A DNA stretch of 64,000 bases from Naegleria gruberi (Eukaryota). The notes beneath the pieces were generated by a model that did not search any database, was not told the DNA's origin, and was given only the letters and a program-made list of their open reading frames with translations. The stretch lies in the NCBI GenBank assembly GCA_000004985.1, contig GG738903.1; one strand, written 5' to 3'. The position numbers and the translations under genes were made by a program. Shown here piece after piece: positions 1 to 64,000 of the stretch. How positions within the stretch are numbered: the stretch's first letter is position 1; every line of letters begins with the position of its first letter.

Positions 1-510
1 TGATGGTGGTGGTTTCAATGTCAAGGTTGGAATCATCACCGGTTGATTATTAGCTTTCATGATGATTCAACCTGCAAGTTATGAAATTTTTTTTTGATGA
101 TGGTTGAAAATTGTCAAATTTCTGCCGTCAACCAAAAAACCGACCGACATGCAAAAGTGCGAACTAACAAATTTGTACAAATTGAGGTTGGTTAGGGTTT
201 TGAATTGTGTTGACCTTGAAAATTTAAGGGTGTGTGATTTTACTGTTACATCGCAAGGTGTTGGAAAATCTTTTTAATTTTTCAAATTGGAAAGGAGAAA
301 CTGTTAAAACTAAAGCTGAATAAGTTGAGCGAGTTCTAATCTTGGAATGAGATGCTTTTAACCAATACTTTGTAATCATGATTTTTTCATGCAATTATTT
401 CTTACAATCAAAAGTTTCATTCCTATAAGGAAGTACTAAGGAAGACCTGAAACTTTTCAATAATAAAACAATTTCCAAAAAGTAAACTAACTGGGTTTAA
501 AAATAAATAA

Positions 511-3390
511 TTATTTAAATATTTGTACACGATGATTGTGATAATCTACTACAACGAGATGACCTTCACTTGTGATTGAAACTCCATTAGGTCCATCGAA
601 TTGTCCATCTTCAGAACCATAACATCCAAATTGTTTGATAATTACACCCTCTCTCAAGTTCCAAATTTGAATTCTATTGTTTGCATAATCGCAAATGGCT
701 GCAAAATTGAGACCAATATTTTTCTTCAAACAACAAATACCAGTTGGGTCACATTCAGAATTTTCTTGTTTCTTGACAGAGAATTTTCTAACAAAGGTAC
801 CATCCAATGTAAAAACTTGGACTCTACAATTGTATCTATCAGTGATTACCAAATTACCATCAATGTCAATATCCAAACTGTTAGGTCCATAGAAATAACC
901 TCCTTCCATTTCTGGATTAGTACCATTAGTTCCAAAAGATTTGAGGAATGAGCCATACTTGTCAAACATTTGAATTCTGTGATTATGATGGTCACATACA
1001 ATAATTTTACCAGGTATTTGAGACTTGGTCTCTGAAACAATAATACCAGTTGGATAACTGAAATGACCATACTCTGCTCCCTTTGAACCAAACTTTCCAA
1101 CCTCAGTTCCAGACTTATCAAAGGCATACACACAATGATCATCACTAGTAACAAGGATTACACCCTCCTTGGCATCAAAAGTGACACCGTATGGTTTAGG
1201 GACTGAGAACTTTCTCAAAAACTTTCCTTGCTTGTCGAATATTTGAACACGATTGTTCTCATTATCACAAATTATGATATTATCACTCGGATCTATGGCG
1301 ATATCGGTTGGGCTGGAAAATTGACCGTCTTCTGTTCCTTTTCCACCAAAACCTAAAACGAATTTACCCTCAATTTTACATTTGATTTCTTGGGTAGGTA
1401 TTACAGGAGTGTTTGGACTACTGTGAACGGATGGAGAGCTTGTACAGCTTGAGGATGATACATTACTATTAGCATTGGATGAAGGAGCATTCTTTGGACC
1501 AATGGCACCAAGTTTGTCTATTGATTCCATGAGTTCTTTCATCGAATCAAAATTTACACAAACATCCAAAGTATCAGACAAGTAACTTCTATCAATCTTT
1601 CTTAAATTTTCTTGGAATTGTTGAACAAGTACAGGAATGAGTAAACTCTTCTTGGTCTTGGATTGAATAAATTCAGCCAAGTCCATCTTGGAAAGATTTT
1701 CCATAAAACCGTCTGTCAAAAACTTAATTTGAGATAATTGTTGCATTCCACTGTTCAAAATCTTTTCACAAATTTCATCTTCACAACAAATTTTCCACTT
1801 TTCTGTCAATTCCTTTCTCTTTTGAGCCAACCTCTTTTCCAAGATATCAAAATTTTCATTGATCGACTTGACGCCATCTTCATAAGTGTGAGATATTGTT
1901 CCCTTGTCACGAGCTAATTTTTCCATTTTTTCTGAAATGTTTTGTTGCATTTGGAAAATTTGGTTTTTAAGCTCTTGTTTTTCTTTTTGATAAACTTCTT
2001 CAACTAGGTCACAGTCATGTCCCTTGTGCTTTGAAATGGCACAGATAGCACAAATCAATTCATCTCCACAAGTATGACACCAAGTGTTCAACTTTTGGTC
2101 TTTGTGGGTTTCACAACAATCAGTCAATGGTCTTAAATTATGGTGGTTAGTACTGACACTTGTTGGGGAAGTAACAGTTTTGTCCACATTTGATGATACT
2201 GATGATGAATTAGAAACAGTGCCACTAGTATTAGAAACAGTGCTACTAACAGACAAGGAAGCAGACAAAGTAGAAGCAATGGATGAAATTGCCGAACCGA
2301 TCGAATTGGCGAATCCTGATGATGTAGTCGGAGTGGAAGCTACACTTCCAGTTGGTGTTGAAGTGTTGCTACTCATTGATACTGTAGCTACTGATGGTTT
2401 GTTTGTTGTTGTTGCACTTGTATTGGTAACAGGGATAAGACCAACAGGTGTTCCGTTTGAGAATTTTCTTTTTGATTGTGGAGATCCAGGTGTAGCTTGG
2501 ACAGATGAATTATTGGCTGTGGTTGGAGAACCTTGTGGTTGTGGCTCCTTCTTTGGGATGTGAAGTCGAGGAGAGGTGTTAGATGGACTTTGGTGTTGTT
2601 GTTGCTGCTGTTGTTGTTCCATAATTTGGTGCATGGCTGATCCGAGCATAATAGGAGAGGATGAAAGAAGGGCAGCTGCACTAATATTCGAAGTTGAAGT
2701 TCCATGAACTGGAGTCATGGATGATGGAGTACTGGTAGAGTTGATTCCTTGTGATTGAACTGAAGATGGTAGCGTCTTGATATTAATTGGTGTCAAGTTG
2801 AGAATATCACTCTCCTTGCTGGATGGACTCATCATGATATTATTATTATTCATTGTTATTCCTTTTGATGGACTTCCAATAATTGCAACTCCACTATTGA
2901 AATTGTTAATTGGAGTATTATTTGATGATTGTGTTGTTATTGTTGAAGAGGATGATGAAGATGGAGAGTTTCTTGTTGGTGTTGCACTTGAAGGTGATTG
3001 ATATTGTTGAGTGGGAGAACGAACGCTTCCATTGGTTGGAGTGGTTGTTGGAGTTGAGTGATCAATCACTGTTGGTGAATTATTGGTAGGACTCTTCATA
3101 TTATGTGCTGGAGGTGGACTAGATGAAAACAGATGAAGCGCCTGAGGTCTTCTTTCATCCAAAATACATTCTTCACTCTCATCGACTTGTTTTACATTAT
3201 CAATAATAACTTCTTCTAACATTGGAGATTGTGGTTCAATATCTATTGATCTATTGTTGGAGGAGGAGGTAGAAGAACTGTGGGTATGATGTTGAAAATC
3301 ATCAGAATCATCAAAGTGAAACAATTCTTCTTCTACAATAGTTTCCGAATATCCTGTATGTTGTTGAAAATCATCAGCCTGATCAGACAT
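511..3390 (-). CDS. B-box / coiled-coil / NHL-repeat protein (TRIM-NHL-like, no RING visible)
   Basis: 959-codon ORF. B-box-like zinc finger CHTCGDELICAICAISKHKGHDC. Long predicted coiled-coil region in the middle. C-terminal NHL repeats with repeated motifs, e.g. DGQFSSPTDIAIDPSDNIIICDNENNRVQIF, GHFSYPTGIIV, HNHRIQMFDKYG, NNRIQIWN. N-terminal Ser/Thr/Asn-rich low-complexity region. Domain calls are from motif recognition, no search was run. Confidence 0.8.
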   Translation of the reverse strand: MSDQADDFQQHTGYSETIVEEELFHFDDSDDFQHHTHSSSTSSSNNRSIDIEPQSPMLEEVIIDNVKQVDESEECILDERRPQALHLFSSSPPPAHNMKSPTNNSPTVIDHSTPTTTPTNGSVRSPTQQYQSPSSATPTRNSPSSSSSSTITTQSSNNTPINNFNSGVAIIGSPSKGITMNNNNIMMSPSSKESDILNLTPINIKTLPSSVQSQGINSTSTPSSMTPVHGTSTSNISAAALLSSSPIMLGSAMHQIMEQQQQQQQHQSPSNTSPRLHIPKKEPQPQGSPTTANNSSVQATPGSPQSKRKFSNGTPVGLIPVTNTSATTTNKPSVATVSMSSNTSTPTGSVASTPTTSSGFANSIGSAISSIASTLSASLSVSSTVSNTSGTVSNSSSVSSNVDKTVTSPTSVSTNHHNLRPLTDCCETHKDQKLNTWCHTCGDELICAICAISKHKGHDCDLVEEVYQKEKQELKNQIFQMQQNISEKMEKLARDKGTISHTYEDGVKSINENFDILEKRLAQKRKELTEKWKICCEDEICEKILNSGMQQLSQIKFLTDGFMENLSKMDLAEFIQSKTKKSLLIPVLVQQFQENLRKIDRSYLSDTLDVCVNFDSMKELMESIDKLGAIGPKNAPSSNANSNVSSSSCTSSPSVHSSPNTPVIPTQEIKCKIEGKFVLGFGGKGTEDGQFSSPTDIAIDPSDNIIICDNENNRVQIFDKQGKFLRKFSVPKPYGVTFDAKEGVILVTSDDHCVYAFDKSGTEVGKFGSKGAEYGHFSYPTGIIVSETKSQIPGKIIVCDHHNHRIQMFDKYGSFLKSFGTNGTNPEMEGGYFYGPNSLDIDIDGNLVITDRYNCRVQVFTLDGTFVRKFSVKKQENSECDPTGICCLKKNIGLNFAAICDYANNRIQIWNLREGVIIKQFGCYGSEDGQFDGPNGVSITSEGHLVVVDYHNHRVQIFK

Positions 3391-4175
3391 TTCTCGAAAG
3401 TTTAATAAATTATATTTGTAAAATTATTGTTGTTGTTGTTGATTCTCTCTTATAAGAGTTTGATAAATAAATAAATATTGAATGATCACGTTTGTTCTTG
3501 ATTATACTATTGTATTATTATTATAATATTCGTTTTTTTTATCTTCGGAGATTTTAAATATGATATTATTATTGTTACTATTATTGTTGTTGTTGTAGTT
3601 GAGCAGCTATAACGGTTGCTGTTATTTGATGATGATAATATTATGTATTCTTCAAGAGTTTCAAAAAGCGAGCAAATTAATGACAACTTTAAAATCTTAC
3701 GAAAAATGGGGAACGTGTAGTGTAGAGATAATTTTTTGAAAATGGATGAGGAACTTCTATGCTTGTTATCTTATTAACAAATGTGAAATGTCAACCAAAT
3801 ATCTTGTAATTATCACTACAATACAATAATTTCCATGTTTGTGCACTAACTTTTGATGCGTTTTCATTCAAATTCATAAAATTTTGCAATGGACAAGTGT
3901 TCGATTCCTTAACTTGCACCAGCTCATTTTCTTTAAGAAAGGCACTAGGTACAGAACCAAGGTCTATTATTTTCTAATGTTTCTTATTGACATCCTAAAA
4001 CAATCCTGCTCGTACGTTTTAATTTCCCTCAACACTTACAAACTGCGTGCGCACCAATTTTTCTTTTCGGTAATTTAAAAACTTTTTCAAATCTCTCAAA
4101 TAATTTCAAAAAAAAACAAAACAAACAACATCTCTCTCATAGCTAATCATCTCTACAAATTTATCAAGAAACAAA

Positions 4176-5036
4176 ATGGCTACTAAACAAGCACTGTGTG
4201 TTGGAGGTACATCAGGTATCGGAAGAGCATTGGCAATTAAATTTGCCTCTCAAAAATTCAATGTTTCAATCATGGGAAGAAGTGAAGAAGCAGGAAAGGA
4301 AATTATTGAAGAAATGAAAAAATTGAATCCAGAAGGAAAGTTTGAAATGATTAAAGTGGATGCCTCTCTCATGAAGGATATTGAAAAAGTGTGTGAGGAA
4401 TATAAACAAAATCATGATCGATTGGATTATTGTGTTCTTTCACAGGGAATTGCAAGTATGAATGGAAGAACAGAAACAAAGGAAGGAATTGATGTAAAAT
4501 TGGCACTTCATTATTATGGAAGAGTTATGTTTGTGAGACAATTGCAAGATTTATTGAGATTGACATCAAAAAATTCAGATGTGAGAGTCTTGACAGTTTT
4601 ATCAGCTGGTGTTCATTCACCTTACACCAAATTGGATGATTTGGATTTGAAACATAACTTTACATTGAAGAATGCAGCAGATGCAGCTGGATTTTACAAT
4701 GATCTCGCCATGGATCAATTATCCAAAGAGGAAGGCAATCAAAATATTGCATTCATTCATCAAGCTCCTGGAATTGTGGCTACTCAATGGGGTCGTGATT
4801 TTCCAACTGTTTTGAGATGGGCATGTGAAGTTGTCAAGGTAGTGGCTGCTAAATCTCCTGAGAAATATGCTGAATATACTTATAATGCATTGAGTTCAGA
4901 TTCTACACGAAAGGGCTTCCATTTATTGAATCAATACGGAGAGCCAGCAAGTGTGACAAAGAGTCATACTGATAATATCAGAGAAACAGTTTGGAAACAC
5001 ACTGTAGAATTGTTAAATAAGGCCCTTGGAAAATAA
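4176..5036 (+). CDS. Short-chain dehydrogenase/reductase family protein (NAD(P)-binding Rossmann fold)
   Basis: 286-codon ORF with AAAATGG start context. N-terminal TGxxxGIG dinucleotide-binding motif (CVGGTSGIGRALAIKF). No clear classical YxxxK catalytic motif seen, so it may be an atypical SDR. Confidence 0.8.
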   Translation: MATKQALCVGGTSGIGRALAIKFASQKFNVSIMGRSEEAGKEIIEEMKKLNPEGKFEMIKVDASLMKDIEKVCEEYKQNHDRLDYCVLSQGIASMNGRTETKEGIDVKLALHYYGRVMFVRQLQDLLRLTSKNSDVRVLTVLSAGVHSPYTKLDDLDLKHNFTLKNAADAAGFYNDLAMDQLSKEEGNQNIAFIHQAPGIVATQWGRDFPTVLRWACEVVKVVAAKSPEKYAEYTYNALSSDSTRKGFHLLNQYGEPASVTKSHTDNIRETVWKHTVELLNKALGK

Positions 5037-5169
5037 TCATTTAAAAACTAATAATTTGTAAATAATAAACTAAAACTAAATTAATTTCCTAATTTCATTT
5101 GGATAGCTCTTCAAATTTTTATAGTATTAATGTCACAAAGCAAAACTTATTTATTGAACTTCAGATCAA

Positions 5170-6051
5170 TTAAAGAGAGTAAACTTCGTAATCTAGAGTG
5201 GTAAATTCACGAGTTGATCCAGTCAAGTAATCCTTTCCCAAATTTGAATAAGTGAATGGATTAGTGAAACTTTTCTTGGTACCTCTAGCAATGAAAATAT
5301 CATGTCCACCTCCAAAAGTTGGATGATCAACAGATCTATGATAAACTGAATAATTGACATATGCAGAATGTGGTCCATCTTGAATCAATTTCTTGAATCT
5401 TTCATCTCTCTTTGGTCCAATTAAACTAAATAAGAAAGCTTTGGAATCTGGGAAGAAATCCAACATTGCTGAACTCCAACTCACTGAAGTATAACCTCCA
5501 AAGATAGCTCCTGAGCTTGCCTTAATAATTGTTACAGTTGGTCCTTGATTATCACATTTTGAATGGAAAGATCTGGCTCTGAATCCATCCTTAGATGCAT
5601 TATAAAGTAATTTCATTGGTCTAGTTTTAACATCTTTCAACAATTCATCAATAAATCTCTTAGATTGATTTGCAGTTAAAAAAGTTGATTTTGACAAATC
5701 TCCAATTAATCCCAAATCCACCTTTGATTCCGTTTTCCTCTTACTTGTTCTCTTTTTAAGAATTTTCAGTTTAACGCTCTTTGATTTTGTTGGGTTGCCA
5801 TCCTTATTAGCATTCAAGGTAACCCGAGGAGCATTTCTATTCCTAACAACAACTGCTTGTTTACGCATCACCTTCTTACCATGTTGGTTTTGTTGTTGTT
5901 TTGATCGTTTTATTAATCTTGCTGTTGCCTTAATAGAAGCCTTGGTAGTTCCCTTAGCTTTCTTCCCCTCAACAGCAGAAACAACAACAACACTCAACAC
6001 GACCAACAGCAACAACAATAACAAGAAGAAAACGCCTCTCCTCATCATCAT
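5170..6051 (-). CDS. TLDc-domain protein with N-terminal signal anchor
   Basis: 293 codons. N-terminus MMMRRGVFFLLLLLLLVVLSVVVVSA is hydrophobic (signal peptide or type II anchor). A basic linker follows. The C-terminal 160 residues match the TLDc pattern: LLYNASKDGF..FHSKCDNQGPTVTIIK..GAIFGGYTSVSW...AFLFSL...FGGGHDIFI...EVYSL. Confidence 0.6.
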   Translation of the reverse strand: MMMRRGVFFLLLLLLLVVLSVVVVSAVEGKKAKGTTKASIKATARLIKRSKQQQNQHGKKVMRKQAVVVRNRNAPRVTLNANKDGNPTKSKSVKLKILKKRTSKRKTESKVDLGLIGDLSKSTFLTANQSKRFIDELLKDVKTRPMKLLYNASKDGFRARSFHSKCDNQGPTVTIIKASSGAIFGGYTSVSWSSAMLDFFPDSKAFLFSLIGPKRDERFKKLIQDGPHSAYVNYSVYHRSVDHPTFGGGHDIFIARGTKKSFTNPFTYSNLGKDYLTGSTREFTTLDYEVYSL

Positions 6052-6308
6052 ATCGTTTTGCTTTAATTTTTTAATGATGAACTGTAAAGGTGAATGGTAG
6101 CGGACAGTAAAGGAAGAATTTTGTCAATGCACTCTATGGCCAGAGTTGAGATAATAGAATTGAGAGAAAAAGAACAAGTATATGAATTTGTTTAAGGAGC
6201 CTGATTCTCATAGTGATTTTAATTTTATGATTAAAAAACATGTTGTGATGATGAACGCGGGAGATTAGTACGATTTCCTCAAAATTAAAGAAAATTGATG
6301 TAAAAAAA

Positions 6309-9300
6309 ATGTCGGCATCAGCAGATTATGATTCAAAGAAGAGAAAAATTTTGGAGGCTTCTGATTCAGTTGATCAAATTGTTTCGGATGAAAATGATAG
6401 ACTCATTGATCAAGTTTCTGATGCGCTTCATCGATTGACTCTACAAAAACGAGCTGATTCAATGGTAATGGCATTGGTCGATGATAAAAGACAAGTTTCA
6501 TCATCATCATCTTCCCGTGATGAAAGGCTTGATTCTCTCCAGCAAATGCAACAAGAAAAAGTTGTTGTGTTGAAAGTTGGTGGTAAGTTCTATCAACTTC
6601 ATCTTTATTCGAATTTAATATATTTTGATCATCCATAGGAAAATTCTTTAACACAACAATGAGAACTTTGGTGGGAGAAAGAGGAAGAAAATTAGAAAAT
6701 TTGGATAATGACGAAGAAATGAAGGAAGGTGAAGAAGAAAAACAAGATGAAGACGAAAACGATGAAAAAGAAGAAACAAAAGATGATGATTGTGAATATG
6801 TCACAGCACAACCGAACTTGTTCAAAGTCATGTTTGATTCTGGAATTGGCATTGAGAGAGATGAAGCAAACAAGTCTGCAATTTCATTCCCTGATAGAAA
6901 TCCAGACTATTTCGAATATGTTTTAGAGCACTTGAGACAGGGAGGAAAAGTTAAATCGCTTGGTGTTGAGAAATTGAATGCCAATCAGTTGGAGAACATT
7001 TTGGAAGAGTCCAATTATTTTGCAACTGAAAAGTTATCAGAGTACATTCTATTCTTACTCGAAAAGTATCACAAGTTACATGGGTCGAATTTGGGCAAGT
7101 TTGCTGAAACAGAAGATCAGAATTCAGAATCTAAATCATTAATAGTACCTCAAAAGGTTGAAATTCCAATTGAACAAGTTAGACAAAGACTCCTTCTAGT
7201 TGAAGATTCCATCAATGAATCAAAGAAGGTGGCCAAAGAATTATCACTCAAATTAGTTAGCAAGTACCAGAACTTCATCTTGGGAAATGATTTAGAGACT
7301 GACCTGTCTGTTAAAATTGATGTTTCTGGTCAAATTTTCACAATTCCTTTTGCCATTTTGCAACAGCATGAAACTTTCCTCATTTCCAAGTACATTTTAG
7401 CACCAAATTTTTGTTTGAATGAGAATGGGTGCATCTTTATTGATAGAAGTCCAAAGTTATTCGCCCTTATTCATTCATATATGATTAGTGGCAAATTTAC
7501 TCATTTCCCAAAAAACCTCTCAAGGGAAAAGAAACATCAATTGAAGCAAGAAGCAGAATTTTATGGTGTCATCTCTATTATTAATGATTATCTTGATCCA
7601 TTACGTTACCCAGTTGAAAAGATTGGCCAAGACAATATTGAATTGAAAGAAAAGGAAGACAAATTGAGAGAAATATATGCAAAGGAAAGAGAATCACCAT
7701 TATTGAACGATCCATATCTATTACTATCACCTCTCTTCCAAAATTTAGAAGAAATTAATGATCAAGAAAAGTACAGAATTGATTTTGGAGAATGTCCTAA
7801 ATTATTAGATTTATCTGACAAAACCAGATATTCCAGACAAGTTTCTAAACCTCAACTTTTAACTAATTTGGGCGCTTTCAAATTGAATTGGCATAGATTC
7901 ACGCAAGGAGCACTCAAAGGTCTGGATTGGAACAATGTAATTGCTGCAGGTGAGTTCAATTAATTCTTCGATTTTAATTTATAATATTTAAATTAGGTGG
8001 TGGTATTCTTGCTTGTTGTTTGAAACCTGACACTTCCGAAAATATCAGTACCGTTGGTCTTAATTTACCACGCAATGGTTCTGAAAGAAAAAAGTCTTCC
8101 AAACCAATGATGGATGATAATGAAGAGAATGATGTTTCAGATTTTGGTTATTGGAAAAGATTGAAAAAAGAATCATCAGCAGAGGAAGGTGAGTCATTAA
8201 CACAAACAAAGCTTGATAAGGATAGATATCTTAGGGGGGACACGACTATATACAGGTTTCTTAGTTACACAACAGACGATAAGAGAACAAATTTGAGAAA
8301 TCTTGAGAAAATATATACACCCATCATTTCTAAAACAACAGCTGTTCCTGTGGTGGATGAAAAGAAAGAAGACGCTTTTTTCATTCCAGAGGCAAATATT
8401 CCAAGCTCATTTAAAAATTCAGATATTGATCTCTTTCTGTATGCTCTAAGTGAAGAACAAGCAGAAGAAAAAATCAATCACATTTATCAAACCATTAAGA
8501 AAAATATGAGATCTAGATTAATTACAAAATATTCTGAAAAAACTAATAGTCAAGATTTCTTAAGCGGAGAAATGGTCAGGGCTTATGAGGATGGTGTTAT
8601 CAGAACTGAAGAATGTACGGTTAATGATGATGTTCTGGTTGTTAGAACTAAATTTGCTGTTACATTCTATTGTTACAAACTCAGACCAATTCAAGTTGTT
8701 TTGAGAATTTACAAATCACCTGCTGAAGTTTTGTTAGGTTTTGACATTGATTGTGCTACTATGGGGTATGATGGATATCAAGTTTGGTCAAGTGAAAGAG
8801 CAAGAAGAGCTTTAATGTATCATACTAATCTTGTTGATGTTGATAGACAATCTACAACTTATGAATATAGATTATACAAGTACAGTAAGAGAGGTTTCTC
8901 TGTTTCAATTCCAGGTTATGATACTGCTAAAGTTCAAAATCAATTGTTGCAATATCCACGAAGATATTCATTTAATTCTACTGAGTATTTATTGCATGGC
9001 TTGGCAAGACTTATTGCTTTCGATAACTCTTGTCGCTCTAGATACCCACAACGTGTTTTAGGCGCGTATGACAGAGATAACCAAGCACAGTCAATTGAGG
9101 AAAATTCAGTACTTGTACTTTCTGGTGAGCTAAATGTCAAGTCAGATTATCTTGATCTGAACATCATCAAATCACACAAATACCCTCCAAGTATTATCTT
9201 TGAAACTTTGGAAAGAGCTCGCAAGGTTGTTGCCAAGATTAATTTAGAAAAAGAAGATACCTTTACGCGCTCACTTGATACGTTTGTTTTAGACAGCAGA

Positions 9301-9981
9301 TTGAAAGAAAATACATCTAACATTATAAGAAAGAGAAATCCAGATTGGAAACCACACTTTATTTATACTTTAAATGATATTGATACCATAATTAATAATG
9401 AAATATTTGATTCCAGACTCTCCAAGAAGATTGAGTTTCTTACAGTTGATCCAGGAACTCAAAAAATTGGTTCTTTCCATCCTAAGGATATTAACTTTTA
9501 TAGAGATGCCTATCAACCAGTTCCATCCACTAATTTACCTGTTTTAGGTGATGAATATTCCACAAATACATACATTTGGTACAAGTCAATGACTTCACCT
9601 CCAGAACAAGTAATTAGCAAAACGGACAAAAGATATCAAAAATTACCTGTTAGAACTGCTCCTTTTTATTCACTTACCAATGAAGTAGTATGGTTCGAAG
9701 TGTTGACACCAGAAGAAAGCAACACAATAGAGACTGAATACAGAAAGTACCTTATTTACAAGAGTCCTGAAAGATTTGCACTTTCAGAATGTGAAATAGT
9801 TGATTTTTCATTGAATAGACTTTTCTGTGTGATACTACTCATCCCTTCCAACCAAATACCTTTAAATTATTATTCCGAAAAGAATTTTCTGATTACAATG
9901 GCTATCATGATGATGAGGGTACCAATAAGGTTGATATTCTGGCTTTCAATGCACACTATTAAATATCAACATTTTATTTAA
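6309..9981 (+). CDS. Tandem BTB/POZ (KCTD/T1-type) domain protein, three exons, with a large conserved C-terminal region of unknown function
   Basis: The ORF-track entries 6309-6638, 6659-7963 and 8020-9981 join in frame through two short introns. Intron 1 is about 6583-6638: GTAAGT donor placed right after VLKVGG in the middle of a BTB/T1 motif, CATAG acceptor, and the motif continues as KFFNTTMRTLVGERG. Intron 2 is about 7950-7996: GTGAGT donor and TTAG acceptor, phase 1 at both junctions. The downstream reading frame is open from the acceptor and has no ATG of its own. A first T1 domain carries an acidic insert (SFPDRNPDYFEYVLEHLRQGG). A second T1 domain is DVSGQIFTIPFAILQQHETFL. The C-terminal ~650 residues contain the motif VLLGFDIDCATMGYDG. 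Confidence 0.7.
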
Positions 9982-9994
9982 TCTAATATATTAT

Positions 9995-10519
9995 TTAGAA
10001 AGAATGCATCAACTTTTCAGCTTCAGTATCAGAACTTGGAAGATAACCACAATTTCCTTCAGTCATCAAAACTGGAACATTGCATTCCAAAGTGACATCC
10101 AATTCAGTTCCATTAACCTTATAGGAATAACCTTCAAAATCATTGGCTTCCTTGTTTGGATTGTGAACAATCTTCAAAGTCATCTTGGTTAATCCAAGGA
10201 AAGCTTCCTTACAATCAGGATCCTTCATAAATTCTTCTGGAATGTCAGAACACAATCTGGCAATTCTTCTTGACTTCATCAAGAATTTGACAACACCAGT
10301 GACGGCTGGAGCATCTTCAGTGTCCCATGAACCAAACTTGTACTTGAGATCACCTGGGAGTGAGGTAACACTATCCCAATCCAATAAGAAGACCATTTGA
10401 GGATTGAGCTTTTGCAAATCACTATTCCAACCCTTAACTTCAGCATACAATTCACGAGCTAATTTCTTGAATGGAAGAGAACCAGACTTTGGGAGGAATT
10501 GGGCTTCGTAGTCAGACAT
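9995..10519 (-). CDS. Hypothetical small acidic protein (174 aa), strong high-expression codon bias
   Basis: Clean ATG start. No low complexity. Codon choice dominated by aag, ttc, gtc, cca, ggt, gaa, which are the preferred codons in highly expressed dictyostelid genes. No recognisable family motif. Confidence 0.6.
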   Translation of the reverse strand: MSDYEAQFLPKSGSLPFKKLARELYAEVKGWNSDLQKLNPQMVFLLDWDSVTSLPGDLKYKFGSWDTEDAPAVTGVVKFLMKSRRIARLCSDIPEEFMKDPDCKEAFLGLTKMTLKIVHNPNKEANDFEGYSYKVNGTELDVTLECNVPVLMTEGNCGYLPSSDTEAEKLMHSF

Positions 10520-11144
10520 GTTGATTTGTTGTTTTGTTGTTTTTTGTTTGTTTTTGTTGTGGAAAAATAGTTCTGTGAGAGTTGCGTGCTATTTAAGGCC
10601 TGTAAAATTGTAAGAAATCTTGCGCCTGTACTTTGAACTGTATCGACACAAATCATTTTACGGTAGGGGCGGAATTGGATTGGTCGTTAAAATCAGCCAG
10701 GGAAATCTCTATACTTGTCCTTATTCCTTCCTTAATAGCGAACGATACATCTTGTTATCTCTGGAAATTGGGAAGGAATATGCTTCGAATCGTGAAATTT
10801 ACACTTCATCAACGAGGAATAACACAATTTTATCAGTTGAATCATATTACAGTTGTTGTTGATGTAACATTACGTAAAATCAATAGTAAGGCCTTACTAA
10901 AAGCACAACGTGTTTTAGTGCATGCTTAATTACAAGTTTATTAATAATATTTGGTGGTGATAATATTCAACCTTAATGATAAGGTTAAATATGAAGATAT
11001 GAATTATCATCAACAACAAGAACATGAAATCAAGATTCAAAGAAATTGACTTCCAATTCTTGTTGGATCATTACCAAACAAACTTGTTTGCATAATGAAA
11101 ATGCAATCATGTTAAATTTCTTTAGGTTTATAAATTTTAAAAAA

Positions 11145-11978
11145 ATGACTGAAAATCATCAGGTGGAAATGGATGACTTGTTTTCATCGTCATCATCCGA
11201 TGATGAAGAATACAACAATACTACACTATCATCAACAACAAGAACAAAAAATCAAAAAGAAGAAAAGTCTGAAGATGAAGAAGAATTGGATTACATGGAC
11301 GATCAATTTATCAAATCCCTTGAATCCGTTGATCACGAAAGGCTTCCAAATATTCATCCATCAGAAGCCTTTCCGTCCAAGAAACTCTCCTTCCGAAATG
11401 TTCCTCTCGAATTGATTCAAGCCTACAACACGGCTCGAGAGGAGAAACAATTTAAAAAGGCTCATCATTTGAAGAAACAAATTCGTGATTATAACATCAA
11501 GGAGGAAATGTTGGAAAAGGCAAAATTGTCTCTTTCAAAGAGTTTGATTGTACAGGAGGAGGAAAAGGAAGCTGGAAAACAATCGGTTGGACTCAAATTG
11601 TTGAAAAGAATGGGATTTGAGCAAGGATCTGGATTGGGAAAGAATAATCAGGGAAGTGTTGCTCCAATTAGTATTGATAAACAGTTGGATTACTTGATGG
11701 AGAGTATGGATTCAAAGATGAAGAAACCAATTATTGGACTTGATGAAGTGCAAGTAATGAAGAGAGACGAGATTGAGAAATTTAAAAGTGAAATGGAACA
11801 AAAGCAAGAAAAAAAAGCTCCCCTCACTGAGGAGGAATTTACCAAAATTATGAGGGAAAAACATAAGGAACAAAAGAAGAAACGTAAAATTAGAATGGCT
11901 TTGACTGAGGATGCTGCTGAGGCAGTTGCTAAAAAGGTAAAACAAGATGAAGAATGGGAAGAGTTTGAGGATTTTTAA
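11145..11978 (+). CDS. G-patch domain protein with acidic N-terminus and Lys/Glu-rich C-terminus
   Basis: AAAAATG start at 11145; the track ORF begins earlier at a non-ATG codon. G-patch motif GLKLLKRMGFEQGSGLGKNNQGSVAPISI. Confidence 0.75.
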   Translation: MTENHQVEMDDLFSSSSSDDEEYNNTTLSSTTRTKNQKEEKSEDEEELDYMDDQFIKSLESVDHERLPNIHPSEAFPSKKLSFRNVPLELIQAYNTAREEKQFKKAHHLKKQIRDYNIKEEMLEKAKLSLSKSLIVQEEEKEAGKQSVGLKLLKRMGFEQGSGLGKNNQGSVAPISIDKQLDYLMESMDSKMKKPIIGLDEVQVMKRDEIEKFKSEMEQKQEKKAPLTEEEFTKIMREKHKEQKKKRKIRMALTEDAAEAVAKKVKQDEEWEEFEDF

Positions 11979-12087
11979 ATATTGTGCTGAAAACTTCCTT
12001 TCAACTTCCCTTCAAAATTAACTATTTTGAAATAGATGAAAATAATGGAAGAAATATTTGAAAAAGCGCCCAAATTAGAATTGTTTA

Positions 12088-13947
12088 TCAGAGCTTGAAC
12101 AGCTTGGAATTGAGAAAGGCAGTAGCTGACCTTCTTTTTTCATTGAACGATTGTGTTAGGGATTGACGAAGTGAGAGTCTACGATTGGCTCGTTGCCTAT
12201 CAGAAGCAACATCAATATTAGCAACGGAGTCACCTCTTCCAAAGAGAGCTCCACTAGCTTCTGGTGTAACAATCGTTTGTTCTCCATTCTTATCCGTAAA
12301 TATAATATTCGAAAGATTCACACTACTCCTCTTTTGATTCTTGATATAATCTGAAGATCCCTGTAGATCTGTCCCACAAATTACTGAAGTCAATGTCATT
12401 GAAGCTCTCTTATTATTCAGAAAACCAGAAGAGGAAGCTGACAATTTTGCAGATCCTCTCGGAATCACCACATCAATATTTTGTAAATGTTCAAAATTTT
12501 CATAAATTGCATTCAGTGACTTTCGTTTTCTATCTTGTTCTTCCTCCTCAATTTCATCCCAATATTTAGTTGGTGGTTCTTGATTCAAATCATTTTCCTC
12601 ATTCTGTGGTGTTTGTGACTCAAATTTACGAATCTCCTCCCGCAATGAATCAATATCTCCTCCCTTAATATCACTCACACTAGTTCTGCTCTTTCGTTTC
12701 GAATTGTTGTTTTGATTTGGAGGAGGTGGTGGTGAATTATTCTCAGAATCTTGTGTTGGACTTTTTGGTGAAATAAACCATGGCAATGATCGTGTCGATC
12801 TGTGAGTGGCACCTGTCACTGTAGAAGCATCACTGTTGACTTCTGTAGATACTGGAATGGCTGTTGGGAGAGGTGAATTCTTAGGTGTGGAATGAGCTGA
12901 TAAAGCACCACCAGATGGTGAGTTAACATTCGAAACTTGTTTCAATTTGAGTGGTGGAATGTTCCTAGATGATGAATTGTTAATATTTGGTGAATTATTT
13001 ACAAGGGTATCGATCAATAATGGTGAAGAATCATTAGAATCAGGAGGATTCAATTCTTTAGAGCTCTGAACTGCCAAATTGTTTCGTCTAGTTTCCACAA
13101 AATCATCACTTATTAAATGTTTCAAATGTGAAATGGATGCATCGACAGAATCTGATAAACCAATAGACGAATCCTTGACATATCGAGGTGTAATTAAGGG
13201 CTGTGAAAAATCAATCTTTTCCTCTTCCAAATATTTAGGTATCGAAGGTTGAATATTCGAAACTGAACTTGCACTTCTTTTAGTTTCCTTTTCATTATTC
13301 GAATGATTAATAATCGAATTTTTCTTATTCTTATAATTGGTAATTGCTTGAAATGCAGAAGGTGATGCCTTTCTTTCTTTTTTCACATTATTCGAAAGTC
13401 CATCAACATCAATTGCTGGACTAGTCGCCGAAATGACATCCATTGTTATTCCACTAATATATTCATCAAATATTGAAGATCTAGGACCTGTCAGAGATGA
13501 CGAATGACTGTTAATATCCAAAGATGAAGGTTTCTCGAAAATATTCGAATCAATATTCGAATGTTGTAAATGTTGAGGTGGAGTATTTAATAGAAACCAA
13601 AACTTTTCAGTTGCTGGAGAATCCATTTTAGGTGTTGGTGTTCCAATCTTTAAATTTGTGGGTAAACTCTTTCGTTTTGATGAAGAAGAAGAATTATTCG
13701 AATCTGTACGAAAGGTTTCTTTTTGTTGATTAAATTGAAGTTTATCCAGAGAGAGTGATGGTGTGGTTTCTGGGCTCTTATTTCCTTGTTGTTGTTCCGA
13801 AAGTTGTGTTTCGTTTCCGTTAGACGAATCTTCTTTCATTGAATGCCTTTTATTCGAACCATGTTTATTTCCACCTCCTCCAACATTTTCTCCAATAAAA
13901 CTATTTGCTCTCCTATGAGAATGTTTATTTCCCATTATTTCTGTCAC
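12088..13947 (-). CDS. Ser/Asn/Pro-rich low-complexity protein, unknown function
   Basis: 619-codon ORF that is mostly low complexity. The sequence MTEIMGNKHSHRR contains MGNKHS, an N-myristoylation-type context if translation starts at the second Met. No domain recognised. Confidence 0.5.
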   Translation of the reverse strand: MTEIMGNKHSHRRANSFIGENVGGGGNKHGSNKRHSMKEDSSNGNETQLSEQQQGNKSPETTPSLSLDKLQFNQQKETFRTDSNNSSSSSKRKSLPTNLKIGTPTPKMDSPATEKFWFLLNTPPQHLQHSNIDSNIFEKPSSLDINSHSSSLTGPRSSIFDEYISGITMDVISATSPAIDVDGLSNNVKKERKASPSAFQAITNYKNKKNSIINHSNNEKETKRSASSVSNIQPSIPKYLEEEKIDFSQPLITPRYVKDSSIGLSDSVDASISHLKHLISDDFVETRRNNLAVQSSKELNPPDSNDSSPLLIDTLVNNSPNINNSSSRNIPPLKLKQVSNVNSPSGGALSAHSTPKNSPLPTAIPVSTEVNSDASTVTGATHRSTRSLPWFISPKSPTQDSENNSPPPPPNQNNNSKRKSRTSVSDIKGGDIDSLREEIRKFESQTPQNEENDLNQEPPTKYWDEIEEEEQDRKRKSLNAIYENFEHLQNIDVVIPRGSAKLSASSSGFLNNKRASMTLTSVICGTDLQGSSDYIKNQKRSSVNLSNIIFTDKNGEQTIVTPEASGALFGRGDSVANIDVASDRQRANRRLSLRQSLTQSFNEKRRSATAFLNSKLFKL

Positions 13948-14591
13948 TTGACAGTTATTGATGTCAAAATGTTAACAAGAATCTTGCTTTCGAATATAAA
14001 AATTAAAAAACACAACGAGAGTGTTATTGTTAATTAGTTTGTTTGTATTTTTTTCTATTTGGTGCACATTTTCGTAAATTGACTTTTGGCATTTTGTTTG
14101 ATGTCTTGACATGCTCGATTATTTTAGGATGTCAACCAAATTTACTTAGTAAAGTGCATGACAAGATGAAGCACTTTTGTAGCTCTCACCCGCTTCAGTT
14201 TTTGTGTATGGTATTTATTTGCTAAGAGAACTAAATGAGGTTTATTTTGGAGGATCAAAGTTTCTGATAGAAGAATCTAAAAGAAGGTTTTCTTGTATGA
14301 TAGTGTGCTCATGTGTAGTATAGTGTAGTAAGAAATAAAGAGTTAGAAGGTTTCTAATAATGTTATAAGAAATTTACATTCTTGAGCATGTTAACAACAT
14401 ATAGATTGATTGCCTTGCTGTGTATTTGCTCCAATTGACCTATTCCTTCATCACTTACTTTATAACTCAAATCCAAACTGGTCAACTGATCTATTCCAGA
14501 AAAAATTATTTTCAATTTTGTTATTGTAAATATTGAGAAATTTCAAGTTTTTCAAGTTGCTGATTAACTGTTGCTTGTTGTAATAATATTT

Positions 14592-15800
14592 TTATAATTG
14601 AGAGATGGCTGATTCTTGAGGTTTTGATAAGGAAAATATGCTAATTTTGTCCCAAAGTGGAATTTCAGTGAAAATTTCTGATTGGTCAACTAGGATTGGT
14701 ATTCCACTAGTGTTTGATTTGGTTTCACTATTCACATATTCTCTAAAGTCTTCCTTTCTAATAATCTGATCTGAATTCAACGCAGATTGAGAAATGTCAT
14801 CTCGTTTCTGAATAATTTCGACACTTGTCACAGATTGTGAGCTAGCGCTGTTAAATTCAATCAATACAAAGTCCAAAGGACCAAATGAAAATGTTACAAT
14901 AATGCAAAATAAGAGGAGGGATATTTTGTGGATGAATAAACAAATAGGATAAAGTGGAATATAGTAAGCGAAAGCAAATCCTCCAAAACTCATTGAAATT
15001 AAGTTGAGAAGAGCCATGTAGAGTTGACCAAATGTTAGTAGGAGCATTTTACGACATGATTTTCTTCTCTGATCGGTTACTGGAAACTTTTGATTGAGAA
15101 TTAGCTTTCTAATTAGTAAAACAACAATTACCATATTTAGTATGGGAAAGAAGATGGTTGCCAAACAAATGATTGAAATGTAAAATCCGAAAATAACCCT
15201 TGAAATGTTGGACATGATGGTAAAACCTTCAGAATCTATCCATTTCCTTTCGGTGTCATAATATTTGAAAAGACTATAGGTTATTACTAATGGTATTACA
15301 ATTACAATAATCAAGTTGACTATTACAATAAGTGTAATACTTGTTATTTTGATAAAATCTCTCAGCCTCTGATTACCCTTATTCATTCTCATCCACTCAT
15401 GTGATTTGTTAAAATACAATCCATACAAAATTTTTGTAACAACACCAAGGCAATTGGTGCACATTACAATTGACAAGAAAAAAAGCGACTGTTCCAATGA
15501 CGCGCTAATTACTATAAGAATTTCTCCAAAATCTACAAGAATTGAAGTACCAGTCACTATCCCCACTATCTGGAACACTTCTTCCAAAGCAAAAACCAAT
15601 AAAACCATTGAATATAGCAATTTCTTATTGTAAACCATTTTTTTGTAATTCATAATGAAAATGACAAACATAAATACAGAGCAACTGGAAAATATGATGA
15701 ATCCGATACCATTCAATGGTATTCCAATGCTTGATGTCACTATATCTTCCATAGGAATCGTTGAATTGCTGCTCAGAGTTGCAAAAACGTCATTTGCCAT
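14592..15800 (-). CDS. Lineage-specific 7TM receptor-like protein, array member 1
   Basis: 402 codons. Seven predicted hydrophobic helices with the N-terminus outside (N-glyco sequon NST). Family motifs are shared with 17028-18128, 18277-19394 and 21810-23207: WMR after TM3, TDQ[RK]RK.CRK in loop 3, FGQ in TM6, and SFGPLD after TM7. Confidence 0.75.
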   Translation of the reverse strand: MANDVFATLSSNSTIPMEDIVTSSIGIPLNGIGFIIFSSCSVFMFVIFIMNYKKMVYNKKLLYSMVLLVFALEEVFQIVGIVTGTSILVDFGEILIVISASLEQSLFFLSIVMCTNCLGVVTKILYGLYFNKSHEWMRMNKGNQRLRDFIKITSITLIVIVNLIIVIVIPLVITYSLFKYYDTERKWIDSEGFTIMSNISRVIFGFYISIICLATIFFPILNMVIVVLLIRKLILNQKFPVTDQRRKSCRKMLLLTFGQLYMALLNLISMSFGGFAFAYYIPLYPICLFIHKISLLLFCIIVTFSFGPLDFVLIEFNSASSQSVTSVEIIQKRDDISQSALNSDQIIRKEDFREYVNSETKSNTSGIPILVDQSEIFTEIPLWDKISIFSLSKPQESAISQL

Positions 15801-16312
15801 TTTTTTTTTGATATGACTTATCTCTGTAAATGCAGATACTCGTTCTGACCTGCCATGCAGACATTTGCTTTCTGGAATGGTGTTGTCATTTCTAATTTAA
15901 TAAAAGAGATACATCACCATTAAAAGAGGTACCATATGTCCTCAAAACAGTGCACATCAAATGGTTGAGTGAAGATTCTCAATAAAGACTTGACAGCCAG
16001 AGGTTTTGAATTCTCAGTTGACCAAAACATTCAATCAAAGAGATATGAAACACGAAAAAATGTCCGATGATGATGATAAGGATGATGATAAGGAGAATCG
16101 GGAGGGATGTAGTTTGTGTGTTAGTAGCAAAAAGAGGAGCAATACAAACACAGAGTCACCACCACCCACTGAATCAATGGAAAGGTTTACTCAAAGGTGA
16201 AACTAACTCTTGGAAGGTGTTTTGTAAAGAATCTGATGAGAATAGTATGGATTTTTTAATTTGTTATCTTGACTTTTTAACTTTGTAACTCCTTAATAGC
16301 AGACATGGTCTA

Positions 16313-16863
16313 GTGTTATTGGAAGGTCAACAAGTTTCGACTATTTTCGATTCAGCTGAGGTCATACGGCTGATTTGTGATTTATTAGTGCAACTTGCAA
16401 AATTAAAGAACCAGCGAATCATTCACATCGATTTAAAGCCAAATAATATAGTGAAATATGGTGGCCATTATTTTATAACTGATTACGGATTGTCAATTTG
16501 TTATCATTCATTGGATGGAGAGGTTTGCAGGGATGAGACTAATGAAATTATCAAATCAACAGCAGGCTCTCTTTTTTATGAATCACCTGAGAAGGAGGAG
16601 GGTTTATATCTCCGAAAAGTGATATATTCTCATTGGGATGCACTATTGATGAGATAATCAACTATTCCAAAGATAATAATTCTACTAATGGAAATCAATT
16701 TAATAACAATGTAATAGAACTTATTTCGCATATGAAAGACCCATCGATTAAGACTAGATGGTCAATTGAACAATGTGTTACACTCCTGAAATCTCAATAC
16801 AAAACAGAGCTAAAGACAAGTGTTGATCTTTTCTTGCAAAAGGAAAAGTATGTTAAACGATAA
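16313..16863 (+). pseudogene. Protein kinase catalytic-domain fragment (C-lobe only), frameshifted
   Basis: Subdomains VIb to XI are present: IIHIDLKPNNIV, FITDYGLS (DFG-like), GSLFYESPE (APE), then in another frame SDIFSLGCTIDEII (subdomain IX) and KDPSIKTRWSIEQCV. A one-nucleotide frame change lies between APE and subdomain IX (about 16605-16615). No Gly-loop, VAIK or Glu motifs are found in the 300 bp upstream; the reading frames 16006-16290 are unrelated low-complexity sequence. Confidence 0.55.
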
Positions 16864-17027
16864 CAATTGTTCGGACGATTCATTGTTCTATTAAGCACTA
16901 TAGGTTTCAATAAACCAAAAAATATGACTCAATTACTACTATTTAGATGGTGGTTTCAACATGTCTATATCTTGGAATCGTCATTTGTAGGTAGTAAAGT
17001 AATTGTCCCTATATATGGAGAGATAGG

Positions 17028-18128
17028 TTACACTTTATTTGGGTCAATTGTTTCGTTTGTTTCGTCTTTTTCCACCACAATTTCTGAAACTACCTTAGTA
17101 GAAACATTTGCTTTCACATCCCTTTCCTCAATCTCAATCTTATTCATTGATTTCCTTTTTACAATATTTGCCAATTGATGTCCAAATTCAGAAACATTAT
17201 CCAGTGGTCCAAAAGAAAAGTTTACAACAATACAAAAAATGAAAATTGATGATCTGTGAATTAAAATTGAAATTACACTGAGTGGCATGACAGCACTAGC
17301 AACTCCGGCAGTAATGACACCCACTGCATTCATCATAGACATTATAACTTGACCAAAGTTCAGAATTAGCAAGTTTCGGCAGACTTTCCTTTTTTGGTCG
17401 GTTATGACACTTTGATTTTGACCAAGTAGCTTTCTAATCAACAAGACGGTGATTGTAAAGTTGAGAATTGACAAATAAAAGAATGCTGCAGATATTACAC
17501 TTCCAAGAGTTGGATGAAATATTTTTGTAAACTGTTGTATAGTAAGAACTTGACTCAAGCTCAGAATTTTCCTTCCCGGATCAATAAAAGTCAATAATGA
17601 TGAGATAAACGCATAGGGCATGCTCAAAATCAACAGCAAATTGAAAAATGCAACAATTCCAATCGTTGAAATAAGCACCACTTTCTTACCAATCGAATGA
17701 AGTTTCGAATTTCTCATCCAAGTTTGATTTTCATTAAAATACACTGCATAAAGTACTTTCGTTATAACAGCCTGACAATCCAAACATAATGTCAAGCTCA
17801 ATAAATATCCAGCAAACTCAAATCCAAGAAAAGTTCCGGTCAACCCAAGTGGACCAACAAGCAGAGCTGAAGTATACCCAATTAAACCACATAATTGATA
17901 AATCTGCTGATTTAAACAGGTAAATATCAAGAGTAGGTACATTAATCTCTTGTTTTTCACCATTTTCTTCCATTTATAGATTAGTAGAATCGTCATGGAA
18001 AGTAGAAGAAACAAGAAGAATAAAGCTCCGAGAGAATTGAGAGTAATGATGGAAATAAAGGTGCCAAGATAATCTGATTTGGCTGTAGGTGAGGCAGATG
18101 TTGTAGAGTTGGTCAATGTCGAGTTCAT
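17028..18128 (-). CDS. Lineage-specific 7TM receptor-like protein, array member 2
   Basis: 366 codons, 7 TM. Same family motifs: WMRNSK, TDQKRKVCRNLLILNFGQ, NFSFGPLDNVSEFGHQLANIVKRK. Confidence 0.75.
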   Translation of the reverse strand: MNSTLTNSTTSASPTAKSDYLGTFISIITLNSLGALFFLFLLLSMTILLIYKWKKMVKNKRLMYLLLIFTCLNQQIYQLCGLIGYTSALLVGPLGLTGTFLGFEFAGYLLSLTLCLDCQAVITKVLYAVYFNENQTWMRNSKLHSIGKKVVLISTIGIVAFFNLLLILSMPYAFISSLLTFIDPGRKILSLSQVLTIQQFTKIFHPTLGSVISAAFFYLSILNFTITVLLIRKLLGQNQSVITDQKRKVCRNLLILNFGQVIMSMMNAVGVITAGVASAVMPLSVISILIHRSSIFIFCIVVNFSFGPLDNVSEFGHQLANIVKRKSMNKIEIEERDVKANVSTKVVSEIVVEKDETNETIDPNKV

Positions 18129-18276
18129 TCTTTTTTTTTGATGTCTTGAAATGTCAAACTGTCAAGAGATAATTTAGAGACGAATCTAAAAACAAATTGG
18201 GAGAGACATTGTCATTTTCAGTTTTTCATTAGTTTTCATTCAATTTTCGCGAAATAGATACATATTTGTAGAAATC

Positions 18277-19394
18277 TTAAACTTTATTTTCTGATTCCTT
18301 ATTCGAAAGCTCTGCCTCCTTATCCTTAATATGAACATCAGTCTTAATAGAAAGAGATCTCCTCTTCACAACATTTGCCAACTGCTCACCCAATTCTGAA
18401 ACATCATCCAATGGTCCAAAAGAAAAGTTTACAAAAATACAAAAAAGGAAAATCGAAATTCTATGAGAAGCCAATCCAATCACAAATAAAACAAGAGGAA
18501 TTACAGTAGCCACTCCCATTATTATAATTCCAATGATATTGAGCAGTGCCATTAACACTTGTCCAATGCTTAAAATTATTAACTTTCTGCAACATTTCCT
18601 TTTTTGGTCAGTTATGATACTTTGACAAAGATAGAGTTTTCTGATTAGTGAAATTGAGAGAGAAAGATTAAGCACGCAAAAATATAGGAAGGAAAGTGAA
18701 ATGAGAGCTCCCAAAACTGGATGGAAAATTCCAGTAAATTGGCGAAGTGAGCTACTTTGAGATGGAGTGAGAATATCAACTTTGACAATTATGGAAAATA
18801 TAAAGGCGAAGGGGATGCTTAGTACTAATTGTAAATTAAAGATTGTTACTATGAAATACTTGTAAACTTTACAAAATTTCTAAATATGGAATTTTCTTTT
18901 GAATTTCTCATCCATGTTTGTGATTCATTAAAATATACTCCAAAAAGAACTTTAGTAATAATCGCCTGACAATTCAATAATAATGTCAAGCTCAATAAAT
19001 ATCCAGCAAACTCAAATCCAAGAAAAGTTCCATTCAACTGAGGCGGACCTTTCAAGAATGAAGTTAAATATCCAACCAATCCACAAGTTTGATAAACAAA
19101 CTGATTCAAACATGTAATTATCAACGCTATCGACATGATTCTCTTATTTTTAACCATTCCTTTCCATTGAACTATCAAGAGAATGGTCATGAAAAGAACA
19201 AGAATGAAAAAGAGAAAACTTCCCACAGAATTCAAAGTAATGAGAGATATTACTTGGGCATTGTTAGTGGATGAAACTGTAGAGTTTTCTGTTGTGTTGG
19301 TAATGTTTGATATAATCGTCGAGTTGAATATCATCTTGTTTTTTTTTATATTTGAGTTTCGTATCTCTTTTGGATTCAATTGACCTATATACAA
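18277..19394 (-). pseudogene. 7TM receptor-like paralogue (array member 3) split by a 1-nt frameshift
   Basis: The N-terminal ORF 18849-19394 carries TM1-3 plus the WMRNSK motif. The C-terminal ORF 18277-18714 carries TDQKRKCCRK, FGQ and SFGPLD. The TM4 region between them reads through in a second frame (KYFIVTIFNLQLVLSIPFAF). One missing base near 18849-18852 (TTTCA-TAG versus expected TTTCAATAG) restores a continuous protein collinear with the paralogues. This is either a pseudogene or a draft-sequence error. Confidence 0.6.
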
Positions 19395-19539
19395 ATATCT
19401 CTAATTGGTTGAATATCAACAACAAGCGTGATCTTTCTTTACATGCAATGATGGAGTTGTTCTGTAATTCTAAATATCTTGTTCGGTCAATTTGTCAACC
19501 TGTCATATTAAATTATCTCTTTAAATCATAAACAATTTA

Positions 19540-19690
19540 ATCTTTTCAAATAGTTTTACATTCGGTATTAAAGTTTTCAATTCTTTCAATTCAACCTTAC
19601 TTTCGGCCACAATCTCAATCGAAGCAAATGTTTTAATTGTCTTGGCCAATTCAATGCCCAACTCTGAAACATTATCCAGAGGTCAATTGG
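19540..19690 (-). pseudogene. Relic 3-prime fragment of a further 7TM-family paralogue
   Basis: The minus strand encodes PLDNVSELGIELAKTIKTFASIEIVAESKVELKEL..., homologous to the post-TM7 tail (SFGPLDNVSEFGHQLANIVKRK) of the neighbours. The DNA is similar to 17161-17230 and 18361-18430. An in-frame TGA directly precedes it and a frame change lies upstream. It abuts the stop codon of the GT61 gene. Confidence 0.5.
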
Positions 19691-19707
19691 GTGTGATGCC
19701 AATAGAT

Positions 19708-21285
19708 TTACTTGGCTCTTGAATTTCTCAAAGTTGTTAAGAAAATACCAAATGTCTGAAGAAATGATTCTAGTTTGACAGTCAGATTATCTCCATTAAT
19801 AGCTTTCATATCCATGTTTGTCCATAGTGTATATTCATTCCCTTTCCATCTAGAATACTGTTCAAATGATCTCATACTTCGTGTCTTGTAAGTTTTCCAA
19901 ATTTCCAATAGTCCTGAAGTTCCATCTGGAAGAAACAAACTATTTGTCAATCCAAGATCATGATAACCAATAAGAAAATCAGCTTGATGAACTCGTTTCA
20001 CTTGCTCTACAAATGAAAACTTATTGAGATCAATTCGTTCTAAAGTAAAGGTATAACCATACTCTGGATGCTTTTTCAAATTGATTAAAACTTCATCTTC
20101 GTTTGTGATTTTTCCCGAGCTCACAAAAAGTCCTCTAATCATTTCATCTGATGATGAGAAAGAAGGTCTTCTCTTTTCTATTCCTAGAGTGCTTAGAATT
20201 CTATCTGAAAAGGCAGTTACGAGTCTAACTTTGGATTTGCATTGGCTTGGATCAAACTCTGAAAAATCTAACAAATTGGATTTGAGTTGAGTGGCCACTC
20301 CAGCATGTTGAAAGATGGCTCTTTCAAATCGAACTGTTTTTTCCTTGAAATAGGAAGCTTTTCTAGCAGGTCTCTTCAAGGAGAAGGTAGAATTCCACAA
20401 AAAGTCATATGGAGATTCGTAATGTTCATCCAACAATACAATTTGAACATTCTTACTATCCAATTTGAACATTTCAATCATTTGAAAAGTTGCAAAGAAA
20501 TCTGACAAGGCATGAAACAAATTGGCGTGATCATCTTGTTCTCTAGTAACGAAAATAGTCACTCCATCAATGTATTCAACCTTATCCTTCTTTTCCTTAA
20601 AATTTTCTTCCTTAAATGTTTTGAAACTTGAGAAAATTTCCTTTCCAAAGTGTTTTGAAAATTGAGAAAGATCCAAATTCACTGGATTTCTCTTACACTT
20701 GCCAAGAAGAGCTCCTGCCAAGTATGTGTAATAGGTTTTCCTTTTACAATTATAACCAGGTCTGTACTTTAAACATGGCACTCGTTTCAATTTTGAAAAA
20801 TCCATCACCAAATTACTTGATTCACAAACAGTGTGTGGAAATGTATCCGAATCAACATGTTTGTTATTGTTCTTGTAACATGTGAGAGTGGCTTGATTAG
20901 TTTCCATCTCCTTCTTCTTTTCCAAATCAATAAGACCAGAACTTGGAATGACATAATCGTCCTTTTCACACATTTCAATAGCTTGTTGCTTCCATGTTTG
21001 CAAAAGACCACATCCATACTCTCTTTCACACAATTCCTTCTGCTTTTCTTCTTCAGATAGGTTAACACTTGATGGTAGATTGTTCATTGAGATTGGTTTA
21101 GTACATATGAGTGGTGGAATCCTAGAAGGACGAAACTTTTCATCATCTGTTGAAACATCTTTCAAAGATGATGTTTCCTTAGAGTTTGTCGTTTCAATAG
21201 TTACTGAAAATTGCTCTCTCCTAGTTCCCTTCCCAACAGCAGTATTCACCAAACCAATAGTACGAGCATTCTCATGGATATTCAT
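19708..21285 (-). CDS. Glycosyltransferase family 61 (DUF563) EOGT/POMGNT2-like protein
   Basis: 525 codons. Conserved blocks HANLFHALSDFFATF and the C-terminal HQADFLIGYHDLGLTNSLFLPDGTSGLLEIW match the GT61 signature of O-GlcNAc and beta-1,4-GlcNAc/Xyl transferases. No N-terminal signal or TM in this ORF; an upstream exon is not excluded. Confidence 0.6.
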   Translation of the reverse strand: MNIHENARTIGLVNTAVGKGTRREQFSVTIETTNSKETSSLKDVSTDDEKFRPSRIPPLICTKPISMNNLPSSVNLSEEEKQKELCEREYGCGLLQTWKQQAIEMCEKDDYVIPSSGLIDLEKKKEMETNQATLTCYKNNNKHVDSDTFPHTVCESSNLVMDFSKLKRVPCLKYRPGYNCKRKTYYTYLAGALLGKCKRNPVNLDLSQFSKHFGKEIFSSFKTFKEENFKEKKDKVEYIDGVTIFVTREQDDHANLFHALSDFFATFQMIEMFKLDSKNVQIVLLDEHYESPYDFLWNSTFSLKRPARKASYFKEKTVRFERAIFQHAGVATQLKSNLLDFSEFDPSQCKSKVRLVTAFSDRILSTLGIEKRRPSFSSSDEMIRGLFVSSGKITNEDEVLINLKKHPEYGYTFTLERIDLNKFSFVEQVKRVHQADFLIGYHDLGLTNSLFLPDGTSGLLEIWKTYKTRSMRSFEQYSRWKGNEYTLWTNMDMKAINGDNLTVKLESFLQTFGIFLTTLRNSRAK

Positions 21286-21809
21286 GGATGGAAGTTCTTC
21301 ATGTTGTTCTTCTTGAAGAGTAGTAGTAGTAAGTAAATCCCCTCTACTCTACTCCATATATTATCCTCCGCACTAGAATCCACGAAAATATAATAAACAC
21401 CAAGCATATAACAAGATAAACCTTAATCAATCGTTTGATCTTGACTAAATTAAACAAACTCTTATTCATGATTGCTGCTAATTACACTAATATAACAAGT
21501 TACTCCTTCTTAATGTACAATGTGTGAGATTTAGCAATGAAATGCTCGCTTAGATGTTGTTGATTTTTTTTTCATTGAGTAAAATAATCAACGCTCTCTC
21601 ACGCTTAATTTGGCAACTGGTTGAATGACCCTAAAAGAATCTTTTTACCGACCCTTAGTTACTTGCTGAGAACATTGTTCGTGGAGCTGAGATTGGCGAG
21701 TATTAAGGCGCAACAACATTCATGTGGAAAGCTGATTGTGAGATTGCCAGTCAATGAGTTTTAAAGAGTGATGGTCCTGTTCTGGGTGTTGTTGATTGTT
21801 GTTGGGTTA

Positions 21810-23207
21810 TTAATCATTGAGAGGAATATCAACAAAGATATCTTCATATTGTATATTATCGATTTTCGTCGTAGTAGTTTGATGATGATCAGTAGCAGTA
21901 CTCATAGTGGTATTACTGTCATTACTTTTCTTACTGTCATTACAATTGGTTGGAGCACGCAACTGATCAGTTGCAATCGCCTCCTGAGGCCCAAAGGAGC
22001 TAGTAATGTTGAAGGGTGAGTAAATGGGCTGCTTGTTTGTTGCTGTATACTTGATCATCATCATGGAAGATATTTCGCTGGCTTTTCTAAATGCCTTTGA
22101 ATCAATATTGAAAGAGTTTGAAGTTTTTTGATTGGTGAGTTGAATTTCACTGGTTTGACATGAGGATTGAGTATTATCCCCATGTGGCTTCTTCTTACCT
22201 TCCAATTTTAATTCATAATGAAAGTAATCCATAGGTCCAAAACTGAAACTCACACAAATGGCAAATAACAGAAACACAAATCTATGAATGACACCAGTCA
22301 ATATGAACAAGTATGGATACCATATACCAATAGCTCCCAAAATAATTGAGATTGAATTAATAATTGCCATGTAGAATTGACCAAATGTTAAGAGTACCAA
22401 CTTTTTACATGCATTTCTGCGAGGGATTGGGACTGGCCTGTTTTGGAGAAGGTATCTTGAGAGTAGAAGAACCAAAGTTAAATTTAACACTCCTGTAATG
22501 ATGGCACATCCAGAGTTTACAAGACCAACAATGGCCACAGAAATAATTGACCAAATGCCAAGAATACTTCCAACTCGTGTATTTCCTCCATCCATATAAT
22601 ATACCATTGAACAGATCAGAGTGAATGGAACGAGAATAATGAATGCAATAGTCCAAATTAATGTCATTCCAATTGTGTAATATTTTGTAAATATTCTAAA
22701 CTTTTCATTGAATGAATAGCTTTCTGCTCCCTTCCTCATCCATGAATGAGATTGATGAAAGTAAATTCCATACAATACTTTTGAAACCATTGCTTGAAAA
22801 TAGGTACACATTACAACAGTTGACACGAGTCCACAATAATAAATAACGAAAAATAATTGACTCAAAAATTCCTGAATATGAGTCAGTGCTCCAACATCGT
22901 GAGCTATTCCAACTCCCTGTGAGAGAATTTGCAAGATGGCTGTAAATATTAAGGAAATGTAAAAGAATCTCTTGAAGGGAATCATTTCCTTCCATCGTTT
23001 GATGAGGAGAGTGGTCATTATAATGGTCAGTATCAGATAACTCAGTATTCCAATTCCATGAGTAGTAACAGAAATGTAGTATCGTTCTATTGCAGAAGTA
23101 AAAGTTGATGATGAAATATTGTATTGATGGAAAACTATTCCTGGATTCAATGAGCCATGCTGATGCTGGTCAACAATAGAAACAGTCATCTCACGATTAT
23201 TATTCAT
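21810..23207 (-). CDS. Lineage-specific 7TM receptor-like protein, array member 4, with long C-terminal tail
   Basis: 465 codons, 7 TM. Motifs WMRKGAESYSF, RRNACKKLVLLTFGQFYMAI, SFSFGPMDYF. Confidence 0.75.
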   Translation of the reverse strand: MNNNREMTVSIVDQHQHGSLNPGIVFHQYNISSSTFTSAIERYYISVTTHGIGILSYLILTIIMTTLLIKRWKEMIPFKRFFYISLIFTAILQILSQGVGIAHDVGALTHIQEFLSQLFFVIYYCGLVSTVVMCTYFQAMVSKVLYGIYFHQSHSWMRKGAESYSFNEKFRIFTKYYTIGMTLIWTIAFIILVPFTLICSMVYYMDGGNTRVGSILGIWSIISVAIVGLVNSGCAIITGVLNLTLVLLLSRYLLQNRPVPIPRRNACKKLVLLTFGQFYMAIINSISIILGAIGIWYPYLFILTGVIHRFVFLLFAICVSFSFGPMDYFHYELKLEGKKKPHGDNTQSSCQTSEIQLTNQKTSNSFNIDSKAFRKASEISSMMMIKYTATNKQPIYSPFNITSSFGPQEAIATDQLRAPTNCNDSKKSNDSNTTMSTATDHHQTTTTKIDNIQYEDIFVDIPLND

Positions 23208-23349
23208 AGATATTTGTCAATGAGGTATTTGTTTTGAATAGTATTATCTCTCCGCTCTCAATGATATGCAACAAATCTTACAAGACAGGCATTGATGTGT
23301 AGTAACTTAATCTTACAATAGAAATTCGAAAGGGTGACCTTACCTTTAT

Positions 23350-25206
23350 TTAATCACTGAAAGAACCTTCTTCATCAGAAATGGTAGCTTCTTGATTTTC
23401 TTCATTTTGAGATGTTGGTGATTGAGCATCTGAGTTATCCTCACGAATGATATCGTTCCATGTATGTTCCTCCTCTTCTTCACTTGAAGAGTCAACACTG
23501 CTCAATTCCATTCCATCATCAACATAATCCTCATCATTACGATCATTCTCCTCTGTCATTTCCTCATCCGAATCCATTCCCATTTCTCGCATTAATATTC
23601 TTCTCTGAATGTCAGCCAAAAATTGATTAGCTGTTTCAATTCTATTTCTCAATGAAGTCAGTTTCTCAACGAGTCCTGACATTTTCTCTTCATCAGTGTA
23701 GGTCATTTCAGAATCATATAAATGATGGGCGAAACTTTCTGAATCATCGAAATATCTACTAATATCATCAAGTGATTTGGAAATATCATATCGAAAAGGT
23801 TCACTTCCAAAATTACATTTTGCTTTCATATTCTTCCAAAATCCAAGTCCAAAACGCATATCTTCTTTGAGAGTATGGAGAATAACTGGAGAGGTTAAAA
23901 AGGTGCCATTCAATGTAAAGAATACAGCCTTGTGATGTGAAGAAAATCCACATCCCAACACATCTCCAACAATAATTTCCTTTCCATCAGTGTTAACTTT
24001 GAATTTCGAGCTTCCTTCCTCAAGGAAAAATCCTGCATCATCAGTGTGAAAACCTGTTGATAAATCATCCCACCCAACTTGTCTATTTCCCAAATATCTG
24101 TTATGCATAATACCAATAGAGTTTCTACCATCCTTTACCTTCTTCTTGGTGGCCATCATCTTCTTCCAGAATGAATTTCCAGAACTAGATGAAGTACTAG
24201 ACAAGGGAGTAATCGGAGTTACTGGTTCAGGTTTCTCCAAGACAAAAGTTTCAACTTCGAAATAATAGATAGGAACTAAATACTCGAGAAGATAATTTGA
24301 TGAAAGTTGTTTTTCTATTGTTGTTGTTGTTGAAGAGGATGATGATACCAATGTTGATATTGATGTTGTTAGTGGAGCAACTTGTATTGGTTCTACCAAT
24401 GTTGTTGTTGATGAAGAAGCTTGAGGTTGAGCATCCACTTCAGTTGAAGAAATCTTCTTCTTTGGTGGCTTGTAAGGTAGATTAGGAATACGTTTGTCTG
24501 TTCTCAAGTTAATATCATAGGAAAAGGCACGAAACGTATCAGAATTTCCCTTACTATAGATTAACAAGTTTGTATCTTTGGAATCCCTAGATATGAGATC
24601 TCTCAAATGAAATTCTCTATCGGTATCCTCGGAAGGAGTGATAAATGTTGTTGGGAAGTAATCGGGAATTATGTACAATAATCTTTTCAAAATATATACA
24701 TCATCAGATAATAGCAATGACAATGATGAATCATCAGTAGGGAATGGTGATGACTTTTCATGAGGTCCATCATCCTCTTCTTCTTCACTGCTCATTATTT
24801 GGCTCTGTTTTTCACTCTTCAATTTACACAAATATTTACAATTATTTACATAGGATGACAGAACGGAAGAATGTAATTTGCTTTCCTTCAGGACAATATC
24901 ATACCAAATTGATGTCTTGTTGCTCATGTTTTTCCATTTGTTACAAACAAGCGGAATGGTCATGATTGCTTCTCTATATTCTACAAAGGGTAAAACGCAA
25001 TGCTCAATTACATCATCCGTAATTAATCCAAAACTTCCATCATATTTGATGAGAGAAGATTCATCATTGTTATTATTATTATTATCATTTTGTTGTTGGA
25101 GAGTGGTTAATGATGCTACTCCGGTCGTGATGTTGTTAATTTGTTGGTCATCATGAAATGATGAAAGCTTAACGGACGGTTTGTCCCATTGTAGCTCATC
25201 TTCCAT
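23350..25206 (-). CDS. F-box / SPRY (B30.2) domain protein with acidic C-terminus
   Basis: AAAAATGG start at 25206 (MEDELQW). F-box-like LITDDVIEHCVLPFVEYREAIMTIPLVCNKWKNM. SPRY signature GWDDLSTGFHTDDAGFF...GDVLGCGFSSHHKAVFFTLNGTFL. Asp/Glu-rich tail. Confidence 0.7.
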   Translation of the reverse strand: MEDELQWDKPSVKLSSFHDDQQINNITTGVASLTTLQQQNDNNNNNNDESSLIKYDGSFGLITDDVIEHCVLPFVEYREAIMTIPLVCNKWKNMSNKTSIWYDIVLKESKLHSSVLSSYVNNCKYLCKLKSEKQSQIMSSEEEEDDGPHEKSSPFPTDDSSLSLLLSDDVYILKRLLYIIPDYFPTTFITPSEDTDREFHLRDLISRDSKDTNLLIYSKGNSDTFRAFSYDINLRTDKRIPNLPYKPPKKKISSTEVDAQPQASSSTTTLVEPIQVAPLTTSISTLVSSSSSTTTTIEKQLSSNYLLEYLVPIYYFEVETFVLEKPEPVTPITPLSSTSSSSGNSFWKKMMATKKKVKDGRNSIGIMHNRYLGNRQVGWDDLSTGFHTDDAGFFLEEGSSKFKVNTDGKEIIVGDVLGCGFSSHHKAVFFTLNGTFLTSPVILHTLKEDMRFGLGFWKNMKAKCNFGSEPFRYDISKSLDDISRYFDDSESFAHHLYDSEMTYTDEEKMSGLVEKLTSLRNRIETANQFLADIQRRILMREMGMDSDEEMTEENDRNDEDYVDDGMELSSVDSSSEEEEEHTWNDIIREDNSDAQSPTSQNEENQEATISDEEGSFSD

Positions 25207-26102
25207 TTTTTTACTTTTTGATTTTTTATTAAAAATTAATTTTATTTTCAATTTAATTTGAGATTTCGTTTTTTGTTTTGTGATCATCCTAAACTTTGCT
25301 AATTATTGAACAATTTCAATAACAAATCCTTTCAAAAAATAGTGAATTATCATAATAGACTTAGCATTGTATACATTAGTAACTTTAGAAAACTGGTCTT
25401 TTCATCAAAATTTACGAAAATCTCTTAAATTGTCCATCAATCCAAAAAATCTCTATTTCCCATCAACAGTCAGCAAAAAATTAAATCCATCAAAAAAAAA
25501 TGCTTGGAAAGCTAACGAAGAAGGTAACGCCGGTGAAGTTTGCCTTCAATTTCTCTATCGACTACTTGTTCGTTGAGACTATGGGTAACAATACAGTGAT
25601 TCTTGATGATAATTTGTATTCGGTAGGTTTCGAATATAACAGTTTCTAATTGCTTGACTTGTCCGAATCGAAATTCCTTGTTAACAACTGTTGTTATTAT
25701 TGGATTCATATCTCTTTCCATCATCATCATCACCCATTAAAATATGATTGACATATGACTTTCGAATAGATTCAATGGAAAAGAGGTAGAAAACGAAAGG
25801 GTGAAACAGAATTTGTTCATCCACCACCAGGTTCCAAACACACAACCAAAATTAAAGTCATTTACAATCGTGCCTTTAGATTTGGTGGAACACTTTACAA
25901 AAATGAAAAGAAGAATGAATGGCAAAAGAAAGATTTAGTAATTAGTATTGAAGAAGTTGTTGCTGGAAAGGATATTGAACTTGCCAAACAGTATAATCAA
26001 TATTTGCAACAATTGCAACATGGTATGTTCTCAGATTCATTGTTAAGATTGTTAATATTTTAATGTTCCTTTCAATATTTAAATGTTTACAAAAAAAAAT
26101 TA

Positions 26103-29100
26103 ATGAAAAATTTGTTAATGTGGAAAATAGAAAAGGAAAAGGGTTCTAAAAAGAAGGAAGAACCAAAAAAGCCAAATTTTGAAGTGAAAACACTTGCGAA
26201 GCATTCGTTGGATTTGACTGAATTTGTAAACGAAACTCAAGAAACCACAACCACTCGAGAATTACTTCTCACTCCAGAAAATAAGAAATTCAATTCAGGA
26301 CTCAAAATTCTTGTCAAACTCGTGATGAATTGTAAATGTTTGAAAGATGTTCAGGATGATGAAGATTTTGAAAATGTCAGTACATTTTCTGGAACTTATC
26401 GTGAAGGAGAATTGGACGATGATGAGAAATCTGAAGATGAGGATGATTTGGCAGAAGCTGAAAAGACATTTGAAAGTACCATGATTAAGAATAGTAGTTT
26501 ATATTACAATAGTGTTTATGGAAATAATTCAAATTCAACCACCGCTAGTAGCACAACTCAAGCACCACCAACAAGTGGTGCTACCACCTCAACTGTTCAG
26601 AATGTAGTCTCCCAGAGTAGTACTATCAGTAGCAGTAGCAATTCTTCAGCAAGTCAACATGAGACTCCAAGTAGAGAAATGCAAGAAAAGTTGCACTTCC
26701 TCCAAATTGAAAATGAACAATTGAAACAAAATCTGGAAACTTCACAAGAGGCTGCTCAACAAGCAGAATCAAAATTATTTGAAATTCAACTCAAAATGCA
26801 AATGGTTCAATCAAAGGCCGATAAGGAAATCAAAGCAGTTGAAGATAAGATTAAAGAGATTGAAAAGGAAAATGAAGACCATGAAAAGCAGTTGAATTTC
26901 AAACACCAAGATCAAGTCAAACGTTTGGAAAGTGACATTGAAAAGATCAAGAGTGATTTGAGTAAGAAGAATTTGGATCTCCAAAATGATAAGGAAAAAA
27001 CTGAAAAGAATTTGAAAAATGAAATTGAAAGATTGAATCTTGAACTCAAACAATCTAATGAGAGATTCTCTTCAAACTTGAACTCTTCTCAATCCTCTCA
27101 TCAACAAGAAATTCAACGTTTGCAAGGAGAAATTTCCGAATTGAACAAAAAGAAGGACTCTGAAGTGAAAGAACTCCAAAAGCAACTCTCAGAAGTTACT
27201 GCTCTCAAAAAGTCAATTGAAAACAAAAAGTTGGAATTGGAAAATTCTCTCAGTGACATGACTAAAAAGTTCCTCCAAGTTGAGAAGGAAAATAAGGAAA
27301 AGCAACAAGAGCTTTTCAATGCTTCTCAACAATTACAAAAGGAAATTAAGGAAAGAGAGACAATTACTGACAAACTTCAAAATGAAAACAAGCTTCTCAA
27401 TATTGAAATTCAAGAACTCAAGGTGAAACAATCCGAAAATGAAAAGAAGGGAAGTTTGGCCACTTCTGAAAATTCTAAACTTGTCGAAACTTTAAAGAAT
27501 GAAAGAGAAACTCTCAATAATCAACTCACTAAACTTGAGCAAACTCACAAGCAATTAGAAATGGACAAGTCAAATCTCTCCTTCCAAATCACAACTCTTG
27601 AACAAGCATCTCAAGATAAGGAAAAGCAAATTTCCCAACTCAAGCAAGATTTGGAAAAGATCAAACAAGAATCTTCACAACAAATTCAAACAGCTAACAC
27701 CAAGATTGATCATTTGGAAATCGATCTTAATAACCTAAAGGAAAAGGAATCTAAGTTAGAAAAGTCTGTATCCGAACAGACTTTACAAATCAACCAACTC
27801 AAACAAATTGTCACTGAGAAGGAACAATCGCTCCAAGAAAAGGATCAAGAAATTAGAAAGAATGAAAGTCAAATTTCCAATTTGAATCAAGAAATTGATG
27901 ATCTCAATTCCAAGATTAAATCTCTTGAGGAGAAACTTTCTGAAACTGAAAATTCTCTCAGAAAGGAATCTGAAAAGCTCAAATCGACTTCATCAGAATT
28001 GACAGCAAGTTTGATTTCTATCAAGAATCTTGAATCTGAAGTTGAGGAAAAGGAAGACAAGATTACTGAACTTGAAAACCAAATCAGACAATTAGAATCC
28101 AGTTCATCCAATGTTGGAAAGGAAAGTGCTGAAAAGATTAATGAAAGAAATGAGAGAATTCTCGACTTGCAAAATGAGCTTTCAAAGCTCAAGTCACAAA
28201 AGAAAAAGTCTGACAAAAAGATTGAAGAACTTGAAGAGCAAAGCAAATCCTTGCAAGATGAAAATGTTGAATTAACTGATCTTATTGAAAAATGTTCCAA
28301 GCGTATGGATGATAAGGAAAAACAAGTCAAGAAATTGGAAGAATCTCACAAGAAGGCAATCGAAAGTGTCGAACAAAAATGTGCTCAAGAGAAGGTCCTC
28401 GTAGAACGTGAGGTTGAAAAGGTCAAGATTGATCTATTGGCAGTTCAATATGCTACTCTAGAGCAATTCATTTTGGATAGAACTGTTTTGAATAGTGTCA
28501 CCAATGACTTCCTTCCTTTGGAAAATCTTTCCAAGATTTACTTTAAGAACATCATGGTAAAGGACTTTTTATCTGATACCTATCCAACACCAGCCAAGAT
28601 TCTCCTCAAGTGCATTCTTCAATGGAATCCAGACGAAGTCAAGAGTGCCACCGTCGATTCAAAGATTATTCTCGGCACTACTTTCTGCACCAATCTCAAT
28701 ATTGCTCTGAAATATCTCGTTGAAAAATTCAAGACCACTAGACACAAGGTCAATATCTATGCAGCTGGTGCAAGCGAATCTGGAGAAATTGAAAACTCTA
28801 CCAGTCTCATTCTCTTCTGGATTCATACCTTGTACAGATTATTGCACGATTTGGAGCTCAAGAAGAAGGATCTCAAATTACCAACTACATTCTCTGAAGT
28901 TATTGCCAAGAGCTTTAAATTGGATGCAGCTCTCTTGTGTGGCGATGAAACTCAAGTTCCTAAATTTGCCACTCCTCCATACTTTGTCAAGTATAATGAA
29001 ATGGAGAAAGTGGATGAGACTTTTACTGTCAAGAGTCTTCAACAATTGGTTGGTAGCATTTCAGAAATTATGGCACAAATGTACACTGAACTATTTAGAC

Positions 29101-30356
29101 ACATTGCTGTGAGATTGAGACCTTTCCTCATCAAGGCCATTTTCAATACCAAATTGACCAGTTCTAAATCAACTGATGGTGGTTTGGAAACAAGACAACT
29201 TCATGCCTTCTTAAACAGGGTATTCGATTTATTCAAACAATTACGTATCGAACCAAGAATTACTCAACACTTTTTCGAAAACTTGGCCAAACTCTCTGAT
29301 GCTCTAATTTTCAATCATTTCATTTATAAGGAACAAATTGGAGCTGCCATTGCATTACCTGTCAAGATGGGTCTCGTATTTACTGAAAATTGGTTCAATT
29401 CAAAGAATATTACAGAAACAACCGATCAAGGCACACAATCAATTGCCCTTCATTTGTCTAGAGAGGTCAGTGATGTGTGTATCCTTGCCCAGAGACAAGT
29501 TCTCACTGATGAATCTATGAAAAATATGGTTTGCCCACATCTGAATAAGGCACAATTGACTCACATTTTTGCAAACATTCATGATGAGGAATTCAAAACA
29601 TCACCACCAACCAATGAAGGAAATGTCAGCTCTAGAGTTACTTCACCAAAATCCAATTACACTGCCAGTGATTCTAATCTCTTCCATCAGGATTCTACTT
29701 CCTCTGTTGGTCAATTATTGACACCTAAACGTCCAACTCTTCAATCATCTCTTTCTTCATCAAATGTCAGCACTCCTCCACAAGGATCTCTCTCTGCCAG
29801 AAGAAAATCAGTTCGTGGCTCAATTCCTAATCTTGCCGATCTTGAAGGTAAATCCAATGATCAAATTACAGCCAATCCAGAAATTCAACTCTTCCAATAC
29901 ACAGACAGAGAAAGCTACGGAACTGATCCAACTCTATTCTATGGCTCATTGACTCCACTTGCAGGAATGCTTTCTAGATCTTCATCTCTATCTAAAGGAT
30001 TGGACAAGGATTCACCACGTGTTAAATTGAATAAGGACATTGAAAGTACTCAAATTCAAAAGGAAAATAACTTTTCAATTGTGGATGGAAAATTCCTATT
30101 CTATTTTTCAAGTTTACCAAATGTTGAAGGATCCAAATTGATTATTGAAGAGTGGCTCTTCTCAGTTATTTCAAATTATGGAGGAAAACGTGAGAATGGC
30201 GTTGAAGGTATTGTAAAGGTTACAAAGGAAAGAATCTTTAGTTCAGTTCTTAATGTTTTTGCAAATTCACCTGAACAACCTCCTCAATCCAGTCGTAAAT
30301 CAAAGAAACCAACCTTCTCAATGGAAGACGAACTTGCCTTCCTATTCGATATTTAA
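26103..30356 (+). CDS. Long coiled-coil protein with C-terminal DIL (myosin-V cargo-binding-type) domain
   Basis: 1417 codons. About 700 residues of heptad-repeat sequence (E/K/Q/L-rich) are followed by a globular region with DIL-like blocks: ILLKCILQWNPDEV, LILFWIHTLYRLLHDL, IALHLSREVSDVCILAQRQVLTDESMKNMVCPHLNKAQLTHIFANI. No motor domain in the window. Possible small 5-prime exons at about 25500-25620 and 25770-25990 (GTATGT donor at about 25990); these are unverified. Confidence 0.65.
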   Translation: MKNLLMWKIEKEKGSKKKEEPKKPNFEVKTLAKHSLDLTEFVNETQETTTTRELLLTPENKKFNSGLKILVKLVMNCKCLKDVQDDEDFENVSTFSGTYREGELDDDEKSEDEDDLAEAEKTFESTMIKNSSLYYNSVYGNNSNSTTASSTTQAPPTSGATTSTVQNVVSQSSTISSSSNSSASQHETPSREMQEKLHFLQIENEQLKQNLETSQEAAQQAESKLFEIQLKMQMVQSKADKEIKAVEDKIKEIEKENEDHEKQLNFKHQDQVKRLESDIEKIKSDLSKKNLDLQNDKEKTEKNLKNEIERLNLELKQSNERFSSNLNSSQSSHQQEIQRLQGEISELNKKKDSEVKELQKQLSEVTALKKSIENKKLELENSLSDMTKKFLQVEKENKEKQQELFNASQQLQKEIKERETITDKLQNENKLLNIEIQELKVKQSENEKKGSLATSENSKLVETLKNERETLNNQLTKLEQTHKQLEMDKSNLSFQITTLEQASQDKEKQISQLKQDLEKIKQESSQQIQTANTKIDHLEIDLNNLKEKESKLEKSVSEQTLQINQLKQIVTEKEQSLQEKDQEIRKNESQISNLNQEIDDLNSKIKSLEEKLSETENSLRKESEKLKSTSSELTASLISIKNLESEVEEKEDKITELENQIRQLESSSSNVGKESAEKINERNERILDLQNELSKLKSQKKKSDKKIEELEEQSKSLQDENVELTDLIEKCSKRMDDKEKQVKKLEESHKKAIESVEQKCAQEKVLVEREVEKVKIDLLAVQYATLEQFILDRTVLNSVTNDFLPLENLSKIYFKNIMVKDFLSDTYPTPAKILLKCILQWNPDEVKSATVDSKIILGTTFCTNLNIALKYLVEKFKTTRHKVNIYAAGASESGEIENSTSLILFWIHTLYRLLHDLELKKKDLKLPTTFSEVIAKSFKLDAALLCGDETQVPKFATPPYFVKYNEMEKVDETFTVKSLQQLVGSISEIMAQMYTELFRHIAVRLRPFLIKAIFNTKLTSSKSTDGGLETRQLHAFLNRVFDLFKQLRIEPRITQHFFENLAKLSDALIFNHFIYKEQIGAAIALPVKMGLVFTENWFNSKNITETTDQGTQSIALHLSREVSDVCILAQRQVLTDESMKNMVCPHLNKAQLTHIFANIHDEEFKTSPPTNEGNVSSRVTSPKSNYTASDSNLFHQDSTSSVGQLLTPKRPTLQSSLSSSNVSTPPQGSLSARRKSVRGSIPNLADLEGKSNDQITANPEIQLFQYTDRESYGTDPTLFYGSLTPLAGMLSRSSSLSKGLDKDSPRVKLNKDIESTQIQKENNFSIVDGKFLFYFSSLPNVEGSKLIIEEWLFSVISNYGGKRENGVEGIVKVTKERIFSSVLNVFANSPEQPPQSSRKSKKPTFSMEDELAFLFDI

Positions 30357-30416
30357 ATATTTAAATAAAAATTGTAAAAATTTTTGTAAAATATTTAAAA
30401 AAAATTGCAGAAAAAA

Positions 30417-33293
30417 ATGTTTCGACTCGTAAATGAAGAAACCAACAATGAAAGCAGCGCCGAAACTCCCACCACTCCCATCGTTCCCATTGTTCGGGAT
30501 GGTCTAGAAGTTGATCAAATCCTACAACTGCCCGATGATGACGAAAATTCAAGTCTCGATTTAAAATTATTTTGTAAATTATTTGCATTAGATTATGGAC
30601 AACAGAATTTACTAGAACATGCAGAAAGCAATGAGAAACAAATTAGAAAAATTGAGGAATTTATATTTGAGTTTACGCGTGTTGAATCGGAGGAGGATGG
30701 ATCGTCGTCGTCATCATCTTCTGAAGAAGAAGAGGATGAAGATTCTGATAATGAAAGGAATGATGATGATCGTGATCATTCGGAAGAGAGAAGAGATCAT
30801 TCTGATGATGAAGATGTCATCACAGAGGAACAAATATCAAACGTAATGCAAGAAATTAAGAATGATATTAAAAAAGAGCAAGATAATCGTACTTTAAATC
30901 ATCATCATCATCATCAGGCATCAGCATCATCATCACAAGAGCCTAGCAGTAGTAATAGTACTAATAGTAATGAAGTAAATATTCAAATGATTGATCGAGA
31001 AGATTCCGAAAAGGATCATAATGATGATGATGACGATGACAATGACGAATGTTCAATTTACAAGACAGAACCAACAAGTACCAAGCTTAACATTCTCACA
31101 CTTTCTTCCTTAAATTATTCACCCTATGAACATCCAGATAGATTCGAGGTTAGAAATATCATGTATTTTAGTAATGTAACAAAATGTAAATTATTCAAGG
31201 AGAAGCAATTTATTGGGATTTCGGAAATTATTGATACCTTCTACAAACAGAAGAAGGTTCAATTGCCAAACTTTATAATTTTCCAAATTCTATTTGCAAT
31301 TGTGGAAAAGTTGTATGAAATGAATGAAGCAGGTTTACTTAAGAGAATTCCAAATATTGAACAAGATGAACACTTGTTTTATTTGAATAGAAATAGACAC
31401 GTCGAGAAATACCATGTCATTGAAAGATTATTTTTGGATAATGTTGAAATTTCACCAAAATTTAAGACTGTATTCCACTTTCAAGATCAAGTTGGATATT
31501 CTCAATTTGTTGATGTAAATATTAATGATAATTTTGAAAAGACAATCAAAAATTTAGACATGTACGAGAGTGATATCATATTTTGTTTGGGAATATTCAT
31601 TTTGGAAATAATGTTCTCCACAACAAGTGCACATAGAATGATTTTCAAAATATTATCACAACCATATAATGAACCACTCGTCTGTGAAATGATGTTACAG
31701 GAGAATCGTAACAATTGGTGCATGATTAGAATTATCCTGTCCATGTTGAGAATTAACGAGCCATACAGACTTGTACCGAAACCATTTTATGAAAATCCAA
31801 CAATTGAGGATGTCAACTTTGTGCCCAGAATTACGTTGGAGAATTTAATTGGTATTGAATTGCCACACGTTTGTACAATTTTAGCAGAAGATAGAAAAAT
31901 TTTCGAATACTTTCTTGCCCCAGTGCTTTCCAAGCTCACAATTCCATATCCTTCCCACATGCTCAATAATCCACTTCATCCCTCCTCATACAAGTACATA
32001 GCCACATTGGAAAATGGAAATGTAATTGACCTATACTTTAGCTTCCTAGCTGGTATCGTACTCTATGGTTCTAAAAGTATGCAAGCAGCAGACATGTATT
32101 TGAGACAGTCAGTACTACATCCACCTGTTGAGCATGATAAATATGTCCGTATGATAACAGATCTCTACGATATGTTGGACAATAAGGAGAATGCTGGCAA
32201 GTTGATATCAGAAATTGAAAATATTTGTGAAATGAATTTGAAGTCCATGCACGCTGATATTACTGCTCGCTTTGCAAAGGCAAAAACATCAATTCCATTC
32301 TTTTCCTTTGTATCCTATTCATTCCTTGGAAAGGCACTTGCAGAAATGAAAAAGTATCCACTCTCGCTTTACTATACCGAGTATTCAATGGTCTGCTCCA
32401 AGTTACAACAATCAGCCTCATTGCCACTCTTTAATTCGTCTGCAATTTTCACAAAGGCATACATTGTTCACAAATATGATGTTTTTGATGTTTCAAACAA
32501 ATTATATGAGCAAGTTATTTCAAATTTCAAAGGTCACTCTATGGCTCACAATAATAGAGGAATCTGCTTGAAACGACTCAAAATGAATGAAGAGGCAATC
32601 AAGGCCTATGAAATGAGTTTGAGAATTGATCCTTCCAATCACTTGGCTTATAACAATAGAGCCATGTACTTTTATTCGGATGAGGAACATGAAAATTCAA
32701 TGCTCTATTACAAGATGGCCATTCGTTTGAAACCAACCTATCAGTGAGTATTTATTGATTAGTTTTGATATGAATATTTAATTATAATAATTTATTAATT
32801 ATACAATGTATTAAATAGATTGCCAATTACCAATCTTGGACTCACTCTAACTCAATTGACCAAATATGCAGATGCCATAGAGCTGCTAACTATAGTATTG
32901 GAATGGTCTCCTGCCAATGTGAATGCTCTCATTACAAGAGGATTCTGTTATATGAGGAGAACTGATTTTGAGGAAGCCCTCGCTGACTATAACAAACTTG
33001 TTAACGAGCTTGAATCAGAAGAACGAAGCACCCTCTTCAATATGGCACTCTGCTACTATCATACCAGCAGATTAAGAGAGGCCATCTATTATGCAAGTAA
33101 GATTATCTCTAAAAATCCAAACGATGACAGAGCAAGATATTACAGAGCTCTCTTTTACGAAAAATATGAGAAATTTGAGGAATCCTTTGAAGATGTCAAT
33201 ATTTTCCTTCAACTCTCTCCAGCCAATACTGCTGGAACCATCTTGAGAGATAGACTTTTGGTAATTATCAAGAAAATCACTCGTGTTTGTTAA
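30417..33293 (+). CDS. Acidic-region / pseudokinase-like / TPR-repeat protein, two exons
   Basis: ATG at about 30417 (MFRLVNEE). Intron about 32744-32818: GTGAGT donor overlapping the apparent stop, AAATAG acceptor, and the frame continues into the track ORF 32820-33293. TPR repeats span the junction. The central region has a kinase-like spacing (IIFQILFAIVEKLYEMNEAG, FQDQVGYSQFVD, SDIIFCLGIFILEIMFS) but lacks HRD and DFG catalytic residues. Exact coordinates near 30400 may be off by 1. Confidence 0.65.
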
Positions 33294-33466
33294 CAAGATT
33301 CAACATTTTGATTTCCAATAAAAAACCCAAAGTCACACAACTTGCAAAGATCATTAAGGGATGGTGTTGTATTTTTACCTTCCCTTGGAAATGCAGATTC
33401 ATATTTTGAAGGGTCAATTATTAGTTTGATGTTTATTCAATGATTATACCATGGTCTTCACAATAT

Positions 33467-34756
33467 TCAACCAGTGAAGGAATAGCAGAAATTGGAATAA
33501 TCTGTTTCTGGTAGAACAATAAAGTTGAAGAATTCAATAAATGGCTTTGAATGGACCGAAAGACTTTTGGAATACGAAATTGGATTATGGAAATTCTCAG
33601 AATCATTGAGGCACTTTTCACAAATTCGCAAGTTTCCAATCTCTGAGGAATAAATACCCACCACTGATCCATCTTCTTTCATTGATTGGTAATACTCTCT
33701 TAGACAATCACTGCATCTTACAAACCCTCCACCCTCATGAATTCCATGAAATTCAACCAAAATAAAATTGTTAACATGGTGAACTTTACAAGATTTAGAA
33801 ATCATTACACCCCCAGAGCTACCAAAAGTAAGACATTCAGAACTGGCTAAACACTCTTGAGTGGAGTGGTCGTATTGGAATTCTTCGTTTTTCTCCCATA
33901 TATCATTATTGGAAACTTGGAAAGGATGAAGAATTTTGCCAACACTGGCACACAAACTTCCATTACCATTAAAGATGTTGTTCTTTAAGAACGAATCTGT
34001 TGGAGCCCACTCTGCATAATTATGATAATCTATTAAAGGGGAAACAGAGTTTTCATTTCCAGGATACGAAAGTGTGATTATTTCATCTCCAGGTTGCAAA
34101 ATGGTTGAAGAGGGAATAAAGAAAACATTGTTTGGTTGGCCAGAGTACTTGTTAGCTGCAAAATCAAAATACGAAAAATCCCCAATCTTTCCAGTAATTG
34201 GATCTCTACCAATCCATTCTTTTGTTTGTTTAAACTTTGTTGGAAAGGGTGCATCCTTATATACTTGACCAGAAAAGAAAAGTTGTTTCTGCTCTGGAAG
34301 ATCTTTCAATCTAGCCAAGGCGTCTTCATAATTGCTAATGTTCCATGCATTGCTGTAGGCAAAACAAAGGTTAGATCCAGTAGCACTTTGCAATTTGTTA
34401 TTCACATGACAATTAGTTATCACCACATTCGGGAGCACATAAAAACCAGAAGCAGCATATACTAATCTCCCTGTTTGCTTCTCAACTGAACATAATCTAA
34501 CAACAGCCTTTGAGCCTTCCTTTGCACTCTCTAGGGACTTTAAAACATCCAAATATTCGATTAGATATTTGCAATTTGGTGCTGTCCAGTTTAGTTGTTG
34601 ATTAAACCAAAAAACATTGAAACATGTATTGGGAGGAAAATGAGCCTTATTGTCTTGACTTGGTGGAACTTTTTCAAAATTCTCTTCCGAAACAATTTCA
34701 TTCCCCGAAGGAATGTAGCAAGTAATTACTTCTAAACGCTCCTTGAAGAATCTCAT
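33467..34756 (-). CDS. Trypsin-like (S1 family, bacterial S1B/Trypsin_2-like) serine peptidase
   Basis: ATG MRFF at 34756. His motif VLPNVVITNCHV. Ser motif TFGSSGGVMISK (GxSGG). Asp candidates in between. No signal peptide. Extra C-terminal Cys-rich segment CSDCLREYY...CEKCLND. Confidence 0.6.
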   Translation of the reverse strand: MRFFKERLEVITCYIPSGNEIVSEENFEKVPPSQDNKAHFPPNTCFNVFWFNQQLNWTAPNCKYLIEYLDVLKSLESAKEGSKAVVRLCSVEKQTGRLVYAASGFYVLPNVVITNCHVNNKLQSATGSNLCFAYSNAWNISNYEDALARLKDLPEQKQLFFSGQVYKDAPFPTKFKQTKEWIGRDPITGKIGDFSYFDFAANKYSGQPNNVFFIPSSTILQPGDEIITLSYPGNENSVSPLIDYHNYAEWAPTDSFLKNNIFNGNGSLCASVGKILHPFQVSNNDIWEKNEEFQYDHSTQECLASSECLTFGSSGGVMISKSCKVHHVNNFILVEFHGIHEGGGFVRCSDCLREYYQSMKEDGSVVGIYSSEIGNLRICEKCLNDSENFHNPISYSKSLSVHSKPFIEFFNFIVLPETDYSNFCYSFTG

Positions 34757-35235
34757 TGTAGCAATAAGTTTGTTTTTTTTCAAGTTTTTAATAAGGTTTG
34801 TAATAAGGTGAATAACTGCGCAAGCATTTTATTAAATTCGCGCTCAAAATCTACAGTAAAATACAACAAAATTTCAAGTTAAAAAAAATAACTCAAAATC
34901 TGTGTGGTATTGTTTTTGCTGCTCGGTTCGAACATTATAACATGTGCTTATCAGATTCTTCATCAACATCCTCTCTGATACACATTCGAATATTACAAAC
35001 ATATTTGTTTCTAACACGAAATCCAAAACTCATCGTGTAATAAGGGCTCATCCGTTAATACAACCTGATAGCACTTTTGATTCGTGCTTTGACTTTGTTT
35101 GTTAACTCCTCCTAGGCGAGTCACTTCACAAGTCAGATCCAAATTCTATCAGTGACACTTGGTGAAAAGATAAAAGCTGTCAAATTGTGAGTAACGATCT
35201 GGTTCATCAGCTAAAAAAAACCAAACAAACACAAC

Positions 35236-37439
35236 ATGAACAGCAAGAGTATCATCTCATTGTTGCTCGTTGCCGTTTTGGCCATCGTTTTCATGTCAAG
35301 TGGAATTGATGCCAGAAAGAGCAAGGCAAAGAGAGCTGCTGAAGCAACACTGAAACGTTGCCAAGCATTAGGTGACCCACACTACAAAACTTTCAATGGA
35401 AAATTCGATTTCTACGGAGTTGGTGATTACGTTTTTGCTCAAACCAATGACGGTAATCTTATTATTCACACTAGAACTGGAAAGTGGAACAAGGCTTCAG
35501 TCAATACCGCTGTTGGTATGTAATTTAATTATTATTCCAATATCATGATTTTAACAATAATTATTCACATAATACATTTCATGATGCAATTTATTTTCAA
35601 CTGATGACATTTGACATGTGGAAATTATTACTTCATATTTTTTCATGATGCATCCAATTCTTCTTTTAAAACTATTTATCAAAAACAACAGCTGTTAAAC
35701 TTGAAGGATCAAGAATTTTCGAATATGATGTTGTTTCTGATAAATTCTTCTTGAACAAGGTCCCAACCAAGATTAACGTTGGTGAAACCGTCTCTTTGGG
35801 AACCAAATCATCAGTTAAGAGAGCTTCACAAACTTCATTCGTTGTCACTGCATCAAATGGTGCCATCTTGTCTGCCTCTTATTCCAGAAGCCCAGCTTAT
35901 TTGAAGACTGGATCAATTGGTCACATTAACTTGATTCTCGATTCACCAAAGTCTGTTGACTACACTGAAGGATCATTGTGTTCAAGAGCAAAGGTTAACG
36001 CCAGAACCCGATTGCCACGTGCTATTGGTATTTTGCATAACCACAAGATTAGAAAATTCAGAAAGGTTCCATCAACCAAGGATTTCCCAGCTGATAAGGT
36101 CAAGAAGGCCAGATCTGTCTGTAGAAAGGCTGGTATCAAGTTGAAGAAGCATCCAAATGCTTTCAAGGCTTGTGTTAAGGATCAACTTTTGACTGGTAAG
36201 AAATTGGGTAAGAAGATTGCCAAGAAGATCGCCAAGGTTGAAAAACTTGAAGATAAGAAGAAGAAGAAACTCGTCAAGAAGATTATCAAGAAGGCCAAGA
36301 AGGCTGCCAAGAAGAGACTTGTCAAGAAGAAGAAGTTGTTGAAGAAGTTGAAGAAATTGTTAAAGAAGAAGTCTCGTGCTGCTAAGAAGGCTGTTAGAAA
36401 ATTGAAGAGAAAGCTCAGAAAGTTGAAGAGAAAGCCAAAGAAGGTCTCCACCAAGACTAAGAAGGCTAAGAGAGCTTCAAGAAAATTGAAGAGAAAGCTC
36501 AGAAAGTTGAGAAGATGTGCTAAGAAGGCTAAATCTTTGAAGAAGAGAAAGGCTTGCAGAAAGCTCTTGAAGAGAATTAGAAAGTTGAGAAAGCTCAGAA
36601 AGTTGAGAAGAAGAGGTGCCAGAAGAGGTGCTAGAAGACCAAGACGTGTTATCATCATCAAGAAATGCAAGAGATCTCCAAGAAGAAGAGGTGTCAGAAG
36701 ACCAAAGAGAAGAACTTCTAGAAAGATCAAGAAGGCCCAAAAGAAGAGAGCTAAGAAACTCGTTAGAAAGCTCAGAAAGATCAAGAAGGCTCAAAAGAAG
36801 AGAGTTAAGAAGGCTAAGAGAGCTGCTAGAAAGGCTAGACGTGCTGCTAGAAAGTTGAAGAGAAAGCTCAGAAGATTGGCTAGAAGACTCAAGAAGGCCA
36901 AGTCTTTTAAGGCTGCCAGACGTGCTAGACGTGCTTTGAGACTTGTTAAGAGACGTGCTAGACGTGCTGCTAAGCGTGCTTGTAAGCTCCGTAAGAGAGC
37001 CAAGAAGGTCAAGAAGGCTCTTAAGAGAAAGGTCAAGAAGGCCAAGAGAGCTGCCAGAAAGGCTAGAAAGGCTAGAAGAAACAGAAGACTCTCCAAGAAG
37101 GTTAAGAAGATCGTCAAGAGAACTTCTAGAGTTGTTGTCAAGAAGACAACTGCTAGAAAGATCAGAAAGTTGTTGAGAAAGGTCTTGAAGTTGAAGAAGA
37201 GATTGGGTAGAAAGTTCTGTCCAAAGAAGCACTTGCCAAGAAAGCTCAGATTGCTCTTGAAGAAATTGAAGGTCAAGATTGTTGCTTGTAAGAGAGGTAG
37301 AAGAGTTTCTAAGAGAAGAATCAACAAGAGAAAGCTCAGAAAACTCAGAAAGGTTAGAAAGGTCAGAAGAAACAGAAGAGGTGTTACTGTCATTGGTAAG
37401 AGACTTGCCAGACAATTGGTTAAGGTTTCTAGATGTTAA
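35236..37439 (+). CDS. Secreted von Willebrand D-domain protein with giant polycationic Lys/Arg/Leu heptad tail
   Basis: Exon 1 35236-35515: signal peptide MNSKSIISLLLVAVLAIVFMSSGIDA, then CQALGDPHYKTFNGKFDFYGVGDYVF (VWD hallmark including a GDPH Asp-Pro site). Intron 35516-35691 (GTATGT...AACAG), phase 1. Exon 2 35692-37439 continues the VWD domain, then about 420 residues (from ~36186) of KKLLKKLKKLLKKK / RKLKRKLRKLRR-type sequence with 8 spaced Cys. Codons aag and aga dominate. Confidence 0.7.
36186..37439 (+). repeat. Low-complexity coding repeat (AAG/AGA/TTG codon iterations) encoding the polycationic tail
   Basis: Imperfect reiteration of KLRK, KAKKA and RRAARKA units. It generates spurious long Leu/Ser/Phe ORFs on the opposite strand. 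Confidence 0.8.
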
Positions 37440-37568
37440 TTTAACTCTTAATAATATAATTTAATTTATTCAAAATTTCTCATATGTAAATATTGTTCTG
37501 TTAGCATGTAGATTGGGAGGTAGATGTCGAAATGTTGAATTTTATTTTTATTAAAAATTAAAAAAAAA

Positions 37569-39730
37569 ATGAAGAAGGTTCTTAGTCCATCATCTCTTCA
37601 ACTCAATTTGAAAATTGCTTCGGGAGCTATTGCTTCATCATCAAAACATGCAACACAAATTGTAAAATATCTTGCTCAACAACAGCTGGCATCTGTTAAT
37701 TCTTCCTATCATCAATCTAGTCGAGTTTCAACAAGCAAAAAAAAGGATAACGATGATGATGAATTTAAAAAGAACATGAACAACATATTTGGAGCATTGG
37801 GAGGCTCGGAACAAGTGAAAGGACATTTGAATGATATATTCAATGCTTTTTTAAAACCTGGAGCAAATATTCATACTTCAGGTGCTTCGAATTCTTCATC
37901 TTCATCATCTAAAAAGAGTGAACAACAAACAACGGAAAATGATGAAGCAAACAAGCCAAAGAATACCTTCATTCAAGATGAAGAACGATTAAACGAGAAT
38001 TTCCACAAGATTGTCTTTGAAGCCTATCACATGCAACGTAAACAATTTGAAAACAAATTGACACCACAAGAAATTGTGAATTGTCTTGATAAACATATTG
38101 TTGGACAAAAGGATGCAAAGAAGGCTGTCAGTGTAGCCCTTCGTAATAGATATAGAAGAAAGATTTTGATTGATTGGGCAAAGAGTGAAAAAACTTTACT
38201 TGATCCTTCTGAGATAATTCCAAAGAATATTTTAATGATTGGATCAACAGGTTGTGGTAAAACTGAAATTGCAAGAAGATTGGCAAAATTAGTTTCTGCT
38301 CCATTCTTGAAGGTTTGTTTAATTCAATGTTCTCTATTAATTTATTATTATTATTTTATTATTATTATTATTATTGGAATGTTCTTAATGAAAAAATTAT
38401 ATAGGTGGAAGCAACTAAATATACAGAACTTGGATATCATGGAAGAGATGTGGATACTATTGCTAGAGACTTGGTGGATGTTTCTATCAATGTTTTGAGA
38501 AATAATATTACTGATCTTTTCAAACAATTTTTAAATAGACCACCATCATCAACACCATCCGAACAAGAAGAAGGAACTTTGGAAGAACCAGACTTGTTTG
38601 GATCCTATCTTCAACAATTAATAGAGTATAGAATCATTCACTTGATGATTGGAACAAAAAATATAGCAAATTTGAGAAATGGTACCATTAAGGATTATTT
38701 GAACATGTTAAGAAATGGAGAATTGGACGATAGAAAAATTGAAGTGAGCATGCCTGAAAAGAAATCATCATTAGGATTATCTCAATTCAGTGACGTGTTT
38801 GATGCTGTCAAGGGTTCATTTGGATCATCTCTTGATAATTCCAAATTTTCAATGCCAGATGTTGCCAACTTGTCAGATCATCAAACACCACTTGACTCAA
38901 TGTTAGGTCAATTAAATCCACAAAAATATAAAAAGGTTGAAATGACAATTAAGGAAGCCAAAGTGAGATTAGTAGAGTTGGAAATGGATAAATTTTTGAA
39001 TAGCCCATTATTCATTGAAGAGGCAAGAAAGATTGCTGAAAGTGATGGAATTGTCTTTATTGATGAAATTGACAAGATTTGTGGAAGTCCTGAAAAGAAG
39101 GCCGTTCAAGGAGATGCCTCAGGAGAGGGAGTGCAAAGGGATTTATTACCACTGTTAGAGGGTTGCACAATTAATACTAAATATGGTCCAGTCAAGACGG
39201 ATCATGTTTTGTTTATTGCTAGTGGTGCTTTCCATCAACAAAAGCCATCTGATTTAATGTCTGAATTCCAAGGTAGATTGCCAGTAAGAATCATGTTAAC
39301 TGCACTTAATACGCCTGAAGAGCTCTATCAAGTATTAACAATGCCAGAATTCAACCTTGTGAGACAAAATATTTCCCTTATGAATAGTGAGGGTATTTCT
39401 TTGGTCTTTAGTGACGCAGCTAATAGAGAAATTGCCAATTTCAGTGCCTTGTGTAATGCAGGAAATGATAATCTTGGTGCAAGAAGATTAATTGGAATTA
39501 TTGAAAAGGTAATTGATGAAATGTCTTTTATTATTCCAGACTTAGTGAGAATGGAGGATACTGAAAAAGCTGCACAAGAATTGAGAAATATTGGATTTAA
39601 CACTTTTGAAATATCAAGACAAGATAATAGAAATGCTATTACAATCACAATAACAGCCGAAGATGTGCAAAAGAAACTGGAAAAGAGCTCACAATTTAAA
39701 AAGTTGGATGTGAAGAAGTTTATGATTTAA
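37569..39730 (+). CDS. hslU: HslU-type AAA+ ATPase (ATP-dependent protease HslVU ATPase subunit), probable mitochondrial
   Basis: Exon 1 37569-38312, intron 38313-38404 (GTTTGT...TATATAG, phase 0), exon 2 38405-39730. The junction restores the canonical [23 protein letters not shown] sequence. Other motifs: [25 protein letters not shown], Walker [18 protein letters not shown], sensor/arginine-finger region [11 protein letters not shown], an I-domain insert, and an N-terminal presequence-like [24 protein letters not shown]. Confidence 0.85.
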
Positions 39731-39749
39731 TAAATTTTGAAATTTAAAG

Positions 39750-42700
39750 TTAAAGTTCAAATCTTGCATTTGCTTTCATTCTTTGTTTGAGTTCGTTCAC
39801 AATAGCAAATGATTTGTACTCATCTGTGAAAATAAACCTAGAGAAGGTATCACTCAAGTTCATAACAATTTGTTGATAGAGAGAATCAGCACATCCATTA
39901 ATCATTCTTTGATAACCAACCCACATTACTTTGTTTTCTGTATTGTTTGCTTCTGCCTTCTTTTGTTCATCAACCAATTTTACACTTGATTGACTAAAGT
40001 CAAGTTTGATTGGCTGGGCATTCATGGATTGCATTGGAATTGACTTTGTCTTTTTAGTATTCAACTCTCCATACAGAATGCTTTCATAAACCTTATCCAC
40101 AAATGGCTTGTCTTTACCTTGCTCGACAACCATCTTGAATAAGAGTAAGAATGAATTTCTTGAATGTGATGGAATATTCACTTCCATAGTTGCTCCTAAT
40201 TTGATGTAAACCTCGTAGGTGCTGACACAGTACGAGTAGAGATGTTTCAAGAACTCTTCAGAATCGTCCATCTTATTCTCCAAAGTATCCATAAAGAGCT
40301 TGATATCAACATACATGTAAAGATTTTCCAAAGACCATTCCTTTTTACAGAACTCCTCAAATAGAATAATACCTTCAGAGTCTGACATTACTTGAGAGAG
40401 TTCCTCATTTTCTAATTCCACTGCTTCTTCTTTCTTATTGTCATTAGGTTTTTCAGTTGTAATCTTCTTGTAGAAATTATAAAGTGAAACCAAGGAAACA
40501 AATCCACCAAATGCTAAAATATAAAATACAATATAGACAGTTTCAATGGCAAATCTGGCTGAGTCAAAGACAAGCCCAATTGTGAATTGTTTAGTGTCAG
40601 AGCTGGAGAATTTTCCATCAATACTGGCAAGACCTAACGCTTGAGAAACAATGAGGAAGATAAAGAATGCCACAAAGAATATCATTTCCAAACGGTAGAA
40701 CAGTGGAGTATCTCTTCTAACAAACCATTTCCATACTGTGTGTAATACTGTTGATATTTGAATTGTTTCCTTTCCTTTACCTGATGAAGTATCAGCACTA
40801 ATTGGTTTAGTTTCTAATTTCTTTTGTCCTTTTCCTTCAGTAGTCGCTCCTTGATTTGTAAGTCTTGCAGAAATTGAAGACTCCTTTGAATCGTCATCAA
40901 ATTTGTAAGTCAAAATCATATCAGCAACGAAAATTAAAGCAACAATCAAGGCAAATGTCAAAATGACAACACAATAGGATACAGAAACAATAGTAGTGTA
41001 GTCATTAGCACCAATAACTCCAGTATACTTGAGAACAAACCACAAAGTCCAATAGAGAATGTTAGCTACAGCAAACAAACATAAAATAGCATAATAGATT
41101 GGATTTGAGGTCAATCTCTTGAATGTTGTAATCTTCTTTGCATAATTTGCTAAAAGATTACCTTCCTTATTTCTCATCACATTCATTAAATTGTAAAGAT
41201 GCTTCATGAATAAGTAACGAACCACTTGTAAGAGGAAGGCGAGAATGGCTGTTAAATTGAGAGTGTTGACAATAATTGAAGCTATACCACCAAACCAATT
41301 GACTACATTAGTGACATCAGTTTCATAAGCTGCCGATTTCAATGTATTACTCAATAATTCATTAACAAGAATGGAATTTCTAATAATTGAAATCAAAACA
41401 CATTCAGTCAACAGGGCAATCATACCCAAGTATGGAGCAACAAGTCTACTCTTAATAGGTTGCTTATTTTTAAATATTGTGAGCAATACCAAAACAATAA
41501 CAGCCACAATTCCATAAATTCCTCCAAAAACTATTTCAGCAATGTAATAACTGGCAACTTGTAATTTGTAGCTACTATTAACAGCACTAGTCAAATTGAA
41601 TTGCAAGAAAGTACCAAATCTTGTGGTATGGTCACACTTACAAACAACATCACCATTAACAAATGAAGAGACGTAACAACCATTTCCTAACCAAGCATTT
41701 TCGGTTTCATTCCAATATCTGCACTCCATTGTGGTATTGGTAATATTCTTATTTGATGTCAAGGTAGAAAGTGATGTCTTGTCGAGAGAGAACGTCAAAG
41801 CAATAGGATTTTTGAGATTTCTCAATTCAACTTGACTGTCTGACATACTGAGTGTGAATTCCGTTAGAGGTGCAAGAATATAACTCTTCTTTGAGAAGGA
41901 ATCAACCTTTGAGTTGATAGAGTAGGCTATGAATGATAAGCCAAAGGATCCAGTTGTTTCATTTGAAATTTGTTGGAAAATAGAATTCATATCCAAACTA
42001 ACTTGATTAATACCAGTTGAAAGAGTTTGATTGGTAGTTGTTGGAGTTGACTTATCCAGAGAGAATGCAGAAATTGTAATATTGACCATATCAGTTGCAA
42101 ATGAAAGAGTTGGAACTGATCCAGTTGTAACCAATGTTGGAATTTCACCAATGAGAGCTGTATCAGCTGTACTTTCTGCAGTTGATTCCACCTTTTCAGA
42201 GTTTAGTCCAGTTTCCAATAAATTTGAAACAAGTTTTAGTGTTGAAAATGTGACAGTTGAATCCAAAATCTTTGTCTTGACAAATGAATACAATGCCTTT
42301 TCTTCTAAATATTGAGCTGTAACATTTGAAACGAAATTGGCTAACTTGGTGTTTACCTTGTCGACCATTTCAGAGCTCATCTTTGAAGGATCTGAAGTAA
42401 TGGTAAGGAAAGAATCCAATGCACTTTGTGGATTCTTAATATCAAATTGAACATTGTCAATTAATTGATTCAAAACGGCTTGTGATTCATTGGTTGAAAT
42501 TGATCGAGTAGAAATGGATGTATCATAAGAGTAAAGAACTGATTGCTCAGAAGAGCTAGCACTACTCAATAAATTCAATAATTCCGAAACTGTTCCATTG
42601 TAAGGCGAAACTGTGACTGTTGAAGAATATGTCCACTCTTCATTACCATACTTATCGGCAACAAAGAGAATAACAGTGACAGTCTCATCGTTGGTGCTTC

Positions 42701-45700
42701 TACTCTTCTTTGTTTGAGTCAAATAAGGAAGAATGGAACTGAAAGTGGAATTAGTAGTGTATGAAGTGATTCTGACAGGTTTTTGTTGTGTAGAATCATA
42801 AACACCTAAAGCATACGTGAGTGGTTTGAGAGAATCGGCAGCTGACCATTCCTGAACTGTGAAAACGAAATTTTCAATAAGTGCCATACCTTGAGTTGGC
42901 ATTATAGTGACGAGTTTTGTTGTATTCTTTGGAGCTGATGCTGGTGGGATGATTGGATAAGTTGAGGTGATTGAAAAACTGGAATTACTGTCCTGATTTC
43001 TAAATTCCAAAATAATTTCCAAAATTGATTCTTCAGCAGTGTTCTGTGTGAGATTTGTAATTTGCGATTTGAAATTGGAAACAGAATAGGAAAGATATGG
43101 AGAGCAAGTAAATCCATCAAGAGCAGAGTTTGGAACAATGGTTACATTTCCAGAAATGTCTAACATGTTAAGAGTTTGATTGAATCTAACGACAAGTGAG
43201 TATTCAACTTTCTTTGCTGCACAACCACCATTGTTACATCCCAAGAATCTTACCAAAGCACTTTGATTCAAAGAAACTGTCGGTACAACAATATCCAAAC
43301 TAGTTGGTAAGGTATTGGTTGTGTAAGCTTCCTTCACACCAACAACAGATACAGAGTATGATTCTGGCACTTGAATAATGGTAATATTAAAACTAAATGT
43401 GTTTGATTGTCTGTAGAAGAAAACACCATCCTCTGAGGTTACAGCCATAGCCGACAATTCAAGATTGAAAGTTCCTGTTGGTAATACATAAACATTGAAT
43501 AGGGCAATTGATTGAGTAATATTTGAAAGATAATCACTTCCATTATTTCCTTGACAATTAGTACATGTCCAATTGTAAATCACATTTTCCAACAAGTATG
43601 GTTGTGGAAGAATCTCACCTAGAACAGCATGAAGTGACAAACTAGAAATATTGTTGTAGACACTATAACTCTCTACCGTGTAACCTCCAATTTTAAGTGA
43701 GACTGTAATTGGAGATTGTGTGATATTACAATTCTTACCAAACCATGGATAACTGCATTCACAAGTATTAGGACTATTACAGATACCATTTTGTGAGCAA
43801 ACATCCAAAGAAGTTGCATTCACACCAAAGCAAATTGGTGTTTGACAATTTTCTCCAGTGAAACCATTTGTGCATTCGCAATTATTTGGCGATTTGCATT
43901 GACCATGTCCAGAACAAACATTCAATGTATCATTAAAGTACAAAGAATAGCATTGGTACAGAGTACATTCCTCTCCAAAGTAACCTTGTACTTGACAAGA
44001 GCAAGTATTTTCAGAATTACATTGACCTTTTCCATTACAAACTTGTGGATCGGTTGAATTCTTTCCGAAACACGTTGAGAATTGACAATTATTACCAGAG
44101 TATGTTGAAGTACAATTACAGAAATCGACACCAATGCAGCTTCCTCTTTGGTTACAAACATTTGAAGAGTTGGCAAGAATATTTTCACACTTGAAGATTT
44201 CACAATTTGAACCGCCATATCCATAGCCACATGAACACAAATCAGTGTCAATACATTGACCAAAACCTGAACAAACTGATGGCATAGTTGAATTGATTCC
44301 GTAACAAATTGGGTATTGGCACTTGTCTCCAGTGTATCCTGTAACACAAGAACACTTATCAGGAGAAATACATGAACCCTTTCCACTACAAATAAACTTG
44401 GAATCTTGTGAAGTATTATTTCCAAAGCAAGAAACATATTGACAGTTATTTCCACTATATCCTAAATTACATGAACAATTATTTGGTAAAATACATTTAC
44501 CAAATCCAGAGCACACAGTATTATTGAGATAGTTCAATCCATAACAATTGTAATCTGTGCAATTCTTTCCATAGTAATTATAATCTGTACAGTAACAAAC
44601 GTCTGGAGAAGTACAAATACCTTTTGCATTACATTGTGTTGGATCATCAAAGGTTCTATTATAACAAATTGGTTTGTTACATTGTCCACCAGACGAAAAA
44701 CCAGATAGACATTGGCATGTATCTGGTGCAACGCAGCTACCATTATTGGAACAGACATTTGGATCTAGAGCCGAGAGTGAGTAACAAACTGGAATGTCAC
44801 ATCTGGAACCTGTGTATTGAGAGGTACAATTACATAAATTGGCACCAGTACAATTTCCCTGAGAGCTGCAATATGCAACACCATCACATGAGTAGGCAGA
44901 ACATTCTGCATTGCCTTTCCATCCAGTGTTGCACTGACAAGTATTATTGGAAATACACAAGCCATTTCCATGACAGTTGTCAGAGGCATCACATGTGAAA
45001 GTATTACAATTTGAACCTGTCCAGCCAGATCTACATTGGCATGTGTTATTTCCAATACATTGACCATTTTGAGAACAAGAATTAACTCCGTCACAACTAA
45101 TAACTGAACAATTGGAACTTCCTTTCCATCCACTTTGACATTGGCAAGTATTGTTTGAAATACATAAACCATGATCGTAACAATTAAGCACACCATCGCA
45201 TGTGAAAATGTCACATTTTGGTCCAGACCATCCAGATCTACATTGACATGTGTTATTTCCAATACATACTCCATTTTGAGAACAGCCACTAACACCATCA
45301 CATGAGAATTGGGAACATTCTGCATTGCCTTTCCAGCCACTATAACATTGGCAAGTGTTGTTGGAAATACACAAGCCATTACTGTTACAATTTGAAGAGG
45401 CATCACAAGTGAAAACATTGCAACTTGCTCCTGTCCAACCAGACCTACATTCGCATGTGTTATTTCCAATGCATTGACCATTTTGAGAGCATGAATTAAC
45501 ACCATCACAAGTAATTGCCGAACAATTCGAGTTACCTTTCCATCCACTAACACAGTTGCATGTATTAGCGCCTGTACACGTACCATGTCCTGAGCAGAAA
45601 TCTCTATCCTTACAAGTAAAAGTATTACAATTAGCTTCTGTCCATCCACTGTTACAATTACAAGTATTATTTGAAATACAAGTACCGTGTCCATTACAAG

Positions 45701-47882
45701 CTCCTAATGCATCACAACTGATTGCTGAACAATTTGCATTACCTTTCCATCCACTATCACAAGTGCATGTATTTGCGCCTGTACACGTACCATGTCCAGA
45801 ACAGTAATTTCTTTGATCACAAGTGAAAACTGAACAATCGACAGCACCTCTCCAACCTGTTTTACAACTGCAAGTGTTATTCGAAACACAAGTACCCTTA
45901 CTGGCACCTCCACAATTACTTAAGGCATCACAACTAATTGCTGAGCAATTTGCATTTCCTTTCCATCCACTTTCACAAGTGCATGTATTAGCACCTGTAC
46001 ACGTACCATGTCCTGAACAATAATTAGTTCCGTCACAAGTGAATTCAGAGCAGTTACTAGCTCCTCTCCATCCTGAATTACAGGTGCAGGTATTTGGACC
46101 GCTGCATATTCCGTGTCCATAACAACCTCCAACTAGCTCACAACTCACTGAATTACAACTTGTGTCTCCCTTCCAACCATCATTACATGAACAAGTATTT
46201 GCACCAACACATTCACCATGCCCAGAACAATAATTGCGCGAATCACACGAGAATATTGAGCAATTACTAGCTCCTCTCCATCCTGAATTACAGGTGCAGG
46301 TATTTGGGCTGCTGCATATTCCATGTCCATAACAACCTCCAACTAGCTCACAACTCACTGAATTACAACTTGTATCTCCCTTCCAACCAGCATAACAAGA
46401 ACAATTATTGGGTCCAATACAGTCACCATGAGATGAACAATAATTGCGCGAATCACACGAGAATATTGAGCAATTGGCAGCTCCTCTCCAGCCAGTAACA
46501 CAAGAGCATGTATTAGCAGAAGTACATGTTCCATGGTTTGAACAAACATTTGCTGTATCAGTTGCATTGTAAGAGTAACAAATTGGAATGTTGCACGAAA
46601 TTCCAGTCCAATCAGTATTACATGAACAATATGTTTCTGAAGCACAAGAACCATGTCTTCTCCAACATTGTAGAGATGGCGAACACAATTCATAGGAACA
46701 ATCAAGTCCTGTATAGTTGGTGGCAGTACAGTTACAACTGTTCGGAGCAATGCAATCTCCCTTATTGTAACAAACATTTGGTGATGGATAATAGTAACCG
46801 TAGCAAATATTGTATTGGCATTCAGAACCAGTATAACCAGTATTGCAGGAACAAGTATTCGGTGAAGTACAGGTACCTCTCACAGATCCAGAGCAAGCAT
46901 TTGCTGTATTATTGGAAGGTATTCCATAGCAAATTGGATATTGACATTTTGGCCCAGTGTATGTCGAATTACATTGACATGTGTCAGTATCAATACAGTT
47001 ACCATGCCCTGAACAAATAACTGATGAGATATTTTTAAAGGTACTCACTCCAAAACATATTGGAATTTCACAATTATTTCCTGTGTAACCTTGTGGACAT
47101 TGACATTGATTAGTAAAAACACAAGTTCCTCTTCCTGAACAAACAGTAGTATCATTTTGTAAAATTCCATTACAAATAGTAACATTACAATCATTTCCAA
47201 ACCAATTGGCTTTACAATTACAAGTATCCAAATCAGTACAATTACCATGTGAATTACAGACATTTGAGGCATTCTGAACTATTCCAAAGCATGAAGGAGT
47301 GCCACATTGAGTACCACTCCATCCATCATCACATTTACACACATTGGTATCGATACAATCTCCATTTCCTTTACAAACAGAATTTGTTTCATTCTGTAAT
47401 ATTCCAAAACAGGAGGTAACATTACAATCAATTCCATACCAATTTGATGAGCATGAACAAGTATCAGTACCAGAACAAGTTCCATGCCCATTACATACAG
47501 CACTTGTTTCATTCTGTAATATTCCAAAACAGGAGGTGATTTGACATTGAGTGCCATACCAATCTGGATCACATTCACAATTATCTTGTTCGGTACAGTT
47601 TCCTCTTCCGTTACAAACTTGGGTTGTGTTTGACAATTTTCCAAAGCAATAGATGAGTGTATTGTTGTTGGATTCTTGTGCTTGTGTGAAAAGGAAACTC
47701 TCTTTAGTTTCGAATATTTGTTGTTGGTCTTGATGGAATAAAAACATCATGATGAAACAAGTTGACAAAATTGATGCATATAAAATTATATTCATCAGAA
47801 AGGAATGATTACCCGGAGAAGATTGTTTCCTCCTTGTCATTCCAATACGAGAAAACCCATTATTATTATTGCTTCTCATCAT
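39750..47882 (-). CDS. Giant EGF-repeat / REJ-module / GPS-motif 7TM receptor with C-terminal RGS domain
   Basis: Single 2710-codon exon with N-terminal signal anchor. About 1100 residues of tenascin-type EGF repeats (CNGHGTC...C.C..GW.G..C). REJ-like signature IIPPASAPKNTTKLVTIMPTQGMALIENFVFTVQEWSAADSLKPLTYALGVYD. Ser/Thr-rich stalk. GPS motif CRYWNETENAWLGNGCYVSSFVNGDVVCKCDHTTRFGTF. Seven hydrophobic helices. Cytoplasmic RGS signature FEEFCKKEWSLENLYMYVDIKLF...EVNIPS. Confidence 0.8.
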   Translation of the reverse strand: MMRSNNNNGFSRIGMTRRKQSSPGNHSFLMNIILYASILSTCFIMMFLFHQDQQQIFETKESFLFTQAQESNNNTLIYCFGKLSNTTQVCNGRGNCTEQDNCECDPDWYGTQCQITSCFGILQNETSAVCNGHGTCSGTDTCSCSSNWYGIDCNVTSCFGILQNETNSVCKGNGDCIDTNVCKCDDGWSGTQCGTPSCFGIVQNASNVCNSHGNCTDLDTCNCKANWFGNDCNVTICNGILQNDTTVCSGRGTCVFTNQCQCPQGYTGNNCEIPICFGVSTFKNISSVICSGHGNCIDTDTCQCNSTYTGPKCQYPICYGIPSNNTANACSGSVRGTCTSPNTCSCNTGYTGSECQYNICYGYYYPSPNVCYNKGDCIAPNSCNCTATNYTGLDCSYELCSPSLQCWRRHGSCASETYCSCNTDWTGISCNIPICYSYNATDTANVCSNHGTCTSANTCSCVTGWRGAANCSIFSCDSRNYCSSHGDCIGPNNCSCYAGWKGDTSCNSVSCELVGGCYGHGICSSPNTCTCNSGWRGASNCSIFSCDSRNYCSGHGECVGANTCSCNDGWKGDTSCNSVSCELVGGCYGHGICSGPNTCTCNSGWRGASNCSEFTCDGTNYCSGHGTCTGANTCTCESGWKGNANCSAISCDALSNCGGASKGTCVSNNTCSCKTGWRGAVDCSVFTCDQRNYCSGHGTCTGANTCTCDSGWKGNANCSAISCDALGACNGHGTCISNNTCNCNSGWTEANCNTFTCKDRDFCSGHGTCTGANTCNCVSGWKGNSNCSAITCDGVNSCSQNGQCIGNNTCECRSGWTGASCNVFTCDASSNCNSNGLCISNNTCQCYSGWKGNAECSQFSCDGVSGCSQNGVCIGNNTCQCRSGWSGPKCDIFTCDGVLNCYDHGLCISNNTCQCQSGWKGSSNCSVISCDGVNSCSQNGQCIGNNTCQCRSGWTGSNCNTFTCDASDNCHGNGLCISNNTCQCNTGWKGNAECSAYSCDGVAYCSSQGNCTGANLCNCTSQYTGSRCDIPVCYSLSALDPNVCSNNGSCVAPDTCQCLSGFSSGGQCNKPICYNRTFDDPTQCNAKGICTSPDVCYCTDYNYYGKNCTDYNCYGLNYLNNTVCSGFGKCILPNNCSCNLGYSGNNCQYVSCFGNNTSQDSKFICSGKGSCISPDKCSCVTGYTGDKCQYPICYGINSTMPSVCSGFGQCIDTDLCSCGYGYGGSNCEIFKCENILANSSNVCNQRGSCIGVDFCNCTSTYSGNNCQFSTCFGKNSTDPQVCNGKGQCNSENTCSCQVQGYFGEECTLYQCYSLYFNDTLNVCSGHGQCKSPNNCECTNGFTGENCQTPICFGVNATSLDVCSQNGICNSPNTCECSYPWFGKNCNITQSPITVSLKIGGYTVESYSVYNNISSLSLHAVLGEILPQPYLLENVIYNWTCTNCQGNNGSDYLSNITQSIALFNVYVLPTGTFNLELSAMAVTSEDGVFFYRQSNTFSFNITIIQVPESYSVSVVGVKEAYTTNTLPTSLDIVVPTVSLNQSALVRFLGCNNGGCAAKKVEYSLVVRFNQTLNMLDISGNVTIVPNSALDGFTCSPYLSYSVSNFKSQITNLTQNTAEESILEIILEFRNQDSNSSFSITSTYPIIPPASAPKNTTKLVTIMPTQGMALIENFVFTVQEWSAADSLKPLTYALGVYDSTQQKPVRITSYTTNSTFSSILPYLTQTKKSRSTNDETVTVILFVADKYGNEEWTYSSTVTVSPYNGTVSELLNLLSSASSSEQSVLYSYDTSISTRSISTNESQAVLNQLIDNVQFDIKNPQSALDSFLTITSDPSKMSSEMVDKVNTKLANFVSNVTAQYLEEKALYSFVKTKILDSTVTFSTLKLVSNLLETGLNSEKVESTAESTADTALIGEIPTLVTTGSVPTLSFATDMVNITISAFSLDKSTPTTTNQTLSTGINQVSLDMNSIFQQISNETTGSFGLSFIAYSINSKVDSFSKKSYILAPLTEFTLSMSDSQVELRNLKNPIALTFSLDKTSLSTLTSNKNITNTTMECRYWNETENAWLGNGCYVSSFVNGDVVCKCDHTTRFGTFLQFNLTSAVNSSYKLQVASYYIAEIVFGGIYGIVAVIVLVLLTIFKNKQPIKSRLVAPYLGMIALLTECVLISIIRNSILVNELLSNTLKSAAYETDVTNVVNWFGGIASIIVNTLNLTAILAFLLQVVRYLFMKHLYNLMNVMRNKEGNLLANYAKKITTFKRLTSNPIYYAILCLFAVANILYWTLWFVLKYTGVIGANDYTTIVSVSYCVVILTFALIVALIFVADMILTYKFDDDSKESSISARLTNQGATTEGKGQKKLETKPISADTSSGKGKETIQISTVLHTVWKWFVRRDTPLFYRLEMIFFVAFFIFLIVSQALGLASIDGKFSSSDTKQFTIGLVFDSARFAIETVYIVFYILAFGGFVSLVSLYNFYKKITTEKPNDNKKEEAVELENEELSQVMSDSEGIILFEEFCKKEWSLENLYMYVDIKLFMDTLENKMDDSEEFLKHLYSYCVSTYEVYIKLGATMEVNIPSHSRNSFLLLFKMVVEQGKDKPFVDKVYESILYGELNTKKTKSIPMQSMNAQPIKLDFSQSSVKLVDEQKKAEANNTENKVMWVGYQRMINGCADSLYQQIVMNLSDTFSRFIFTDEYKSFAIVNELKQRMKANARFEL
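45550..46520 (-). repeat. Near-identical tandem EGF-pair coding repeats (about 216-bp units)
   Basis: Protein units SCDSRNYCSSHGDCIGPNNCSC..GWKGDTSCNSVSCELVGGCYGHGICSSPNTCTCNSGWRGASNCS recur with few substitutions. Antisense mini-ORFs 45704-45913, 45920-46132 and 46145-46342 are near-copies of one another. Coordinates are approximate. Confidence 0.6.
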
Positions 47883-48187
47883 TGTTGATACGAAAAGTGA
47901 AGATGATGAAATAACTTCTGTTAAGAAGTGAAGGGTTTTTTTTTGTTAGGTGATGTTCGGTATTTCTTGACTAAAGCAACATGTCAATCTGTCCAACGTT
48001 GGCTTTGTTAGTGTGAAAAAATTAGAATGGAAAGTAATCCGCCCTTGACTAGTGACAAAAACACTAATAGATTAGGTTTTAGTCTGCAATTAGAATGTAA
48101 GCCGTAAATTGTCACTTATCTCAATCGATTATAAACTCAATGATTTAAGGTGTGTACAAAATATATTGAGACAATATCATTTTAATA

Positions 48188-50695
48188 CTAAAAAATGTGA
48201 TCATCAGAATCATCATCATCGTCATCATCTTCATCATAGTAATTACCATATATATAACCCATATCAAGATCATCAGAATCATCAGAGTTATAATCCTCAT
48301 CAGATGTGTCTTCTTCCATGCTGTCTGTGTTAACCTGTACTTCTAATTGCTGTGTAATCCTTTTCAAAAGGGATGTCACATACAGGCTTCTCGACTCATT
48401 GAATGAAATGCAATCTGTTATAGCATCAAAAATGTCATCAACATTCAAATGTTTTGGTCTTACATCTAGATTGTGCTCTAAAATATTTAAAAAATTTGTT
48501 AAAACAAGCTCAGATAATACATCGGTATCATTTTCATAGAGGAATCCACAGGGACAGCCAAACTGGCCCATGCCAGTGGAAATCTTTCCAAAATCTCCAA
48601 AATGAGCAACTGAATAGATGAATCTTTGATTCTCTATTTCATGTATTTGAGGACATTCTAATTTTTCATTAATAAGTCTGTCAATTTCTGATTGAGGAAG
48701 TATCGCGACACCTGTTGAAAGAAAATAATTGTTCAAAATACGTCCCAACGTGATATGAGCGTCTTTAGATTTGGATTTGGCAAGAGATTTAACAATAACT
48801 TCTTCATTTCCTATTTCAGGATGAATACGAACACCCTTAAAAAATTTGACATCAAAAAAGAAGCTCACTACAATTGGTGATAACTCTCTATCATTCTCAA
48901 CTAAAAAACCCAACATTTCTGGAATTTGAAAATGCTTTGATATTTCATTCAATCGATCCTCGCATTCTTTTGTTTCAGGTAGATTGTTTCTATGGACAAT
49001 ATTTCCTAAATTTTTGAAAACCAACTTAGTAAGCTCTGTGTTCAACAAGGACTCAACCAATTTTTGAACAATATCCACTACTTCCAAAGATTTAGAATCT
49101 ATTGCTCCACGAACAATCTCATCAAGTGGACGTACAAGTGTCTCACTAAAAACAGAGGGCAGAGCAGGTATGTTCAGCAAGGCCTGAATACTGTCGGCAA
49201 CCTGTAAAAAATAGTCCTGCTCTTTCATACATTCAGCTACTTTTTGAATAACCTCGAGAGCTTTTTCTGAAAAAATACTTTCTGTACAACAATACTTAAA
49301 TGCTGCTGTGAATATTTTCAGATAATTAACTTTTGGTATTGGATTGAGAGAAAAGGCTTTCAAAATCTTGTGCATTATCTGAGAGTCGTATGCATAATCA
49401 AATGTCAAGTGTTTGGCACCACAATTATATGCCTCCTCTCTTACTATTAAAGATTCCCTTTCTAGCAATGGCAATATAGCTTGAACAACATTCTTACATC
49501 TAGAAAAATTTCTGTTGAAAACATGTTAGCAAGAAATAATATGATCCACTACTAACCTTTGATTATTACTCGGTGATGAAAGAGCTCTCAAACAATCTAT
49601 TACTAATTCTTCATCAGAATATTTCAATAGTCTCGTTAAGAAGCTTGAAATGCTTTCAACAATATTATTATCACCTCTTTGATCAATTATTTCCATTATA
49701 GAAATTATCTTTCTAACTCTCTTGTACTTTTCCTCTTTTGGAAATATTTTGATGCTTTCTTTTTCTATAACATTGATATCATATGAAACTTCCTGATAGA
49801 GAGTAAAGAAGGGATGTAAATCTTTGGCTGATTTATAAGCCTCACGAATTGAAGGTATTTTTGGATTGTCTATATGTTGATAAGCAGTCTTTCCTAATCT
49901 TGTTATACACATTGATCTTTGATCCTCATCTTTTGACTTGTAAATTAAATCTAATAATATGCAATCCATGTCATTCATATCAATATAACTACCTTCCCAG
50001 TTAGATGCATTATAATAGGTAACTATTAGAGACTTGAAATGTTTTAAGAAATATTTGACCTGTAAACTTGGTACACCTGCTTCTGCAATCTTGATGGTTG
50101 CCACAAAGAGTGAAATCTTCCAATCAGGTATTTTCATTGATTGTGTGGTATAAAGTGTTATTGGCTGTTCAGTCTGACCTATTGCCACATTCAAGAAATT
50201 TAACATGTTTGTTCCGAATGTAGAATCCAAACAATAGATATGCTTTAAAAATCCTCTTGCTGTGTTCTGGTTATTTTCTTCAAATAGGAAAGCATTCGGA
50301 AGTGCCTCGGCAGCCATCATACATATTTTGTAATTTACAATCATTTCATCATCGCTTGATTCAATTTTAAAAGTATCATCTTCAGTACAGCCAAAACTCC
50401 ACTCCTTTCCATTTGATACTGTTTTATACATTTCAATTAAATTTTGTACAAGTGTTTTACATGGCTCCTTTCGGTAAGAGGCTTGATTTATCACTCTATT
50501 TCTCATCTCCTTTAAATGTTGTAATAATTCCTCTGATGTATATGTTGGCCAAGCCTCTGCCTTTTGATTTATATCCTGTTGAGTTTCATCAGAGTAATAA
50601 TCAGAGTCATCATCACTCGAAGAATAATCCCGTCCATGCATATGATAACCAAACGAATGACCAAATCTTCGCACCAATCCCATATGATTGAACAT
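48188..50695 (-). CDS. Large hypothetical protein (about 815 aa) with acidic termini; two track ORFs joined by a short intron or an in-frame TAA
   Basis: ORFs 49526-50695 and 48188-49474 are in the same frame and separated only by TAA. A minus-strand GTTAGT donor at 49556 with acceptors CAACAG (49512) or TTCTAG (49500) removes the stop while keeping frame (45 or 57 nt). No domain recognised. Asp-rich C-terminus DEDDDDDDDSDD. Confidence 0.5.
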
Positions 50696-51635
50696 GTTGT
50701 ATTTTCTTTTGTTTGATTTTTTTCAAATTTTAAAAAAAAAATTAAGCGCGAAAATATTGTTATTATATTAACAAAATATTATGTACTGTCTCGGAAGTGA
50801 ATTGATCGTTGTCGGAATGGTTTTTCATCGGGAAGGTCTAGGAAGTGGATAGTATTTGCTCAACAACACTTGAATGGTAGTGGTAATGGAAATCTTAAAG
50901 ATTTGGGTCAACATCATGGAATTGGAAATTATTTTCTTGTTGGGAAAATAAAGGCAACACCATCATCATGAGTTCTTCATCAAATTATTAAAAATTATTA
51001 ATTATGATGAATATCAAACAGCTGTTTTCAATTATGAATTGATGGCAATCTACACTTTGAAACAAAATCCGTTAATTTAGTACTAATTTAACCTGTTCCG
51101 AGTATTAAAACAGCACAACTGCTTCATTGAATTGAACACTTACAACATGTTCAATTTCTTTGACGTCAAAGCTTAGCTCCTCACAAATTTGAACATCAAC
51201 AACAATTCGGAATTTGGAATAAATTGAAGTTCAGTCAATTAACCAGCGATATATTTCATTAATCATAGCTTAACATTTTCAACAGAGAGACTGCTGACAT
51301 CTTGGCCAACAAGATTATCTCTCGGCAAAATCAATACCATGTGTTGATGTTGAACAGTGTCATCTCCAACAACATAATGTCACAATCAACTACCGTAGTT
51401 TAGATTAGTCTAGAACTTGAATAATCATTGGAAACTACTTCCAATTTGTTAGAATTTAGGTTTCAATTGTCCTTTCATCACTTGGTTTCTAAGGTAAAGA
51501 ATTGTGCACAGTATCACTTTTCAAGTCAAATAAATAAACTTGTTCCTTCTTTCGTCCAGAATCGCCATTTTAAATTGTAAAATCACAAGCTTTGACGTCT
51601 TTCACACACTTTAAAAAATTAAAACAACGTAAGCT

Positions 51636-53213
51636 ATGAAATTCAAGAGGAATAAAACGTTAGACGAAACCGTTGTGTCTCCTTCCTCGTCAACACCAAC
51701 CAATACATCATCTTCTTCTACATCCTCTTCAAAGAAAAGACCTAGCAGTGTGAATAGTGACTTTGATGTTTCGAATTATGCCATTGTTTTTGAAGAAATG
51801 ATGGATTCGAAAGAAACTCGTGATTTATTCTATGAATATTTGCAGCTTAATCGTTCGGTGGAATCTCTCATGTTCATGAATCAAGTTGAAGAATATCGTG
51901 CGGAATATAACAAGAAATTCGAGAATGTTATTTGTGGTGAAAATGTTGATAAAAAGCAAGTTCATACCAAGATTGTGGAAATCTATTCGAAAGCAAGGGG
52001 TATTCTTGATCAGTTTGTGTTTCAAGGAGGTCAATTCGAGTTGAATTTGGCCTTTGCTAACAAGGATAAGATTCGAGAACTTTGGGAAACAAAAGTTTGT
52101 GAAAGTTTTGAAAAATTGGACAAGGAAAGATTGGAGGTTGAGAAACTTTCGAAAATCATTTCCATGTTGGAAACTGATACATTGTTTGGACTTGCAATGT
52201 TTAGTGTGAATTTGGATTTGAGGTTTGATCAATTTCCAAGATTTTCCAGATCTGAAATGTTAATGAAATTCCTCGAGTCGAAAGGAGAACGATTCACCAG
52301 AGCCATTGCAACAGATATTTCTAAAGGTTTCCAATTAGATATTCGATTCAAACCTCATCATTTACAAGATTCAACCATTGATGACAAGTTTATTTACTTT
52401 GGTTTCACCCTCGCTGAGGACACACCTGATTGGGAATTGACCTATTCAGATAAGAAGAATACCTGTGAATTGTACCAATCCAAAACTTCCTATGTATTCG
52501 ATACTGAAACATTGAAAGGTTTGAGATTGAGTAAGGTTGTCACTCGTGTACCATATCCAATTGAAGAAGTCTGGGCATGCTTCTGGAATATAGATCTCCA
52601 TAAGGTGATAGATCCTATGGGAGGTGCAGAAACTTTCAAATTAATGGATTACATTTCACCTGTATCTGAAGCTGAAGGAAAACCAAATTATTCGAATCAA
52701 CAAGTTTCATGTTGTACGAAATTCCCAATTCCATTCATGAAGAAGAGAGATTTACCAATCACCATGACAGCAATCAGAGATCCAGAACTTAACATGATCA
52801 TGGTTGCAGGACACACTTGTTCACTAATCGAAACTAGAGAAGATTGCATCCCAGCTCAACTCATGTTTTACTACATGTTCTATAAGGTCAGTGATAATGA
52901 AACTCGTTTCATTCACACTGTGTATACTGATTTGAAGTTGCCTCTAAATCCTTCCTTAATGCTCAAAGTAATCATGTTGAAGAGAGCTAAGGATTATAAG
53001 AAAGGTTTCGAGCAACAAATTACTCGCCTTCGTAAGGAAAAAAGTACAAAGGATGGTCTGATGGATACTTCCCAATTTGTGGATGCTATGAAATATAATT
53101 TGGCCATTGAGGAGAATACTAAATTATATCCTAATAGATCGTGGTATAATGAATGGCTTCAGTTGAGAGAGAAACGACTCAGCTTGAACATGTCAGATGC
53201 AAAATCAAATTAA
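51636..53213 (+). CDS. RGS-domain protein with C-terminal START/SRPBCC-like domain
   Basis: 525 codons. RGS signature FYEYLQLNRSVESLMFMNQVEEYR...EIYSKARGILDQF. The C-terminal ~220 residues have START-like spacing (WELTYSDKKNTCELYQS...PYPIEEVWACFWNIDLHKVIDP...DLPITMTAIRD). The START call is tentative. Confidence 0.65.
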   Translation: MKFKRNKTLDETVVSPSSSTPTNTSSSSTSSSKKRPSSVNSDFDVSNYAIVFEEMMDSKETRDLFYEYLQLNRSVESLMFMNQVEEYRAEYNKKFENVICGENVDKKQVHTKIVEIYSKARGILDQFVFQGGQFELNLAFANKDKIRELWETKVCESFEKLDKERLEVEKLSKIISMLETDTLFGLAMFSVNLDLRFDQFPRFSRSEMLMKFLESKGERFTRAIATDISKGFQLDIRFKPHHLQDSTIDDKFIYFGFTLAEDTPDWELTYSDKKNTCELYQSKTSYVFDTETLKGLRLSKVVTRVPYPIEEVWACFWNIDLHKVIDPMGGAETFKLMDYISPVSEAEGKPNYSNQQVSCCTKFPIPFMKKRDLPITMTAIRDPELNMIMVAGHTCSLIETREDCIPAQLMFYYMFYKVSDNETRFIHTVYTDLKLPLNPSLMLKVIMLKRAKDYKKGFEQQITRLRKEKSTKDGLMDTSQFVDAMKYNLAIEENTKLYPNRSWYNEWLQLREKRLSLNMSDAKSN

Positions 53214-53394
53214 CTTCAAATAAATGTTGTGTTGACTGTACAAATTATAGAAGAAGTATCAAAAATCCTTGCGTAAAATTATTTCAACTCCTGCTCCCGC
53301 AGATTCTCCGTTGTAACAAATTTTACTCCGCAAACACAGTGTGCATAAATCAGGCGCAAGCATTGAACATCTCTCGATAACACTCAACAAAAAA

Positions 53395-54165
53395 ATGCAA
53401 ACACTCCACCTTGCCATCATTGCTGTCTTGTTAATGACCTTGGCCGTCATCTCTCATGGCCAAAACTCCAAGATTAACATAAAGACTCCAAAGTATACTT
53501 GCTGTATGCCTCGTGCTCACACTGTCCACGCCAAAGTCACTAGAATGGGACTTTCCAACTGTAATCCATCAAATGGTGATTGTCACTTTGATGGAATGAA
53601 GATTATTCGTGAAAAACACATGCCAGATTTCTTCCATCGTCGTTATCGTTTAGATTTACAAATTGAAGTGAATGGAAAGGTGGTGAGTGATGAAACTACA
53701 TTAGGTTTCATGGATACTTATCCATCTAACTTTGGTGTGGAATATGTTTTTAACAAAACTACTTGTTCCTGTAAACAATTGACTAGACAAGCTGCTTACT
53801 TGATGGTTTCATGTGTTGATGCTGATTATCAATTGGAAGGACATGTTGATATCGGAATTAAGAGTGAAGATCATATTAAATCCCAGAAATTCGTTCGTAC
53901 AAAGCAATTGCACTCCAATACTACACAAATTGATGTGATGGTCGTTCAACCAGTTCAAACTAAACCCCAACCACTTCCATATCCAGATCCATATCCATCA
54001 GATTATAATTGTGCTATTGTTTATTCCGATACTAGAATTGAAAGTAGAGACACCAAAGGTCAATTGAATAATTTGGAAACTATTTCAAGTGAATGTTGGG
54101 ACTTTTTGCCTTTTAACACTGATAGTGATTATGTGCTTCCATCTTATTGTCCAAAATGTCATTAA
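53395..54165 (+). CDS. Secreted cysteine-containing protein, unknown family
   Basis: AAAAATG start. Signal peptide MQTLHLAIIAVLLMTLAVISHG. About 10 Cys including a CC pair and a C-terminal CPKC. No confident family assignment. Confidence 0.55.
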   Translation: MQTLHLAIIAVLLMTLAVISHGQNSKINIKTPKYTCCMPRAHTVHAKVTRMGLSNCNPSNGDCHFDGMKIIREKHMPDFFHRRYRLDLQIEVNGKVVSDETTLGFMDTYPSNFGVEYVFNKTTCSCKQLTRQAAYLMVSCVDADYQLEGHVDIGIKSEDHIKSQKFVRTKQLHSNTTQIDVMVVQPVQTKPQPLPYPDPYPSDYNCAIVYSDTRIESRDTKGQLNNLETISSECWDFLPFNTDSDYVLPSYCPKCH

Positions 54166-55583
54166 ATTCTTTTAATCCTTGTAGTATGTTAATATTCAAC
54201 ACGTGTTGAAAATGTTGTTGTTTTATTGTTAAAACAATGTTTTCATTCATCTGATAATAAATATGATGTTTATTATCTATTTAAATAGTAGTACTAAAAG
54301 ACGATTCAAGTTGGTGAAGTACATGTTGAGTTATGGTCCATGTACTTTTTCAAAATTCACATGTACCAATCCCTATCAAACTTGACCAAAATTGATAAGA
54401 GAAAGCTCTCTTACCTACTATTGACCATTCCGAACAATACTACATTGACAGTTTTCCAAGTTGTCCAGTAGATCCAGCAGTGATGATGAATTTAGTGAAA
54501 ATTTTGACATTTCACCAAAATTACATTACTAAAAATTAAATTTCCACAAATACTATTATTATATTGATAATGAAACAATAGTATTGATGATGGTTGGTGA
54601 ATGATCGGATAATGGCACCAGGTTGTGATTTTCCATCATGATGAAAAATAAATTCCAATTTCATAATGATAATAAAAATTACTATTATTACTATTCAGAT
54701 GTTGAGATGGTGATGTGAAAGTTTGATAGCTTCAAGATGTGAAACCACTCCTAAAATCAGCATTACCACAAATTACATTTGTTGATTTTAAAAATATTTT
54801 TTATAAATATTTTTAATGCATTTACCACCAAAAACCGTTGCGTTTTCAAAATCAAGAAAAAAACAACAATGCATTAAATAGACTTTCATCATTATTAATT
54901 TTGATAAAATAAATAGACTTCACCAGATGGCGGCTTCGTCTATTGTATCCAATTCAATCATCGTCATCAAGAGAGAGTTCAACTTTAACAAGCAGCGTCT
55001 AGGCATGAAAATACACTCATCAACATTCAGAGATTACCAGTTGCATCTCTTCATCACAATATTTAATTTAAATAATGTATAGAATATTGTGGCCGTGTTC
55101 ATCTAATTGGTGATATCTACAATCTCTTCCCATCACGATTATTCTTCGTACGCTACATTTTCAACGAATATTGCTGTTGAAACCATCGAGGAATCAACAA
55201 TTAAGAGCAATTGGTATCAAAAGAAGTTTAATCACTATCTGTTAACCAATTTATCATTCAATCTAATTATCGACTGAAGTGTATTGGAGACGAGATGCAT
55301 TACTATGAACATTAAAATTCCAGAATGGTTCTCTAAATTCCAAAACAAATATCCTTGGATAATATTGTATCAGCAATTTCTCTTACAGTTTTGTATTGCA
55401 TTCCATAAATGGAAGATTCGCGAGTAGTTTAGTTCATGTTAGTAGTATCCTAATGTCATCTATCACCATCAAGTAAGCAATAGTTTACAACATACAAAAC
55501 TTTATTCGATACTCGAGATACAAAATTCACAAACAAGTTAAAAAGGTCACTTTGGATGCTATTACTACAATTCAAACAAAAAA

Positions 55584-58500
55584 ATGTCTCTTGACTACTG
55601 TATGGTCTCTAACAGAGTAAAACTCTGTAAGGTTACTGTTTGTATGCTTGTGACCCTAGTTATCTTGTCCATTTTGGCTTCTAATACTAATGCATTTGAA
55701 TGTACAGGTACAGATTCTTGTAATGGTAGAGGTTTTTGTTCAACCACAGGTGATTCTTGTCAATGTTTGACAACTCTCAACTATGATTTGAATAATAATG
55801 CCAATACTATGGTTGCTAACTCTTCCCTTTCATTCTATACTCTAGGTTCAAGTGATGGAGAAGAACCATCCTATACTTTCATTTCTGGTAATACTACCTA
55901 TGTTTCCAAAATTACTTTTGATGGTACTAATGTAAATGTTATTGTAAAGAATCAAAGTATTTTGACTCAAGATGTTGGTAGTGGATATCAATACCTCACT
56001 CTCAAAATTGATGGTAGTTTAGGAATGTGTCAAAGTGATAAGATTGATTGTGTTGCTCTCACTAGTAACGGTGGTGTTAATTCTGCTGCTTGTAATGGAA
56101 CTGGTCCTTTCTATTTCTTCTTTAGAAAGGATGGTTTAATCTCTGTTTTAGATAGTACTGGTGCAGAATGTTGGAACAGTAATGTTTTCGATTCATCAGT
56201 TAAATATCAAGATTTTGCTGGTACTAGTTGTCAAGATTCATTGTATTATTGTAATGGTATTGTAAATACTGATGCTAATGTTTGTAGTGGTAAGGGAAAG
56301 TGTGGTTCTACTGGTTGTACTTGTAACAATACAACTCAATGGACTGGATCTGATTGCTCAACCCCTATTTGTTATGGTTTACCTTCTACTGATGCTAACG
56401 TTTGTAAAGGAAGAGGTTCATGTGCTGCTCCAGATTCTTGTTCATGCACTATTGGTCAAGCTCCATATTGTAATGTAACTTGTGGAAATGTTTCTGAAAG
56501 TTCTCCTAGTGTCTGTAATGGATTTGGTCAATGTATTTCCCAAGATACTTGTCAATGTACAAATCCAAATTATTCTGGTAAGAATTGTGATGTTTATAGT
56601 TGGGTATGTCAAGATGTCAATTCTTGTAACTCTAAAGGTTTCTGTGCCAATAGTACTTTGTGTGATTGTTCCTATGATTACATGAATATTGTTAATGGTG
56701 GTGCTACTCTCTATCGTGATGTTGTTACTAATGCTTTTGCTAATTCTCCAAATTTCAATTGTTCCCTTCGTCAAGTTGCTACTGTTGTAAATAATCAAAC
56801 TGTATATCCATTGGTAGGAATTTGTGGTGGTGTCACTATTTGGACTTATCCAATTACTACTTTTACTAGTTTACTTGAATATCTCACAATTACAGCAAAT
56901 GGTCACGTTCTTGTTGAAGGTAACACTCAACTCTTAGATTTCAATTCTAATATGGCAATTAATACAACCACTCCTGTTTACAGTATGGGAAATGATGGTG
57001 TATTCAGAATTTACTCATCCACTGGTACAAATACCTATTCTCTTGGTACTTCAAATGGTCTTACAGGTTGGACTCTTGCTTATGGTCAACAATGTCAATC
57101 TTCACACAGTTTTTGTAATGGTCTCCTCGATACTGATCCAAATGTTTGTAGTAGACGTGGTTCATGTGTTATGGGAAGTTATTGTGATTGTAAGCATGGT
57201 TTTGGTGGTACTAATTGTGAAAAGGAAGCCACTTGTGATGGAATTCCTCAATCATCCAACTTAACTTGTTCAGGACATGGTAATTGCACTTTCCAGGGAT
57301 GTACTTGTACTGCTCCATACTATGGAAGTAATTGTTCTCAAAGATATTATACCTGTTATGGTATTGCTTCAACAAATCCATCTACTTGTAGCGCTAATGG
57401 TAAATGTGTTGAAGACAATACTTGCGTTTGTAATAATGGTTTCAGTGGATCAATGTGTCAAAGTCTTTCATCTAACAATGGAACTAACAATGGTACAATC
57501 AACAATAATGGTACAATTAATAACAATGGTACTGTTAATAATAATGGAACTATTAACAATAATGGTACAACCAATAATAATGGTACTGCTAACAATGGTA
57601 CTGTTAATAACAATGGAACAATTAACAACAATAATGGTACATCTAATAATGGTACTTCCAATAATAATGGAACCGTTGTTGATCCATGTAAGAATATCAC
57701 TTGTCAATATGGTATTTGCTCTGCAGGCAAGTGTATCTGTAGTTATAGTACCGATTATTTCTATTATGGACCTACTTGTTCAAAATACAGTGCAGTTATG
57801 TGTCAAAGCTTAATGCAAGCTTCCACAGCTCCATTCTGTGCCTCAGTTGGTGTAACTCCTAATATTATGAATTTTGTTTCTGAACTTGGTTATAATCTTC
57901 TTGCTAAATATAATGGTGCGCTTAATGAAAGCGTTGTCAGTGCTCAAGCTGTTTCAGAACTAGATAATGCTGCCTTGTTAATGTCTCAAGCATTCGTCAA
58001 AGCTTGTACCAATGATGCTTGCCGTCTTGCCTATAAGAGATATGCTTGCTATTCACAATTCCCAATTTGTTCTGCAAATACTTACATGCCAGTTTGTAAT
58101 GGTGCTTGTACTACTGCCCTTAGTCCATATCCACTTCCAAATGTTAATTTGACAAGTTTGTGTGGATCTCTTCCATCTAAATATTGTACCAATGATATTA
58201 ACTATGTAGATGCCAAGTGTGTTGGTGTAACTTGTTCTGGTCGTGGATCTTGTTCAAATGGAACTTGTAATTGTGCAAGTGGCTATACTGGTGCTAATTG
58301 TGAACAAGTTATCATTCCATACTCTCTCACTCCTGCCTGTGTAAATGTAATGTCCTCATCTTCAACTCCTTTCTGTGCCTCTGCTGGAGTTGTTCTCCCA
58401 TTGTATAATGTTAATTTAATGAATGGTGCTAAGAGTGAAAGCCAAGCTGCTAGTATGCTTGCTGCTAGTTTAGCTCAATTAGATGCCCAAGCTAATGCTA

Positions 58501-61500
58501 CCTTCTTAACTGGATCTTCTTATAATCCTAATTGTGCAACTGCTGATTGCTTGATTCATATTAAGAGATATGCATGTTATACTACATTCAAGTCTTGTAT
58601 TAATACTACTTCAACTGCTGTTCCATGGTGTAAATCTGCATGTCAAATCATGTATACTCAAGCTAGTACTATTGCTAATTTTAGTTATCCAATGAATGCT
58701 ACATGTGACTCATTCCCTGACTCCAACTGTAACTACGGTGTCTACCTTCCTTCCACTACCACTTGTTTTGGTAAATCAATTAAGGATGCTACTGTATGTT
58801 CAGGAAAAGGATCATGTATTTCTCAAGATACTTGTAATTGTGCAAATGGTTATTCTGGAAGCAATTGTGAAAAGGCAGTTTGTTTCTCAAAGATTAGTTC
58901 TGATTCATCAGTTTGTTCAGGAAGAGGTTCATGTGTTGCTCCAAATAGTTGTACATGTAAAACAGGATACACAGGAGAAAAATGTGAACTTCCAACATGT
59001 AATGGTAAGAGTGATGTTTTGGGTGGTTGTTCATTCCGTGGATCTTGTAATACTACTGATTCTTGTATCTGTAATGGTAATTTTGATTCATCAACATTCT
59101 GTTCTAAATGTAAGAGTGGTTATGTTGGATCAAATTGTGATGTTCCAGTATGTTTCTTAATTTCTGCCACTGATAGTACTGTTTGTGGAGGTCAAGGTTC
59201 TTGCATTAGTCCAAACACTTGTAAATGTAAATCAGGATATTCAGGCACTGCTTGTCAAACCTTCTCTTGTTATGGTATTTCAAAGACTGACAGTAATGTC
59301 TGTGGTGGAAGTACAAGAGGTTCATGTATTGGTCCAGACAATTGTAAATGTGTTACCAATTGGAACAATAAGAATAATACTTGTACTAGTTGCAGTCCTG
59401 CATACACTGGTTCTTCATGTACTACTCCAGTTTGTAGTGCAACTGATACATGTAATTCTCATGGTACTTGTGATTCTAATTTCAAGTGTGTCTGTACTGG
59501 TAATTTCATTGGTGATTATTGTTCATCATGTGCCACTGGATTTGTTGGTGCAAATTGTGATATTTCTTGCTCAGCTGCCAAGACATGTAATTCACACGGT
59601 TCATGTACCAATACTGGTTCTTGTACTTGTAATGGTAATTTTGATCCTTCTTTCAATTGTGCATCTGCTAAATGTCTTAATGGTTTCTTGGGTGATGGAT
59701 GTAATTACAAGGTTGATACATCTTCTTTCAAGTTCAATGCTAATGGTGATAGAATTACTGCTACCATTTATAATGCTGTCAAGACTCAAGTTGCCTGTTC
59801 TCAAATTATTTCATCTCTCTCCAAGCTTGGTACTGGTCCAATTTGTAACATGGATGGTAAATCATCTATTGAAATTATTTTAGGTGTTGGTGCTACCATT
59901 GTTACTGGTGATTCATTAACTCTTTATTCATTGATTGGTGACTCTAGCTCAACTGTTAATGCTGTTGTTTCTGCTGGTGAATTTGTTGCTTTAGCACCAA
60001 CTTCTGCATTGACTTCTGACAAGTCTCTTGTTTCCCAATGTGATGTTTTGAATTTGAATGCATTTGATTCTGTTTCTCTTGATCGTCGTCCTCTTACATT
60101 CTCTTGGACTTGTACTGCTGGTCCATCATCAGATGATCAAACCAAATTGAATTCTTTAATTTCCTCTACTACATTGAGTGGTATCNNNNNNNNNNNNNNN
60201 NNNNNNNNNNNNNNNNNNNNNNNNNNNNNNNNNNNATTGCTCAAGCAGCTCCAACTCTTTCAATTAAGGAAGGTACTTCTGTTAAATTCCTCATTGGAAC
60301 TACAAGTCTCATTACACCAGTAATTTCATTCCCAACTTGTTATACTGGTACAGGTGCTACAACTTATACATTTACACTTGATGGATCTGTTTCAAAGGTT
60401 TCATCCTTATCAGTTTCTACCAAGAATAACTTGTTGGTCCTTGGTTCTAGTTTTACCAATATTAATCAAGAAGGTGATTATTACTTTATTGTAACTGCAT
60501 CTGCTGATAGTGCTCAAGCAGTTAGTACAACTGTTAAAGTTAGTGCTGTTGCTCAACCTATTTCAGTTGCATTCAGTGTTCCAGATATGACTCAATCTAA
60601 GGATGACCCAGTTGCCTTCTCTATTTCTGTTACTGATCCAAGTAATACTCAAGATACATTGACTCTCTCAACAACATGTATTGATTCAACTGGTACTTCT
60701 TGTTCTAATCCAGGTTCTGCTTCATCATTCAGTTCTTCATTCGCAGCTGGTACTTATATCTTTACTACCACTGCTACTAAGGGTTCAAGAACTTCAAGTG
60801 CCAAATTGACAATTACAGTTCTCGATACTTCAAAGAGTTTAATTGTCAGAGTTTCAATTACTTCCAATGTTGATTTGACAACTGTTGATCCAACAAAGGA
60901 CTTGTATTTGACCTATAATACTTTGGATTCCTTGTCTGCTCCAACATTCTCTTGGACCTCTGCTACTGGTGATGTTTCTTCAAGTTCTCTTCTCATCATT
61001 CCAAGCTCTAATCTTGTTCCTGGTTCTTCCTATGTTGTTTCTTTATCAGTTGTTGATGGTGCTAAATCCGGTACTGCATCTGTCACAATTACAGTCAACT
61101 CTCCTCCAACAGTTGGTGTCTTTGAAGTTTATCCAACTAGTGGTGTTGCTTTGAGTGATTCATTCAGTCTCAAGTGTGGTAATGGTTGGTCTGATCCACA
61201 AACTCCATTATCATTCCAATTCTTCTTCTATGATTCTGTATCTATGAAGTGGAATTCACTCACTGAAAAGTCTCAACAACAAAGTGCCAACATTCAACTT
61301 CCATCACCAAGTTCAGGTTCAACATTGACTATTAAGGCTGTTGTTTATGATGCTTTGGGAGCTTCTTCTGAATCTAGAACAAATATTACCATTACTCAAC
61401 CAAGTAATGCCGACGTTGCAAGTACTTTAACTTCAATGGCAAAGGGTACTAATACTGTTACCTTGTCTGGTGTTAGTGCTGCAATGTTTGTTATTGGTGC

Positions 61501-62524
61501 TGTTAGTAATCCAACTGATGCTGAAAAGGCAGCCATTCAACAAGCTTCTACTGCACTTGCCAATTCATTCTTATTACAACAAGCTCAAAGTGCTGCTGTT
61601 ACATCACTTTCTTCATCAGCAGCTGAAAGTAGTATCTCCTTCTCAAGCTCTGTTGCTGGTTCAGTTTCAAAGGGTCTCTTTGCTGATTCAACAACTTCTC
61701 AAGTTATTTCAAGCTTGTCAAATACTACATCTTCTGTAACATCAAGTTCTTCTGTTAGTCTTTCTGATGATGCTATTGCAAGTACTTTGGCAACTGCTAA
61801 TAATTTCCTTGCCTACATCAAGTCCAAATTATCAAAGAGATCTTTCAGTTCTGCTGATCTTACTAATTTGAATGCTGTCTTTGCAAGTGTTGCTTCTATC
61901 AAGACTAAGAATGTTGTTCCTGATGCACCAGCTGCTACTGTAACTGCCAATGGTGTCACAACTTCTTCTCGTAAGGTCAATCTTGCTTCTTTGAATTCTA
62001 TGGCTCAAAATACTACAGGAAAGGATCAAATCAAGTTCAAGAATAATATTGCCGCATTGACTGCCTTTGCTAATGCCAAATCTGTTAGTGTTACAGTCAA
62101 GACAACTAGTACATCTGTTACTAATGCTGTCACCAATGCCATGACATTCTCATTTGCTGATGGAACTAGTTCTGCAACTATTTCAGTTTCTAGCTCTTCT
62201 CCAATTGCTGATTTGGTATTTGGTACAACCAAGAGTTTGACAAGATCAATCACTGCAACCCAAGTCATCTGTAAATCTGTCGATTCAAGTGGTGCTGCTT
62301 CAGATGCTTCAGGATGTACTGTTGTAATTGGAAGTGATGGTACTGCCACAGCAACTGTTTCAAGTACTGGTACTTATTTGTTGACTCAACAAACAATTAC
62401 TGCTACATCGAGTGGTAAAACTGTTACTCCTAAACCTTCAAAGCTCAGTAGTGCTCCAGCAAGTACTTTCTCAATGATGTTGACTCTTTTCATTGCTGCT
62501 ATTACATTGATTATTTTACAATAG
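55584..62524 (+). CDS. Giant membrane-anchored (probably GPI) EGF-repeat / double Frizzled-type CRD / REJ-module protein, spanning an assembly gap
   Basis: Signal peptide, then tenascin-type EGF repeats. Two Fz-CRD-like 10-Cys modules (CQSLMQASTAPFCASVGV...YKRYACYSQFPICSAN...PVCNGAC...LCGSLPSKYC and CVNVMSSSSTPFCASAGV...IKRYACYTTFKSC...WCKSAC). NNGT sequon repeats. REJ-like block LTFSWTC...SPPTVGVFEVYPTSGVALSDSFSLKCGNGWSDPQTPLSFQFFFYD. Ser/Thr/Ala-rich stalk. Terminal hydrophobic FSMMLTLFIAAITLIILQ. The ORF-track entries 55584-60323 and 60431-62524 are the same gene across the 50-N gap; the frame offset is unknown. Confidence 0.7.
57471..57680 (+). repeat. Tandem NNGT/NNNGT coding microrepeat (about 15 consecutive N-glycosylation sequons)
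   Basis: SSNNGTNNGTINNNGTINNNGTVNNNGTINNNGTTNNNGTANNGTVNNNGTINNNNGTSNNGTSNNNGT, encoded by aat/ggt/act iterations. Confidence 0.85.
60186..60235. other. Assembly gap (50 N)
   Basis: Run of n characters inside the coding region of the 55584-62524 gene. Confidence 1.
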
Positions 62525-62662
62525 ATAATAAACAATTTACAATTCTTCTAACTCATTACTATTACTCATCATATTAAGTATTGGCTTTAATGACTCTAAA
62601 TTTGTTAGAATTGGCATTATTAACACTTTACAAAATCAATCAATACGTCAAGTGTTAAAAAA

Positions 62663-64000
62663 ATGAAAACGCTTGTCAACAAGGTTCTCTCATCATCGAT
62701 TATTACTGCTTCTCGAAGATCCTCATCATCATTATCATCTCTCAATAATGGTTCTATTCTTATTGGTGGATTGAATAATTCCGTACCACTGATCAATGTC
62801 TTTGGAAAACATCATCAATTAAACTTTTCAATAATGGAAAATGCAAATGGAAGAAATTATCATGCAACAAGTAAAATGTTGAAAAAGGCTAAACAACAAG
62901 CACCAGAGACAACAGTTTATTCCGAACAAGAACAGAATGAATTGATCAAAAATTATATAGAACTTGAGGACAAATTTAAGAAATTAACTGAAAATATTAT
63001 TGAATATCGTAGAAATCATCCTACTCCTGTTCAATTATTGGAAACTAATCACTTATTTGTTCAAGTTTGTGATTTAGTTAATTTTTGTTACAAAACCTTT
63101 CCAAAAACTAATGATCCAGTTAATATGCAAGTTAGATACTTCAAATCAAATGTTGGTATGAAGTTATATGTCTTGATGAAGAAGGTTGAATTGTTAATGT
63201 TAAAGATTGTGAATCAGGAATGGTTCCCAGTTGAAACAATCAGAACTCAATTCAATGAGGAAAATATCATGCAATCCCTTCCTACTGTTTATCATGTTGC
63301 TACACCTGTTGACGATACACTCTTCTTGTTTGCTGCTTATGAGGCAGCACTTTCTTATGCAGCTTTCATTCCAAACATGAGAGATATTGTGAGACCAACC
63401 ACAAAAGAAAATCTAATTGCTGCAGCTTTATTCTTGTTTAATAGATTGAAGGATTTCCCAATTTTGAATGATGGTATTCGAAATTATGCAGATATGGTCT
63501 TTTCAGATTATGAAGCAGCCAAATTGGCCTACACTACTGCAAAGCCAATTGAAAATGAACCAGATTTCCATTATAATGCTGATAAGAATGCTTATTCTTA
63601 CTTGGGAAAGACATTTACAGAGCACGAGTTTGATTGGTTCGAAGATATTGAAACAAATATTCCAATTCATCTTGGAAACTTTATCAAAGCTTTGAAGGTT
63701 GCTGCTTATGATGGTGATAGAAAGCAAAGTATGGATGTTTTGGATGAATGTATCAAAACTGATCCAAATAATATTTATATTCACTATTTGAAGGCATCTC
63801 GTTTGGACATTCTCACTGATTCAGAGCCAGACCTCAATATTGCTCACAATAATTACTCAAATGCCATTCATCATTTGGAGATGGCATTGGCCTATCTTGC
63901 AAAAACTCCAAAGTTGCCACTCCCTACTCTTGCAAAGACCAATTTTTCACCTGACATTGAAGTACCAGAAAAACAGGTTGAAAGAATTAACGATCTCAAA
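62663..64000 (+). CDS. Hypothetical protein, 5-prime partial in window (runs off the 3-prime end), not present in the supplied ORF track
   Basis: AAAAATG at 62663 followed by 446 stop-free codons to the window edge. N-terminus MKTLVNKVLSSSIITASRRSSSSLSSL resembles a mitochondrial presequence. Typical codon usage. No domain recognised. Confidence 0.55.
   Translation, partial: MKTLVNKVLSSSIITASRRSSSSLSSLNNGSILIGGLNNSVPLINVFGKHHQLNFSIMENANGRNYHATSKMLKKAKQQAPETTVYSEQEQNELIKNYIELEDKFKKLTENIIEYRRNHPTPVQLLETNHLFVQVCDLVNFCYKTFPKTNDPVNMQVRYFKSNVGMKLYVLMKKVELLMLKIVNQEWFPVETIRTQFNEENIMQSLPTVYHVATPVDDTLFLFAAYEAALSYAAFIPNMRDIVRPTTKENLIAAALFLFNRLKDFPILNDGIRNYADMVFSDYEAAKLAYTTAKPIENEPDFHYNADKNAYSYLGKTFTEHEFDWFEDIETNIPIHLGNFIKALKVAAYDGDRKQSMDVLDECIKTDPNNIYIHYLKASRLDILTDSEPDLNIAHNNYSNAIHHLEMALAYLAKTPKLPLPTLAKTNFSPDIEVPEKQVERINDLK

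What the first reader, a model, noticed from the sequence alone, without database searches (positions are those of the whole stretch)
39750..47882. Adhesion-GPCR / polycystin-like giant receptor with intrinsic RGS (GAP) domain
One uninterrupted 8.1-kb ORF combines an EGF array, a REJ module, a GPS/GAIN-type autoproteolysis motif (CxC-H-TTRFGTF), seven TM helices and a C-terminal RGS domain with the canonical F..F...E.S.ENL.FW..V..F signature. 7TM-RGS fusions are known from plants (AtRGS1 type) and some fungi and protists. One carrying an adhesion-GPCR/REJ-type ectodomain with a GPS motif is highly unusual. It implies a self-contained ligand-regulated GAP for G-alpha, acting as a sensor of cell contact or matrix.
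Basis: partly seen in the sequence, partly recalled or inferred. Interest (0 to 1): 0.85.

Follow-up and report, generated by a model that had tools for sequence, protein, structure and literature searches.

The report
Naegleria adhesion-type seven-transmembrane RGS receptor
This is a real 2,710-residue surface receptor gene of the amoeba Naegleria gruberi that joins an adhesion-receptor-like outside to a G-protein "off-switch" (RGS) domain inside; this design was already described for Naegleria fowleri in 2022, so it is one more member of a known family and not a new kind.

Summary
ORF 39750..47882 (-) is uninterrupted and encodes 2,710 aa:
- a signal/anchor
- 35 EGF units
- a beta-sandwich stalk
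- a complete GAIN domain with a GPS motif (CKCDH-T|T-RFGTFL)
- seven TM helices (N-out, C-in)
- a cytosolic RGS box with the G-alpha contact residues intact

Pfam REJ does not hit this protein. A family profile does match the Pfam-verified REJ domain of a neighbouring gene (hhalign 93.9%).

Residues 46-2710 are 100% identical to N. gruberi XP_002671779.1 (NAEGRDRAFT_73289, "predicted protein"). It belongs to a large Naegleria/Willaertia family with at least 89 cluster representatives.

Bosch et al. 2022 (PMC9283941) described 28 N. fowleri "7TM RGS" proteins. Several carry EGF repeats and GPS motifs, and three of their RGS domains showed GAP activity. One of the four cloned proteins (Nf 7TM RGS1) is a recognisable paralogue.

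The architecture call is right; "highly unusual" is overstated. This is a new member of a known kind. The mechanism (an ectodomain- or tethered-peptide-regulated GAP) is inferred, not shown.

The parts
39750..47882 (-). Complete single-exon CDS, 2,710 aa plus stop. It is N. gruberi NAEGRDRAFT_73289 / XP_002671779.1; the RefSeq model starts at M46 (window 47747).
   Evidence: ORF list and translation. aa 46-2710 are 100% identical to P0003. P0003 is EFC39035.1 / XP_002671779.1 / D2VW82_NAEGR.
47733..47795 (-). N-terminal hydrophobic signal peptide or signal anchor (aa 30-50, MNIILYASILSTCFIMMFLFH). The RefSeq start at M46 cuts through it.
   Evidence: Kyte-Doolittle peak of 2.06 at aa 32-50. 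Sequence. RefSeq start position.
43728..47648 (-). Array of 35 six-cysteine EGF-like (teneurin-type) units, aa 79-1385. It is heavily sequon-rich. The central part is built from tandem duplications of EGF pairs.
   Evidence: Pfam EGF_TEN 1.1e-132, EGF_2 1.9e-96 over 30 stretches, EGF_Teneurin 3.2e-89. Regex count of 35 units and 210 Cys; 69 NxS/T sequons in the ectodomain. 210-bp repeat at 46048-46490, 90% identical, and 207/414-bp repeats over 44877-46019.
42603..43703 (-). Beta-sandwich stalk (aa about 1394-1760), PKD/REJ-like. Its C-terminal part (aa about 1610-1772, window 42567-43055) is remotely homologous to a REJ domain.
42150..42590 (-). GAIN subdomain A: helical bundle, aa about 1765-1911.
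41598..42107 (-). GAIN subdomain B: beta-sandwich, aa about 1926-2095, ending in the GPS motif (aa 2053-2090, window 41613-41726).
41622..41630 (-). Predicted autoproteolysis site H2085-T2086 | T2087, followed by a tethered-agonist-like peptide TRFGTFLQF.
   Evidence: Aligned to ADGRG3: CDHL|TFFALLL against CDHT|TRFGTFL. In 25 distinct relatives the motif is C-x-C-x-H-T(24/25)-T-x-F-x-x-F-[LVIM]-[EQD]. Cleavage itself was not tested.
40473..41546 (-). Seven-transmembrane bundle, aa 2113-2470, N-out / C-in, with a long ICL3 (73 aa).
39792..40400 (-). Cytosolic RGS box, aa about 2495-2697, split by an insert of about 85 aa with low confidence (aa about 2577-2660, window 39903-40154).
   Evidence: Pfam RGS 24.2-27.0 bits against a cut-off of 23.9. 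Both halves align to RGS10. Family profile against PDB: RGS3/16/5/2/4 at 5e-10 to 7.5e-9. Foldseek hits RGS4-Gi-alpha1 (1agr), RGS16 and RGS17 with probability 0.99-1.00 and TMt 0.46-0.59. SxEN, EVN and DTFSRF are invariant or nearly so in the family.

Best explanation
The ORF is the Naegleria gruberi gene NAEGRDRAFT_73289. It is a member of the heterolobosean '7TM RGS' receptor family that carries an adhesion-receptor-type ectodomain.

The protein is a type-I-oriented, heavily glycosylated surface receptor. Thirty-five EGF units and a PKD/REJ-like beta-sandwich stalk present binding surfaces to cells, prey or substrate. A complete GAIN domain sits directly on TM1. A GPCR-fold seven-helix bundle links it to a cytosolic RGS box.

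Proposed mechanism (inferred): the RGS box acts as a membrane-tethered GAP that keeps one or more of the many Naegleria G-alpha subunits in the GDP state. Some N. fowleri G-alpha subunits are self-activating. Engagement or shedding of the ectodomain would change the 7TM conformation or the receptor's surface residence, most likely through the GAIN/GPS module and the conserved T-x-F-x-x-F-hydrophobic peptide after the HT|T site. That would change access of the GAP to G-alpha, as proposed for AtRGS1 in plants.

Shown here: the ORF, its identity, the domain composition, the GAIN, GPCR and RGS folds (predicted), the predicted topology, conservation of the G-alpha-contact residues, and family membership.

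Shown by others, on paralogues' RGS domains only: GAP activity and G-alpha binding.

Inferred: autoproteolysis, the tethered-peptide role, ligand or adhesion regulation, and which G-alpha is the target.
For: Identity: 100% over 2,665 aa to XP_002671779.1.

Domains:
- Pfam EGF, GPS and RGS are all above their curated cut-offs.
- RGS: the profile hits RGS3/16/5/2/4 at 5e-10 to 7.5e-9. Both halves align to RGS10.

RGS contact residues: the positions equivalent to RGS4 S85/E87/N88, N128 and D163/R167 are S-x-E-N, E-V-N and D-T-F-S-R. These RGS4 residues are the G-alpha contacts in the RGS4-Gi-alpha1 structure of Tesmer et al. 1997 (my knowledge). They are invariant or at least 90% conserved in 12-28 relatives.

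One polypeptide: GPS-7TM-RGS is contiguous in relatives from N. fowleri, N. lovaniensis, Willaertia magna and metagenome contigs. RGS is found in 24 of 24 relatives scanned.

Function of the family (PMC9283941): N. fowleri has 28 7TM RGS proteins, several with EGF, lectin and GPS modules. The RGS domains of Nf 7TM RGS2-4 accelerate GTP hydrolysis on Nf G-alpha 2/3/5/7. Direct binding selective for the transition state was measured by SPR for RGS2 and RGS4.

Link to those proteins: the peptides encoded by both Nf 7TM RGS1 cloning primers match P0006/P0152 (FDP41_005437). The span between them is 180 aa, as in Table S1. P0006/P0152 is a paralogue at E 1.8e-160 and 35-36% identity.
Against: - No experiment exists on this protein or its direct N. 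fowleri orthologue (P0151, FDP41_013758). That orthologue is not one of the four tested proteins.
- The Pfam RGS score is only just above threshold, and the box carries an insert of about 85 aa.
- The -1 residue at the GPS is Thr, not the canonical Leu, so cleavage is uncertain.
- Conservation of T-x-F-x-x-F could reflect only the structural role of the last GAIN beta-strand.
- AF2 model 1 is of moderate quality (mean pLDDT 65.3).
Confidence: 0.7

Rival explanations
1. It is a true G-protein-activating adhesion GPCR. The 7TM bundle would act as an exchange factor switched on by the tethered peptide, and the fused RGS box would sharpen or terminate the signal. This would be a receptor and GAP in one chain, comparable to a GPCR that recruits an RGS protein in trans, such as GPR158-RGS7.
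Confidence: 0.15
2. The RGS box is a non-catalytic docking or scaffold module, like the RH domains of GRKs or sorting nexins. The protein would then be mainly an adhesion or matrix molecule whose signalling does not involve GTPase acceleration.
For: The Pfam RGS score is marginal (24-27 bits against 23.9) and the box contains an 85-aa insert. De Mendoza et al. note that some RGS domains have lost GAP activity (PMC3971589). Weak profile matches to the GRK2 RH domain appear at E about 0.7.
Against: All canonical G-alpha contact positions (SxEN, EVN, DxxxR) are kept and are invariant or at least 90% conserved across the family. The best structural and sequence matches are R4/RZ-type catalytic RGS boxes, not RH domains. 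RGS boxes of related N. fowleri 7TM RGS proteins are active GAPs and are sensitive to the switch-I G-to-S mutation (PMC9283941).
Confidence: 0.1
3. It is a polycystin-1 / suREJ-type receptor: REJ plus GAIN/GPS in front of a polycystin membrane domain that works with a channel partner.
For: A REJ-like segment lies immediately N-terminal to the GAIN domain, the order I recall for polycystin-1. The neighbouring gene has a strong Pfam REJ domain. One relative hits Pfam REJ.
Against: Pfam REJ does not hit this protein. There are seven TM helices, not eleven. ICL1 is 11 aa, so there is no room for a PLAT domain. No PLAT or PKD_channel match was reported at E<=10. The C-terminus is an RGS box.
Confidence: 0.03
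4. It is a gene-model or assembly artefact: two or more neighbouring genes (an EGF/REJ surface protein and a 7TM-RGS protein) that only appear fused.
For: The window is a draft assembly with a 50-N gap in the neighbouring gene. The EGF array contains near-identical tandem repeats that could be mis-assembled. A separate EGF-REJ gene without 7TM-RGS lies next door.
Against: There is no stop codon and no N within the 8.1 kb. The same REJ-like/GAIN/7TM/RGS order is found as one ORF in a metagenome contig (P0001, L001) and in N. fowleri, N. lovaniensis and Willaertia proteins of 1,300-2,700 aa. Repeat mis-assembly could change the EGF count but not the architecture.
Confidence: 0.02

Closest known systems
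Naegleria fowleri '7TM RGS' proteins (Bosch et al. 2022, J Biol Chem, PMC9283941), e.g. Nf 7TM RGS1 (NF0014590, matching FDP41_005437)
   Same: Same family by sequence: E 1.8e-160 and 35-36% identity over GPS-7TM-RGS. Same architecture: EGF repeats, GPS motif, 7TM and a C-terminal RGS. Same genus.
   Different: This is a different paralogue in a different species. Its own N. fowleri orthologue (FDP41_013758, 49% identity over the C-terminal 761 aa) was not among the four proteins cloned. The paper reports GPS motifs, EGF repeats and lectin domains. In the passages I read it does not mention a full GAIN fold, a REJ-like stalk or the invariant HT|T-x-F-x-x-F motif.
Metazoan adhesion GPCRs (class B2; ADGRG6/GPR126, ADGRE5/CD97, ADGRL3, ADGRB3, CELSR1)
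   Different: No 7tm_2 sequence match was reported and no structural preference for class B2 was seen. The -1 residue is Thr instead of Leu. The cytosolic tail is an RGS (GAP) domain, which predicts the opposite effect on G-alpha. The organism is a discoban amoeba, far from animals.
Arabidopsis AtRGS1 and other protist, plant and early-fungal 7TM-RGS proteins
   Same: Seven TM helices followed by a cytosolic RGS box. The proposed logic is a receptor-GAP acting on self-activating G-alpha (PMC9283941; PMC3971589).
   Different: From my knowledge, AtRGS1 has almost no ectodomain (about 460 aa in total). This protein has a 2,000-aa EGF/REJ-like/GAIN ectodomain. Homology of the two 7TM bundles was not tested here.
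Polycystin-1 / sea-urchin REJ / PKDREJ
   Same: A REJ-type segment directly precedes a GAIN/GPS domain, and PKD-like beta-sandwiches are present.
   Different: The REJ similarity is remote and partial. There are 7 TM helices, not 11. There is no PLAT domain and no polycystin or channel domain. The protein has an RGS tail.
GPR158/GPR179-RGS7-G-beta5 complexes

Membership tests
Naegleria/heterolobosean 7TM RGS family (Bosch et al. 2022) | Seven TM helices with a C-terminal cytosolic RGS box in one polypeptide | tested here: met
   Hydropathy, AF2 helices and charge bias. Pfam RGS above its cut-off. Single ORF.
Naegleria/heterolobosean 7TM RGS family (Bosch et al. 2022) | Sequence homology across 7TM and RGS to a published member | tested here: met
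   P0006/P0152 carries the peptides encoded by both Nf 7TM RGS1 primers, 180 aa apart as in Table S1. It matches the profile at E 1.8e-160 and is 35-36% identical.
Naegleria/heterolobosean 7TM RGS family (Bosch et al. 2022) | GAP activity of the RGS box on Naegleria G-alpha subunits | not testable with these tools
   Only the conservation of contact residues (SxEN, EVN, DTFSR) could be checked. GAP activity was shown for Nf 7TM RGS2-4 only.
Adhesion GPCR (class B2) | GAIN domain with GPS motif immediately N-terminal to TM1 | tested here: met
Adhesion GPCR (class B2) | Secretin-like 7TM domain (Pfam 7tm_2) | tested here: not met
Adhesion GPCR (class B2) | Autoproteolysis at H-L|T/S and a tethered agonist T-x-F-x-x-L-M | tested here: inconclusive
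   The His and the +1 Thr are invariant, and F+3, F+6 and a hydrophobic residue at +7 are conserved. The -1 residue is Thr in 24 of 25 sequences. Cleavage and agonism need experiments.
Adhesion GPCR (class B2) | Activates heterotrimeric G proteins (GEF) | not testable with these tools
   There are no data. The fused RGS predicts GAP action instead.
AtRGS1-type 7TM-RGS | 7TM plus a C-terminal RGS box | tested here: met
AtRGS1-type 7TM-RGS | Homologous 7TM bundle and a short N-terminus | not tested
The N-terminus here is about 2,100 aa, so the short-ectodomain feature is clearly absent.
Polycystin-1 / REJ family | REJ domain (Pfam PF02010) | tested here: inconclusive
   No Pfam hit on this protein at E<=10. 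The family profile matches the neighbour's Pfam-REJ domain (3.3e-47) at hhalign probability 93.9% and E 1.6e-7 over 136 columns. One relative in alignment A4 hits REJ at 8.5e-7.
Polycystin-1 / REJ family | Eleven TM helices with a PLAT domain after TM1 and a polycystin/TOP domain | tested here: not met
   Seven TM helices, an 11-aa ICL1, and no PLAT or PKD_channel hit reported.

The most novel reading that the evidence does not exclude
The GAIN domain and the invariant H-T|T-x-F-x-x-F-hydrophobic peptide form a working tethered-ligand switch. Here that switch would control a GAP instead of an exchange factor, making this an 'inverse adhesion GPCR' in which shedding or pulling of the 2,000-aa N-terminal fragment turns G-alpha signalling on by silencing or internalising the fused RGS. 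It would also mean that the GAIN-7TM mechanosensory module predates animals and their relatives, either being present in the common ancestor shared with Discoba or being transferred horizontally. The REJ-GAIN order would then link it to the polycystin ectodomain.
Probability: 0.2. Interest if true: 0.7.

Novelty: new member of a known kind. Interest (0 to 1): 0.3.

Why it matters
The gene is a well-defined N. gruberi member of the 7TM RGS family, which is better known from the pathogen N. fowleri. N. gruberi is non-pathogenic and can be cultured, so it is a practical system for follow-up.

Three additions from this analysis go beyond what I read in the 2022 description:
- The 'GPS motif' is part of a complete two-subdomain GAIN fold.
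- A REJ/PKD-like stalk precedes the GAIN domain, in the order I recall for polycystin-1.
- The cleavage and tethered-peptide motif H-T|T-x-F-x-x-F is essentially invariant across Naegleria and Willaertia paralogues.

Together these make one question directly testable: can a GAIN/tethered-peptide switch regulate a GAP rather than a GEF? They also bear on how old the GAIN-7TM module is.

The finding does not change the picture of G-protein signalling, because the receptor-GAP idea and this architecture are already published.

A practical by-product: the RefSeq model appears to start 45 codons too late and so loses the signal sequence.

Tried and rejected
- **Word-indexed homologue searches.** The search for homologous proteins returned only 2-3 relatives, with a single sequence and with a 12-sequence profile. 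It did not return the identical RefSeq protein. The exhaustive representative search was needed to identify the gene.
- **Pfam REJ on aa 1380-2000 at E<=10.** No hit. The REJ claim is therefore kept only as a remote similarity supported by hhalign.
- **Pfam on aa 1950-2710 at E<=10.** No 7tm_2, PLAT or PKD_channel match. There was only a sub-threshold DHHC match on the TM7 region (E 0.027, 15 bits against a cut-off of 28.7), dismissed as hydrophobic noise.
- **Pairwise BLASTP of the stalk against the neighbour's REJ ORF.** Only a 43-aa match at E 0.008, which is not convincing alone.
- **Foldseek against the afdb50 library.** The library was not available, so the REJ-like stalk could not be compared with predicted PKD1 or PKDREJ structures.
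- **Looking up the genomic locus of the N. fowleri fragment P0002.** Not on record.
- **A 91-sequence full-length alignment.** The tool failed; smaller alignments were used instead.
- **Literature search for 'GAIN domain' plus Naegleria.** No paper found.
Rejected on the 100% match to N. gruberi.
- **tRNA scan of the window.** No genes found.
Full report
**Observation**

The minus-strand ORF 39750..47882 is uninterrupted and encodes 2,710 residues. At about 34% GC, roughly 7% of random codons are stops, so an open frame of this length is not a chance event (my estimate).

**Identity**

- The exhaustive representative search returned P0003, which is 100% identical to aa 46-2710 of the ORF.
- P0003 is EFC39035.1 / XP_002671779.1 / UniProt D2VW82, 'predicted protein NAEGRDRAFT_73289' of Naegleria gruberi.
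- The window is therefore N. gruberi draft genome sequence. A 50-N scaffold gap lies at 60186-60235.
- The RefSeq model starts at M46, inside the only N-terminal hydrophobic stretch (aa 30-50, MNIILYASILSTCFIMMFLFH).
- The ORF's first ATG at 47882, or M30, gives a normal signal peptide or anchor. About 300 bp of non-coding sequence lies upstream of it.

**Anatomy, N to C**

1. **EGF array.** aa 79-1385 hold 35 back-to-back six-cysteine EGF units (210 Cys).
   - Pfam scores: EGF_TEN 1e-132 and EGF_2 over 30 stretches.
   - The central units arose by tandem duplication of EGF pairs. A 210-bp unit is 90% identical over 2.1 copies, and 207/414-bp units are about 75% identical.
   - The ectodomain has 69 N-glycosylation sequons, against 4 in the rest of the protein.

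2. **Beta-sandwich stalk.** In an AlphaFold model built on 25 family sequences (mean pLDDT 80.8, pTM 0.70), aa about 1394-1760 is all-beta.
   - Pfam REJ does not hit this protein.
   - The neighbouring gene has a strong Pfam REJ domain (3.3e-47). The family profile aligns to that domain at hhalign probability 93.9% and E 1.6e-7 over 136 columns, centred on the motif P-x-x-G-x-A-L...W...P-L-x-Y.
   - One relative in the family alignment hits Pfam REJ directly at 8.5e-7.
   - I therefore call this stalk REJ/PKD-like, remote and partial.

3. **GAIN domain.** aa about 1765-1911 form a helical bundle and aa about 1926-2095 a beta-sandwich ending in the GPS.
   - Pfam GPS scores 28.9 bits against a cut-off of 22.5.
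   - The motif aligns to ADGRG3 as CDHT|TRFGTFL against CDHL|TFFALLL.
   - In 25 distinct relatives the pattern is C-x-C-x-H-T(24/25)-T-x-F-x-x-F-[LVIM]-[EQD]. The catalytic His and the +1 Thr are invariant.
   - The +3/+6/+7 hydrophobic pattern of adhesion-GPCR tethered agonists (my knowledge) is kept, but the -1 residue is Thr rather than Leu.

4. **Seven TM helices.** These span aa 2113-2470.
   - K+R counts are 4, 7 and 13 in the putative cytosolic loops and 1, 0 and 3 in the external loops.
   - With the secreted, glycosylated N-terminus, this gives N-out / C-in topology and a cytosolic RGS.
   - Foldseek ranks full-length CD97 first (E 1.6e-4, 586 columns), which partly reflects the GAIN domain.
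   - No Pfam 7TM family was reported at E<=10.
   - The family profile's similarity to ADGRG6, ADGRL3 and ADGRD1 extends from the GPS into TM1 only.

5. **RGS box.** It spans aa about 2495-2697.
   - Pfam scores 24-27 bits against a cut-off of 23.9, matching only the first 75 of 117 model positions.
   - phmmer shows both halves aligned to RGS10, separated by an insert of about 85 aa that AlphaFold models at low confidence.
   - The 12-sequence family profile hits RGS3/16/5/2/4 at 5e-10 to 7.5e-9.
   - Foldseek hits RGS4-Gi-alpha1, RGS16 and RGS17 with probability 0.99-1.00.
   - The positions equivalent to the RGS4 contact residues S85/E87/N88, N128 and D163/R167 (Tesmer et al. 1997, my knowledge) read S-L-E-N, E-V-N and D-T-F-S-R. 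They are invariant or at least 90% conserved in the family.

**Family and literature**

- The profile search found 89 cluster representatives below 1e-30. Most are 1,200-2,700 aa with the match at the C-terminus.
- Named members come from N. gruberi (at least nine further paralogues), N. fowleri, N. lovaniensis and Willaertia magna, plus metagenomes.
- Among 24 relatives scanned, all have RGS, 17 have EGF, 12 pass Pfam GPS, 5 have NHL/teneurin-type propellers, and single members carry RCC1-like, ephrin-receptor-like or REJ modules. The family thus keeps a constant GAIN-7TM-RGS core under variable adhesive heads.
- Bosch et al. 2022 (PMC9283941) describe exactly this in N. fowleri:
  - 28 '7TM RGS' proteins;
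  - RGS domains of Nf 7TM RGS2-4 that accelerate GTP hydrolysis on Nf G-alpha 2/3/5/7, with transition-state-selective binding measured by SPR for RGS2 and RGS4.
- The peptides encoded by both cloning primers of Nf 7TM RGS1 (NKDMSI...NVVYLC*, 180 aa apart) match P0006/P0152 (FDP41_005437). That protein is a paralogue at E 1.8e-160.
- The direct orthologue of the window protein in N. fowleri is P0151 (FDP41_013758, 2,467 aa, 49% identity over the C-terminal 761 aa). It was not one of the four tested.
- De Mendoza et al. 2014 (PMC3971589) record 7TM-RGS architectures in many bikonts, chytrids, filastereans and ichthyosporeans.

**Mechanism**

The best-supported reading is a surface receptor-GAP. 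The adhesive ectodomain and GAIN module sense contact or force. The 7TM bundle transmits this. The fused RGS deactivates G-alpha at the membrane, and ligand or shedding alters GAP access, for instance by internalisation as proposed for AtRGS1.

- Shown here: composition, predicted folds, predicted topology, conservation and family membership.
- Shown by others, on related N. fowleri 7TM RGS proteins only: GAP activity.
- Inferred: cleavage, the tethered-peptide function, regulation, and the G-alpha partner.

**Rivals**

- A true GEF-type adhesion GPCR with a built-in terminator. This is possible and cannot be excluded. There is no 7tm_2 similarity and no precedent among 7TM-RGS proteins.
- A catalytically dead RGS scaffold. 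This is disfavoured by the intact contact residues.
- A polycystin-1-type protein. This is contradicted by seven TM helices, an 11-aa ICL1, and no PLAT or channel module.
- A fusion artefact. This is contradicted by the same contiguous architecture in several species and in a metagenome ORF.

**Comparison with known families**

- It is a member of the Naegleria 7TM RGS family.
- It works like, but cannot be filed as, an adhesion GPCR. The GAIN/GPS criterion is met. The 7tm_2 criterion was tested and not met.
- It shares the 7TM-RGS logic of AtRGS1 but not the minimal ectodomain.
- It shares only the REJ-like-GAIN order with polycystin-1.

**Verdict**

The combination is neither unprecedented nor rare in this lineage. 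The gene is already in RefSeq and UniProt, and the receptor-GAP hypothesis is published. It is a new, uncharacterised member of a known kind.

Modest added value comes from the complete GAIN fold, the REJ-like stalk, the invariant HT|T-x-F-x-x-F motif and a probable start-codon correction. Interest 0.3.

**Dead ends**

- The word-indexed homologue searches returned almost nothing.
- The afdb50 library was unavailable.
- A 91-sequence alignment failed.
- The P0002 locus is not on record.
- No paper links 'GAIN domain' with Naegleria.

Noticed in passing
window 55584-62524 (+), N gap at 60186-60235: A second large surface-protein gene, broken by a 50-N scaffold gap. It has a signal peptide, EGF arrays (Pfam EGF_TEN 5e-30), an Asn-Gly-Thr-rich low-complexity run, two Cys-rich modules, a strong Pfam REJ domain (3.3e-47, in ORF 60431..62524) and a hydrophobic C-terminal tail. 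No GPS, 7TM or RGS was found. It is an EGF-REJ neighbour of the EGF/REJ-like/GAIN/7TM/RGS gene, which suggests local domain shuffling or duplication.
   Followed up: partly
window 51636-53213 (+): A 525-aa ORF with an N-terminal RGS box (Pfam RGS 5.5e-7, aa 52-209, nearly the full model). A second RGS gene thus lies within 4 kb of the receptor. Bosch et al. report 79 further RGS-domain proteins beyond the 7TM RGS class in N. fowleri.
   Followed up: partly
window 47747-47882 (-): The RefSeq model XP_002671779.1 begins at M46 and truncates the hydrophobic signal/anchor (aa 30-50). The ORF's upstream ATGs (47882, or M30 at 47795) give a complete signal sequence, so the annotated start is probably 45 codons too late.
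   Followed up: partly
window 44877-46490 (-): DNA-level tandem duplications inside the EGF array. A 210-bp unit (two EGFs) is present in 2.1 copies at 90% identity (46048-46490). Units of 207/414 bp at about 75% identity span 44877-46019. The EGF copy number may be variable or sensitive to assembly.
   Followed up: partly
window 37569-39730 (+): Two overlapping ORFs with AAA-ATPase matches (AAA_2/Cdc48 subfamily 1e-21; weak Mg_chelatase/AAA_5). They are probably one AAA+ gene split by an intron or a frameshift. They end 20 bp from the low-coordinate end (39750) of the receptor ORF, which carries its stop codon, so the two genes converge.
   Followed up: no
locus L001 (JGI metagenome 3300002220, contig MLSBCLC_10109309), 1243-5172: An environmental contig carries a 49%-identical relative with the same REJ-like/GAIN/7TM/RGS order as one ORF (1,309 aa, N-terminally cut). 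It is flanked by DNA_alkylation-repair-like genes. An uncultured Naegleria-like amoeba is evidently present in that sample.
   Followed up: no
window 48188-50695 (-): Two ORFs (428 and 389 aa) directly upstream of the receptor gene have no Pfam match at E<=0.001.
   Followed up: no
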